A DNA stretch of 64,000 bases from Patellaria atrata CBS 101060 (taxonomy: Eukaryota): positions 1,359,623 to 1,423,622 of the forward strand of contig MU006095.1 of the NCBI GenBank assembly GCA_010093705.1, read 5' to 3'. Below, piece after piece: positions 1 to 64,000 of the stretch. The notes beneath the pieces are model-generated. The model saw only the letters and a program-made list of their open reading frames with translations. It did no database searches and was not told the DNA's origin. The position numbers and the translations under genes are program-made. How positions within the stretch are numbered: the stretch's first letter is position 1; every line of letters begins with the position of its first letter.

Positions 1-330
1 GAGCCGTACCCGACTTCCGAGACTCCATATGAGCCATACCCGACTTCCNNNNNNNNNNNNNNNNNNNNNNNNNNNNNNNNNNNNNNNNNNNNNNNNNNNN
101 NNNNNNNNNNNNNNNNNNNNNNNNNNNNNNNNNNNNNNNNNNNNNNNNCCATACCCGACGTCCACAGAGACTCCATATGAGCCGTACCCGACGTCCACAG
201 AGACTCCATATGAGCCGTACCCGACGTCCACAGAGACTCCGTATGAGCCTTACCCGAGTTCCACAGAGACTCCGTATGAGCCGTACCCGACTTCCGAGAC
301 TCCATATGAGCCATACCCGACTTCCACAGA
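1..330 (+). repeat. Coding tandem repeat, 30-33 bp unit (gagccgtacccgacgtccacagagactccatat-like)
   Basis: At least 6-7 near-identical units are visible, interrupted by the N run. Confidence 0.95.
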
Positions 331-1312
331 GACTCTTACCCCCTATCCCACGAGCACTTCCGTCCTCACAACTTATCAAACTGTAACAACATGTCCGATC
401 ACCTATACCACAACATCGGATCATTCGACTTACGTCACTACGAAACTCACCACGAGCACGATCGTTGTTACCTCCTGCAAGTCTGGTTGCCATCATCCTC
501 ATCCTACGGAGTACCCTCATCATGACACTACTACCAAGACCCATACTCCTCACGTTCCTGATGCTACAACCATAACCTCTTATATCCCAACAACTGTTAC
601 CTCTATAATCACAAAATGGGTTCCTTGTTCTACTTCCGTCGGCCATGAGGGTACTTCGACTTACTACTCGACTTGGCTCACCCCAACTGTAACCACCACA
701 CTCTATTCTACCAGCATTTCTACCTGCATCACCCTCTATCCGACCACGAAACCTCACTCTTCCGTTCCCCCAGCAGTGACGACCCCAATTGCTTCTCCCC
801 CATATACCACCCATGTCCTTCCACCCGTGGACACCTGTCCTCCTGCCGCAACAGTTACAATCGTCAAGACTGTGACCGTTTCCTCCGGCCCTGCTCCCAC
901 GCAACCCCCGGCTAACTGCCCTCATTGCTACGAGACTGTCACAATCACTCTTCCTGGTGATCACACCACTACAATCACCATCCCGCTCCCTCCCAAGACT
1001 GTCACCTCAACAATCAGCGGTAGCACCACAAAGAGCCACTCTACAGAGACCCCTTCTACTGAGACCCACTCGACCAAAAGCCACTCCAAGAGCCACTCCT
1101 CCAAGCCGCCAATGGGCACCGGTAGCTACTCCCATTCTAGCAGCGAAAGTCACAGCTACAGCTGGAGCCATCCGACCAGCAAGCATACCTCAACTGAGAT
1201 ACCGTACCCGACCGGCCCGACTAGCGAGTCTACATCTATTAAGACGACTCAGACGCCGTATCCCACCGGCAGCGCACCTACCTATGGCGGCTACAACGTC
1301 TACGGCTACTAG
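1..1312 (+). CDS. Partial Pro/Thr/Ser/Tyr-rich tandem-repeat (cell-wall/extensin-like) protein; 5' end lies outside the window or in the gap
   Basis: PYEPYPTS(T)ET repeats continue on both sides of the N gap (frame 1 before, frame 2 after). They are followed by Thr-rich blocks with TTCP/VTSCKSGC/WVPCST motifs. Stop TAG at 1310-1312. Confidence 0.8.
   Translation, partial: SRTRLPRLHMSHTRLXXXXXXXXXXXXXXXXXXXXXXXXXXXXXXXXXXPYPTSTETPYEPYPTSTETPYEPYPTSTETPYEPYPSSTETPYEPYPTSETPYEPYPTSTETLTPYPTSTSVLTTYQTVTTCPITYTTTSDHSTYVTTKLTTSTIVVTSCKSGCHHPHPTEYPHHDTTTKTHTPHVPDATTITSYIPTTVTSIITKWVPCSTSVGHEGTSTYYSTWLTPTVTTTLYSTSISTCITLYPTTKPHSSVPPAVTTPIASPPYTTHVLPPVDTCPPAATVTIVKTVTVSSGPAPTQPPANCPHCYETVTITLPGDHTTTITIPLPPKTVTSTISGSTTKSHSTETPSTETHSTKSHSKSHSSKPPMGTGSYSHSSSESHSYSWSHPTSKHTSTEIPYPTGPTSESTSIKTTQTPYPTGSAPTYGGYNVYGY
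49..148. other. Assembly gap (100 N)
   Basis: Run of n inside the tandem repeat. The reading frame shifts across it, so 100 is probably a placeholder length. Confidence 0.97.
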
Positions 1313-1987
1313 TTTAATCAATGTGAAGACGTCTTTTCTTCCTTTTTTCTTAGCGAAACGTTCTGTGAGTATTTTCTTTTGGGCATAGCATAGCGCGGTT
1401 GGGTTGATTTTCACTGATACGATCCTTTTGACCCATGACAGTGCGGCGTTTATGGGTATATATTGGGCAAAATACTATATAGTGTGCACGTACTTTTGGA
1501 TGTATATTTGGGTGGTTTTCTGATTTAGAGCACTGGAATTAATATAGCTATAGACACTCCTTATGATGGGTAGGATAGATAATTAGGTATTTTTAATATA
1601 TGATTACGCTCTTTAAGTCCCTGTTCTTCAACTGCTGCATGAAAGGCGCACAGAAAGGGTGGTTTCTTTATTCTCCTCTATTTTCTTATACTTGAATGTG
1701 AGATAGTACACAAAAACAGCCGACTTCCCATTTAGGAAGGCCACGATGTCGCCCGTTTGCCACGCTAAATCTGGCAAGGATTATTTTTAGGTGATCGACC
1801 AATCGCTGATTGGTTGCGAGCCACATCACAACGCAGGAATATTGAATCAAACATCCTTCAAGAAATCAAGGCTAGAACTAGAATGAGATTATGACACGGG
1901 GTGGATATATTGATTTTCATAGTAAGCGCCGCTATCGTACAGGGTAATCTGGACTGTTGAGGCCTAATACAGTACCTTTGGTTAATG

Positions 1988-3647
1988 CTAGTGCCTTCTC
2001 CGTTCATCCCTATACCTATCGCGATCCCAGTTACGGCTTCTTTCCCTCTTCCTATCATTGTCTCTATAGTGATCCTTGCTTCTATCTCTTCTATCTCCAC
2101 GATGATGCTTCCTGTCATCCCCATATCTATCGTTTCGATGGTATTTCCTGTCATCATAATTATCGTTTCGAGAGTACCAAGGGCTCCGGCTGCGTGATCT
2201 GTGCCTATCACGTGCCTCGTACTCGTGTTCGCGTTCGCGTTCGCGTTCGCGTCTGCCATCCTTTGTTGAATCCTGCCGCTGCCCCTCGTTCCTATCGAAC
2301 ACCATGGCGGGCCTTTGGTCTTCCCGCTCCACTTCTGCGCGGTATTGACGCTTTTTCTCCAAGCCCTCAATTCCGCCAAAGCCACCCCCTCGTCGTTGGC
2401 GCTTCTCATTTGTTGCTGTCCGCCAGGAGTCGCTCAGTTTGGCGACGCTCTGCGAGAAGTCGACGTGGATACGGTGATCGTCTATCAGCACGCCTTGCAT
2501 CTTGAAGTACGCCATTTCGCACTGTTCTTGCTTTTCGAACTCGATGAAGGCGTATTGGAGACTGTCGCCTGTGCGTTTGTCGCGGATGACTTCGCAACTA
2601 AGAATCTTCCCGAAGCGGGAGAATATAAGGTCGAGGTCTTCGTCCCGCGTTACGGGGTTCAACTTGCAGACGAATAGAACATTTTCTGGTGGTGCGACTT
2701 CCGCGAAGGGTAGATCACCCACCATTTCGAGTGTCAGTGCTTGAGCGCGGGCTTCGCGCTCACGGCGAAGCTTCTCAACAGTTTCTTGGTCTGCATTTTC
2801 GTCAAGCTCTTCATCATCGGCGATGCGGACAGTAGCGAGTTGTGCCGCAGATGGGAGAGGGCTGGAAGGTGGTACGACCAAACCCGAAGGGTCATCAAAG
2901 GGGTCATCTAGAATGACTGTATGGCGGATGCGAATGTCTTTCAGAGGTCGTCCAGTATCATCGACAAATGCCGTGTTGATGGCTTCAACCGCGTCAAAGC
3001 CTTCCACGACCTTTCCAAATATTGCAGCTTTGTCGTCGAGGTATTCGAGTGTGTCTCCTAGCGTGATGATAAACTGACTACCAGCAAGTCTCTCGTCGGA
3101 GTCTTTAGATGAAGCTGCTGTAGCCATGCTAACAGTACCACGCTCCGTGTGTTTCAACTTTTTGTGGAACTCGGGCTCGAAGGTCTTCTTCGAAGGCCCG
3201 TCAAGGAGGCCCCATATCGAGCTTCCACCATCGCTATCTTTCGAGCCCGGGCCGATTGGGTCTCCTGTCTGGAAGGAAAAGTCTTTCTGAACGAGGTATA
3301 TTGGAGAGTAGTTGTAGTATTTGACTTTACATAGCTTCAGAAAGCTAAACAAAGGGGCGATGTCTTAGTCTTTGCTCATCAGAATCAATTTAGCATTTCA
3401 TGAGATAGAAAGGAGAATAAGGAGATATGGAGGCACAGGGTGAACAACATCGTGTATAAGGGTAGCTGTGTGATTGTAGCATGCAGACGTTCAGTGCGTG
3501 AGCTGAGGCTAGGTTTGCGGAAAAAGATATGGAAAAAAAATCTAGGATAAGAGGTAGTGGAACTCACTTTTCACAGCAACGAGGCGCGTAATCTACAAGC
3601 AGGTCTATCACAATATCTCCCACGCTGGTTTCAAGTAGAACAGACAT
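1988..3647 (-). CDS. CYP6: Peptidyl-prolyl cis-trans isomerase-like 4 (cyclophilin + RRM + RS/RD-rich tail)
   Basis: Exon 1 3647-3568 ([26 protein letters not shown]), GT-AG intron 3567-3345, exon 2 3344-1988. Contains cyclophilin [39 protein letters not shown], and an Arg/Asp/Glu-rich C-terminus. PPIL4/Rct1 orthologue. Confidence 0.93.
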
Positions 3648-6600
3648 TATCTGTATGAATCAGGTCTGTGGCGTATCTCGTAGATCAAATAAGTAGTCAG
3701 GGCGAGAGTAGAGCATGGTATGAGAAAATAAAAATGTTGACGAACAGTGATGAGACACCTCACAGTACCTGAGAGATGATGATGCCAAGTCCAAATCTAG
3801 CTTTATCAGGTTTAGAGGCAAATTGATTTCGTACAGCACGGTATCCTTCATGGAACATCACATCTCATCATACCTTTGTACCTATTTTCCAATAGCACTC
3901 CCCACCGCAAATACCTTCTTTTTAATGCCATTCATTTGATGGAACTTTTGCTCTTGGACATCAATTTTTCTTTACTATTCACTCGATGACCGTATCAATG
4001 CTTATTCCGAACAGAGAACCGATCGTAGAGTGCATCTATGCATTGTCACTAATCAGCCCACTCACTACCCATCAAATAAGCAGCACAGCCCACTGGCAAA
4101 CACAATCGGATGCTGGAAGGACTTGCGGACTCGTGCTATTCGATGAACTAAAATCTACCCGCTTCTCCCCCCGCGAAGGGCGACATCGTTGACCAACCAC
4201 CGGCATCCAGTAATGGAGACTTAGAACGAAGCGAACGGGTAGATGCACTGTGTGGTAATAGCAGTCCCAGTTGACCAGGGGCTAAAGCTGCAACACATAC
4301 CAAACGAAATTTTACAATATGAACTGCGTCTTTCAAAGCTTCGCAAAGCATGACAGCATGACTACTGCGGTGATAGACCCAGGAATTTGATGAAGCATCA
4401 CCTGCATCGAAGAGCGAGATTGGTCCCAACTCTACCAAAGCTGCACAACATGGTGAGTGGGTGGTTACCTTACAGTACCTGTACGGGTCCCACCAAGTCT
4501 TTTTCTTTGTGTACTTCCCTTCTTCGTTTCTATCATTGTTACATGCGCCCTTGTATATTTCCACATCAATCACCAAAGGAGCATTTCATGCATTATCAAC
4601 CGTACTATCTTGTCAGATTATCTGTTACGATCCTGGTTGTTGGTGTATGATTACTCTTTTCAAGTTAAAGCATCCTTTATGCTACTTTTAAGCTGAAATT
4701 TTTCACGACTATACTCTGTCGTTAGAATTACATTGTTCCAGCGACCTTTCCTTTCTTGGAGATAGTCTCTATAGTCTCTACTCTGGATTCAAAGGTGCGG
4801 ATTGAAGGATTCCCAAAATCGTCTTACGTTGTCTTATCATCAAGCTTCTAAGAGCTCTCCGTGGACTTCACTTTTATCAATATATCAATATTTTTTACCA
4901 TATCATGTATCAGTTTCACAAACAGGCCTACCAGTAGCTTACTGGAGCCTATGCAGCTTGCAGCTTGCAGCTTGCATCTGATATCTACCTCCAGCATTAG
5001 GAATAGTCTTCTCAGTTAGTCGAAACCTAGCCAGTACTCCAGGATGCAAAGGATCATCCAGCGTTGCTTCTATCACAAACTCAAGAATAACTTCCAGGAT
5101 TACAACGGTCTCCTGGACCATACATAGCAATATCGCGACCTCACAATCTCTCCTAGACGAAACCACGCCAATCTGACCATTCCCGCGTGGAAGTACTATA
5201 TGTCTTATTCTCTTATTATCATGTTTTTCGGAAGCTAACTGTCATTTTAGGTATCTCTCGTTCATAGAATTCGTGATTTAGACCCGCTTTATCCTTGAGA
5301 ATAAACATACCTGTTACCCAGTACACAACTGTCCAATAGAAGCCTCATTGACCTGATAGTCTTCCTAGGTTTAGCTGTGCATTAATTTAACTAACAAAAC
5401 AAACATTTGTGCATTCATGACAGCTGATTTGGAACACGGTGCACCGGTATTCCATGTCAGGCTAACATTGATGTCTACTTTGCAGTTCACCGAGCAGCTA
5501 AATCCTCTACTATTTGTGGGTATTCTATTGGTTTTAGGGCTTTTCAAACCCACCATCAACAAACATCCCGATACTGTTTGATCGCCCTCATTGGTATGCT
5601 CGCCGTCCTTACGGGCCTCGGTTATCGACTTCGCGATTAATTCTATAGATCGGTTGAAATACATGCAGGACGACGTACATAGCTCCTGCGCCTCACGCCT
5701 TGAACCCGTCTGGTGCACATTCTCTTACCCATGGCCCTCGCATAAGAGCCATCCCTTGTTGGTAAGGCACGGATGTATCGCAATGCCGCACCTATATTCA
5801 AAGCAAGATATTCCCCCAGACCTCATTAAAACCCGTTGACGAAAGCGGAGCCCCCCGCAAAGCAGCCCCTTCATCGTCCACGCAACGTTTGCTATTAGTA
5901 CGGACCAGTTGGATAATAACTCTTCGAAACGGATCGTACCCACGTGTAACGGATTGTTTGTGTTAGATCTAAAGGTCTGGTATCACCAAAAGCGGCTCGG
6001 TACAGCAACCCGTTTCTGTGCTCTAATCTCCCTACAAGTGAGTATTGCATTTGCTCATGCAACAATAATGTTTATCGTCCTCTGTACATATGCATACTGA
6101 TGTGGTTACTTAGACTGTCTGCAACAACATGGAACATGTGGTAGGTTCTTATTGCAGCACGAGCTTCTTCTCCCCGCCTCTTACGCAGAGTATCCAGACC
6201 ACCACTAACATAGGTTTCAGTATTTGTGTGGACTTGTGCCTCTAGAATTTTGTAGAACGTGATACAGAGCCCAACCTAAAACCCAAGCAGCAGACATTGG
6301 TGACTGTGGATTAACGTATCTTAACTTCAGCAGATCCTTTTTCCATCCGCGCAGCTATCCGATGAGAGAGAGAGGATGACCTTGTATGTGCTCGTATGCA
6401 AACCCTGAGGTCGAGCGAATGCGCAGTCGATCCAAACGGATTTAATATTCGGGAAGATCAGAGCATATCCTGAAATCTCTCCCCGCTTCTGCAATCTACT
6501 CGTTAAAAGTCCTCAGGGGAATACAACGCTCTATTCACCGAATTCTTTTGATTTTTCTCCATATCTATTATATCACACCCCCGCCCCTTAAACCATCTTC

Positions 6601-6809
6601 TGATTGCAAACTTTCTTTCTTTCCGTTTGAACGTGGTAACTCTGCTTTGGTCGACGAGAGGGGTGTTTTAGGTGAATAATCACACCACATACGGGTTAAG
6701 GTATTCTGGAGTTCGCTACTTTTTCTCCACATCTGCCCAATTCCATAGGCATTCCCTTGCAGTTTTCTCGTGCTAGTAAAGTCAATAGTCTTATCATCAC
6801 TCGCAGATT

Positions 6810-8421
6810 ATGAGGCGTTCTGTTTACGCGGCGGAGTACGATCGTTACAATCAGACAATGCGGCATCAACACTCCTCTGATCGCAATCTAACACATTCTC
6901 GTTCCCACCCATCTCGAGACGATCCTCGCAGTGGTCCATACCAAGTATCGAAGCAAACAAAATCCGGAAGCAGCACGCGAGATAGTAGAAAGGATAGTAC
7001 TAATGGTACCTCACGACGTCGGATCCCGGTGGCTGTAAGTCTCCGAGTGAGATACTCGGTTTCTGATCTTCAATTTCTTTCCGATATACTAACTAATTTC
7101 AGTGTCAACGATGTCGCAAACGCAAGATCAAATGTAGTGGAGATTACCCAGACGGCACTGGATGTGAACACTGCAGATCTATTGGAGAAGGGTCCTTGTG
7201 TCAATTTGAGCGAGTTCGTATCATTTTCTCTGCCGCGACGTTGGATCCATCATTGATTCCCTCCAGGTCGGCACATTGAAGGAACCCGCCCAATGGCGGC
7301 CCGTTACGGACCAATTCCCGTTGCATCCCACTCTAATCCAAGGAATTCAGCAGGACTTGACCAGGCAGGCCTCAAAACCCTCGCAAATCTCTTCACAGTA
7401 CGAGCTGATCGCAGGAAAGTCCAATTCGCAATATCCTTACACTCAAACGTATGGCGAACATGCATTTCAGGAGGCTTATGGGTTGAATACTCATGCAATC
7501 ATTCCTTTATCAGACCATTTGAACGGTAGTACTGCATCTGAAGATATTCGTCGTACCTATGGGAGTCAGTCGAGACCCCAAACGGGATTTACTACCCAAA
7601 CATCACCTACGTTTTACGCGGGTAATTTAGTTCAGTATAGCTCCTGCGGGAACACCCCTGTCGCTCGTTATTCTACGATTGGTACAGAGAATGTAGCGCC
7701 GTTCGGGATGGCATCCTTGCATTTATCATTGCCTATAACTGCAGGTGATCGACAACTTCCCGCACCAAATATTTATCGTGGTTCGTCTTCGACAGCATCC
7801 AGTAGTTCGCGAAAGCAGTCATATACTGGATTTGAGGGGACCATAGGGGTAAACATAGAGGAAGACAGTAGTACTTCTGATTACGCTAAAGGACCGCCAT
7901 TGTGGAGTGCTGCTGATCACACTCATATTTCGGATGGTCGGCACAACTCAGTTACAGCGATCAATATCCATGCTCCCATGGTTTCACTATCATCGAATGG
8001 CCTTCGAAACCCTACTACCAATTCTTCAGGACAACCCTCTATGATAGTGTACAACAGTACCATATCTGATAATCCCGACAGTTACACCTCTCCGTCGACT
8101 TCGCCAACATATGAGTATAATACTACATCTGATCATTCAGCTTCTACCCTTGTCTTATCGAGCCAAGTAACGCAGACGAGCAACATGTCTGTCCTCGCAT
8201 CTGTAGCAACAGCTAGTAATGACCTGGATTCTTCAGACAACTCATCCAACGGGGATACATCACCAACCAATACCAACTATACCACGTCTCCCCTTAAGAC
8301 TATCCCGTACAGGAATCGAAATTCCCGTTCAAATACCGAGTCTCATCACAGGCATAATATCGAAGTTGTCACGTCGTCTTCCCGCGATATGAAGTCTCAG
8401 AGCTCACAGAAAGCGTACTGA
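6810..8421 (+). CDS. Zn(II)2Cys6 transcription factor with low-complexity Ser/Thr-rich C-terminus
   Basis: Splicing introns 7035-7102 and 7214-7266 gives RRRIPVA-CQRCRKRKIKCSGDYPDGTGCEHCRSIGEGSLCQFER-VGTLKEP and joins ORF 7276..8421 in frame. The start could be 6810 or 6858. Confidence 0.85.
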
Positions 8422-10036
8422 TAGCCTTGTCTTTCACTAGTCCCATGTTAGGTCTTCATATCGCTACGCATTATGATAACGAATAGCATTTGTATTTTGG
8501 TTAATTATTATCCGGGTATCTTATTCTACTTCTCTATATCTGATTTTATTCGAGCAAGAGGACATAATTTTCCACGAAGAGTTTTCAGCATAGTTTAAAA
8601 GGCGCTCAGTCAAACTGGAAAACATCTTTTTACGGCACAAAAGTGGTCTCATTCGAGCATGACCTAATTCAAAAGAACGAGATATATATCCAGGAGTTAA
8701 GAGAGCGAAGAGTTCTTATTCAACTAATTTAATGACTTGCATTTGCGGCGCTATTCGATCAGGTATCCCGTAAGGGGAGGCCTAGGCATACTTCCGGAGC
8801 GGCTACTCTATTGTTTTTTTTCCTGGTCACTGGTCGGTTAGGACCGTTTGTTATCGAGCGCGAGCGCTGCAATGTTGGCGGCACCATATCTTTACCCTAG
8901 GAGGAGGTACAAGTGTTGGAAATGTCGGCTACACCTCTTTCCAAGCTCTGATAGAGTGTTATTACACGCAAGTGTATTTTCTCTAGTTCCTGGTTTATTA
9001 TTCTCCCCACCTCCACTCTTTAACCATGTCTTTTACACATGTTTGGATTTCCTTCCGAGTTCAAAGTTCGATTGGCCGCATTTTGGAGGTGGTTCTGCTT
9101 TATTCGCATGTTCAACATTCTTGCATACATCGGTGGATCTTCATGGATATTTCCCCTTCAGTCAGCAACGCTCGCTTCACCGTGGCCGCTGAAGCAACAA
9201 AGGAGGCTACAGGTTCTTAAGTGCTAGGTATTAACCGCACTTTTATATCAAAATCATTGGGGGGGATCATGTAGATGAATGAAGTTACTACCTGTAATGC
9301 TATAACGATAAATCAATTCATTTCGCTACTCAAGTCAGTGATGCTCGCAATCATTATAACACTTCATCTGAAGAGCACACTAACAGAAATTACGGTCGTC
9401 AAATTTAGCTCAGATGACTAGGGACGCTCCTTGTTCACGATATTCGATATCAATTCCCCCCACATCCCCTACCATGGTATCTTAACCTAGTGGTAGATCA
9501 ACCTTAATTTCAACTCTAATGTAACATTGTCTCCAAACACACCCAGGAGCACCGAGGTCGTACTCAAACCTTCGGGAGACCTATTGCTTCTCTTTCCGAC
9601 GTAGCTAACGTGGCCGGTGATGCACCCGGGGTCGTACTCGGGCCGTCTGCACGCGTGCGACACAGCAGGCACGGAAGCAAGGCACGGTTAGGAACCCAAC
9701 TCCACTCTGGATCACATCGTTGTGACCTCGGAGCAGGGGAGATTAGATTTCGGGTCGATTCTTAGGCACTTCCACGTGGATTCCCGGAAACGTTGGGTTC
9801 CAGGAACTTTTTTTCCTGCGAATTCGATGTTAGCAGCGGATGGGATCAGGGTTCGATATAGGGACAGGCGCTCCTGCTCGAGTCTACATGGGAGTTTCTT
9901 CTAGAATCAGTATTCATTTAGAATCTGGAACAATTTATGGAAGAAAATTATGAGACCTAGTTTGTCGATCCCTAAGGGTGGAATTGCATAGCAAGATATA
10001 GCAAAAGGAGAAAGTGACGCTTAATACTAGTAGCAC

Positions 10037-11188
10037 TCAGATATGCTCAGGCTGATACATCCACTGGCCCGGTTGAAAGATAACCTCGAAGTCCACGCCA
10101 CCGAACACACCTACTGCACCCACTATATCATAATCGCCCTCCAGACCCCTTACGCCCCCGATGATCTTTTCGTCCAACTGCTCATGCAGATCCCAACCTC
10201 CATTCTTCTTTCCATTCCTGGTGAAGAATACTTCCGCATCCAGTAGCCGTGGTGGAGCTTGGTTTCCATATGCGGGTGGGTTCTTGGGTAGAGAATAGGT
10301 GATACCTAATCCGACAGTGTCACCTGAGTTGAATGCGTCCGTAAAGTCAAGACCTCCCCAAGGATCGTTCACAAAGCGCCGGCCGTCGTCGCCATGAACA
10401 CCGAGGGACGCGCGTTGCCAACCTGGAGCGCGCCAGCTCGGGTAAGGAGGTGCGGCGAAACCGATGGAAATACTCGCATCGGCCTCTTCAAAGGTAGTAT
10501 GACCACCCTGGCGTCCAACACCAATAATTTTAAGTTCATAGTAGATCGTTTTGGGTCTCCCTGTGCGGAGTGGTGATTGGGCAAGTGCAGAATAAAGGGG
10601 TAGTGCAGTGAGGAGACAAGCATCTTTGCACTTAGCCCAGGTACGGCATTTCCAAACACCGGCGATTTTGGTGGGAAGAAGGTCGCCTGTATACTCTGGG
10701 GGTTTAACCAGGATAATCTGACCGGAGCGGATGGCGTCAAGCTGAGCAGGGCTGAAGTTGAAGGGAGGGTACATGGGGAACCTTTCACACCAGATATCTG
10801 CTTTGTCGCTGTCTGACCTATTTGCGTTTCCGGCGAATGACTCATCATAGGACATTGAAGGAGGCGGTGGGAGGAGAGCAGTGTCGGGTATAACAGTCCA
10901 GTCATGGTAAGGCGGGGGCTCTGCGTCAGAGGATGACTGCTTCTTAGACGGTGGCGGTCCCTGTGGCGGAGCGTAAGTCTCATCGTTATTGCCTCTTTGC
11001 GGATTGAATGAAGGTGGTGGGCCAGGTAGAGGGTCATAGCTACTCGAATTCCGTCCTGGACGTGGGGCAAAGGAAATATGTGGGCCATATCCAGGAGGTG
11101 GTCCAGCCGGAGGGGGATATTCTTCTTGGGCTCTCGCTCGCCATGAAGGGGGCGGTCCCGAAGGAGGTTGAAACGTTTCGCCCGTCAT
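10037..11188 (-). CDS. SPRY (B30.2) domain protein, Ssh4/Ear1-like, with Pro-rich PY-motif N-terminus
   Basis: 383 aa intronless ORF. SPRY signatures IYYELKI, PGWQRASLGVHGDDGRRF, GDTVGLG, VFFTRNG; EPPPY and PPGY/PPAY-type motifs. Confidence 0.85.
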   Translation of the reverse strand: MTGETFQPPSGPPPSWRARAQEEYPPPAGPPPGYGPHISFAPRPGRNSSSYDPLPGPPPSFNPQRGNNDETYAPPQGPPPSKKQSSSDAEPPPYHDWTVIPDTALLPPPPSMSYDESFAGNANRSDSDKADIWCERFPMYPPFNFSPAQLDAIRSGQIILVKPPEYTGDLLPTKIAGVWKCRTWAKCKDACLLTALPLYSALAQSPLRTGRPKTIYYELKIIGVGRQGGHTTFEEADASISIGFAAPPYPSWRAPGWQRASLGVHGDDGRRFVNDPWGGLDFTDAFNSGDTVGLGITYSLPKNPPAYGNQAPPRLLDAEVFFTRNGKKNGGWDLHEQLDEKIIGGVRGLEGDYDIVGAVGVFGGVDFEVIFQPGQWMYQPEHI

Positions 11189-12063
11189 TGCTGAATTGAC
11201 TGATACTACAGAATGGTCCGGATGCTTGCGGCGGAAGAAGTGCCTGTTGGACCATACAGCTGATGAGACGGTTCGAAGTCGAGAATGAGAGGGGTGGGTC
11301 CGATGATGAGGTAGGTTATCCTGAGAATAAGAAAATGAGAAGTTCTCCCCTACAGGTCACGAGTAAGCCCTGAGTATTGATTCGAGCTTGGATCTCACAA
11401 GGCGGATCTATTCACAATGGAAATGATATGTTTTATGTCGAGGAAAGAAGCAGAAGCAGGTCATCCGGCGGGCTAGAACTACGTGTTAAGTAGGAGTATA
11501 AGTAAAAATCGGTCAGGAGGAATAATTCGAGATCTATAGAGCTAATAAGGTGATGAGGTCAAGTCTTGGGGTTTGAAGTGGGCGCAGTAAGGTACGGTAG
11601 TCAATGTCAAACTGGAACCTACCGTAATGCTCCTGACGTCGTTAATTGAGGCGCCGAGATTGCAGCTAAGTCGCACAGCCACGCTTTGGATGACTTTACT
11701 TTGGCCACACTATTAATTTTCATTTTTGCTTTCATGGGATTAGATCATCTCCATACAATTCGTCTTACAGTCCCCACAACCTCAGTGAATTGTAAAAAAA
11801 GAGAAAAAAAGAAAACTTCTTCAACAGATATCATGCAACCTAGCCAATCATTGAAAGGGCTCTCATCGAAAACGCCATGTAAATGCTCCTCAAAGCCCCC
11901 AACCCCAACCAATGGCGTATAAGGGGAAGTATTCCCTTTTATTTGTTTCCCTAACATAAAGGGTATCATCTCCGATCAAGAACGCCTAGAGGTGACTAGA
12001 AATATTTCCCCGGTGAGTCAAATCACCCTATTCAGGATTTCCCTTTTGCTTTCTCTTCTTCTC

Positions 12064-15000
12064 TCACTGCCTAACACTGAAACCACTCCGTTTCGTGTAC
12101 ATCCTTGCTGCAATGTTCATAGATGCTAGCTCTTGAAAGAGTAGCTTGGCTGCATACGGAATGTGAATCTGCGATATCTTGGTCTTGTTCCTACAAGGGC
12201 GGCACTCGAATTGATTCTTTTTCAGAGATCTATTTGCAATCGTTAGTGAGGAGTTGATAGTTCGGAAAAACCATTACTTACGCAACCGGTGTCATAAGCC
12301 CGCAGATTTCGCAGATATGGACTCGATATGCATCGCTGACCTCAAACAGTCTTTCTTTCAAGAATGCGCTCGCACCATGAGATATCATACAGTCACGTTC
12401 CATCTCTCCGAATCGAAGACCACCATCTCTTGCTCTACCTTCCACAGGCTGGCGTGTCAAGATTTGAACAGGACCTCTGGCTCTCGCATGAATCTTATCA
12501 TCCACCATGTGCCTAAGACGTTGATAGTACGTTGGTCCTAAGAAGACCTGGCCTACTAGCTTTCTTCCTGTATGACCATTGTACATTACTTCAAATCCAC
12601 GGGACTGATAACCGTGTTCTCGAAGTAAATCGGAGACATTCGTTATAGTAACGTCTGTGAACGGTGTTGCGTCACCTTCCGCACCGCGTAATGCACCGAC
12701 TTTGCTAAGCAAGCACTCGATCAAATGTGCAATTGTCATACGAGACGGAATGGCATGTGGGTTGATAATTAAGTCGGGGGTAAGACCTTCCGCAGTGAAG
12801 GGCATGTCTTCTTGTCTGTACGTAATCCCGATGGTACCTTTTTGTCCGTGACGAGAAGCAAACTTGTCGCCAATTTGAGGAACTTTAGTCGTCCTTGTCC
12901 TAACTTTCACAAAGCGCAAACCTTCAGGATTTGTAGTGAGCACGACGTGATCGACAATGCCGTTTTCGGTACTACGCAAAGGCGTTGATACATCCCGCTT
13001 GACGTGCATTTTGGTTCGTTGACCTAGTTCTTCCGCATCAGGTGCAATAGGGGCGGTCTTTCCAATGATAATATCATCACCTGAGACACGTACACCAGGA
13101 GCGACAAGGCCATCTGGATCGAGTTTGTCGTAAGTGCCATGCTTAAGACGGAGAGTATCGGATCGCATGGGCTTTTCGAATGACTCCAGAGTAGCCATAC
13201 CTATCCGCTTTTCCTGATCCGTGTAGCACCGATAGAAAAGACTTCGGAACAGACCGCGGTCGATACTACTCTGGTTCATGATGACGGAGTCTTCTTGATT
13301 GTAGCCGGAGTAACAGGCGATTGCTACAATGGCATTCTGGCCGGCCGGGAGTTCTCTAAATTTGAGGTATTCCATAGAACGTGTTGTTGCTAGGGGCTTC
13401 TGAGGATAATAAAGGACATTGGACATAGTATCCATGCGTAATTCATAGTTGGTGAGCATAACACCCATGGCTTGCTTACCCATAGCTGATTGATATGTGT
13501 TACGAGGAGACTAGTGAAATTAGTAATGAAGTTCAAACCATATAAATCCCTTTTACGCACCTGATTGTGATCGGGGAACGGAATGATACTGGCACATATA
13601 CCAAGTATCATAGCTGGATGAATTTCGCAATGTGTGTAATTTCTTACAGTCGGATTTGGTTTGGGCTTGATCCGTTTATGTGGGTCTGCTTGTTCCTCCT
13701 CAGCAGATTCAATAGGTATACCCGCTTTCATTCTGGAATGTTCATCCAAATCCTCAGGCGTCATAATAATCATAGCCGTCTCCTCTTCTTCCGCATCCAT
13801 ATACTCTACTACGCCTTCTCTCAACAGATTCTTCCAGCCATATACGTGGTCGTCAATATCCGCGTCTGACATATGAGTTGTGTCGATATCTCTATCTTGC
13901 AACAACTTGTTCACGTTCTCCTTCGTCAGCTTAAGTTTGCCCTTATTGGCGCTCCTTGGATCATTGTCTATAACGAAGAGTGGTCGACAGACTCTCCCAG
14001 CATCAGTGACCAATTTGAACTCGCGTTCTCGAACATCCCACACCATGCCATATTCGTACGAGAGCACACCAGTTCTTCTAAGTTGCATGACCTGGCGGAC
14101 TAAGAGTGCTGGATCACGGTGAACACCGATCCAGACACCGTCGAGGAATATTTTTGTGGCATTAGGCGATGTAACCACATCATATTCCTCAAGTAGCTCC
14201 ATATTACGTTGAACCATGAAGTCCACCATAGGGCTACCATCTGTACCCACAGTTACATAACACATTAATGAAAGGTTCTTGACAAGACCGCAAGCTTGGC
14301 CTTCGGGTGTTTCAGCCGGACATACCAAGCCCCAGTGCGTGTTATGCAACTGGCGAGGTTTAGCGATCTTGCCATCACGACCAATTGGGGTATTGGTTCG
14401 CCGCAAATGAGATAAGGTTGAAGCGTATGTATATCGATTTAACACTTGTGATACACCAGCTTTGGCTGATGCAGCTTTCCTCTGATCACCCCAGTTGCCT
14501 GTGGCAAGGGAGTATCGCAACCCATCGGTCAGAGTGGAAGCGCGGACTGCGAGTTGCAAATTGAATTCTTTACCCGTCTCCACGACCTTCTGCATGTATT
14601 TGTAGATGTCTTTTGTCAACCTAATGAACAATTGACGAAACAAATTTGCCATGAGAGGACCAGCAAGATCAAGGCGCTTCTTGCCGAAGTGATCACGATC
14701 GTCTTCATCGCGGCGTCCTAGAACGACAAGTAGCATACGATGAGCCATATACCCCAAAAAGAAAGCTTTCCGAGTCTCGCTGCCCTCACGCTGGGAGATA
14801 TGTGGGAGAAATTCTTTTTGCATGATATCCCTTGCATATTTGATACGCCTCTCCCTTGTACCGGCTTGACTTCCACGCTTCCCAATAAAGTCCAAGGCGA
14901 CCTCGCGATCTTGAATAAGAACGCTCTCTTCGATTGACGGCATACATAGGTCCATCATTGGGTGATCTCCCTTATCAAAGCAGACATGATTGAGAATATC

Positions 15001-15936
15001 CTCATCTGAAACGATACCTAACGCACGGAAGCAGATGCCGAGTGGAACATCGGTCTTGACATAAGGTAGGTTTACGGCCATCGTAGGACCAATCTCTTTG
15101 AGGATAAAGCCTTTCTCGTACCATTTCACAGATGTAGAAGAAATCATACGGGATCCTTTTTCGACTGCACTGCGAATCTCAGCGACATACGGTGTCGGAT
15201 TTCCCTTCTTGTGGAAGACCTGAACGATATTGGCAGCACTACGCTCCTGCGCAATAAGAACCTTTTCGCTCCCATTGATAACAAAGTACCCGCCTTGGTC
15301 GTAGGGGCACTCGCATGCTGCAAACAGAAAATCCTCAGACTTGTTCCTCAACCCACATTGTTTAGACTTAAGCATGATTGGGAGCTTTCCGATAAAGACC
15401 CGAGGAACCGTTTCAATGTCGGTGTCTTCCATTTCCGTATGCCAGACGAGCTCTGTAGCGCCAGTATTTCCCATTTCCGTATCTGGGTCATCTATGTTGT
15501 CAGGTGCAATAGGGCGCTCTCTTGCCACTGATATTTTCAGGTGCATCTTGACGGTCATCGCACTAGAGTAAGTCAGATTCCGTAATCGTGCTTCATGCGG
15601 CCATAGTAATAAAGTTGTGCCGTCCCCTTCCGTGACACTAGGCATAGCAATTTGAAGATGTGAGAAAGAGATTTCATATCGCCTCTTGATAATAGGGTCG
15701 TCTTCATCGTCTCCTTGAGGCGTATTCTGATCCAAAGCAAGCCGACCATTTTCCTCTATAATTTCACGAAGAGTTGATGTTGCGAATTCATCGTAAGAAT
15801 CTATCTGCTGCGACACCAGACCCTTCGATTCAAAGAAAGATGAGATCACTGTCCAGCAGTCCTCGGAGGTAATATCCTCTTGCGATTCATCCTCGTACTC
15901 GTACTCGTCATCGTAGCCGTTCTCATAGCTAGCCAT
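12064..15936 (-). CDS. RPB2: DNA-directed RNA polymerase II second-largest subunit
   Basis: Exons 15936-13561, 13510-12282 and 12229-12064 (introns of 50 and 52 nt). Motifs [64 protein letters not shown]-terminal zinc site CEIC..ECRPC. Confidence 0.99.
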
Positions 15937-17406
15937 TATGATATCGGAAACCGTTATTCAGTTGTTGGCAATGTGTGGAGTAAGACGAGTTATTGAAGCC
16001 GAATGAAAGGGGCGAGCTCTCGTAGGAACCAAGGTAGGATTGGCCGGGGTGCGCGTCGCAATGAGGTGCAGCCGTGTTATCGCTATATCATCGTAAGTAT
16101 GAATATTAGCAGGCTTTTGCGTCTTTCACCTCAGTGAAAAAGCTGGGTTGAGGAATGTAGAGACGGTTGTGGAGGAGTTGGTTGCTCTCTGCTCCTTCGA
16201 CGTTTGAGGTATTCTTGGGGGAACTTTTATTGAGCCTCATTGCGCTAAGCCTAAAAGAGGCTACGTTGACCCCTGCCGTCGATCAAGTCTTGGCTTTGCT
16301 TTTTGCCCTAGAGACCAGAGTTACTTTTGACCTCCAAACGTAAACAGGCCTATAGTTCTTGTTTGTCAACCTGCAACTCGAATTCTCGCGTTGGAACAAG
16401 TACTATCATAGTAACTCTTCCAATCGACTACTATTAGAATATGCAGCCTCTGGCAATATGTAGATACCTGATAAGATCATTCCCAGGACTACCAAAGAAC
16501 TAATCCCGAATACTTTTCCCCTTCAGTGTGAAGGGAGAGCATTACTACCACACCAATATCTGATTTTTATGATCTAAAGAATTTATTCCGAAAATTTATT
16601 AACAGAGATGAGGGACCTGAAGCTGAGATAGAATGCCCGGCCATCTTCGACCCCATCTCTACAACTTACATGCGCGGAGATAGAGAGCTATGTGGACCGA
16701 CTCCATCGTGCATTCTGACATCTGGAGTTCGTTCTTTTTGGTCTGATCGGTCTGTGTAGTACATCATTGCACATGTGATACTGTGGACTCATAGTTTCAC
16801 TAGTGAAGATGATGAACCCCCAGGGGCAGATGTTAGTTGATATTTGAAGTTGAGGTGGCTCTGAATACCAGTGAACGCGACTCGTCGAGATTTGTAGTTT
16901 GAAACGAGGTACGACAGTTTGGCTTTACTCGACTGGGCGTGATTGAGAATGCGGCCATCAAAATGTTTGGTAATATCTCAACCAAGGATTCTGTAGGTCC
17001 CAGTCAGAAGGTCCTTTCTCGAACTTGTCATGTCTTAGTCTCCTTTGTCATGAATTTTCTATCTTGAAATTGCTTCACTCATACGGTTCGAACATCAGAG
17101 GCATCAGAATATACAGTTATGCACAGCCTTTCCATTTTTATCGAAAGGGTGCACGGTCACCTTCAAAGACTCGATGGTCTAATCCTGATAATGGCCGAAG
17201 ATCCACTCGGGAACAAACTGGAGCCATTTAATAGCTGAGGGTGCACATGTAGAACAATTGTGGCATTTTCAACCATGATAATGAATGAGAGAAGAACCGT
17301 AACCCTAGGAACAATCAAAAATAGACAAAAGATCTCAGGAAAATCACCGGTTATTTCAACGCAATCTAGACTATTGATGCAGGGGAGCTTGATAATCAAT
17401 TTTCAA

Positions 17407-20400
17407 CTATATCCCTAAACCCCCCTTCTCCAACCGTCTGAATAATTGTAAGAATCCTTCTACCATCGTGTAAGGTCCTTCATCGAGTCTCAATCGACCA
17501 TCATCCTGGCCTACATCCAACGCATTGTACTTTGTTTCCTCCGATTCTTCAGTATCGCCGACACTGTATGGTTGAAGCCAGTTCCAGACACCCTTAGCAC
17601 TGGCCGCTCCACCGATTATGGGAAGTCGAATGGTAGCACTATCGGAATCGGGCTTGAGATCGGAACGTTGAATTTCCAGCCAGGTGGAGGGAGTTAGGGG
17701 CTTTTCCTCATCGTATGGATGTGGGATGTCGCGTGTGATTAGCATGGGGCCTAAAGTGAAGAATGCGGCTAAGGAATTTGTCAGTATTGGACGATATTTG
17801 ACTGCTCGATGTTGGATCAGCCACTCACATATTTTATACAGCGCCTTCTGGACAGTCCACGCAGACAGCTTCAGCTCAGTCACTGGGAGTATTGGCGTGT
17901 ACACATGGAGAGGAGTATATGGATCAACTATCATAGTTTTCACGAGGAACTTTGAAGCATGCGTAGCCTCAAAACTGTTGCCCTTCAGCGGACCTAGGGG
18001 ATCAATGTAGTATGGACTCAGAGTCGGAAAAACATCAGGTTCAATTAATTGGCGTGGATCTCCTACAACCGGCGATGGCGGTGGAAGAATAGGCTCTCCT
18101 GTAAGAGTACCTGCAGTAAAGTACGTGTGGAGTTTGGTCCAATTCGTTGAGCCGGTTGTGCTATTATCGGTGTCGAAGTAGCCCACTACACCATCGAACG
18201 GCCGTTCAGCATCGCCGATCTTGATTGGAAATTTGTATCCGTAAAGAATATCGGCATCCGAAATAGTATTGTTCAATGTTGGAGGTAAGGTAGTCTGGGA
18301 GCTCAAAGGCTCAGTTGCAAGTTCAAGGCTAAACCCGACATTTACTAAGGCTAACGGCTTCCCAATAATTGCAGTTGCAGATGCCGCATACTCCGGTGGT
18401 GCGAAGGGCATAGTCTCTACAGCCTGTGTGACCATGTTGTAGAAAGACCTCAGATAGACACCGCCATCGGACCCAGTCAGGGTTGTGATTAGTTGGTCAA
18501 GCTGCGGCGAAATATCCGCGGTCCCTGGAGTAGGGGGGTCGAAGGGTAACCACTTTGCGGATGCAATTGTGTCAGTTGGGCCTCCTAGTGTAAGTTCTAC
18601 GTAGAAGCTACCCTCACTTGTAAAGAATTGTAACCCCTGGTTGGCATAATTGATGATTATCCAGCCCCATATCGGTTGCTCATAATCTGAAACTGTTCGC
18701 CATCCCACGAATTCATTGGCATTGGTCAAACTAATCTCTTTCACCAGAAATGAGGCATTGAGTCGAGAGTTCTGGTTGATTGCAGGTGGAAGCTGGATAT
18801 AGGGGCAAAGAGGGTAAGCTCCCGGGAGTTGAGGATCGGCGAGTGTTAGGGGAGTAACCGTGTTTAGTAACGTTGTCCCTGGAACAAATGTTGGACAAAC
18901 CTGATCACCTAGGCAGGGGTATATGGTCTCGGGATCATCCGAAGGGATTCGCAATGGAGGTTGAGCGGGTATAGCACTAATTGCCTGTCCGAACTTGTCT
19001 ATCATGTTCAACTTGGTGAAACGAAGCTGACCATGTGTGGCACCTTTGAATGGAGAACTAGTCGCAGTAGAGAAGTCTTCCAGGGTACCGTAAGGTGTCG
19101 CTGCTGTTTGATCACGTATCAACATTAAGTCTTCGCGGCTGATTCCGATATCTACACCCGCGAGAACAGCGGCTTCAAGTGGAACTGGACGAGGGTTTCC
19201 AGGCACAGTAAAGTTTGGAGGAACATGGGAACCCTCCTTCAGAGTGAGTAGATTGGTTGTCAATCCATCCAACTCGCCAGATATAAAATCGAGGGTTCCG
19301 ACTGCTTTTATAAAAGCATCTCTTTGTTCTACAGTCTCGAGCTCAGGTGGAAGATCCGTTCCAGAAACACTGAGGACTTGTGCAAGTATGGCCTGAAGGT
19401 TAAAGACTGGTTGTGGAAGGACAAGAATACGTCCGGAAACGGTACGTACGTCTTCGGTGCTCTCCAGATCATTGTAGAGAGGCTCTTTTACCATGTACCG
19501 AACTTGAGAGTGGTTGTTGCCAATTGGAGAGCTAACCAGTTCCACAGACCACTTTTCTATGGGTATGTGATAGTAAATGGCCTCCCACTCAAGAAATAAG
19601 GGACACCATGGTTGTTTTACCCACGATTTGAAACCTAGGATGCCGCCATGATCTTGCGTGGTTACAGCCTCTCCAACAAGAACTTTTATCGCAGTGTCTA
19701 AACCTGGATCTCCTGTCGAAGCCAGTCGTACAACAGGAGGTTGATCTCTGAACTGGAAATAATAAGGACTTTGCGAGAGTACTCTAATATGTAATTTGCC
19801 CAGATACTCCGTTGGCCAACCTGAATCTATACCTGCGATACACACGGTCGGGTCTTTCCTATGGAAGAAAGCTGGACGCGCAATTTTTCGAGCTTTTAAC
19901 CTTGGAAACGCGACAGGACGCACAGCTCTCACAATATTGCTGACTTGTGCTTGGAGACCAGTATCCGGAGCCCAGATCTGTTGCGTTAGAGACTTAATAA
20001 TCTCTCTAAATTTGACAACACCATCCTTGTATTTCATCAGTCTTTCCTGTTGCTTTCCATTCGGGTCTGATATAAAGTTCCACCAGACGGAAAATAAAGA
20101 CCATTGCATGTGTTTCAGTTTTCGTTCTGCAGCATCTATCTGAGCTTGGAGATCGTTGACTTTCCTCAGATACTGGGTTTCAGAATAGCCTGACTCATCA
20201 GGCTTGCTGCTGGGTGTCAGAGCTGGTTTTCCACGTTCCGCTTTTTCATCGTATTGCCATGCAACACCTCCAGCTTCACGCTGAAAGTTATGAGCGTCAA
20301 TTATATCTGAAGCTTTTACACGGCCATCATATCCATCTTCCATAGCGTAAAGAAGCTCACTGAGATTAAGAATATCCGCGGCAAGCTCACTGGATCCACT

Positions 20401-21600
20401 CCCAAGTATGACATCCGAATTGGCCTTATGCGCTTGAAGAAAGGTTAAGACGGAATCTAGAGCTGTTGTGCCCACGGATATTGGCTCCATGGTTATATTT
20501 GCTGTGAATAGCTTCGCATACTCATCGGCCGGAGTAAAAGGTTTAAGATTTCGATTCCAGGGGACATTGTATACAGTACCATGGCATGCTAACCTCGACC
20601 ACGTCCGGTCGAACCTACCGTTTTTCTCAATCCAATCAGGGGAAGTCTCTAAGAACAGTGCCCTTAGCCGCTCTTTAAAACTCCCTTTGAGACCGTCTCT
20701 TCCGACGGGATCATCGCTCAGGTTTGAATGCCACCCTACAACGGTATAATCGCAAGTAGCTTTGGTGTACTTCGATACCCTTCCAGAAATATTGACGAAT
20801 TGTAAATTATCGACCATTGAGAGAACATTGGGGTTGTGGGCGGAGTTGTCCGCAAACAGAATGTTCCCTGAATTCATAGTCGTTAACGGAATTCTTGGGA
20901 CAGTATTCCCCTTCTCTTCCCATGACGAAGCGGGAATCTTTGCACCAATATAATATTTCGTTTGATTATTCAAAACATCAGGGGAAGATTCGTCACCATC
21001 TTTGTACATAACATATGGGCTTACATCAACCTCGAGATCAACATCAGGACCCAGTTCATCAAGTGTCCATAGACGGTCGCTTTCGACCACCCATGCTTGA
21101 GTCCTTCCGAGGGCTATAGCATTTCCCGGTAGGGCATCTCGGATCGACCTTACAACTAGCCAGCGGTTTGGTATCATTCGAAACGTTGGTTCCGGGCTGA
21201 TGTTTTCCTTAGTCGGAAGCTCATCCGTCCCAGAAGCTCCTCCAGTGGCAGCTCGATAGAGCCGTGGCAAGCTCCAGTGAATATACACGCCTAATCTTCG
21301 TTCCTTTGAGCGACCAGTTGAGGCTTGATCAGTGCTTCCAGGAGAGGAACTGAGAGTAGTTGCACTTTGGTCTTCGACTGCAGTCACACGGGAATTGACT
21401 GTTGCAGGTTGAGTTCTACTCAAGTCTACGTACGGAAGGATATCATGTTTGATTTCCGAACTGTTCAATCGCAGGCCACGATAGTCTGGTTGAGTGATAG
21501 GCGCAATCCGAGAGCCGCCTTCGTCACAGACTTTCTCGTTCAATATGAACGCTTCGACATTGATCGGAGCGCAGAAGATATTGGTATCACCCATAGACAT
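17407..21600 (-). CDS. Large uncharacterised protein 'A' (~1377 aa) of the DUF6603-associated cluster
   Basis: Long ORF with first ATG at 21600 (MSMGDTNIF). Probable in-frame 60-nt intron 17828-17769 (GTGAGT..TACTGAC..TAG). Conserved-looking blocks GVYIHWSLP, IPNRWLVVR, YTVVGWH, QPWCPLFLEWE, MIDKFGQ, PIWGWIIINY, IIGKPLALV, FPIKIGD..DGVVGYF, MVEGFLQL. No signal peptide. Confidence 0.9.
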   Translation of the reverse strand: MSMGDTNIFCAPINVEAFILNEKVCDEGGSRIAPITQPDYRGLRLNSSEIKHDILPYVDLSRTQPATVNSRVTAVEDQSATTLSSSPGSTDQASTGRSKERRLGVYIHWSLPRLYRAATGGASGTDELPTKENISPEPTFRMIPNRWLVVRSIRDALPGNAIALGRTQAWVVESDRLWTLDELGPDVDLEVDVSPYVMYKDGDESSPDVLNNQTKYYIGAKIPASSWEEKGNTVPRIPLTTMNSGNILFADNSAHNPNVLSMVDNLQFVNISGRVSKYTKATCDYTVVGWHSNLSDDPVGRDGLKGSFKERLRALFLETSPDWIEKNGRFDRTWSRLACHGTVYNVPWNRNLKPFTPADEYAKLFTANITMEPISVGTTALDSVLTFLQAHKANSDVILGSGSSELAADILNLSELLYAMEDGYDGRVKASDIIDAHNFQREAGGVAWQYDEKAERGKPALTPSSKPDESGYSETQYLRKVNDLQAQIDAAERKLKHMQWSLFSVWWNFISDPNGKQQERLMKYKDGVVKFREIIKSLTQQIWAPDTGLQAQVSNIVRAVRPVAFPRLKARKIARPAFFHRKDPTVCIAGIDSGWPTEYLGKLHIRVLSQSPYYFQFRDQPPVVRLASTGDPGLDTAIKVLVGEAVTTQDHGGILGFKSWVKQPWCPLFLEWEAIYYHIPIEKWSVELVSSPIGNNHSQVRYMVKEPLYNDLESTEDVRTVSGRILVLPQPVFNLQAILAQVLSVSGTDLPPELETVEQRDAFIKAVGTLDFISGELDGLTTNLLTLKEGSHVPPNFTVPGNPRPVPLEAAVLAGVDIGISREDLMLIRDQTAATPYGTLEDFSTATSSPFKGATHGQLRFTKLNMIDKFGQAISAIPAQPPLRIPSDDPETIYPCLGDQVCPTFVPGTTLLNTVTPLTLADPQLPGAYPLCPYIQLPPAINQNSRLNASFLVKEISLTNANEFVGWRTVSDYEQPIWGWIIINYANQGLQFFTSEGSFYVELTLGGPTDTIASAKWLPFDPPTPGTADISPQLDQLITTLTGSDGGVYLRSFYNMVTQAVETMPFAPPEYAASATAIIGKPLALVNVGFSLELATEPLSSQTTLPPTLNNTISDADILYGYKFPIKIGDAERPFDGVVGYFDTDNSTTGSTNWTKLHTYFTAGTLTGEPILPPPSPVVGDPRQLIEPDVFPTLSPYYIDPLGPLKGNSFEATHASKFLVKTMIVDPYTPLHVYTPILPVTELKLSAWTVQKALYKICEWLIQHRAVKYRPILTNSLAAFFTLGPMLITRDIPHPYDEEKPLTPSTWLEIQRSDLKPDSDSATIRLPIIGGAASAKGVWNWLQPYSVGDTEESEETKYNALDVGQDDGRLRLDEGPYTMVEGFLQLFRRLEKGGLGI

Positions 21601-22066
21601 GTTTACTGCCCGTGATCTCTCCTTCAAATCTCGTATGTATATGAAAGTACAGGGAGAACGTTGGGCTCAAAAGCTCGCTCACCCAAGGAACCGTCTACCG
21701 TATGCCACGCTTGATAGGGCATAGCGGGCTTGCAACAAGCACTCCGATATTCATCAAAACCATCTTATCATGCCTCCAGATTTGTGTCAGATCGGATGAA
21801 AGTTGTGGAGAATTTGGCTTGCATCTTGATCTGGCTCAGCCCGATTTTCGCTTATTCTGGCGATGGTGGCCCAAGCTTTATTTCAGCTTCAAGCCCCTTT
21901 TCTTAGCTCTCAATCCAGCTTCGACGACCTCGACAAAACTTGCCCTTGATGAGAGGTATCAATCATTATCCTATGCTGGAAGAAATCAGGACTTTCGATA
22001 TGTTTTGTCAACCATTATCAAGCTCTGTAACGTCTGAAGAGACAGAACTACTCTTTCTGGGTCAAT
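21601..22066. promoter_or_regulatory. Putative bidirectional promoter (protein A / tyrosinase)
   Basis: 466 bp between divergent ATGs; shares motifs with 28441-29002. Confidence 0.6.
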
Positions 22067-24739
22067 ATGGGACCATCCGCCAAAGCAGCGAACATTGCTC
22101 GGCAGCATATACAGGAAGGAGTGGTAGCTGGAATTTTGAACAACGGCAAGAAGGGTTACCCACGCTTGGAGATTGATGACTTCTGTCAAGACTATGCCCG
22201 TCTCAATTTGTATCTTCTGGCAATGTCCGCCATTCAAGATCCAAACAATGACATTAAGGATCTGTGGAGCTGGTTTCAGATTCAAGGTATTCATGGGTAT
22301 GATTTATGATCGTTTCTTCCGAGAGGTTGTTGACTTGATATCAGAGTACCTTGGGCGGACTGGGGTGGAATAGGTCCTGAGGCTCTGTATAAGGATATCA
22401 AGAGCAGAGGTCATCAAGTAGATATTACCTCGATTGACGGACAAGACCCAAGAGAGGGTGATAGAGAGGTTGGCTATTGCACACACGGAACTATCCTGTT
22501 CCCCAGTTGGCACAGGGGATATGCAGCAATGATTGAACAGGCCATTCAAGCAAAGATGGTGGAAATAGCGAGTACATTCAAACGGAAAGGACCCAACGAT
22601 CTTGCTTCAAGGTCCAGATCCGCTGCAATCCAATTCAGACAGCCGTATGCATCATCATCCACTTCGACGCCGACTATTTACTGATACCTCTAGATATTGG
22701 GACCCATTCCGAGCTCGTGCTGGTCAAGCTTGGAATAATACTCTGCAACCCGGTCTCTCCTTGATTCTTGCCGTCAAAAGGGTCAAAGTTACCCGACCTG
22801 ATCTGACAGAAGCCGAAATTGATAACCCGTTGTACAGTTATAAATTTCCGGGGAGAGATAAGTTCATAAACGCTAGACCAGCATTACTACCTCGAATTGA
22901 AGGCAACGAGTGGGCTGGCCTCGACATCAGAACTCGAGAAACCCATAGGAGACCTCCAGACCCTAATAACCCGATAAGCTCAAATAATGTTGCTATCCAG
23001 CGACGTCTCGAGGGTTCCATTGGGGATAGTGCAGGTACTCTCCAGTGGCGCGATCTCATGGAAAAGGCATATCATACATTGATGCTCGACTCACCCCAGC
23101 AGGTTCCGAATGCAAAGAACTTATACCATCGTTTTGCGACTAACGACTGGGAAAGGGCCGAGCAGATTGCATTGGGTGTCACTCAGCTTAGTCCAAATGG
23201 TGATCCACATTCTTTAGAAGCATGGCATAATGAAAGTGAGTCTTGCTAACTGCACCCGTATCCTCGAAATTATTATACTAATTTGGTTTCTCAGTGCATG
23301 GAATAATTGGCGGACAGGGAGGAACCATGGGTAACCCAGATACTGCTGGGCATGATCCCATATTCATCTTTCATCATGCGAATGTCGATCGGCATTACGC
23401 CCTTTGGCAAGCTCGATATCCGAAGGAATGGTGGGGGGCTGCTCAAGCAGCTGCTACAGAAAACAATTACACCCAGTTGCTTGGAACGTATCAGACTCCA
23501 CAAACTCCTCTCATACCATTCAGGAGAAAACCACCCACTATTGGCCAAAATCACGCCCAGAAAAACACGTTTTGGAACACCGATGACATACGAGATCACT
23601 CTACATTAGGATATCAGTACAATCCCATACCAACAGACATGAGTCCTAATGAGAGAAGTCGCGAAGCAACTCGCGATATTAACATTAATTTAGCTTGGTA
23701 CAAAGCAAGACCGACTGCTTTGGACGGCCCCTTCGTCGACCCAGTTCCCATGGATAAAGTTAAAGCATTCCTCAGCTGGCCTCCCCGGATCGACGACCGA
23801 ACCGATCAGAACCCCCTCTGGACACCCATTACCGCGACTCCCGGCCCTTTGCACCCCAACCGACTTCCTATCCGAAGGCAACTTCGAGCTGAAGGCTCTG
23901 TTGGAGATTCCTCAGTACTGCTTCCTGTCCCTGCGCCAGAATTCGCAAAACTCCCAGACTCCGACTTCGAGTACATTTTCCCACCTTCAACTATCTCTTC
24001 AGCCGGCTACGTGAAACTCTGGTTCTTCAACTTCCGCTGCCTCCGCCACACCCTCGGCACTTCCTTCACAGTGTACGTCTTCCTTGGTGACTTCCCCACC
24101 TCTTCCTCTGAGTGGTCCAAGGCGCCTAATCTTGTAATGCCACTATTCCAAATTGTCCGTTTCAACCCCGCTGCGTTCGAAGCTACCCCCGATTCAGGAC
24201 CCGCAACGCAAAGTGGAGCAATCTCCCCGGAGGACGGCACACTAAAGAAGTTAGTCCCGAAAGTTGAGAAGGAGAAGCATAGTACCTGCGGCAATTGTGC
24301 GAGGCAGCAAGAAGATCGAAGGATGTTAGCTGATACAGCGCCCTTGACTCAATCCCTGTTGAAGTATATCCGACTTGGCGAGGCTGTCCCGGATGCCGAT
24401 GACATCGAACAAGGCGACCTACCGGGTGTCGCAGTAAGGAGCTTGGAAAGCGATGATGTGGTACCCTTTTTGAAACGAAACCTACATTGGCGGGTGGTTC
24501 GGGTATGTAAAACTAATCCGCGATCACGGAAAACCGCCATATGCTGACTGATTGTACTTTAGTCCGACGGCGAGGAGATCCCTCGCGACCAGCTAGAAGA
24601 GTTCAAGGTCTTTGTTACGCAGCGGGGCTTGACTCTACCGAAGAACAACTTCGACGTGCCGATTTACGATCCTGCAGAGTTGAAGTGGGACGTCACGGAT
24701 AATAGGCCGGGAGGGTTAGCCTCGGGGGAACATCCATAG
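22067..24739 (+). CDS. Tyrosinase (type-3 dicopper oxidase), ~818 aa, with C-terminal shielding domain; no signal peptide
   Basis: Five exons: 22067-22296, 22345-22644, 22694-23235, 23295-24502, 24563-24739, all GT-AG and frame-consistent. CuA ligands GIHG..GYCTHGTILFPSWHR; QFRQPYWD; CuB ligands SLEAWHNEMHGIIGG..DPIFIFHHANVDR; C-terminal CGNC (CxxC) and LKRNLHWRV. Confidence 0.93.
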
Positions 24740-25050
24740 ACACAAACAACTGTGCATGATGCAGTCTCGCAAATAGAAACTCTTAATACAATTTCCTTCG
24801 AACGCGACCTCTACTATTATATTATCCCTAAGAGCTAGAATAGGGGTTAAAATAGCCCTCTTTCATCTACACAGTTATCAAAGAGAAAATAGTTGACAAT
24901 CTTGTGGAAACCGAGCCATACATTTGATCTAGACCCTAACTTCTCGTAATTATGGAGAATTGGTGTTTTCTTTCAACGTATTTACCCTGAGTGTCGTTCA
25001 AATGAAATATCATCAAGTAGTCCCACGTTGTCCAGCCACTCAAAGGCCAA

Positions 25051-28000
25051 TCACACTTCAACGCCCTTCAAATCCTTATCCCCTCCCTCCCTTTTCAACA
25101 CCACAACATCCGAAAACACCTCCCCAGTAGTCCCATCAGCCTGTAAATACGTCTCGATGACCCTGACCTTACACATTCCCCTCTGTTGCCCACCCAACCC
25201 AAAAATATTAACACTCACGGGCGTCCCCACAGGCGCGATCACGCACTCTTTGAGCACCAAACTGCAATCTCCAGTCACAGTATCCGGCAAACTTGAGATC
25301 TTTCCCAAGGCCGTCGTTCGCGGTGTTATTACGACTCTAACCTCGTCGTGCGCGTGAGACACCGAAGTCACGAGTCGCCGATTCGAGAGCATATCAGCGC
25401 CCGCACCGGCATAGACACCTTTCAGTAGAGGTTCGAGGGTAGAATCGCCTTCTATGTCTGCGGGAATGACGACTGTGATGCTAGAAAGTGCTAGATTGAT
25501 CGGTGGAGCAGCGGTGTTGCGTTTGATGGAGAATATCAGGCTGGGCAGGAACTTCGTTGCTGTAGGAATGTAGTCCTGGGCTGAGTAGACCGGATTGACG
25601 GCGTCAGTGAGATCTGGGAAAGGTGGGGCGCCACGATAGTCTGGATGAATTACAATACGGTATTGAGAACTTCCCCCGGGAATGAGGGCTTGTGCAGTCA
25701 CTTCGCGGCGTGTCTGGGGTACAGTTACTGGTCTACTCGATCGTGCAGATCTATGTCGCAGTTGATGAACCCGTGCTTCAGCGTGAAGTGTAGGAATAGT
25801 TTGATTTGGGCCACTTCTTGTCAGTCGTTCATTATCTTGTTCTGATACACGAAGAGGTCGTGGTGCAAGATCCTCCATATCTTTTCCAGCCCATAATTGT
25901 CTATCTGGTTTCAAGAAATACACTGGCCCTGTATCTCTAGGTGGGAAGATTTGTAGTTGGTAGCTTGAATCATTTAATTCGAGAGCTAGAACTGTAGAGT
26001 CTAACCCTTGCGCTAGAAATTCTTGTGTCGGAGTTTGGAATAGAAGCGCCGGGCGTAAGTCAACTATCATTTTCGGAACGTCAATACATCGAGTATTTGC
26101 ATCGTACCATGTCGCTATTTTATCAGGGGTCGGCATTTGAGCCGCCGGAATAGGGGGCCAGGATCCACTAGAGTCCGCTGGCACAGGAGCTCCCTTGGTG
26201 TAGAGTCTTCTTAGCTCGAACGATGCGATGTATCGCTGCTGATGCGGCGGTTGTATGAATTTGATCTCGAACAGGTCCTCTGGCAAACAGTCCAACAAAG
26301 CAAAAACTGTTCGCTCGTCTAATTTTGTAAGTCGAATAAGTGGATCGTGGTTGTTGTCTGGAATTAAAACCGGTGCACCATTTGGTGCTTGCCTTCTACG
26401 TCGAGCTACGATACGAATGTCAGGCATCACTCGTATGAGTTCAGAACGCAGGATAAACCCGTAACGAGGAACTGGTGGCTTCATCCCGGCAGACGGAATC
26501 TCAGTCCGTAAATAGACGTTGTATGCTTCTTTGATGCGGCGTCGGACTCTATCATCAACAGGCTCAAAATGGTTTGCAGTCGAAAGAGCACCGTCTATGA
26601 AGCAGTCCAACCAGCAGTCGTCGATGTAGAAGAATCTTAATGCTTCGGACGGTAGGTAGCTAGGGTCCGGAATAAGATAATGAGCCGGAATATCTGCTAG
26701 AAACAACTTGTCACTAATCCAGTTATGAATAATCTCCCAGTCCGAGTTATTCGCAGAGCCTAGCGTATAGTCGCTGTACAGTTCATCACCTGAAGCTGTT
26801 AGGGCTCGGAATACACGAGTGATCGATCTTTCGAACACCGGCAACACTTTTGGGTGAATTAGTGATGGCCCTACCTTTTCCGACGTCGGTAACAGGTTCC
26901 GAGCAGGCAAATCATGTCCATTGGTCGTGTCTCTAACTTCTTTGAATCTTGTTGGTATCTCCCGAAGAACTCTTTGAGGTGACAGCACACCATTTATCAC
27001 TATCCTCGTCTCACTACTAGCCCACCTATGAACCAAAGAGCGAAATCGGAGCAATGCGGAATTAAAAACCGTATCAGAAACAGCCATTAGCTTCCCTAAT
27101 TGCCATGCGGATGAATAGGTCAGATCCATAACTCCAAGGTCTTTGTCCAAAACTTGGTACTCTTTCCCTGTATTAGATGAACCTGGCCAGTCATCAGCAA
27201 CGGAGGGTTTCCAAGATGTTGGAGCAGGTGTCAAAGGCCCCCGAGAGAAGGCTAAAGTCTCTTCACCAGTCGCTGCTCTCCATCTATGAATTGTGTAGCC
27301 CAGTGACAATCGCTCATGCAGTAACTTGCTTGACACAGCTGAGTTGGGATCTTCCCCTATTGTGCCTTGAAGTAACCCCAGAGATTCATCACCTATTCTC
27401 AACATTTGCTTCGTCGCAGCCAAGTTTGTCATAATATCTTTGAAGTTGATGGGATTTGGAGGTAGAGAAAGATATGTCCAACTGTACAGGGAACACAAGC
27501 CTATTCGACCATCTCCTGTAATCTGGGTTTTATCCATTTGTTCTATATTGATGAGATGAACAACTTGAGTACGGGGGACAGTGTTATTACGAGGCCCAGT
27601 CATATGGCTCACGCATATAGAAAACAAGCCATTCTGCTGGGTTCCGGCATCTGGGAATCCCATCGTATTCATCTCCCTCACATGGCACATAAAGAAAAAC
27701 TTGTAAGGATCCTTAAGGATTGCTGCCGCTTGACTTCTTTTGGGGAAGATTACAGTTGTGTTCTCAGTAGACTCGGTGAGGGATTTCCATGCAGGATTGT
27801 TCTCGGGTTGATCAAACGCTGCTTCAAAAGTAGGTCTTGATGTGATCTTTGTAAGATAATCACCAGCAGTCATCGGAAAAGCTCCTGAAGACGTTGCCGC
27901 AGCTGCGGACGCGGGAGATATCCCTAAGGATGTAACTTCCGCTGGACTAACTTTAAGGTCTTCGGGGTCGAACACAAGAAGAGCAAACCATGGGCCTCGG

Positions 28001-28440
28001 ATACCCCTATCGGCTATTGCAAAGCTCGAGGCGGAAGGGCCTATCCGATCCCATGGAATATGGGGGTCATTGAAGACGATGTGAGGTAGTATTAACCCTT
28101 CGTCAGCACCTCCATCGGGTGGATAATGAGAATTGATTGTGTCAGGGTCGAGTGAGAACTGTGGAGCGACGACGTCGAATTTCTGTAGTAGAACAGGAGT
28201 AGTTGCTGGAGGGGGAAAGCTAACCCCCGTTGTAGAATCGTAATTGAAGATTTCTAGTTTGCCTTCATCTCCTGGGATACTGGTCTTGATAGATTGTTTC
28301 ACCTCGATGCCATAGTTTCCCGGGGGAAGCCGTGGCCGATATAAAGGATACAATCTGATATATCCCGGTTTGAGGTCTGATTCATTCACTCCATTGATAG
28401 CTCTTTCAACGTTTGCTCTTACAAGACTCCTAGGTGCCAT
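25051..28440 (-). CDS. Large uncharacterised protein 'C' (1129 aa) of the DUF6603-associated cluster
   Basis: Uninterrupted 1129-aa ORF from ATG. Blocks LPHIVFNDPHIPWDR, PWFALLVFDPEDL, CHVRE, VVHLINIE, LCSLYSWTY, SRGPLTP, DLTYSSAWQLGKLMA, PAHYLIPDPSYLPSEALRFFYID..WLDCFIDGALS, GFILRSELI. Confidence 0.9.
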   Translation of the reverse strand: MAPRSLVRANVERAINGVNESDLKPGYIRLYPLYRPRLPPGNYGIEVKQSIKTSIPGDEGKLEIFNYDSTTGVSFPPPATTPVLLQKFDVVAPQFSLDPDTINSHYPPDGGADEGLILPHIVFNDPHIPWDRIGPSASSFAIADRGIRGPWFALLVFDPEDLKVSPAEVTSLGISPASAAAATSSGAFPMTAGDYLTKITSRPTFEAAFDQPENNPAWKSLTESTENTTVIFPKRSQAAAILKDPYKFFFMCHVREMNTMGFPDAGTQQNGLFSICVSHMTGPRNNTVPRTQVVHLINIEQMDKTQITGDGRIGLCSLYSWTYLSLPPNPINFKDIMTNLAATKQMLRIGDESLGLLQGTIGEDPNSAVSSKLLHERLSLGYTIHRWRAATGEETLAFSRGPLTPAPTSWKPSVADDWPGSSNTGKEYQVLDKDLGVMDLTYSSAWQLGKLMAVSDTVFNSALLRFRSLVHRWASSETRIVINGVLSPQRVLREIPTRFKEVRDTTNGHDLPARNLLPTSEKVGPSLIHPKVLPVFERSITRVFRALTASGDELYSDYTLGSANNSDWEIIHNWISDKLFLADIPAHYLIPDPSYLPSEALRFFYIDDCWLDCFIDGALSTANHFEPVDDRVRRRIKEAYNVYLRTEIPSAGMKPPVPRYGFILRSELIRVMPDIRIVARRRRQAPNGAPVLIPDNNHDPLIRLTKLDERTVFALLDCLPEDLFEIKFIQPPHQQRYIASFELRRLYTKGAPVPADSSGSWPPIPAAQMPTPDKIATWYDANTRCIDVPKMIVDLRPALLFQTPTQEFLAQGLDSTVLALELNDSSYQLQIFPPRDTGPVYFLKPDRQLWAGKDMEDLAPRPLRVSEQDNERLTRSGPNQTIPTLHAEARVHQLRHRSARSSRPVTVPQTRREVTAQALIPGGSSQYRIVIHPDYRGAPPFPDLTDAVNPVYSAQDYIPTATKFLPSLIFSIKRNTAAPPINLALSSITVVIPADIEGDSTLEPLLKGVYAGAGADMLSNRRLVTSVSHAHDEVRVVITPRTTALGKISSLPDTVTGDCSLVLKECVIAPVGTPVSVNIFGLGGQQRGMCKVRVIETYLQADGTTGEVFSDVVVLKREGGDKDLKGVEV

Positions 28441-29002
28441 CTTGTTCCCATATGTTTTTGGCGAAGTAGAACTGCCGTCCCGTGCGATATTTACATGTCA
28501 TCGCCCGAAGGAAGGGAGTTGTAGTCATTACTGTCCTCCACAGGACATTGATAGGTTCGGTACATCTTGCCGTTGTAGAATTTCAGGCTATGCAAGATAA
28601 TCGTAGCGAAGTGTAGCTGAAAGTCGTGGCTGTTGGAGGGGGTAAGCCAGAAATTCAGAATCCCTTAGGTCACTAAGAGTTGGCCAATCAATCTTTTTCG
28701 GTGTTTCAGCTTCATGCATCGAGACGCCACATACTTTAGACAGCATAAGAACGGAGTAATACAGAAATCGTATCTCAAAGAATGGAAACTCGTGATACTT
28801 GGCGTAGATCCTTGGTGGAAGCCATGCTCCTTCGCCGTCTCTCTTGATCAAGGTAGGAGATGTGACGCAAAGGATGAAATTCTCTCAATCGGAGAGTATC
28901 ACGATGGAATAACATCAATATTGACAGCTCTAATCTGGGAGCATCATAACTGTGATCGAGCCTGTACTCCTCCTTCATTGTTTTGAATCATTCATCATCG
29001 CA
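28441..29002. promoter_or_regulatory. Putative bidirectional promoter (protein C / DUF6603 protein)
   Basis: 562 bp between divergent ATGs; contains the inverted pair AGCTGAAA (28615-28622) / TTTCAGCT (28704-28711). Confidence 0.6.
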
Positions 29003-32000
29003 ATGGCGTCTTCTGGTGACCACAGCTTTGAGAACCCTCCCACAAACACACCAACAGGTCAACCAAGTCTGATAGTCGAAATCATACCATTTCCCCTACC
29101 CCTAGATGAATTCATAGTGAATTCCAACCCCAATACTTCTAGTTCGAGCTGGAACAAAGTCTATGAAGCGCTAGGAGTAACATTCAGTAACTCTTCTGGT
29201 TCGCTCAATGCGAAAGTCACTAGCTTTTGGGACACAACATTCTCGTCTACTGAAAACGAGAATAAATTTGGCCCGAGCAATGGTTCTGCGACCGCTGTTG
29301 GTGGTGATGAAAATCCATCTTCTGCTGTATTTGGCATGATTCTGCCGACATCTGGAGCCCTGACGACACCATTGAAGTTCTCCGAAGTCAGAGAAAAGTT
29401 TGGGATAAACAATTCAAATGCAAACTCCTCCCTAATATCGTTACTAGATGCAGTGGACAGGGCTGGCGCGTTGATGATCACACTCGATCAAGATCCAAAG
29501 GCTCGTAACGCGTTATGGATCGTTCCCAAAGATGCCTACAAAGTCATCATGAATATGGTCTTTACGATTGCGAACGAGGAGGCAATAAGGGGATTAGAGA
29601 GCTATATCAAAGCATCGTACGGTATCACTATCAGTATTTCGGCTAGAAACTGTCGGTTTGAATTTCAGCAGACAAGTTTCTTCATTCCGAACCTCCCCAA
29701 AAGACCAGGGTTAGGAACGAATCCAGAGTTCATCAGGTCATCTAAATATCGTATGGTGGTCAGCTTCCAGGTGGCTTCCTTCGAAGTCTCGATCATTTGT
29801 ACCCCGGATGATATGGAGTTCTATTTTTCAGATCCACCAAACGCGCTTGTTACGGGAAATATCATCGATAGGTTGAATAGTGCTATAGTAAATGGTTCTG
29901 GAATGAGTTCTAATGGTTTTCCCGATTCATCTGCGGCAAATCCGTTCAGTAAGATCCTTAAAGATGTCAACCTCTGGTACATAAACATTGGAAGAGAAGT
30001 GATAGGACATACTGCTGCGACCCCTACACAGCCATCCATCCCAGAATACGGTTCCTTGTATTGGTCTATCAAGCTATTCGGCAAGTGGGAAGTCGGAGCA
30101 AGTAGTGAAACGATTCTCCTAGGGTTGAGCTATGATTCTCGAGATCAAACATTTTTCGGACAATTACTCTTCCAAGCCGATCTACCAACAGATATGGTAA
30201 AACGCCAACACGGTTTTTTCTGGGTCACTGATGATATACCGTTTAGTGTTCGAGAAAAGCTCAGGACTAGAGGGATACCACGTAGCCTCAACCTACTTGG
30301 ACTCTTCAGTCAATCTATCAAAGCTCCAAAAGGTGTACCGCTTGAGTTGACACAGGGTTACATCGCATTTAGGAGAGGTGACAATGGTTCTGGCACCGAA
30401 CTTAGCTTTGGAACCAATATCAAGTCTCAGATTGCAGTCGAGGAGAATGAAGCCGCTGCACCTTTTGGATTTTCGTGGGATGAAATTGCAGCCCAAGTTG
30501 CAATACAAGACACCGGAACTACGTCAACTACAGACATTGTTATATCGACGAGTATCAACCTACGAGGGGGTGCGGATATCCCTCCCGCTACTTTGAGTGT
30601 TGACGTAGAGTATTCCACAGGTGGGTTTTGGGTCCTTCATGGCCGTCTTGAAAACCTTTCACTCGCATTATTAGCCAAATTCTTCCACAAAAATAATCGA
30701 GAGATGGCCAAGGGTCTTCTGGGAACTCTCCGTTTACGTTATGCGGATGTGATATACACTTTTAACTCCTCTGGTGAAACTGCCGGAGAGCCTTCATCGT
30801 TCGTAATTACTGGAGCCTTAGTATTAGGAGGACTTGAGTTGGACTTGACATATGAATTTGCGTCCGCACTTATCGACTCCAGCCAATCTGCCGCGAAAAT
30901 TGCCCAGGAAAGCGGCCAACTTCCTAGTGATAGAGAAACATTACGTCCCTCCGGAGGCGAATCCCAATGGTCATTCGAAGCAGATCTGGGTGCTTCCACA
31001 ACTGGAGCAACGCTGGGTACAATCATAGGCTCTTTCTCGCCAAACGCTATATCCAGTCTACCTACCTTCGTTACAAATATCGATGTTGCACCTGCAGCTG
31101 GAGGGAAAGCCCCGATAAAGCTCAAGCTTGCCTCAGTGGGTAACACGACAGCCGGTAGCGGTGTAAGTCCTGGAAGTGGCCTCATACTCATATTCGTAGT
31201 CTCGATGCTTGATACTACTTTTACCTATATCTCTCTTAATCAACGTGGGGTGACAAAGCGAGTACTTCAGGTTAACGCTGATCAAATCCCCATCGTAAGT
31301 GATATACCGCTAGTCAAGGTACTACCTCCGCCGTTTGATGAGCTGCGGTATCTATGGGTTGATACTCCCACCCCAGTGGGCCTCTCCAAAGATGAAATCA
31401 ACCAGATCAACGCTGAGCTCGAGAAAGGCAAGATGGCAAAGCTTGCATATAAAGAGACAAGTAAAGACAGCGGCGCTTCTGCAGGTCCAGTATTGCAGAC
31501 TGGTCATCATTTCATGGTTTTGCAAGGCGGTAAAGTAATCCTCGATCACGTTTTTGGTAAACCGAATCCGGACTCTCCTGATCCAACCAATCCAGGAGGG
31601 TCGGGTAACGCTCAGGATCCACCGCCAACAAAGGGTGCTATTGACAAGCAGACACCGTTCCTTACAATAGATGGTATCCAGTTACAGTTCAAAGCACCGG
31701 TTCTTCACATCGAAATATCGGCAACGATAGTACTCGGGCCTATTAATTTCTCCGTAATAGGGTTCGATATCGGGTTCAATCTTGAGAATATCAAATTGAA
31801 CAATCTTGCAGCTCTCCTTTCTCCTGGTCTAATCTCTGTCGGGCTTCATGGGTTAGCCGTCAAAGTAGACAAACCGCCGGTCACCATGTCTGGGGTATTC
31901 ATTCATGAGGATATCAATGCCGGTGGGGTAGTTGCTGAGAGCTATCGTGGAGGTATTGCCTTCGGATTCCAGGCCTGGCAATTTATGGCAGTTGGCGAGT

Positions 32001-34251
32001 ACAGGATTGTTACACAGCCGCAAAACTATAAATCGGTGTTTGTATATGCAAAGCTTGACGGACCATTGATCACACTAGCCTTTGCAACTGTGAGCGGAGT
32101 TCGTGTTGGATTCGGATACAATAGCATAGTCCGATCACCTACTCTGCTTGAATTGCCACAGTTTCCTTTCCTGAATAGTTCTGCGGATAAAGAGGCGGGG
32201 AACGATCCCATGAAGATTCTAACTGCTATGATGGGCGATGGTAATAATGCTCCGTGGGTATCAGCGAAGGAAGATTCATATTGGGTTGCTGCAGTAAGTC
32301 GTTAGGGGGATATAGGCGTGACTTAAGACTAATCAGCATAGGGTGTTACCTTGACCGCATTTGGCCTCTTAGCAGTCACCGCGGTACTAATGGTAGGTTT
32401 CCGTGATGGTGGAGCTGTTATATCCGTCTTCGCCGATGGCATTGCACAAATGCCACCGGGCGTTAGTGCAAATGCTTGTCTGGTTTATATAGAAATTGGT
32501 ATGCTCGCGGAGCTCAACACGATCGATGGCTATTTCACTGTGCAGGCTGCTCTAGCTCCAACTTCGCATTTGATAGTAGCATCATGTCGACTGACGGGCG
32601 GGTTTGCTTTGACGAATTGGTTTCGACCAAGTCAGCATTCTGGAGACTTCGTACTGACTGTTGGAGGCGTGAGTACAAGTATGAACAAAACCAAGAATTT
32701 TTACTAAGCATCCACTCCAGTATCATAGGGCTTACAAACCACCTCCGTGGTATCCAGTTGTTCCTCGTCTCGGAGTCTCCTTCACACTTGAAGACATGAT
32801 CAACGTCACCGGAGTTGCATACTTTGCGATCACTCCAAAATGTGTTATGGGAGGAGGTGCTCTCCATCTAGGTCTTGATGTTGGACCGGTATCTGCTTGG
32901 CTAGACGTCATCCTCGATGTCTTCATCCAGTTCGATCCATTTATGTACATGGCCGATCTTGCGGTCTCCGTAGGCTGCGCCATCACGATAAAGGTGTGGT
33001 TCGTTCATATCAGAATCAGCGTCAGCGTTGGTGCTGCGCTCCACATCGAGGGACCAGATCCGTTCCGCGGCGTAAGTACCAATTCTCACATACGTGATAT
33101 ATACTTACCCTATTCAGTCGGCGAATGTCGAATTCTACCTCTTCTCGTTTACGGTCCATTTTGGTAGAAGTCCTACCATAGAAGTTGAAAAGAAATCCCT
33201 ACCACAATTCTATGAAATGGTGAAGTCGCCCGGGCCTTCGACTCCTGCACCCTCAGACTCCTCCGTGCGCGACGAGCAGCAAGCGTTGGTTAAGTTCACT
33301 GTCTCCACAGGTTTGATCCCGCCGGCTCAAACTGCACCACGTTCAGATTCCGGCCAGTTCCCTAGCACGGGAGCAACTGCAACTTGGCTTGTCAAATCCG
33401 GTACGTTTAGTTGCAACATCGGCTTCGAATTTGCCATCTCTTCAGCCCATATACGCCGCAGTAACGACGTAAACACAACTGTGGTAGAACTATTCCCCAA
33501 GGAGGGCGCATCAGCTATTAAGCCCTTCTGGTCAAAGCCAATGCAGCTGACCTCCTCCAATCCAATATCTTCATCCGTTGAAGTGAAAGTTTGGATGCTC
33601 AACCTCGCCGATCCGGAGAAGAACACCCCGATCGATGCAATGCAGGGTGAACTCGTCACCAAAGATGTTCCCGCGGCATTGTGGGGTGCCTACGACAGGG
33701 CTGAAGATCCAATCAGGACGGGAAACCCATCAGCAACTACAGCAGCTCTATCAGACCCCAGAGAGCCGACAATGAACTTGTGCATGGCCATCAATCTTTG
33801 GACGCTTCCAGGAGTTTTGTTGCCGAGCCCCATAACTGATATTGATGCCTCCGCCGCATTCCGTAGATATCTTGATCCAACGTGGTTCAATGCGTCCCCG
33901 GTCGAGCAAAAAATCTTAAGATCTAGCGGCGTCTTGTATTCCACCGAGTCGCCTTCGGAAAGATGGGCCCATGTGGTAACTGATTGGCAAAACTTTGCCG
34001 CTACTGGAAGCCCTGTTCTTGAGAGTTCAACGCTGACTGAGGGCGAAGTTCAAGGTAGTGGCTTGTTGAAGTCAGCAGCGAAGTATTTGGGTTGGGATAA
34101 GCCGTCTCCCAAGGGAGCAGGTAGTGATAATGGTAATAGTACTGACGGAAGAAAGAAGTGGATGTTGAATGCCAAACCTGCTAAACGAATGATGAAGAGT
34201 TTGCCAACTAGCTATCCGGTATTATTCAGATATAGTGCTGTAACTGCTTAG
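29003..34251 (+). CDS. DUF6603-type giant beta-rich protein 'D' (~1700 aa)
   Basis: Exons 29003-32293, 32342-32668, 32721-33071 and 33118-34251, with three phase-0 GT-AG introns joining the separate ORFs. The spliced product contains [71 protein letters not shown] and VPAALWG, which I recognise as the DUF6603 pattern (from memory, not a search). Confidence 0.88.
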
Positions 34252-34959
34252 TTATATGGAGTTTTCCCCTTCTTCCTTTGCATGTCCGTTCACCATCGAT
34301 GAATGTGAAGTTATGTCTCAAAATGGTGCTGAAATATCAAGTTGAAATGCGCAAAGAGCTATATGAGAATCTTCCGTCAGTAGAAACTAGAGAGGAGAGT
34401 TGATCGTCTTGTTTCAAATTCTTAATAGTCTTAAAACGGCCAGTTCCCCCGACTAGGGATGAGACGATTAGGACTACTCCGAACTGGAGTCGTAACTTTG
34501 GACTTCTAGTTCTAAGCTTGCCCTTCGAATTTGAAGGAGTTGACGACAGATGACGAGAAGCAAAACATGGTATCGATGAACTTCAGTCAATGGAGATGAT
34601 GAATATGATCAAAAGTTACTCGTGAGCAGTAGCTCGAGGCCAAGCAGATGAGTGAGCAGAAATAACGGTATTATAAGTTGTCTTGTATAAGAATAGTAGG
34701 AATCAAGATGAACAGTACAAGAGATCAATTGATGAAGGGGACGATCCTCAGGTTCGTAGTCAATATAAATCGTTGATGACGTCGTTCTCTTGATGGACAG
34801 TAGTGGTGAACTCGTGGGAGCTTCCGTCGGATCTTCGCTTTCAAACCAAGACACACAACAACAACACAAGATTTCTCACCCATCAACATCTGCCATTTCC
34901 CTTCGACTAACCCTTCTAATCTCTCAATCCCCCATCTCATATCTTGATACCGTTCCACC

Positions 34960-36106
34960 ATGTTCGCGAGACAGGTGTTGCGACCGGCGAAGACGCTGCA
35001 GAGAGTAAGTACAAACAATGAGAACGCCTAATCTCCAGCTCCACCGAGATAGCTAACCTTTGAACCGTACAGCAAGTACGACGTTATGCATCTGAATCCT
35101 CTCCCAAAGGCGGGTCCAACACAATCGCTTATGGCATCGTCGGCATCGCGGCTCTCCTTGGAGGAACTTATTACATCAATTCACGCGGCACTCCAAACCC
35201 GGCGCAAGTCCCTACATTGAAGGAATTAACACCAACGCTGCCACCCTCGTCAGGCGCCCCTCCCAAAGTAACATTCACAGGCGGAGACCAAGGGTTCCTT
35301 TCGTTGAAGCTCGATTCTGTCGACATCGTAACGCCAAACGTCAAGAGGCTCCGGTTCGCTCTTCCTGAAGAGGACGCCGTGTCCGGGATCAAGACAACTT
35401 GTAAGTCACCTTTTCCCCTTTCATATCTAAAACGCTCGAAAATCTGATTGTTCTAGCTGCGATAATCACGAAATACAAAGGCCCGAATATGGAAAAGCCT
35501 GTCATCAGACCCTACACCCCAACCAGCGACGAAGAGACTCGAGGCTTCATGGAATTCCACATCAAACGGTATCCAGACGGTCCGATGTCCCAGCACCTAC
35601 ATAATATGGAGCCAGGCCAACGGCTCGACATCAAAGGACCGATCCCCAAATATCCATGGGCGCCGAATAAGCACGAACACATTGCGCTGATTGCAGGTGG
35701 TACGGGTATCACACCGATGTGGCAGTTAGCCAACACCATTTTCAAGAATCAGGACGATAAGACGAAAGTGACGCTCGTTTTCGGGAATATCTCAGAGGAC
35801 GATATTATCTTGAAGAGGGAATGGGAACATTTGGAGAACACTTATCCGCAGCGGTTCCGGGCGTTTTATACGCTGGATAAGCCGTCGGAAACGTGGAAGG
35901 GAGGTAAGGGTTTTATTACAAAGGACTTGCTGAAGACGGTTTTGCCAGAACCTAAGGAAGGCGAGAAGGTCAAGATCTTCGTTTGTGGACCACCAGGAAT
36001 GTACAAGGCTATCAGCGGCACGAAGAAGAGTCCAGCAGACCAAGGCGAGTTAGAAGGATACCTAAAGGAGCTCGGCTACAGCAAGGACCAAGTCTACAAA
36101 TTCTAA
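34960..36106 (+). CDS. MCR1: Mitochondrial NADH-cytochrome b5 reductase 2
   Basis: Presequence [22 protein letters not shown] plus a hydrophobic anchor; introns 35005-35072 and 35401-35456. FAD motif RPYTP, NADH motifs [10 protein letters not shown] and FVCGPPGM; ends DQVYKF. Confidence 0.93.
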
Positions 36107-36280
36107 CGTGTTAAGGGATAGGTGGATAGGTTACAGTACAGGCAATGTAAGATCATCATTCAGCTCGGAGATACCTCTAGCATTATCAAATAGATCTCAA
36201 GCAGTCGATAAATCGTATACTCCAATTCAAAACCCTCAAGTGCAAATCTCCCCCTTAGTACAGTGCATCAAAAATTCTGT

Positions 36281-38187
36281 CTAGCTAGCATCCCTCTCCA
36301 TCTTATCCAAAGCCGCCTTCAACGCATCCCTGAGCTCCACGAACCCGGCCGCCTCTTTAGGGGCCTGCCCCTCGAACAAAACCCCTACATCCCCATCCTC
36401 ATCATCCCACCCGTTCCCAACCCGCCTCTTAGTACCCCACCGCAACGCCACCCGTCCATTGAAAACAACCCGGGTTCTCACGCCCTTCGGGCCCTCCTGC
36501 CCCTTCACCGTCTTCCCGCCCTTCCCCTTCTTCGAAGAATCCCTCCCGTCAAACCCCTCGGGAAACCCACCCCGCCGATACGCAACCACAGCCGGGAGTC
36601 CGACGACCCTTACCAGCGGCCGTTGCGCCATGACGCGTTCCTGCACGTCTCGTGTCTCCCCCTTCCGGTACGCGACCACGGGATCCGTCTCGCGCATGAA
36701 CTCGGCGTTTACAGGACGGTAGATCGGACCCGCCGCGGCGGTACCGACCTCGATCCCGCCGCCGATCTTCCACGTCTCGTTCTGCGCGTTGTCTTTGAAG
36801 GCTGGCTGCAGGTGGTACACGACGTCGGGGTCGCGGCGCATTTGGATCGAGAGCACGGCGGCGGAGGAGAGGATCTTGTGGAGGGACTGGAGGAGGGGCC
36901 AGGCGGTGGAGGGGGGCGAGCGGTTGAGATTCGGGGGTGGGTATTTGACGGTCGGGTGCAGGAGGGAGAGGAGGGGCAGGAGAAGCTGGTAGAGTTGTGC
37001 GGTTAGGTGGGAGATCGAGGTGAGGAAGTTAGGGGGGAGGGCGTGCGGGTTGTTGGCAGGTGAGGTGAGGCCCGCGATGTCTGGGGCGCGGGCGAAGCCT
37101 GTATGGGGATCTGTCAGCGGGTTTTCGTACGGTGGTTTGGGTTTGGGTTTGGGTTCGGGAAGCGATCGTGAGCTACTGTCCATTCACCCGGAAAGGAGGG
37201 ATAACGGGTGGCAGAACAGTGGGTACGAAATGTACGCTGAAGCTGCAACCGTACAGAGACTGTGACCTTACTGTGCGCTCACTAACGTTGAAGAATGCCG
37301 GGTCCAGGATAGGTGTTCATTGTAAGGAAAAGTAACTCACCATCTTGCTCCCTCCGTCCGTACTGTCCCTCTAGCCCTCTCTCTCTCGCCTGCCCATCTT
37401 GCCCGAAGTACTCGTCCCCCAACACATGTTCCCCTAAGACAAACCCCAGAACTCCTTCCACAAGCCAGACCCTCCACTTCCTATCCCCAATCAACTCCTC
37501 CCAACCGGCGCTACCATTCGGGCCCCCGACTCCAATATACCCCACGATGCGGGCCAGCTCAGGCATGTACCGTTTCGCTGCGAGGAACTCCAGTAGCGCA
37601 CCAGGCGCTTTGAGCGAAGCGGGGAGCGGGAAACTGAAGTATTTCTCCGCGAAAGAGGTGATCTCGTCGGAGAGACAGCAGAGATGGGCCCCGATGTAGT
37701 CGTCGAAGAGGACGTAGTCTGGGACGTTGGGTTTCCCCCCGCTGTCATATCTCGGGAACCAGCCGCTGAACATCTTCGTTACGGGCTGTCCAACCCCCCT
37801 TTGACGACCGAAACTGGACTTGAACGGTACATACGGCTCTCCCCCTTGTTGTCCAAACGCAGGGGTTCGAGACGTATGCCGTTTTGCTCGGCCACCTGCC
37901 TGTTGGACTTCGACGTTATCGTCGTCGAATTCGGCGGGTAAGGGACGTTTCGTACCCTTTTTGGTGGCTGGTCCAGCAGCTGACATCGCTTCTTGGGAGA
38001 AAGGGACCCCTTTGGATGTCTGAGGAGTAGTGGTGGATGGTTTGCGGAGGGAGGATTGAAGTTTTCGTTTTTTTCCTAATCCTTCCCTTCTAGCTTTGCG
38101 CATTTCTCGGTCGGCTTTGCGGTTTAAATCCAAACCTTTGCGCGCCATACCTTTACTGGGGACGCTTTTCTTTCCTCTGTATGGCAT
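36281..38187 (-). CDS. Hypothetical protein (probably one spliced gene formed from ORFs 37282-38187 and 36281-37183; junction unresolved)
   Basis: Two same-strand ORFs with coding-like composition. Basic NLS-like N-terminus, donor GTGAGT at 37340, helical segments LSDEITSFAEKYF and LHKILSSAAVLSIQMRR. I could not place a single frame-preserving acceptor. Confidence 0.55.
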
Positions 38188-38769
38188 AGTTGCTTTAGAT
38201 GTTTGTGTGCAGTTATTAAAGGGGTAAAGTGTGTATGGCTGTGCGATTGTAAATCAATTGAGGCCTTCCGAGCGTGAAGGGTTATTCAAGTGGGTTGAAG
38301 GAAAAGTTGCGGTAAAGGAATACTGAAGTTCATCATTGCTTTTTGATATTGTTCTATTCTTTGTTGGCCTTGTATATATGGCCGCAATCGGAAACTTGGA
38401 GCTCAAAAGCCGATTGCGGAAAGTTGAAAGAACAATGGGGACGAATAGAGGTAAAAGATGTTTTGGTGAACAATAGGGACAATAGCAAAAACTAAGGTTA
38501 CAAACCAAATAGATTGCTACTCTATGATTGACATGGCGACTCGAGGAGTACGCCTGAGCAAACTGATCCTAACAAGGTAACAGTGACATAAGAATGCTCT
38601 ATTTTCTAGAGGAAGATGAATAGGTATGTAAAAAGTGAATTATGTACAGTACGGAATGATCATACCCTTGTGTAGAAAAAATACTGCTTGACCAAAGGTT
38701 TCCGACATGAAAATCTCGTCAAGCAATGAAAACTGTAGAAAATTCCTATGGACAAAATGGAAATGTACA

Positions 38770-41700
38770 CTATACATCCTGCAACGGTACAGGAGCGTAT
38801 CCCTCATCTTCTCTCCTCCTACCTCTCCATTTATCCACAAGGCCTATAAACGCCCCTTTCGCGCCTTTGAAAGCCCACGTGATCATACCTTCCTGATCTC
38901 TTATCCTTTCCGCTTCATCGATCTCGGCTTCTGGGTCGAGAACAGAAACTCTCATCCACTTGGGTCTTCTCCACCACCTCAGAGCAAGACTGCTTGCTAC
39001 GACAGACACACTGCTGCATGCCATAGCTGCACCTGCTGCCATAGGATGAAGATGATAGCCCCATGGAAGGAAGAAGCCCATTGCGAACGGCAGGCCTGTA
39101 ACATTGTAACCGCATGCCCATAGAAGGTTGATTTTGATGCGACGGAAAATGGTTTGGCTCAGGTGAAGAGATGCGGGAATGGACAGAAGATCAGTTGGTG
39201 ACATCAAAACAATCGCTGCGGCCTCCATTGCTACATCAGTACCCGAAGCAAGGGCAATACCTACAGCTGCTGTGGCGAGAGCTGGAGAATCGTTGATACC
39301 GTCACCAACCATAGCGACGACGTTCTTTTTGCCGTTAGGACCAAAGCTCGACTGAAGTCCCTCGATGATGCGTTGCTTATCGGATGGTGTAGCAGAGGCA
39401 TGAACGTTATCCGGAGAGATGCCGACTTGCTGTGCGACAACAAGTGCAGGTGCTCTCTGATCTCCAGTGACTATCGAGCACGAAATTCCAAGACGATGAA
39501 GTGCGCGAATGGTAGCACGTGCAGAAGGTTTGATGGTGTCTGAAAGGGAGAGCGAGCCAGTATAGACAGATGATATAGCCGTGTGAATCCTTGTGGTACC
39601 CGCTGAGGTGCTTGGAAGATCACTATCAAGCTCGTCAAGTTCATCTGGATCCTCCGCAGAGTTGGGAACAGATACACCCTGAGAGCGAAGAAACTCTACG
39701 TTTCCAACGAGCACCGGATAGCGAGTTCGTTCAGGGGAGATGGCGGCTTCGACGTTAGCGGATATGCCTTTTCCCACAATGACCTCGAAGTCACCAGCGC
39801 TCCCATCGATTGCACCATCTACCCCAAGTCCAAGATGTTCGTTTGCTGCATTTACAATCGCGCGAGCAATGGGATGTTCGCTTCCCATTTCTGCGAGACC
39901 GATGAGTGTCCACCATAGGCGACCTTTCTTCTCATCATCTATCCAATCACTTTCAATATCTGCTTTGGAAACGCTCATCTTTCCGACTGTGAGCGTACCC
40001 GTCTTATCGAGAACAACGTGGTTAACTTTAGTAGCAGTCTCCAATGCGGCGCCACCCTTGACGAGAATCCCTTGTTCGGCTCCAACACCAGTTCCCACCA
40101 TGACGGCGGTGGGTGTGCTCAAACCCAAAGCGCAGGGGCATGCAAAGACAATAACAGAGATACAGAGCTTCATGCAAACCATGACTGTTCCTCCGCTTGC
40201 GTCATCGAGGAATATCTTAGGTGGGTGAGGCAGTACATGAGATAGGATCATCCACGCTATGAACGTAACGAGGCCTAGAGTGATGATGATGGGCACGAAG
40301 TACCCAGCTACAACATCGGCCATTCTTTGAATAGGTGCACGGCTCGTCTGCGCTTCTTGAACAAGTCGAACGATCTGGCTCAGTTGGGTATCGCGACCAG
40401 CACGGGTAACAATAAAGTCAACCCGACCGGCTCCATTGACTGTACCAGCCATCAAGAGATGTCCCTTCTCTTTGAGGATAGACATTGCTTCTCCTGTAAC
40501 CATGCTTTCATCGACGTAGCTCTCTCCGCGCATGACGGTACCATCAGCGGGGATCTTATCTCCAGGTTTGAGGACAACAATATCACCAACTTCGATAAGT
40601 TCTGTAGGAATTATTCGTTCCTCAGCAGCAACTCCGTCCGCATCCTCATTGCCACGCTTTTCGTAAGCATTGGATTTCTCATCATCATCCCATTCCTCTG
40701 CAGCTTTTGCGGCCGCAATGGGATCTGCGTAAATAGTCGCCATTGACGGGGCAAGAGACATTAGTCTTGATAAGGCCTTCGATGTCTGGCCTTTAGCACG
40801 GTTCTCTAAGTATCTTCCGAGCGTTATGAAAGTAATAAGCATAGTGCTGGTGTCGAAAACCGTGCTTGGTCTGGTATGGGGAGGAATAAACAAAGAGACG
40901 AACATCGCTCCAATACTGAAGAAAAATGCTGCGGAGGTGCCAAGCACAACGAGAACATCCATGGTTGGTGATCCATGACGCATGGAGCGATAGGCTGATA
41001 TGTAGAATCGTTTGCCAATGCCGAACTGTACGGGAATCGTGAGAATGAGACAGACAACGTCGCCAAGGTAAAGGCCGGGTATCAATCGTATGCTGCCGTA
41101 ATTTAGGAACTGGAGGAATGAGGGTAACATGGGCAATATCATAGTCGTAAGGAAAACAGGTATCGCAAATGAGAGGGAAACGCGGAATGCTCTGCGCCAT
41201 TCTTGGATTTCTTTGGTCTTTGCAAGAGATTCGAGCTGTGCATTATTGTCGTCTGATTCTGAAATGAGAGCATTGTAACCCGCATCCTCGATTGTTCTTA
41301 CAATAGCTCTTAGGCCGGTAATGGAGGGGCGATGGGTTATTAATGCTTTGCCGTTACCCGGGTTGACTGATGCGGCCGTGATTCCAGGTAAAGCGCTGAG
41401 AGTAACTTCCAGATCAGACGCAGCCTTTGAGTTTGGTAGTCCATATATCTTTAGTGACACAACTGCACTTGACGAAGAGGTTTGTAATGCTCCGTCAACT
41501 GAGGAAACCACCTTCGCATCAAACCCTCGATCTTCGATGATCCCAACTATTCGAGAGGCCGGTAGTTTTAGAGGGTCATGTACAATGACGGCCCTCTCCG
41601 CGAGCAAGCTGATATTGAACTGTACTAGACCATCGAGATCTTTGAACCCACCTTCAACAGCAGAGGTGCAAGCGCCGCAAGTCATTCCTTCAATTTCAAC

Positions 41701-42378
41701 AGTAGTTGTGGCAATGGAGGTTTTCGCTTGCTGTCGCGATGCATTTTTACTAGACGTTTTCTTGCAGGCCGGGTTGGATTCCAATACCTCAGCGTCGAAT
41801 CCTGTATCCTCTATAATTTCCGCAATCTTATCAGCAGCTATTATTTTTGGGTCGTGCTTCAAGACAGCTCTCTCGGACATGAGTGAGATGTTGAAGGTCT
41901 TGACACCCGCTACATCTTTAAAGTTTCCCTCGATAGCAGCTGTACAAGCGCCGCATGTCATTCCTCCCACGGAGAGAGTAGTGACGAACAAGCCTGAGGA
42001 GGCCTCATCCTCGCTTTCCGACTCTATATCGAAGGTGTCCGGGTCTGGGACTGGAAGGTCGGTCGATAGAACCTCTGCATCAAAGCCGCGATCCTCTATT
42101 ATCTCCTTAATCATTTCTGCGGGGACCTTGATGGGGTCATGTTGGACAACGGCTCGCTCCATTACTAGACTGACAGAGACACTGCCAACACCGTCAAGAC
42201 CATCGAGACCACCTTCGACTGCCGATGTACATGCCCCACATGTCATTCCCTCCACCTTCAAAGTTGTAGTTGCCATATGTGCAGTTGGCGCATTCTTCTT
42301 GCTTGCGGATGTTCCGGTGCGGGAACTGATGGATGAGTCCACATCCTGTGTCGAGACGGGCAGGTATGAGGGCGCCAT
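38770..42378 (-). CDS. CCC2: P1B-type copper-transporting ATPase
   Basis: 1202 aa intronless ORF. Three GMTCGAC metal-binding domains plus a fourth degenerate HMA; TGE, CPC, DKTGT, SEHP, GDGINDSP, YN..P and MACSS motifs. Confidence 0.96.
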   Translation of the reverse strand: MAPSYLPVSTQDVDSSISSRTGTSASKKNAPTAHMATTTLKVEGMTCGACTSAVEGGLDGLDGVGSVSVSLVMERAVVQHDPIKVPAEMIKEIIEDRGFDAEVLSTDLPVPDPDTFDIESESEDEASSGLFVTTLSVGGMTCGACTAAIEGNFKDVAGVKTFNISLMSERAVLKHDPKIIAADKIAEIIEDTGFDAEVLESNPACKKTSSKNASRQQAKTSIATTTVEIEGMTCGACTSAVEGGFKDLDGLVQFNISLLAERAVIVHDPLKLPASRIVGIIEDRGFDAKVVSSVDGALQTSSSSAVVSLKIYGLPNSKAASDLEVTLSALPGITAASVNPGNGKALITHRPSITGLRAIVRTIEDAGYNALISESDDNNAQLESLAKTKEIQEWRRAFRVSLSFAIPVFLTTMILPMLPSFLQFLNYGSIRLIPGLYLGDVVCLILTIPVQFGIGKRFYISAYRSMRHGSPTMDVLVVLGTSAAFFFSIGAMFVSLFIPPHTRPSTVFDTSTMLITFITLGRYLENRAKGQTSKALSRLMSLAPSMATIYADPIAAAKAAEEWDDDEKSNAYEKRGNEDADGVAAEERIIPTELIEVGDIVVLKPGDKIPADGTVMRGESYVDESMVTGEAMSILKEKGHLLMAGTVNGAGRVDFIVTRAGRDTQLSQIVRLVQEAQTSRAPIQRMADVVAGYFVPIIITLGLVTFIAWMILSHVLPHPPKIFLDDASGGTVMVCMKLCISVIVFACPCALGLSTPTAVMVGTGVGAEQGILVKGGAALETATKVNHVVLDKTGTLTVGKMSVSKADIESDWIDDEKKGRLWWTLIGLAEMGSEHPIARAIVNAANEHLGLGVDGAIDGSAGDFEVIVGKGISANVEAAISPERTRYPVLVGNVEFLRSQGVSVPNSAEDPDELDELDSDLPSTSAGTTRIHTAISSVYTGSLSLSDTIKPSARATIRALHRLGISCSIVTGDQRAPALVVAQQVGISPDNVHASATPSDKQRIIEGLQSSFGPNGKKNVVAMVGDGINDSPALATAAVGIALASGTDVAMEAAAIVLMSPTDLLSIPASLHLSQTIFRRIKINLLWACGYNVTGLPFAMGFFLPWGYHLHPMAAGAAMACSSVSVVASSLALRWWRRPKWMRVSVLDPEAEIDEAERIRDQEGMITWAFKGAKGAFIGLVDKWRGRRREDEGYAPVPLQDV

Positions 42379-43524
42379 ATCGGAAAGTATGCACTCTCGA
42401 AAGAGTAACAGCTTAGGAGATGCCCCTCGGGGGGCTATGTATCAAGTTACGCCGGTGCAGGAGGTTGAGGCTGTTTGCGGTGAAGTGTAGGATAGCAAAG
42501 CAAGTTGGACGTCGTAAAGGAAAGAAAATCAAGTATGTACAGAATAAAGTAAAGGGGTATCAAAAGGTAAAAAAAAGGTGTTCAATATGAGGAAAGACCA
42601 GCTTCCTGAACGCTGAGACGAGTAATCGACAAATTGTCAGCTTCCTCCAAGGCTCACTCCAACCCAAGGGCCAAGGGCTCTCCCGCCAGAGGCGAAGTGT
42701 CAGTCCCGAACAAAGAACCGGACGCCTTGTCGCTTTAGGTTTGATCGATTGTTCCCGGCCCCCTCGTCTGGTTTGCTAGCCGCAACCCACGTCAAACGTA
42801 TCAAACAGATCTGATACCCGACTTGACGGCTTTTTCGTGATCTATCTGTACAGTAAAGGCACAACAAGTCCTCCTTTGAAACGAAACTAGAGATGCAGCG
42901 GGGAGAGAAAAAAAAAAAAAGAGGAACAGTAGAAGATCCGTCTAGAGATGTTCGGCACGCCACCCAATAATTATCGGGCTACACATAAGCCGAAGGTGTT
43001 GAAAGGGTAATATATTTTCTCGTCTTCTCGCAATTGCCTATTGGCTGCGCAAGCCATGCGAAGATGCGAAGATACGAAGATTGGGAACCTTGCGAGATGC
43101 CTTTTGTCAGGTCATCATCGTGATATATGGAATGTTATATATGATAGATTTACCTACTACTTGTGATCAAAATCAATAATGGAGATGTGGAAAGCTGATT
43201 TGATACCTCCAACTCAATACTGTTGTCCCTCTCCGATAAGTCGCATCGCAAAGAAGCCCAAGTCTTATCGTTATCGCAAGGTCTTGGCAATCTCAAGTGC
43301 CGACTGCCGAAGCCCTGCAGGAACAGGCAGGAACCACCAAGGGCAAGCCGAGACGGGAATGAACCAAAGAGAGATGATACCTTATACGCAATTCCACGTG
43401 GTCATCAAGTTCACTATCCGAATATATTATTCAGTTGTCATCATCAAAACCTGATTTCATCATGAAAAGCCGTATAGTCTGATGAGTCAATATTTACAAG
43501 AAATCAACAACACATCTCTTCATT

Positions 43525-45612
43525 TTACCCCATCCTGTCGTCCCAATATAGATCCATATCCCATCTCTCATCACCTTTCCACACTTTGTCCGCACGACTT
43601 CTCTCTGCAATCGCTCTTCTGAGATCTGTGCCCATGCCGGATGGTCCGCTCGCTACAACCTGAATTCGACCTTCCGGAACACGGTCTATGAAACCATCAA
43701 TGATAGCTGGCATAGCAGGGTGATGGTCTGTTAACCATTCCACATAGAACCTAGTACTACCATCGCATTGGGATAGCAATGCGGTAAGATCCGTACCAGT
43801 TGTTGCTATCTCAATGCCATCCTCATTCTTAACCTCTTTCTCCAAGTCTTTTATGGAGGTGGATAATGAGGAAGGCTTCGAGAAGGATTTCTCTGCATCA
43901 CGGGTGATGAATATCTTGATCCGCAATGAGGTATTCTGCGATGCTGTAGCTATTGATTTGAGCTCGAGAAGTTCGGGGAGAATCCATTCCAAGTCTTGCG
44001 TCCTACGAATGATCCAGACGAACTCAATGGCTCCCTGCGCCTTAGGACTTTTCAGAGCTGCAGTGACAACTGGCAGAGTGAAAGAGATGCCGGTCCCGCC
44101 AGCGATCGCAACAAGGTTAGGTATCCTGTCGTTGAGTGCTCGTTTCCCGTACGGACCCGTTATGATGACAGGTGTTTGTTTCTCACCAGCTTGGCCTAAG
44201 GCAGAGAGGCGAGCAGTTTCTCCCCTGAGTCCACGGATGATGTAGGTATGCTGCGGTGATGCTGGATGTGCGGCTGGAACTGATGCTGGTGTGAAAGGGT
44301 GAGATTGCCATATTGTCAACGCGGGAAAGCAAAGATAGAAATGCTGCCCTATGGCCCATGGATCATGGTTGTGAGTGAAATCAAGGCGTACCACAGTTGC
44401 TCCATCCGAGTCGGTAAAGGTCTGAATGTTAGCATCAGCAGCTTTAAAGCCGAGGCCTTCCAGACACTATTAGTGTATATACGGGGGTTACGTTGAATGT
44501 AGCACTTACCCTTCTTCCCATCCTTCAAGCCATGATGAATAAGGCATGTTCGTAGAAGGCGGACTCCTCTATCAATGAAGAACAAGCCCAAAGAAGCTAT
44601 CATCCAACATGCTAATCTAGTCCAATGGCCCCAGCAACAGGCAATGTATAGTAAGGCAATTACATAATGAGATTTCCGGAAGAACTCGTATCCGGTCATT
44701 CTGATGGCCCATCTTGTGCTGAAGATGTACAGAAATGTGACGAAGAACATTGCAACGACTCCAAAGATCATGTACTGCTGTCGAATAAAATCCCTGTATA
44801 CTTTTGGTTGCGGTTGGTACAGCTTTGCTTCGATAATCGTCCAGCCTAGAGTATGTAAAAAAGACTGGATGAAGATGATACGGCCAGTCCATCGGTGTAG
44901 AAAGTTGAAGTGGTGATAGGGTATTCCCGTGAGGAGGGACAATACACTCTCTCGGTTTGCAAGCAGGATCGTGAAGGGGGTTAAGGCGTATGCCAGAACA
45001 CCCACACGATCAGAGAATCCACCAAGTCCTGTCCTTGTGTTGAACTTGTTCGAGTTCTTGATCGGGGTGACCCATTTCTTGTATACAATACCGACGAGAC
45101 TTGAATCATTGTTAGCATCAATAAACTAGAGCTGTATATGCGTTGGCTTGATTGGTAAAGACGTACGAAAAGATCAAGAGGTAGCCGGCCAAGGTGACCA
45201 ATACGAGCAATTGCAACCTCGATACTCTTCCGAAGACACTTCGAAGAGATTCTGGTAGTAACCAGCGACGTAGAGCAGTAGTGGTGAATCTGTATGCTCG
45301 GTATACTGTGCCCTGAGGGTTACCCCGATTGGTCTGCCCTTGCATATCTTTCAAAGATTTGGTTTGATTAGATTGAGGTTCGACCAGACGACACAAAACC
45401 CAAACGAACAGTATACCCCCGACCACAGCCCATAGGATGAAACTGTATAGCATGGAAACGTCGTGCATCCAATACACAGCATCAAGGTATTCGCACGAGC
45501 CTGGATCATTCTGACATGGCCATACTCGGCTCGAATAACCCCAATGAGGGATTAGATTTTGGGCCGAGGAATGGTCCTGAATGTGACGAGGACGAAGGTT
45601 TTCATCCATCAT
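43525..45612 (-). CDS. Ferric/cupric reductase transmembrane component (FRE family)
   Basis: Introns 45166-45100 and 44509-44457 join three ORFs. Heme-ligand His in LHRWTGR..LHT and YEFFRKSH..WGH; FAD motif HPFT; NADPH motifs GPYG, AGGTGISF, SGPSGM. Confidence 0.9.
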
Positions 45613-46717
45613 CGAAAGAACAGAGACAAAATAACAATAAGCTCAGTATGATAGATAGAGGGGAGGGATTCCAGGTTGACATTTTGGGAAGCGAGCGTAC
45701 AACGTGCCTTATATGACAGATATTGGACTTAGACAAGGTTACAGGATATGACATAACCTGTATGGATGCAATACTAACTGAGCAAGATTGATTCGCTTTA
45801 GTCATGAAAAGATGGGATAACGTCTGATCAAGAAGAGATTTTTTTAATAATATTGCAAGTTGATAGGTGTAAGAGAAAAAGAAGAGACTGATACAGGGCT
45901 GGGCATCCCAACTGGGAATATAAATCTGCTCAAATCCTCGCGAGCCCATCCTGGTAGTCCAAGCTAGTTAGAACATGGGGTAAAAAAACGAAAACGTGGA
46001 GTAAGAAATGTCCTAAATGTCTTAAATGTCATAAATTACCTTAAACAAGCATCGGTTATGATATATATTGCGGAAGAAAACCCGGTAATGATTGAAAACG
46101 AATTTAATTCCTCGGAGATCGATGAGATGAAGTTTGTTTACAAGAGATATTCCTTAAATTCCTTTTTGGAAGAGGATGCTTACTGTATGAATGACCTTTG
46201 ACGGGAACGGGAGGTATAAGGATGTTCAGGAATGACGGGAGTTGAAACGTGGTTAAAGAACTATTTGCATTCTTCACGACGAGACACCAGCCAAGACACT
46301 TTCATCCAACCTCACTTTAACACGAGAGGTTAACAACCACATCAGTTCCGTTGTTAGAGTATTTTGCTTCTTCCAAGTCAACGATTTCTATATGAACAGT
46401 AGCATTTCCATATGGATTTGGATGAGGGAGCTATGTCTCGTGAAAATATGGACATCTCGTGTGTGCGCTGTTACGCGGTGCGTACAGCCCCTGGAATGTA
46501 AAGGAGAGGTACTGCTGTGCTACATTCTTAGACGTCTGTAAGGCTGGGTATACGAATGGTCTTGTTGAAATAATGTTCCAGTCTCTACATTCTCTTCTAA
46601 CCTTGAATCTCATCCCTAGCTCTCTTTTGGGTTCGTTATGTCTATAAAACCTCAGTCTGCGTCCTCTGTTCCAAACTCTCATCTCAACTCGATAAAACCA
46701 AATAAGATTACATAGCA

Positions 46718-48016
46718 ATGCTCCTATCACAACTCCCCGCGTCCATTATCCCCTTGCTACTCTCAGCTACCCCTATCGTAGCCAGAACAGTTCGTCTCCC
46801 AGTCGGACACCATCATCATCCGCGAAATGTCCTAAGTACCATCGACACCGCAGTTCCGGCGCCACAGTCAAGCGTTCCGGCAAAGGATCGCCTTCTGCAA
46901 GATGTTCAGCTACTGGACGAGACCGTCACAGCGATACCAGCGGATCTCCTAGCATTTATGCGGGAGACAGCGGATCGAATCGATCAGATTGAAAATCTGC
47001 TAGCCTCGCTGCTCGAGCCATCGTCATCCCCATCGTCATCATCAGCTCCATCCTTTTCCCGAACGAGGATCGCTCTTCCCACAGCATGGGAACCAGAACT
47101 CCCCTCTATAACTCCAGCTCTGTCGACGAGGACATACCCCCTTCCATCAGTAATCGTAAACCGCACAGGTTCAACCAGCAGCGAGGACGGAATGATTACC
47201 TCAACCCACAGAACCATTTTTCGCGTCACCCGTACCAGTACCGTCTGGGTAACTCCGGTCTCGGCAGCCCCTACTCAGACCACAAACAGCACCCTACCCC
47301 CCTACCCCTTGACAAACAGTACCGGCAGCACCAATATCACCAGTAACACCGATACTGACAGCACCTTCCCCACCTTCCCCCCACTTCCCCCCCGACCCCC
47401 CCTAGGCGCCTCACCCCCAACTCACATTCCCATCGACTCCTCCGGCACCACGACCTTCAACCCTTCTAACCCCTCCCTCTCCTCCGACGCCCTCAACTTC
47501 CTCTGCACAATCAACACAACCCGGAGCATCTCCATCCCCCTCCTCCGCCTCCCCTGCCTCAGCAACCCGTCCCCGTCCATCTTCAATCGCCTCAACCCAG
47601 CCATCTGCACCTTTGCCACAGGCGCCGCTCTCCCGGACTGCTCATACCTGATCCCCGCCCTGCAAACCTGCAAAGCAAACAACAAGACGCTCCACATCGG
47701 GGTTGCGCCCGCCGAGGACACCGCTGTCCCTCTCTTCCCGCCGGTAAACTACCCTCCTGAACTCGCGGAGGCGGACGCGCAGGGCTTCTGGGACTTTTTC
47801 GGCCCTGGAGATGGGATGGGCAGACCGTTTGGGGATGTGGTGGTTGATGGTGTTGATTTGAGGGGGTTGCAGGACGCGTTGGATAACCCGGGTGCGTCCA
47901 CGGGGGCTTTAGGCGAGTACTTGAGGGATTTTGCGAACGGGATGTTGAAGGTTGCGGCCATGGAGGGGGATACTGGGGCGTTTGGGGTTGTCTTGAGGGG
48001 GTGGATGAAGTCGTAA
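46718..48016 (+). CDS. Secreted Ser/Thr/Pro-rich protein with a degenerate, truncated GH18 class III chitinase-like C-terminal domain
   Basis: Signal-peptide-like MLLSQLPASIIPLLLSATPIVA and a mucin-like linker. C-terminal C..LIPALQTCKANNKTLHIG..AQGFWDFFGP..RPFGDVVVDGVDL resembles Cts1/hevamine-type GH18. Confidence 0.7.
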   Translation: MLLSQLPASIIPLLLSATPIVARTVRLPVGHHHHPRNVLSTIDTAVPAPQSSVPAKDRLLQDVQLLDETVTAIPADLLAFMRETADRIDQIENLLASLLEPSSSPSSSSAPSFSRTRIALPTAWEPELPSITPALSTRTYPLPSVIVNRTGSTSSEDGMITSTHRTIFRVTRTSTVWVTPVSAAPTQTTNSTLPPYPLTNSTGSTNITSNTDTDSTFPTFPPLPPRPPLGASPPTHIPIDSSGTTTFNPSNPSLSSDALNFLCTINTTRSISIPLLRLPCLSNPSPSIFNRLNPAICTFATGAALPDCSYLIPALQTCKANNKTLHIGVAPAEDTAVPLFPPVNYPPELAEADAQGFWDFFGPGDGMGRPFGDVVVDGVDLRGLQDALDNPGASTGALGEYLRDFANGMLKVAAMEGDTGAFGVVLRGWMKS

Positions 48017-48136
48017 GGGGATGAGATTGATGAAGGTGCTGAAGGAATATTGGTATTAAGCTTTAGGTTTAACGGCGATTATGATAGAATGATTTACCTT
48101 GATAGTTACGGTATAATTCGATATGATTACACACCA

Positions 48137-49438
48137 CTACGCTTTACTCGTTTTCTTTTTCCTCTCCTTCCTCGCCTCCTCCCCCTTTTCACCCTTCTTC
48201 CTTTTCTCTTTCCCCTTTCCTTTCTCTTTGTTCTTGGCCTGTTCATGGTCCTGTGAGGGCACTCCATCCGACACGGTCTGTGATGACCCAATTAATGGTG
48301 TCGGACTCTTCATCGCACTCTTAATCGGTTCCTGCACCCTAACCCTCAACGCCCCCGACATGACTGGCGTGCCCTTCCTTCTCTCTTTTCGCTCCTTCCG
48401 CGTTTTTAACGACTCGGCTTCCCGTATCTCAACTTCTCGCTCCTCTTCCTCTCCTAGCAGCGTGCCTTCGAAGGTGATCAATCCGGGTTCCCCATCCTTC
48501 CCTTCGCTAGTGGTCTCGAAGTCGCGAACCCGGAATCTGATTAAGCCATCTATTTTAGTACCCATGGCGTCGGTAAAGTAGCCTTCGGAGCTCGAAGATG
48601 AGGCGGAATCCTGACCAGTACCCTCAGTAGTGGTAGCCGTGGAACCCGCAGGCGGATGGAACACCCAATTAGACGGTAAATGCGCGCGCTCGATCGATGC
48701 TCCAAAGAGATTGTACACAATAAGCCCGAGGTGCGATTCATTTGACAAGTTGACATATCCCTCCACCCACAACCCGCGTTTCGGCTTCAGGAGCAGGAAA
48801 TCTGCCGTTATCCATAAAAATGGAGCAGCATATTCATTCGTTGCTTTGGCGAGCTCTATAACTCGATCCTGCTCATCCTCGCCTTCGTCATCTTCGGAAT
48901 CCGAGTCGGAGGACGCTTTTCGCTGGGGTTTTGCGGGCGCCGCGGAGGGGGAGGGGCCGAGTCGGACGTTGCTGTACGAGAGCACGACACCTTTGAGTAG
49001 CGGTGAGTAGGTTAGAAGAAGTGGAGAGAGATGTTCTGCACAGAGGCCATCGAGCGGATACGTTTGTGAAATTGGAGCGAGCGGGACATAGAAGGAGGAA
49101 GTTTGGGTGTAGAAGAGAGAATCTGTGCTATTATCTCTCGACAAGCTTTGGATTGTTGCGGATTTGGATGCCGATTGTGAAGAAGGTGGTATTGGTGGTT
49201 GAGAGTCTGGCACGATGTCATCTATAATCTGGGATTGAGACTGTAAGAGGACATCTTTGCGAGCTTTCTTCTTCGGAGAGCCAACTGCTGTTATCAAAGA
49301 GGCGGAGGCTGCGGCATCATCTTCCTCTCTTTGGCGCTTTTTCGATGGTTTCTTCTCTTTCCTTGAGGGTTCTTTTTCGTTTTTTTTTATATGTTTCTTC
49401 TCTTTTGGAGGGTGAATAGTTGTTAGTGTAGTAGACAT
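48137..49438 (-). CDS. RPA43: RNA polymerase I subunit A43-like
   Basis: ATG at 49438. SFYVPLAP..EHLSPLLLTYSPLLKGVVLSY, FLWITADFLLLKP..EGYVNLSNESHLGLIVYNLFGASI (Rpa43 N-terminal and OB domains); Lys-rich ends. Confidence 0.85.
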   Translation of the reverse strand: MSTTLTTIHPPKEKKHIKKNEKEPSRKEKKPSKKRQREEDDAAASASLITAVGSPKKKARKDVLLQSQSQIIDDIVPDSQPPIPPSSQSASKSATIQSLSRDNSTDSLFYTQTSSFYVPLAPISQTYPLDGLCAEHLSPLLLTYSPLLKGVVLSYSNVRLGPSPSAAPAKPQRKASSDSDSEDDEGEDEQDRVIELAKATNEYAAPFLWITADFLLLKPKRGLWVEGYVNLSNESHLGLIVYNLFGASIERAHLPSNWVFHPPAGSTATTTEGTGQDSASSSSSEGYFTDAMGTKIDGLIRFRVRDFETTSEGKDGEPGLITFEGTLLGEEEEREVEIREAESLKTRKERKERRKGTPVMSGALRVRVQEPIKSAMKSPTPLIGSSQTVSDGVPSQDHEQAKNKEKGKGKEKRKKGEKGEEARKERKKKTSKA

Positions 49439-49671
49439 TGCAATTGATGTGTTGGATGTTAATGTAAGGTTCCTGATCCTCAAAATTCCGTACAACAAAA
49501 AATTATAGAACTATTGCTTGGCAACGGTCATGGAGCTTCCTCCTCTTTCACGTACACACCAAGTCTTCAACGTGGGCTATCAGGCGCACCTTATGTGACT
49601 TCTCACCCATTCCTTCTTTCTTCCACTTCTTATTATTGCATACGTGGGGAACATGATAGTAACTTTCTAGG

Positions 49672-50943
49672 ATGTCAAACGAGTTCCTCTCCTTAGCGGG
49701 ATGGTTCTTCCTGCCTCGAGTAAGTCCCTTTACACTATAGCTATTACCCTTTACCTAGTAAGCATGAAATGCTGATATGCGATATCATATAGGCTGTTGG
49801 CTGGTTACAGTCTATTTACTATGGCATCACTATCCGAGCGGGAGAACCAAAGCCTGCTCCAGGAAGCCCTCGGTTTGAAAAACACCGGAAGAACATTCAC
49901 ATCTGTCTAATCGTCACATACCTTCTCTATACGATATATGAGGCAGACTGGCAGCTACAAAGGCAAGGTCACTTCTATCAGTTGCTGGGAGTAGGTCCAG
50001 ACGCTGAGGTCAAACAAATACAATCAAAATTCCGTAGAATGTGAGATACAACTTGAGTTCCGCGTTGGCATCGAACCAAGTCATTAATATTTGTTTAGCG
50101 CAGCCAGATTTCACCCTGACAAAGTGCCAGCTGATCAGAAGCTTTTCGCGGAGAGAATCTACGTGAATGCGACAACAGCCCGTGATACTCTAATTGACCC
50201 TGCGAAACGCTTTGCATATGATCGATTCGGACCAGACATGCTCGAGTGGAAGCAATGCATCACAATGCGAGATTACTTCAACCAAGGTCTACAAAAGTCT
50301 GTACAGATGTATTTAGCAAGTGCCTTCTTCTTAATCTTGTGGACAGTACTTGGATATATGAAATTCGCTGGCTATGTGAGTTATTTGGTGTAGATCTTCT
50401 AGGTTCTTGACTGATAAAATATCATAGTGGCGATACTTCGCTTTTGTCTCCATGTTTATCTTGGAATTTCATACCATTTCGCAGCCAACACATCCATTCA
50501 TCGTGACTAATATTCTCAATCCCGTCTTCGCTTTCTACGGCTCACACCCTCCTTATGTCCCCTTTCAAATCATCACCATAGCACGAAAAATGACATTCGC
50601 TAGTTTCGTAGCAGTCTCACAGATCGCTCCACTACTGCAAAGCAACCGACAGCAAGCTCTTGCTCAAAACGCAGAGCAAGCTCAACAGCAGCAGTTTAAT
50701 CTCATGGATGAACTTGGCCGGCGTGTCAATATCGAAGCTACGTTGTTACTTAGCCTAGAAACGACTCCCTTCGAAGGTGACGAGCAGCTGCAGAACCATC
50801 TCAAAACTAGAGTTAGGAACTGGTTGGTCCAGAACACGATTAGGATGGATCCTCAGGTTAGGGATGCGTTTGGACGTGCGCTACAGAAGCGTAGGGAAGG
50901 TGTACCCGCTGGCGCAAAAAGCGCTGGACGACATCGCAAATGA
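49672..50943 (+). CDS. Membrane-associated DnaJ (J-domain) protein
   Basis: Introns 49720-49792, 50041-50098 and 50376-50427. Spliced product reads MSNEFLSLAGWFFLPR..FYQLLGV..IQSKFRRIAARFHPDK..RFAYDRFG, with TM segments. Divergent from RPA43 across 233 bp. Confidence 0.87.
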
Positions 50944-51832
50944 AGCACCGGAGCTACCTATAAATGTTCATCTCGTCGTTTCAAGCATGCTACGATGGAA
51001 TCCGAAAACTCGGTAGGTTGGTTGTGGTTCCTCTGTCAATATGGGCATACCTGTCCGTTTAATTCATGTGCTATCTTTCTACACCATTCGTAATCTCTTT
51101 TATTTTCTCGCAAGCCTTTAGATAGTGCTCAATCTACTCCATTCGTCGAGCCATGCCCTACCATGAAAGATACTCTAGATTCTGACGAGTTTACAGGTTC
51201 AACCTATGCTAACGATGTCTCAAAACAATCTACCTTAAAGCTTCCATTCTCAATGCTTATTGATATTCCTCTTGCTCTGTTAACAGGATGGAGGTATTTG
51301 CTGTAGGATATAGGAGAGAAATAGTGTGCTCTTATTCCGATTAAGGCATAGATATGAAGATAATCAACAATGATAGTTACAATTGGTTGTTGAAATGGAA
51401 TCGCTTTCGCAAGATGGACACCGCCCAAAGTGTGCCTCCATAGCGTTTTATACCTTCAACAATGAATGAATTTGAACACTCACATTGACGAGATTTCCTT
51501 TGTACAAGGATATATTCCTATAAATGAGAACTGACTGTAGGGAAAGGGGGCAGACAATGTACAGAAACCCCACTAAGGTAAGTTCGGTTCAACGCCACTC
51601 GCAAAGATGCATCATATCAATAAATATGTTCAGCCGTCTTGGCCCAAGGCCCTATGGTGTGAACGGACGACAGTAATTTCTACGCCGTCTTGTGAGTGAG
51701 AAAAGTTAACATATACGGAGTGATTGTAAAGAGATTGGAAAGTTAGCCGTGCCTACGGTATGATAGTGTAACGTACTGTAGAATTATCACAAGCAAATCG
51801 GCCTCTCCTTCGGTCTCGGATACAAGACCGGT

Positions 51833-53126
51833 ATGCCGTCGAGACGATCTCACAAAAACTCCCACCACGGTTGTTCCCAATGTAAGGCGAGTCGAGTGAA
51901 AGTAAGATCCAGTCCTGTATCTATTTTGAGTTATACATCTGATTGGTAGATAGTGCGATGAACACACTCCACAGTGCTTGCGTTGTCAACGGCGAAATCA
52001 ACCATGTAGTTATCAGAATCTCTGGACCTCCTATAAACCTTCGAATTCTGATGAACTGATATCTGAAGAGCCGAGTAATGAGTTAGTTTTCTTGAATACT
52101 GCTAGTTCCAGTTCTGAGAGCTCCACATCCCCAGTTGAAGCAATCGATCCGTTATTCCGTATTCATAAAGCAGATGATCGACTGCATTATCATTATACGC
52201 AGATCCTCTCGCCCAGCAGCAAAGGAGCCGTGAAATTGGACTCCAAATTTGGCAATGATGCCATGCTGATGTGGGACAAAGCCATCCGACAGCACATCAC
52301 TGGTCACGGTTTCCTCTACCACAGCGTCTCCGCCCTCTCTGCCCTCCATCTTGCAATAGTCTATGAGCAAGATCGCCGACAACACCTCGCTAAAGCCTTG
52401 GAGCACCAGAATGCCGGAATAGCGCTCTTCCGCCCGGGCCTCAATAACTTCTCAAAGGATAACGCCGAAGCCCTCATGACATTCGCCGGCATCACCGTCA
52501 TCTACACTTTTGCACTCCCCTTAGCAGCAGCAACGCCTCATACCCCTATCTTCGTCGATCCCCTCAAGGAGCTCCGCCATGTCATCTCGCTATTCCGTGG
52601 CCTGGTGGCCATCTTCCGCCTCTCAATCGCGCTGAACCTCGCCGGGAACCTCTCCTCCGGCATCCGTAGGGTAACACAGATCGCCCCAAGTTTCGAGGTT
52701 GATGATCCAGCAGCAGAAGCTTCGCTCGACTTGCTCGCGCCCTCGATTGAGCATCTCCAGGATCCTGCAGCGCGGGCTATGTACCTCCACACAGTCGAGG
52801 CACTTCGAAAGATCCTAAAACGCGCGGCGGGAATGCCGAATACAGCGAGTGTGATCTTACCGTGGCCTGGTATGGTACATCCGGGGTATGTCGCAGCACT
52901 GGAGGCCGAAGAGCCGATCGCAGTTGTAATCCTGGCGCACTGGGCGGCGTGTTTGCATGGTTTGAAGGGGGTTTGGTGGACACAGAAGTGGGGGAAGGCG
53001 ACAGTGAGGGCATGTGGGACGCTATTGGGGAGAAATTGGAGGCGGTTTTTAGAGTGGCCGATGAAGAGGGCGGGATTAAAGGAGGAGAAAACGGGGAGCG
53101 AGAGGGTTGTAGAACTGATCTCGTAG
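51833..53126 (+). CDS. Zn(II)2Cys6 transcription factor, Upc2/sterol-uptake-regulator-like
   Basis: MPSRRSHKNSHHGCSQCKASRVK, intron 51902-51953, then CDEHTPQCLRCQRRNQPCSY. C-terminal FLYHSVSALSALHL..EPIAVVILAHW..WW..W..FLEWP. Confidence 0.9.
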
Positions 53127-53767
53127 ATACAAGGGGTTCCGGATGGTTTGTAAGGTAAATGGAAGGTTGGATTTCATGTTTGAATGAATCATGCTATTGA
53201 GATACTGCATTGTGCAGCTGTTGGCTTTAGGGGTATGGCTGATTGAGAAAAATGCAGCAGATAGTGCTGATTGCGTCCCTTCACGACTATTAATATGCTT
53301 ATGGTGGTGAAAAAATAAGCATGGAATTCATTTACCGAAACAGAACTCCGAGTTTGAGAGCGTCCTGTTAAGTAATAAGGATGTTCGGAAATATGCAATG
53401 TCATTACTGTGGTGTTGTTCTTCTCTATCTACAGACATGCTGATGTCGTAAACTATACCCCTCTAGGACATTCGCTACCATGAATCAGACCATTCACGGC
53501 TCGCGTACAGTACAACTACACAGTACACACTTCTATAATCTATGTTGTAACCTAAACCCATTCCTCACTGATATATGTAGAAAAAGATGTAAGCTATACT
53601 ACCGAAAGGGGACCTCGAGATTCTGTTCCTAAGTAGGAAGAACACTCTTACAATAGCTGTTATAGATCTCTAACCAAAATCCTTTTAATACTTCCCACCT
53701 CACACGTCGAAGCAGATCTCCTTCCTCGAATTATTTAACATATCCAATATACCCTACATTCGACTAC

Positions 53768-56366
53768 CTACAAAGTAGCTCCGGCCGGCGTATTTCCATC
53801 CACATTCAGCTCCGCACCCTCCTCCACGTCCTTCGGTTTGACTAGCTTAATTGTCGTCTCTGGATCCTTCGAAAAAACTCGCAGACTGATAACGCAGACC
53901 GCATTCCAAGCAGTCTTATCATGTTCGGCGTCTGGGGGGTTTGCAGCAGGTTGAGGAGCCGCGTCACCAGCAATGGAGACACCATCGCCTACCACGGAAG
54001 GAGATCCCGAGGGTTCTCTGCCGGGTAGGGGGTCGTATGGCGGTGGTGCGGAGGGAGATTTTAGAGGCTCTTCTGGTACGGATTCTAGAGGGGCTGAGAT
54101 GGCTTTGGAGGATTCTGATTGTTCTGCTAGAGGCGATTCTTTTGCCTCCTCCTCTGACTTTCCTTCTGGCTTCCCTTCCATTTGCTTTTGGGGCTGCTCT
54201 TCTCGTTTCTCTTCTGCTTTCTCTTCTTTCTCGACGGAAACCTCCCCCGGTTTCTTCTCTTCCGAAGCTTTATCCGCCTTAGGTTCTTCCTTCGCTGTTG
54301 CTAAGACTTTAGCATCATCAGACTTGGCTTCTTCTTTCGAAGGTTCGACAATGGTGATCTCAAAGGATTCACTTTCTGCCTTAAGAGGCTGCTGAATATC
54401 GCACTTTTTCGACGCCGATTGGTCCGCAGATTTATCGTCCTGTTTAGCTTCCTTCGGTTTTTTAGGTGGTTCTTCCTCGAAATGCACCTTCGCGTGGGCC
54501 AAGTCATAGTTAAGACCGATCTGTCTCAGTTTTTGTGGGTTCTTGTCTGCCAACTCTTTGACAACCTCTTCAACGGTTTGTTTGGCATCGTTCCTCGAAG
54601 CCAGGATCTTAGGCAAAACTTCATATCTACCGGGCTCCAAGTCAACTTCAGCACTAACAGCACGATTGCTTCCACGATTCGAGGGGGCGCGGGCCCGTAT
54701 GATGTGGTCTCCCGGCTGCGCTCCTTCCTCTTGTAAAAGGAAAGTCAATTCGAAGCTATATTGACCTTCTAAACCTACGAAGTAGCGTTCATCGAGCTAC
54801 AGTGGTTCAGTTAGTCCTATCAACATAGTAATTAGATCTAGGTCAGATCTTTACCTGGGAAAGTACTATCACAAATTGTCCTCCTTTCTTGACTTCAACG
54901 ATGAACTTGGTGTTTAGGTATCCGCTGACCCAGGACACATTGACACTGGTCCATTCTTGTATGATACTCCACTCTTCATTGAAGAGGCGGGTGCGATCAA
55001 TGACATCGAATCGCTTCAGAAGGTCATCGAAAGTCATCCAAAATTCTCCGTCATCTCCGAAACGATGATTCAACTTGGATAACCAATAAGGTGTCCATTC
55101 TTTCGAGCCATCGCTCCAAGGGCCATTCCATTCGCCCATACCGTTCCAACTTCTCTTCCCCCACGGATTTCTAACGAGAACAAGACGCACCTTATTACCA
55201 TTTTCATCCTGCTCTTCAACTGCTCTACGGATCGAATAAGCATGATTAAGTGCCAAACCCTTACGCTCATCGGAATCACCACTGCCGTTGATGGCAGGAG
55301 AAGAGCATCCAAAGATAAAGTGTTGTTCTTCATTGAGAAGGTCCTTCCAGAGCCTTTCCCTGCTCAAAATCTTATTGGTTGTGATAGTCGTGGTGACACC
55401 GCCCGTCATATCTTCAACGGCTTCACCACTCCAGCCACCCTCGATGGAGGAGTAATCGCCATGAACTTTTGCGTACGCCTTTTCGAGAAGGGGTAACCAC
55501 GTTTCGTTGCTGTCTGCGCATTTAGCATAGTATAATGCCTTGGAGCCAGTCTGTTTCGTCTTCTTCCATTCTCGTTCTTGGTCACCAGTGCTATCATAGT
55601 AGTTTCCGTAGGTAACTTCAAAGTCGTCGTTCGAAAGGTATAAGTTATCATCCACAACGGTACTAATCCACTCCCCATCTCTGTGAAATACGAAACCATA
55701 CACTCCGCACTCTTCATCTTGAACTACGCAAACTCTCTCCATAACACCTTTGACACTGCAAAGAGTTGCAACAGCGGAGATCCACCAGCAATCTCCATTT
55801 CCGCCTTGACGAACATCGTTGGTGTCAAAGCCGTCAACGGTAAATTTATGTTGACCGTCGAATATCCAGTCAATGCGATGAACTGACTCGGGTCCACTCG
55901 CAGAGCTGGGGATATTCAAAGCTGTTCCCAATGTTCTCAAATCGACAGAGGCAGAGGGAAGTGGGCCTAGAATACCACTGGCAAGGACAGTATTCAGTGC
56001 TTCTCCAAGTCCATAGGGGCCAACGGGACCGCTATCATCAGCGTAGGAGAATGGGACAAGTCCTTCAATGCAATTCTTACACCAGAAGTCTGATTCGATA
56101 TCGAAATCTGGATCCGTGAACTTCTCGTTCGTTTGATGACATTCTCGGACGATGCGCTTGACTTTGGCTTTGCACTCGGCGACAGCAGCTGCGTAGCTCT
56201 CAGCTGCATTTCGAGCTTTGGTTTTGCCATCCTGTGGCTTTCGGGGAAGAAGATGCTCGTAGAGACTTTTGGGAAAGATTGCCGTGACTTTTCCAGGAGT
56301 TTTGGTGATCAATTTGTCCCAAAACTCGTTCAACTCTTTCTGGGCCGGAAAGGTAGCAACAGCCAT
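53768..56366 (-). CDS. Calpain-like cysteine protease (CysPc/C2) with acidic, low-complexity C-terminal insert
   Basis: Catalytic triad QGGNGDCWW, NHAYS, RNPWG; WLPLLEKAYAK. Intron 54854-54797 joins VLSQ-LDERYF to ORF 53768..54748. Confidence 0.93.
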
Positions 56367-57251
56367 ACTGTCTACTGATTTGTATTTACGGAAGAGAAAT
56401 AGATGTTTGGTATATAGGACGCATTTTGGTCAAATATACTGGGGCGCATCTTCAGTTGATATCTTAGGGACTAAACCCCTGTTCGTACGTGGCCCCCGTG
56501 TTTTGGGGGCTGAATGGGCGTTATGGTCCATGGTGGTCCTTAGTCAGCCCTCAGATCAGTTGCGCCGACCCGCGTTTGATGACTGATGGACCGCCATTAC
56601 CTTAAAGGAGGTTTCCGACATCTGAGAGAGTTCCAAACACATTTCTCGTCCATGTTGTCATCAAAAAGACTACAGGTTGGATTCTGATGAGAACAACGTA
56701 ATATAAGAAATGAGATACTTTTAGCAACGCAGTGCGGGGTTCAGCCGAGATTAAATATTAGAACTACAGTATAGTACGGTACCTTTACAGTACGGTACGG
56801 AAGTAAGGTAATGAAGGTTTCCAGGTCAGGTCTGCCTTGTGCCTGGGCCCACGGGAGGTCCTCTTTCATTATTTTCTCATCTATTCTCCGGCTGATAGAA
56901 CTATGCAACCTCATGATTCCATCTCATCCTCCTTCATGGGGCTCTGTTCAACTCCATCCTCATTCACTTTTTTTTTTTTTTTTTTCAAACGTCGGTTACC
57001 TCCAGGCTTCAGTTTCAGCCCGAAGTTTCAAACGCGGGGCTACACGGCTGGACAGGGGAAGACCATAAAAGTTCATCACCTCTACGCGCTGTTGGTTGGA
57101 GAACCAGGGTGCCCGATCGGATAACACAGTGTCACGACTGTACTGTCATGAACCCCTTGATGAGTGGATGAAGCGTGATAACAACCAGAATTGGGACCAT
57201 CGGACATGCGACTACCTGCTGAGTTGAATCAAAGGTGGATTAGGGACGACC

Positions 57252-59312
57252 ATGGCCGCTGGTCTTCCTGTATATGCCGGTCAGATTCGACTCCTTTCCC
57301 TTCACCCAGGCCAGTGGGAGGATGAAATCAGTTGCGACCTCCTAAGAGTCGGACTTGAGGAAGAAGTACCATATCGTGTACTTTCCTATGCTAGCACTGA
57401 TTCCAACTCAAAAGAAATTGTTCATCTTAATGGGTCTTCGGTAGAAGTGTCCAAGACTTTATATCAAGCGTTTCGTCGATATCGTGCTGCTGTTGATACC
57501 CCTGGATATCTTTGGGTGGACGTACTTTGCATGAACACCTCCGACAACTTCGATCTATCGTACCAGACGAATCTTCGACGTCATATCATAGCTAAAGCTG
57601 AAGAAACCTATGCATGGCTCGCAGAGGATGATGTACTGCAGACCCTCCAAAGAACGTCTATGGTCAAATTCTACGGAGACAGTAGAGATAATTCCGAAAT
57701 AACTGACTTTCGTAGAGTTACATCAGTCTCTCCAAGTCCAGACAGCGCTCAGTCATCTTGTAGCAAAGATGCATTGTGGCGTCTCTTCTGTGTATTACGT
57801 CTATTATCCTCTGGTCAGCATTTTGAGGATATACCGGTATTGTTAAAGATGTGGCATTCCAGCACACGAACTAACGTCTTCCTAACGCTAAATAATTTCA
57901 CGTCACAAGCATGGTGGTACCGGCCTTGGACTCCACTTGAATTGGTGTTCTCTCGTAAAACTCTTGTCATGTACGGGAACGTCGTTGCTCCTTGGCCTCT
58001 ACTATCCGATGCTGCCAAATTTTTCGATGCGCACAAGAGCTCGTGTTGTCGTTATCTAGCTTTGGGTAACAGTGGAATTGTTCTAGACCGGTTTGTCGAC
58101 GTCCTCCGTCCGTTACAAGATATCAGGAAAGCTGTTCAAGACAATCCATCCAAATACAACACCCTGAAGACTCTACCTTCACTTCTTTGGCAGTTTCGTC
58201 ACTGCAGGGCAGCTGCTGACGACCGGGAAAAGGTCTTTGCATTTCTGGGAATGATCAAGGATTGGCATGGACACACTCCGATTCTCGCGGACTATACTCA
58301 AACAACTGCGCAAGTATATCGGAACTTGACTATAACCATATTTCGTCGCATAACCTCACTATCGCTCCTCGAGAACGACCTAAGGAAATACAGAAACTTG
58401 GGTCTTCCGTCTTGGATTCCGGACTGGAGCGATGGACCCTCCAATACATTTTTCCAGAGGACCCACGACCGGACAAAACGTAGGACGCTGTTCAATGCTT
58501 CAGCCGGCTTAAAAGCTGCTCTCGAGGTTGATAGGGATGAATTGAAAGTTCAAGGGATACTCGTGGACGAGATAGAAACAATTACTAGTGTCCTTTGGCC
58601 CTCGGAGGGTGTTGATTGGAAGCCATTCCCTCCCAAAACCGTAGACCCTGCAGACAGAGACGATGAGTCTATGAGTACGTCGGGAAACTCTCATCGACGT
58701 TCAATTCCGAAAGCGATGGCGCAAGTACATTCGCTTCTTGGTAGCAGTGGCAGCAGTAGTCACTCTCAAGACAGGTCTAGAGATAATCCTCGTAGTTCTA
58801 AGCACGAGTACGAACCGGAAGCTCTTGCACTATGGCGGACTCTTTGCGCAGACTCAATAGCAGAGGCCCATTTCTATCCTCTAACATATTCTAGGCTCAA
58901 ATCTACCGATTACGAAGACCTTTTCCTCTGGGCTGATCTTCGCTTTACGCAAAACGTCCTCCCTACAAACTTACCTGAGAAATTCAAAGCTGATGAAGTC
59001 CCATATCCGAATTTTAGAGTACGCGCTATCGACAAGTCTTATGCTGCTGCTGCGGAAGACTCAAAGTTTTTCATCACTAGAAAGGGGCGTATGGGACTGG
59101 GGCCACAGGATATTCAGTCTGGAGATTGCATTGCCATCTTAGCAGGGGCTAGAATGCCATTTGCAATACGGAAAAAAACGTCTCGTCGACGCAGATTTGA
59201 AGATCCTGATCAGTACATTCTACTTGGCGCTTGTTACGTCCACGGGATCATGGATGGCCAGGCAGTCTCTAAGAGTAAAAAGAGCCAGATATATGATTTA
59301 CGCTTCATTTGA
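57252..59312 (+). CDS. HET-domain (HET-6-like) heterokaryon incompatibility protein
   Basis: 686 aa. IRLLSLHPG, YRVLSY, YLWVDVLCMN, WWYRPW..E, DREKVFAFLG, DY, LPSWIPDWS, FFITRKGRMGLGP, GDCIAILAG, YILLGACYVHGIMDG. Confidence 0.9.
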   Translation: MAAGLPVYAGQIRLLSLHPGQWEDEISCDLLRVGLEEEVPYRVLSYASTDSNSKEIVHLNGSSVEVSKTLYQAFRRYRAAVDTPGYLWVDVLCMNTSDNFDLSYQTNLRRHIIAKAEETYAWLAEDDVLQTLQRTSMVKFYGDSRDNSEITDFRRVTSVSPSPDSAQSSCSKDALWRLFCVLRLLSSGQHFEDIPVLLKMWHSSTRTNVFLTLNNFTSQAWWYRPWTPLELVFSRKTLVMYGNVVAPWPLLSDAAKFFDAHKSSCCRYLALGNSGIVLDRFVDVLRPLQDIRKAVQDNPSKYNTLKTLPSLLWQFRHCRAAADDREKVFAFLGMIKDWHGHTPILADYTQTTAQVYRNLTITIFRRITSLSLLENDLRKYRNLGLPSWIPDWSDGPSNTFFQRTHDRTKRRTLFNASAGLKAALEVDRDELKVQGILVDEIETITSVLWPSEGVDWKPFPPKTVDPADRDDESMSTSGNSHRRSIPKAMAQVHSLLGSSGSSSHSQDRSRDNPRSSKHEYEPEALALWRTLCADSIAEAHFYPLTYSRLKSTDYEDLFLWADLRFTQNVLPTNLPEKFKADEVPYPNFRVRAIDKSYAAAAEDSKFFITRKGRMGLGPQDIQSGDCIAILAGARMPFAIRKKTSRRRRFEDPDQYILLGACYVHGIMDGQAVSKSKKSQIYDLRFI

Positions 59313-60157
59313 AGGTATTTTGTGTTACTTCATCCACCTAGACAGCCACATTAAAGGAAGCGTAGTGATTACTAGTCAACAGCCACCTCGTTACGCTGTG
59401 CTGGAGAGCATACCCACGAATTCAAAGCCCTTTGGGACCACGCGCTGTATATCTCCAACAGTGCTAACGGAAGAAGAACAAGATGAGCTAATGTTGAAGA
59501 AAGTCCCTCATCTATCAAACAACAGTTTTGGGAAGAGATGACGACGCCGTACACACGTATCACACTAAGGTGTATCGCCATATCCTCTCTCCCAAGCTAC
59601 TCTGTTCGGAAATAAAGTGGCAAGAATGTAGTGACGAATACAGCAGGATAACGGCGGCATGCGATTGTTCTAGTTGTTAGTAGGGCGCATATTGTGGCGC
59701 TTATCGGAGGTTCGCGACAACAATTGGGCACGAGATGTTGCAAAAAACCGTTTTCATTCGGTCACGTAATGTAAATCGAATACTTTAGTTATTCCCGATT
59801 CGTACTAAAAAGCAATTGGTAGGTACATGTACGTTAGGTAAAAAAAAAAAAAAAAAGTCACGCTCAACAACTTATTAGTGGGGCAGTGACTGGAAGATGT
59901 TTATATATTAACCCCGCCTCTACTCTGTTAAAATTCTCCTCACAATCATCTGGTCATTCTTAAAAGCAAGAAGAGTTATATAGAAGCAATTGGGCATATC
60001 TATAATTGTTTATCACGGCTGCGCTTGGCATCAGTTTTACAATCAGCTGGAAAATCTTCAGTTCAGACCTTTCATATCTCGGATCATATTCCTTTGTCCA
60101 TTTGACTATTAATTAGCTCGGTAATACATACTATACATATTCCCTTTATACAAGCAT

Positions 60158-61807
60158 ATGAATAAATCTTCCAAAGGCAGCAAGCCAGGATCAGTTGCTC
60201 CAGACTTCGCACGTCCTACTATACCGTCAAATCCTGAACCTGAAAAGGAATACAATCTCTCTCACTGCGAGAAAGAGCATGATATAACCGAGAAGGGATG
60301 CATCTCTTCCCAGACCGAAAAGGATGGATCAATCAGTGACCCATCCATCTTAACATCGGGAGATAGTGACTCCAATACCTCTCTTTCATCCAGCGCCCCT
60401 TCACAACATTACGGTGACGATGGAGAATCTCAACAAGAAGAAGTCGTCTACCCGGAAGGCGGGTTGCAAGCATGGCTCGTAGTTCTGGGCTCCTTTCTCG
60501 GAATGTTCGCCTGCTTTGGTCTTATGTAAGTTCCTCCTCGATAACTTTCCCCCTTTCCTCTTCCACTGATGTCTAACACCTCATCTAGGAACTCCATCGG
60601 AATATTTCAAGCTTACCTCATGAGGAACCAGCTCTCTAACTATTCCTCTTCGACTATTGGCTGGGTCTTTTCGCTTTACGTCTTCCTCTCCTTCTTCTGT
60701 GGCATTCAAATCGGCCCTGTCTTCGACAAGCACGGTCCTAAACTACTCCTTTTCTCCGGCTCCGTTTTATTAGTCGCTTCACTCCTGTTGTTAGGCCTAT
60801 GCAAAGAACTTTGGCACTTTATGCTTACCTTTGGTGTTCTCGCGGGATTGGGGACGTCATTGATCTTCACCCCCGCGGTGTCCGCGATCGGGCATTTCTT
60901 CATGCGAAAAAGGGGCAACGCTACTGGTTTGGCTGCCGCAGGAGGGTCAACTGGAGGCGTCGTGTTCCCGCTCATGTTGCAGAAATTGCTACCTGCAGTG
61001 GGTTTTGCATGGACCACCCGTATCTTAGGCTTTATCTTCATCGGTTTCTGCGGAGCTTGCGTGCTTCTGGTCCGCTCCCGCCTTCCACCCTCTCCAGGTG
61101 GCAATGTGAAACCGGACATCCGGATCTTTAGAGATAAGGCTTTCGCGCTCGCCACGGCGGGCGTGTTCGCGATGGAATGGGGTCTGTTCATCCCGATCAC
61201 ATATCTCACGTCCTATGCCCTCTCCACTGGCGCGATGAGCGAACAATTTAGTTACCAACTTCTTGCGCTCCTGAATGCAGGTAGCTGTGTCGGACGTTGG
61301 GCACCTGGATGGGTAGCGGACCGATGGGGAAGATTCAACACTATGGTTCTCATGCTTCTACTCTGCCTTATCTCCACCTTAGCTCTCTGGCTACCCGCAA
61401 CCGTCTTGTCCGCCTCCTCCTCCTCCTTCACAGAGGGAATAGACCACACCCTCCCCCACCGTCGTGACACTACCGACGGTTCCGCCACGCACTCAGTAAT
61501 CACCCCACTCCTGATCGTGTACACCCTCATCTTCGGCCTCGCTTCTGGCTCTAACATCTCCCTCACTCCCGTCTGCGTCGGTCAGCTCTGCCGCACGGAG
61601 GAATATGGGAGGTACTATGCTACGTGCTATGCTGCCGTCTCCATCGGGACCCTGACCGGTATTCCAATCGCGGGTGCTGTGCTGGCGGCGTGTGGAGGGA
61701 ATTATTGGGGTGTTGCCGTTTTCACAGGGGGTTGTTATTTGGCGAGTGTGATATGTTTTCTTGGGGCTAGGGCTGTGCGGGTGGGTTGGGGATGGGAGAT
61801 GTTTTAG
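60158..61807 (+). CDS. MFS transporter, monocarboxylate porter family (Mch5-like)
   Basis: [16 protein letters not shown], intron 60526-60588 ([11 protein letters not shown]), [33 protein letters not shown]; about 12 TM segments. Confidence 0.92.
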
Positions 61808-62203
61808 GGGAAAGAAGAGCAAGGTGTGTGCTGATGTGGGTTATTTCTAGGGTTTTCGAACATGATATTCACGCTCTTAATGTTGTTATGAAGGTAAAAC
61901 GGGCTGTTTCCCAATCTCTTTAGTCTTGGCTATGTTATATTGCCTTTTATGATTTAGCACTGGCGTTTCTATACTGTATGCACGCATTCCATCGGCGTAC
62001 TTTTCTCGGTATGAGAGTGCGGATGTACAGCATCGTAACTATAACTAGACGATTTGATAATACTAAACAATGTGAATAGATGACGGTGAAAGGAGTTTAT
62101 CAATTTGTGACAAAGGAGACAGGGGTCGAGAGGCTCCCACGTGACCCCGCGTAAACCTGGAAAACCTTCGAGACTAGAGTTTACAGCGCTTCTAAAAATC
62201 ATC

Positions 62204-63003
62204 ATGGCTAATCTTCGTGTTGCAGCAGAGGTTGCAGCTAGAGCAGTCCATCTCAAAATATTCCCACGACCAGCAGATATCGCAGAAAGCAGAGAGGTCC
62301 TCCGAGTGCTCCAATACTACGGCGAGGTTGAAACGTACCGGAACCTTCGCGTAAGAACTCTTCCCCAACGCACAGTTCGACGGTTGACGATTCCATACAG
62401 TATGAGAGATCATATCCCGCTCCTAACTCAGCATTAGCTATTTTCCAGGATGCCGCAGCTGCCCGTCGACTGTTAAAAGCGTCCCCGGTCCGCTTTAGTC
62501 TCGAGCCCATTCAGCAGGGCCATGAAATTACAGACAAAAGCAACGAAGATGAGGTTAATGATATAGGTGTAGGACATGAAGGGGTGGCGACTACAAAACA
62601 TGATGCTGCGGACGGAGCAGACTTAGCTCAAAGTGCATCATCGAACGTAGTCTCATCAGCTGAAGAAGCTAAATCCAGCCTCAAGTCACGACAGTTCAAG
62701 CTTATAGCTGATCTTTCTACCACCAACCATCTGGATCATATCGTCTGGACATCGCCGTATCAGGGCAGCTACAAATATACTTCTGGGCTCATACAAGATG
62801 ATCTTGCAAAGAGGGTACCATTAAGGGCTCTTGCGGAGATTGAGTTAGATCGCCCCTCAACACCAGCTCGACTGCAGCGGAAGGCGGAAGAAAGACTGAG
62901 AAAGAGGAAGACGTTGAGACAGTTAGCAGAGGAACAATACAAACCGCCACCTTGGGAGACTACGATCCCTCAAGACCGGGTTAATAATATGGAACCCGAA
63001 TAG
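62204..63003 (+). CDS. Conserved hypothetical protein with RRM-like N-terminus
   Basis: ATG 62204; intron 62351-62400 joins AVHLKIFPRP..ESREVLRVLQYYGEVETYRNLR to YERSYPAPNSALAIFQD and continues in frame into ORF 62584..63003. Confidence 0.75.
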
Positions 63004-64000
63004 AAAGCAGACTCAGAAGACGCCCACTTTTAGCTCAGTTCGTCCAGTCCCTACTGCTAGCTGTGGTGGAAATCATTGGGTTCTGGCCTCATTGAAGGTA
63101 GTTAAGGACGATAAACTTTAGCTCAAATATCATGAGAAGTCCAAGTCACCGCATGTCCGCTTATTCCGGATCTATCATGTACTCGAATATCTGCAGTTTA
63201 TGAGCGGGCCAAATTGTGAGAACCTCTCAAGGCTCGATATTCAGCACGTCCCTCACATCTAATACGAATACTGCACTACATTGTCGTACTGTACAACGAA
63301 GTTTAGTATGGTTTCAGTCCTTATCTGAGAGATTGGAGATGAAAACCAGAGGAGGATAATCAGTGCTGCGGCGAAAGAGCACATGGATAGCTTTCACGAG
63401 GTGTGCAGCACATCGATTCGTATAATCAGCTAGTAAAGGAATGTCCAAGATGTGGAAGCAATCGTTCAAGGCTTAAAGGCTTAAAGGGGCCGCAAAGAAC
63501 GAGACAGAGTGTATCATCTTGAAGGCACTTTTTCTACCTTTGAGATTTGGTTACTCTAGATCTATTTTAACGTGCAAGTACTGTACAGTACAGGTACAAG
63601 CACAGTACAGTACCAAGTAGCACATTGCAGTAGTACTATACTGTACGAGTATGTCCACATCGCTAACTCTTCTCCGCTGTACAGGTGGTTTGTATAGTAC
63701 TTGTACAGTACAGTAGGTCATCGAGGATCCCCTTCAGCACATGTGATTAAGGAGATGCGTAAGGAGGCTACTTAGAGGAAGTAACTTAGGAATACCTAAT
63801 AAGGTAGTTCATTTAGGGCTAGCTTTTACACCTTCCTATTTGAGATTTCGCATCCGACCCGTCCGTATGCTATCCCTTCGAACTTTGAAGTTATTGTGTT
63901 TTACCAAATGCCAGGCCATTCTCACAGCACCTGTAGTTGACCTTCATACGCTCCGCGGCTTCGTCGCACCGTCCGACAATTTGCTCTACTGTAACTATTC

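What the first reader, a model, noticed from the sequence alone, without database searches (positions are those of the whole stretch)
17407..34251. Four-gene DUF6603-centred cluster: three giant unknown proteins plus a tyrosinase, a candidate undescribed multi-component system
Seen: ~17 kb holding only proteins A (~1377 aa), tyrosinase (~818 aa), C (1129 aa) and D (~1700 aa), arranged A<- ->TYR and C<- ->D between housekeeping genes RPB2 and MCR1. All four frames are intact and none has a signal peptide. Recalled, unverified: DUF6603 proteins have no assigned function, occur patchily in bacteria and filamentous fungi, and tend to sit next to two large hypothetical genes with motifs like those in A (GVxxHWxLP, PNRWLV) and C (LPHxxF..PWxR, AWQLGxLxA). 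Inference: A, C and D form a conserved tripartite machine, analogous in organisation (not proven homology) to ABC/Tc toxin complexes or a macromolecular delivery or defence apparatus. The tyrosinase would be its cargo or accessory enzyme.
Basis: partly seen in the sequence, partly recalled or inferred. Interest (0 to 1): 0.93.

Follow-up and report, generated by a model that had tools for sequence, protein, structure and literature searches.

The report
Conserved three-giant-protein DUF6603 gene module
Three very large proteins of unknown function, encoded side by side in this fungus, are the same three proteins that sit together in an uncharacterised gene cassette of many bacteria, so they probably build one unknown protein machine; the tyrosinase gene among them looks like a bystander.

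Summary
The four genes are real. The window matches Patellaria atrata. D carries Pfam DUF6603, the tyrosinase is intact, and A and C match no curated family.

- In 80 bacterial loci fetched through A homologues, fungal C hit just upstream in 80 of 80 and D in 77 of 80. The order is D-C-A.
- In 34 fungal-like metagenome loci fetched through C, 7 hold A, C and D, 6 hold C and A, and 2 hold C and D. Gene order is shuffled.

The tyrosinase hit none of the 80 metagenome loci, so it is not a member.

Other findings:
- The fourth bacterial core gene (F) was not detected in the fungal loci.
- Many fungal clusters instead carry a small four-pass membrane protein.
- The DUF6603 part is predicted as about 25 long beta strands. 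Fungal C has an unmatched core plus an Ig/cohesin-like end domain.
- A bacterial D-C pair passed the binding test, 0.74 against 0.00 for the controls.

Function is unknown. I favour a cross-kingdom antagonism or cell-death complex.

Earlier notes of this scan had already met the bacterial cassette on other DNA.

The parts
17407..21600 (-). Gene A. 1377 aa after removal of a 20-residue in-frame intron. Fungal member of the A family of the D-C-A cassette.
   Evidence: ORF. P0001 is 98% identical over 100% of the query. No Pfam, NCBIfam, PADLOC or PHROGs family. Bacterial relatives are 22-26% identical over about 83% of the length. tblastn of fungal A hits 80 of 80 bacterial loci.
21601..22066 (.). 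Intergenic region of 466 bases between the divergent starts of A and the tyrosinase gene.
   Evidence: Coordinates. That it acts as a shared promoter is inference only.
22067..24547 (+). Tyrosinase gene, four exons, 774 aa in my model. It is lodged inside the cluster but is not a conserved member.
   Evidence: Pfam PF00264 and PF18132. Gene model and histidine motifs. Its four exon pieces gave 0 hits in 80 metagenome loci, 34 of them fungal-like.
25051..28440 (-). Gene C. 1129 aa, one exon. Fungal member of the C family.
   Evidence: ORF. 177 relatives. 5768 representative proteins at E<=1e-3. Model has pLDDT 88.1 and pTM 0.72. Fungal C hits 80 of 80 bacterial loci just upstream of A.
28225..28341 (-). 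Codons about 34-72 of C: the conserved N-terminal hairpin (PxLxxGxYxI). This is the counterpart of the stretch predicted to dock on D in the bacterial pair. Coordinates are approximate.
   Evidence: Interface residues 14-52 of the L025 C protein. Offset of 20 residues taken from invariant P16/G21/Y23 against P36/G41/Y43. The mapping onto the fungal protein is inference.
25081..25692 (-). Codons 917-1120 of C: a fungus-specific C-terminal Ig/cohesin-like beta-sandwich behind a disordered linker (residues 856-915).
   Evidence: low pLDDT in 856-915. VIA matches: YcnI 7me6_A, Z 9.5, rmsd 2.7 over 118 residues; cohesin 2vo8_A, Z 9.2, rmsd 3.5 over 131. Foldseek 2vo8, E 3.6e-4. Bacterial C proteins are about 730-790 aa and match fungal residues about 36-750.
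28441..29002 (.). Intergenic region of 562 bases between the divergent starts of C and D.
   Evidence: Coordinates. That it acts as a shared promoter is inference only.
29003..34251 (+). Gene D. Four exons (29003-32293, 32342-32668, 32721-33071, 33118-34251), 1700 aa. The giant DUF6603 protein.
   Evidence: Splice model with GT..AG borders that keep the frame and the Pfam alignment continuous. Pfam match. Fungal relatives.
31643..33071 (+). DUF6603 domain of D (residues about 881-1320, interrupted by two introns). Predicted in a bacterial homologue as a meander of about 25 long antiparallel strands.
   Evidence: Pfam profile positions 2-417 of 502 across three exon pieces. Model of L025 D residues 780-1539: pLDDT 83.4, pTM 0.71, strand list given. 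Fold searches.
33118..33650 (+). Start of D exon 4: the end of the sheet and the small beta domain behind it. This is the counterpart of the bacterial surface predicted to receive C. Coordinates are approximate.
   Evidence: Interface residues 496-658 of the 760-residue bacterial piece, equal to L025 D residues 1275-1437. Fungal D aligns to bacterial D up to about residue 1540. The mapping is inference.

Best explanation
A, C and D are the fungal versions of three core subunits of an uncharacterised cassette that bacteria encode as an operon-like row, D-C-A-F. The row is often followed by variable binding proteins.

The set most likely entered an ancestor of filamentous ascomycetes from bacteria as a unit. 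It has been kept as a gene cluster although order and orientation were shuffled. This is inferred, because the trees are unrooted.

The three proteins most likely assemble into one large leaderless complex:
- The N-terminal hairpin of C adds a strand to the small beta domain that follows the DUF6603 sheet of D. This is predicted for a bacterial pair and transferred by homology.
- A joins the two. This rests on linkage alone.
- The sheet of about 25 strands in D is the working surface, acting as a shell, belt or pore. This is inferred from shape only.

My best guess for the role is a conflict device: antagonism against other cells, or regulated cell death. In fungi the bacterial F subunit and fibre or lectin partners would be replaced by an Ig/cohesin-like domain fused to C and, in many clusters, by a four-pass membrane protein.

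The tyrosinase is an ordinary fungal tyrosinase that happens to lie in this copy of the cluster.
For: Linkage in bacteria:
- In 80 genome loci fetched by A alone, fungal C hits 80 of 80 immediately upstream on the same strand. Fungal D hits 77 of 80 upstream of that. The 3 misses have under 2 kb of upstream DNA.
- In 46 bacterial metagenome loci fetched by C, D was found in 33 and A in 26. Many of these contigs are short.

Linkage in fungi:
- Of 34 fungal-like loci, 7 hold A, C and D, 6 hold C and A, and 2 hold C and D, in varied order.
- Neighbouring locus tags in Squamulea: A 004484, C 004486, D 004487.

One fungal side in both trees:
- A tree: 27 fungal against 36 bacterial rows.
- C tree: 32 fungal against 35 bacterial rows.
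- In each, a single branch with support 100 separates the two groups.

Binding:
- L025 D residues 780-1539 with L025 C residues 1-235 scored 0.74 in three runs. The best of 3 controls scored 0.00.
- That mark was reached by 51 of 78 solved complexes and 2 of 108 mismatched pairs.
- The runs agree in at least 37% of contacts. The partner's pLDDT is at least 31.
- The same N-terminal motif of C follows DUF6603 genes in a more distant cassette type: hhalign probability 87.7%, E 3.4e-6 over 78 columns.

Shape:
- D model pLDDT 83.4; C model pLDDT 88.1.

Conflict flavour:
- Variable neighbours carry YadA-head with S74 chaperone fibres, a phage tail collar, Laminin_G_3 with ricin lectin, and BNR or other propellers. 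Some carry a RIP, EEP, PhoD-like, M64 or M91-like domain.
- Distribution is patchy: 6 of 301 genomes.
- Several cassettes can occur in one genome: three loci each from S. albireticuli and S. hesseae, and four DUF6603 matches in G011.

Tyrosinase: 0 of 80 loci.
Against: - There are no expression, localisation or protein data.
Its place in the complex rests on linkage alone.
- The binding test used a bacterial pair, without alignments. The partner's own fold was uncertain (pLDDT 31-33).
- No enzyme, toxin or pore family is detectable in A, C or D.
- The conflict role is inferred only from neighbours and distribution. Many bacterial neighbours are plain housekeeping genes.
- The D fold matches are generic: Foldseek TM 0.1-0.2, and VIA Z 10-13.5 at rmsd 12-16 A. 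Whether the sheet closes into a barrel is unknown.
- F was not detected in the fungal loci, so the fungal complex may differ or be incomplete.
- The A family was not found in 5 other DUF6603-positive genomes.
- The direction of transfer is not shown, because the trees are unrooted.
Confidence: 0.55

Rival explanations
1. Released or surface particle. The complex is a toxin-complex-like or umbrella-like antagonistic particle that leaves the producer by lysis or a non-classical route. It binds a target cell through variable tips and uses the D sheet as a cocoon or pore for delivery. This is one concrete form of the best explanation, listed separately because it makes its own predictions.
For: - Fibre, collar, lectin and propeller genes lie next to bacterial cassettes.
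- A RIP-domain gene lies directly upstream of D in L020, and an M91-like gene lies in L001.
- Among the weak Foldseek rows for D are Yen-Tc, Rhs and teneurin shells.
- Fungal C carries a cohesin/Ig-like module on a flexible linker.
Against: - A, C and D have no signal peptide. No lysis or secretion gene was seen as a constant neighbour.
- There are no RHS/YD or TcA-type Pfam families.
- The fungal clusters carry no lectin or fibre genes. Their extra gene is an integral membrane protein.
Confidence: 0.25
2. Intracellular immune or cell-death module. The complex senses invasion or non-self inside the producer and kills or arrests the cell by inserting the D sheet into a membrane. This would resemble other bacterial immune modules that filamentous fungi share (that comparison is recalled, not tested).
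For: - The proteins are leaderless.
- Distribution is patchy and multi-copy.
- Fungi and bacteria share the whole set.
- A four-pass membrane protein lies in 11 of 34 fungal-like loci.
- VIA places the D sheet nearest to membrane barrels.
Against: - No PADLOC model matches.
- No sensor-type domains (NTPase, repeats, nuclease) appear in A, C or D.
- Fibre and lectin neighbours in bacteria fit an outward-facing role better.
Confidence: 0.2
3. Housekeeping-type envelope or lipid-handling machine. The giant amphipathic sheet of D holds lipid or a polymer, as in ApoB-type belts or LptD/TamB-type transport. C and A would act as scaffold.
For: - The best Foldseek row is the ApoB100 beta belt (9e9r, E 8e-5). 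LptD, MtrB and SprA also appear in the lists.
- A membrane protein partner occurs in fungal clusters.
Against: - TM-scores are 0.1-0.2.
- The system is rare within a phylum (6 of 301) and often multi-copy, which is unlike core envelope machinery.
- It occurs in organisms with and without an outer membrane, and in fungi. The cell-envelope types are from my own knowledge.
Confidence: 0.1
4. First reader's version. The tyrosinase is the cargo or accessory enzyme of the A/C/D machine.
For: - It lies between A and C and shares a 466-base divergent region with A.
- Bacterial cassettes often have a variable enzyme gene next to D: EEP, PhoD-like, M64, MBL-like or RIP. A swappable enzyme slot is therefore conceivable.
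Against: - The tyrosinase pieces hit 0 of 80 metagenome loci, including the 15 fungal-like loci that hold two or three of A, C and D.
- It has the usual two-domain make-up of fungal tyrosinases.
- The slot between cluster genes in other fungal-like loci is taken by the four-pass membrane protein.
Confidence: 0.05

Closest known systems
Uncharacterised bacterial DUF6603 cassette (D-C-A-F plus variable binders). Known only from Pfam PF20248 and from earlier unchecked notes of this scan (e1-2137033, e1-4275958, e1-5036815, e1-3829069).
   Same: D, C and A are homologous along most of their length. tblastn E-values run down to 1e-68 for D, 7e-47 for C and 9e-57 for A. The motifs are the same. All are leaderless giant proteins.
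   Different: The fungal genes are separate transcription units in shuffled order, and D has three introns. F was not detected, and there are no fibre or lectin genes. Fungal C has an extra C-terminal beta-sandwich. Many fungal clusters add a four-pass membrane protein with no bacterial counterpart in the loci searched.
Tc (ABC) toxin complexes, e.g. the Yersinia entomophaga holotoxin (PDB 9c4k).
   Same: Several giant leaderless proteins are encoded side by side. Distribution is patchy. A very large beta-sheet structure is present. The properties of Tc toxins are recalled, apart from the PDB title.
   Different: No Pfam family is shared. The only link is one weak Foldseek row (9c4k_P, E 3.3e-4, probability 0.54, TM 0.10). 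No RHS/YD repeats and no TcA-type domains were found.
Streptomyces umbrella toxin particles (PMC11062931, PMC13274773). I saw the search listing and the first lines of the abstracts only.
   Same: These are multi-protein antagonistic particles of Streptomyces with diversified lectin tips. The bacterial DUF6603 cassettes are common in Streptomycetaceae and have variable lectin, fibre or propeller neighbours.
   Different: A, C and D match no curated Pfam family other than DUF6603. The fungal cluster has no lectin genes. The make-up of Umb proteins is recalled and was not compared here.
Very large beta barrels and belts: porins, Tom40/VDAC, MtrB, LptD, SprA and the ApoB100 beta belt.
   Same: All have a long up-and-down meander of antiparallel strands. 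VIA gives Z 10-13.5 over 230-370 aligned residues. Foldseek gives E 8e-5 to 5e-3.
   Different: Rmsd is 12-16 A and TM is 0.1-0.2. D has no signal peptide or other targeting signal that I could see. It is unknown whether the sheet closes into a barrel.

Membership tests
Pfam DUF6603 (PF20248) | Match to the family HMM above the gathering score (27 bits). | tested here: met
   D exon pieces score 141.5, 94.3 and 142.8 bits and cover profile positions 2-417 of 502.
Bacterial D-C-A-F cassette | A homologue of D with the DUF6603 sheet and the domain behind it. | tested here: met
   Fungal D residues about 880-1540 align to D in 77 of 80 bacterial loci.
Bacterial D-C-A-F cassette | A homologue of C encoded next to D. 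| tested here: met
   Fungal C residues about 36-750 hit 80 of 80 loci. In the window, C and D are divergent neighbours 562 bases apart.
Bacterial D-C-A-F cassette | A homologue of A encoded next to C. | tested here: met
   Fungal A hits 80 of 80 loci. In the window, A lies 3.4 kb from C with the tyrosinase gene between them.
Bacterial D-C-A-F cassette | A homologue of F (about 450-530 aa) after A. | tested here: not met
   F follows A in 75 of 80 bacterial loci. The F HMM (115 sequences) finds nothing in the six frames of the window at E<=10, nor in 34 fungal-like loci at E<=1. hhalign of F against the fungal C profile and against the A and D alignments (mostly bacterial rows plus a few fungal ones) gives probability under 1%. 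The rest of the genome could not be searched.
Bacterial D-C-A-F cassette | Co-directional order D then C then A. | tested here: not met
   The window has A<- and C<- ->D. Fungal-like loci show several orders and orientations.
Tc (ABC) toxin complex | TcA-type, SpvB/TcB-type and RHS/YD-repeat domains (features recalled). | tested here: not met
   A and C match no Pfam family, and D matches only DUF6603, at E<=0.01. No PDB sequence match at E<=1 for the A and C profiles or for a bacterial D.
Tc (ABC) toxin complex | Cocoon-like beta shell fold. | tested here: inconclusive
   Foldseek rows: 9c4k_P at E 3.3e-4 and TM 0.10; RhsP 8h8b at E 5.9e-3; teneurins at about 2e-3 to 9e-3. All have TM at or below 0.1.
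Outer-membrane beta-barrel proteins | Closed transmembrane barrel with an export signal. | tested here: inconclusive
   VIA gives Z up to 13.5, but at rmsd 12-16 A. I saw no N-terminal hydrophobic leader. Barrel closure could not be inspected.
Known anti-phage defence systems (PADLOC-DB 2.0) | Match to any model of the library. | tested here: not met
   0 families for fungal A, C and D and for bacterial D, C, A, F and two upstream genes.
Tyrosinase (PF00264 with C-terminal PF18132) | Family HMM matches and both copper-site histidine motifs. | tested here: met
   PF00264 at E 2.8e-8 and 1.2e-11 on two pieces; PF18132 at E 7.6e-20. The motifs ..IHG....CTHG....SWHR....WHNEMHG.. and ..FHHANVD.. 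appear in the spliced translation. The reading of these motifs is recalled.

The most novel reading that the evidence does not exclude
A, C and D are the conserved core of a protein machine of a kind not yet described, built around a single-chain giant beta shell or pore. Bacteria would use it as a targeted weapon with swappable binding tips. Filamentous fungi would have captured it whole and rewired it, with a membrane partner and a fused binding domain, for their own antagonism or programmed cell death.
Probability: 0.3. Interest if true: 0.9.

Novelty: categorically new. Interest (0 to 1): 0.8.

Why it matters
The C family alone has 5768 representative proteins at 50% clustering in 1.84 billion searched. 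Yet none of A, C or D has a name, a solved relative or a paper. The searches for 'DUF6603' and 'PF20248' each found 0 papers.

A set of three giant proteins that stays together from Streptomyces, Chitinophagaceae and Alteromonadaceae to lichen-forming and saprobic ascomycetes is a strong sign of one multi-subunit device. Its retention as a cluster in a eukaryote, where no operon forces it, argues for selection on co-inheritance or co-regulation.

If it is a conflict machine, it would add a new class beside Tc toxins, tailocins, umbrella particles and the immune modules shared by bacteria and fungi.

The predicted D-C contact gives an immediately testable handle.

Tried and rejected
**Genome and transcripts**
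- The window's own genome is not held. G, E, F or second copies elsewhere in Patellaria could not be sought.
- RNA evidence: no RNA holder is listed. The two runs found (X1, X2) are contigs that cover the whole stretch, intergenic parts included, without joints. They are probably the DNA source.

**Family and sequence searches**
- NCBIfam, PADLOC and PHROGs: no family for A, C or D, nor for the bacterial cassette proteins (bacterial D, C, A, F and two upstream genes) scanned in PADLOC and PHROGs.
- PDB by sequence: nothing at E<=1 for the A profile, the C profile or a bacterial D.
- ESM Atlas: only unnamed ascomycete clusters, and no structure search was possible.
- A against C profiles: no homology.

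**Fold searches**
- Foldseek of fungal C against viral models: 0 rows at E<=1e-3.
- Foldseek and VIA of fungal C against PDB matched only the C-terminal sandwich. The core (residues 1-850) is barely tested, and I do not claim a new fold for it.

**Loci and gene calls**
- The search for related loci with the mixed fungal and bacterial A alignment failed for lack of a conserved stretch. A bacterial-only alignment worked.
- An apparent C-A fusion in L020 is an open-frame artefact of high G+C.
- F was not detected in the fungal material.

**Other DUF6603 genomes**
- The A profile found nothing in 5 other DUF6603 genomes. hhalign of the A profile against the third gene of such a cassette gave probability 0.35%.

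**Earlier notes and papers**
- Earlier-findings look-ups by sequence and by place gave nothing.

**Complex test**
- A first design (C with the N-terminus of A) was never run because the queue was full. C-A and D-A contacts remain untested.

Full report
**Observation**

- A is one open frame on the minus strand (17407-21600). It equals NCBI protein M501DRAFT_954904 of Patellaria atrata CBS 101060 apart from a 20-residue in-frame intron. P. atrata is a dothideomycete.
- C (25051-28440, minus) is a single exon of 1129 codons.
- D needs three introns. With GT..AG borders that keep the frame it gives 1700 residues.
- The tyrosinase gives 774 residues in four exons in my model.

Pfam finds DUF6603 in D at 141.5, 94.3 and 142.8 bits on three exon pieces. 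It finds Tyrosinase plus Tyrosinase_C in the second gene, and nothing in A or C. The flanks are Rpb2 and a cytochrome b5 reductase-type oxidoreductase. A, C and D have no hydrophobic N-terminus (a crude check).

**No known family**

- A, C and D have no match in NCBIfam, PADLOC or PHROGs.
- Profile or sequence searches against PDB chains found nothing at E<=1.
- The ESM Atlas returned only unnamed ascomycete clusters.
- No paper in the library holds 'DUF6603' or 'PF20248'.

**Relatives**

- A has 73 relatives in the word-indexed search. They are mostly ascomycetes at 30-58% identity, plus actinobacterial proteins at 22-26% over about 83% of the length.
- C has 177 relatives; all named ones among the best 120 listed are ascomycetes.
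- An exhaustive profile search finds 5768 representative proteins at E<=1e-3 and 3678 at E<=1e-30.
- D exon 1 has 22 relatives.

**Linkage in bacteria**

I scanned one genome per prokaryotic species with an alignment of bacterial A proteins. It found 357 relatives, and the best 80 loci were kept with 10 kb on each side. They are mostly Streptomycetaceae. Nonomuraea, Actinomadura, Frankia, Solirubrobacteraceae, Chitinophagaceae, Alteromonadaceae and Poriferihabitaceae are also present.

tblastn with the fungal proteins found:
- A in 80 of 80 loci;
- C in 80 of 80, directly upstream on the same strand;
- D in 77 of 80, upstream of C.

The three misses are loci with less than 2 kb of upstream DNA.

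In the clean low-G+C locus L025 the row reads as follows:
- D (1539 aa, DUF6603 at E 9e-140);
- C (771 aa);
- A (1199 aa);
- F (529 aa, no Pfam);
- two fibre genes with YadA-head and S74-chaperone matches.

F follows A in 75 of 80 loci. In L018 it lies upstream of D instead.

**Linkage in fungi**

A metagenome scan with fungal C proteins returned 80 loci. I of them fungal-like, because they share the full-length fungal type of C. That label is my inference.

| Content of the locus | Loci |
|---|---|
| A, C and D within the flanks | 7 |
| C and A | 6 |
| C and D | 2 |
| C only | 19 |

Of the 19 with C only, 18 are contigs of at most 5.8 kb. Order and orientation differ from locus to locus.

Named genomes agree. 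In Squamulea the locus tags are A 004484, C 004486 and D 004487. In Pyrenodesmia they are D 008382 and C 008383. Several A, C and D hits also share a longest-contig length, which hints that they lie on one contig.

The 46 remaining loci are bacterial. D was found in 33 of them and A in 26.

**The tyrosinase**

Its four exon pieces hit none of the 80 metagenome loci at E<=1e-5. It is therefore not a conserved member of the cluster.

**What fungi lack and what they add**

- The F profile finds nothing in the window or in the fungal-like loci. It also shows no similarity to the fungal C profile or to the A and D alignments, which are mostly bacterial rows with a few fungal ones.
- Instead, 11 of 34 fungal-like loci carry a protein of about 300 residues next to C or A. 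It has four hydrophobic segments and a cysteine-bearing loop, no Pfam family, no hit in the bacterial loci and no hit in this window.
- An MBL-like protein (E) occurs in 31 of 126 bacterial loci. Its profile hits three fungal-like loci, the best at E 7e-10.

**Distribution and origin**

DUF6603 occurs in 6 of 301 genomes drawn evenly from the phylum of a Streptomyces carrier. In the five new carriers the A profile found nothing. The C profile found only its N-terminal motif, directly after the DUF6603 gene, in two of the five genomes (four loci).

In three of these five genomes the fetched loci (L164-L166) show a row of similar gene sizes: about 1150, 930-1080, 1550-1620 and 600-740 aa. hhalign confirms the C motif (probability 87.7%, E 3.4e-6 over 78 columns), but not A (probability 0.35%). 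The fungal set therefore belongs to one subtype of a wider cassette family.

FastTree trees of A and of C each put all fungal rows on one side of a single branch with support 100. The fungal A rows form two deep subclades. The trees are unrooted. Transfer from bacteria into an ancestor of Pezizomycotina is my inference. It rests on the operon form and the multi-phylum spread in bacteria.

**Structures**

Bacterial D residues 780-1539 (53-row alignment) give a model with pLDDT 83.4 and pTM 0.71. It has ten long strands, a helical insert, fifteen more strands, a small beta domain and a helical tail.
- Foldseek finds only weak rows with TM 0.1-0.2: ApoB100, MtrB, Yen-Tc, porins, LptD, SprA and teneurins.
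- VIA finds membrane barrels at Z 10-13.5, but at rmsd 12-16 A.
- I read this as a giant meander sheet with no specific relative.

Fungal C (99-row alignment) gives a model with pLDDT 88.1 and pTM 0.72.
- It has a core of about 850 residues, a disordered linker (856-915) and a C-terminal sandwich.
- Only the sandwich finds partners: YcnI at Z 9.5, cohesin at Z 9.2.
- No viral model matches.

**Binding**

Because the C N-terminal motif follows DUF6603 genes even in distant cassettes, I tested L025 D residues 780-1539 with L025 C residues 1-235.
- The score was 0.74 in three runs. The best of 3 controls scored 0.00.
- That mark was reached by 51 of 78 solved complexes and 2 of 108 mismatched pairs.
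- The runs agree in at least 37% of contacts, and the partner's pLDDT is at least 31.
- C residues 14-52 lie on residues 496-658 of the D piece, with strand-like pairing of 23-30 against 584-592.

The model supports binding; it does not show it. The partner's own fold is uncertain, and the alignments were not used.

**Reading**

Shown:
- A, C and D form a conserved, linked set shared by bacteria and ascomycetes.
- The tyrosinase is not part of that set.

Supported by prediction:
- D and C touch.

Inferred:
- A joins the complex.
- The D sheet is the working surface.
- The role is conflict.

The conflict role rests on three things. Bacterial neighbours are variable and include fibre, collar, lectin and propeller proteins, and now and then RIP, EEP, PhoD-like, M64 or M91-like proteins. 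The distribution is patchy. Some genomes carry several cassettes.

The rival readings are a released toxin particle, an intracellular death module and an envelope or lipid machine. They cannot be separated with the present data.

**Comparison and novelty**

The nearest thing is the bacterial cassette itself, which earlier notes of this scan had met on other DNA. I confirmed its core order and its variable binders independently.

Tc toxins and umbrella particles are analogies of organisation only. For the umbrella papers I saw only the search listing and the first lines of the abstracts.

No component apart from the DUF label belongs to a described family, so I rate the system as categorically new. 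Its function remains untested.

Noticed in passing
L083:8658-9833 (-), L085:19009-19896 (+), L089:8174-9112 (-), L090:7958-8929 (-), L091:4186-5148 (+), L097:7465-8373 (-), L105:19178-20136 (+): A protein of about 300 residues with four hydrophobic segments and a conserved cysteine loop lies next to C or A in 11 of 34 fungal-like loci. It has no Pfam family (one weak Claudin_2 row at E 0.005). It is absent from the window and from the bacterial loci searched.
   Followed up: partly
L031:898-2169 (+) and 30 other bacterial loci; L097:2-2422 (-), L107:592-1738 (-), L110:218-1570 (-): A metallo-beta-lactamase-like protein accompanies the cassette in 31 of 126 bacterial loci, upstream of D or further downstream. 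Its profile also hits three fungal-like clusters, the best at E 7e-10. It does not hit the window.
   Followed up: partly
L020:1517-2470 (+); L025:1961-3031 (+); L077:1253-3850 (+); L164:2197-3366 (+); L166:1670-4159 (+): The gene just upstream of D varies and is sometimes an enzyme or toxin-type protein. Examples: ribosome-inactivating protein domain (E 2.4e-8), endonuclease/exonuclease/phosphatase, peptidase M64, PhoD-like phosphatase.
   Followed up: partly
L164:3369-16023, L165:1989-17893, L166:4169-17117: A second, distant type of DUF6603 cassette has the same four-gene size pattern. Only the DUF6603 domain and the N-terminal motif of C are recognisable in it.
   Followed up: partly
window 36281-37183 (-) and 37282-38187 (-): Two open frames of about 300 codons without any Pfam family lie in the one G+C-rich stretch of the window (0.579 in 36001-38000).
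   Followed up: no
window about 17750-17810 (-), near the 3' end of gene A: The annotated intron of A is in frame and free of stops, so the unspliced frame stays open (1397 against 1377 residues). The position is approximate.
   Followed up: partly
L018:626-2413 (+): In this Solirubrobacteraceae locus the F-like gene lies upstream of D rather than after A.
   Followed up: no
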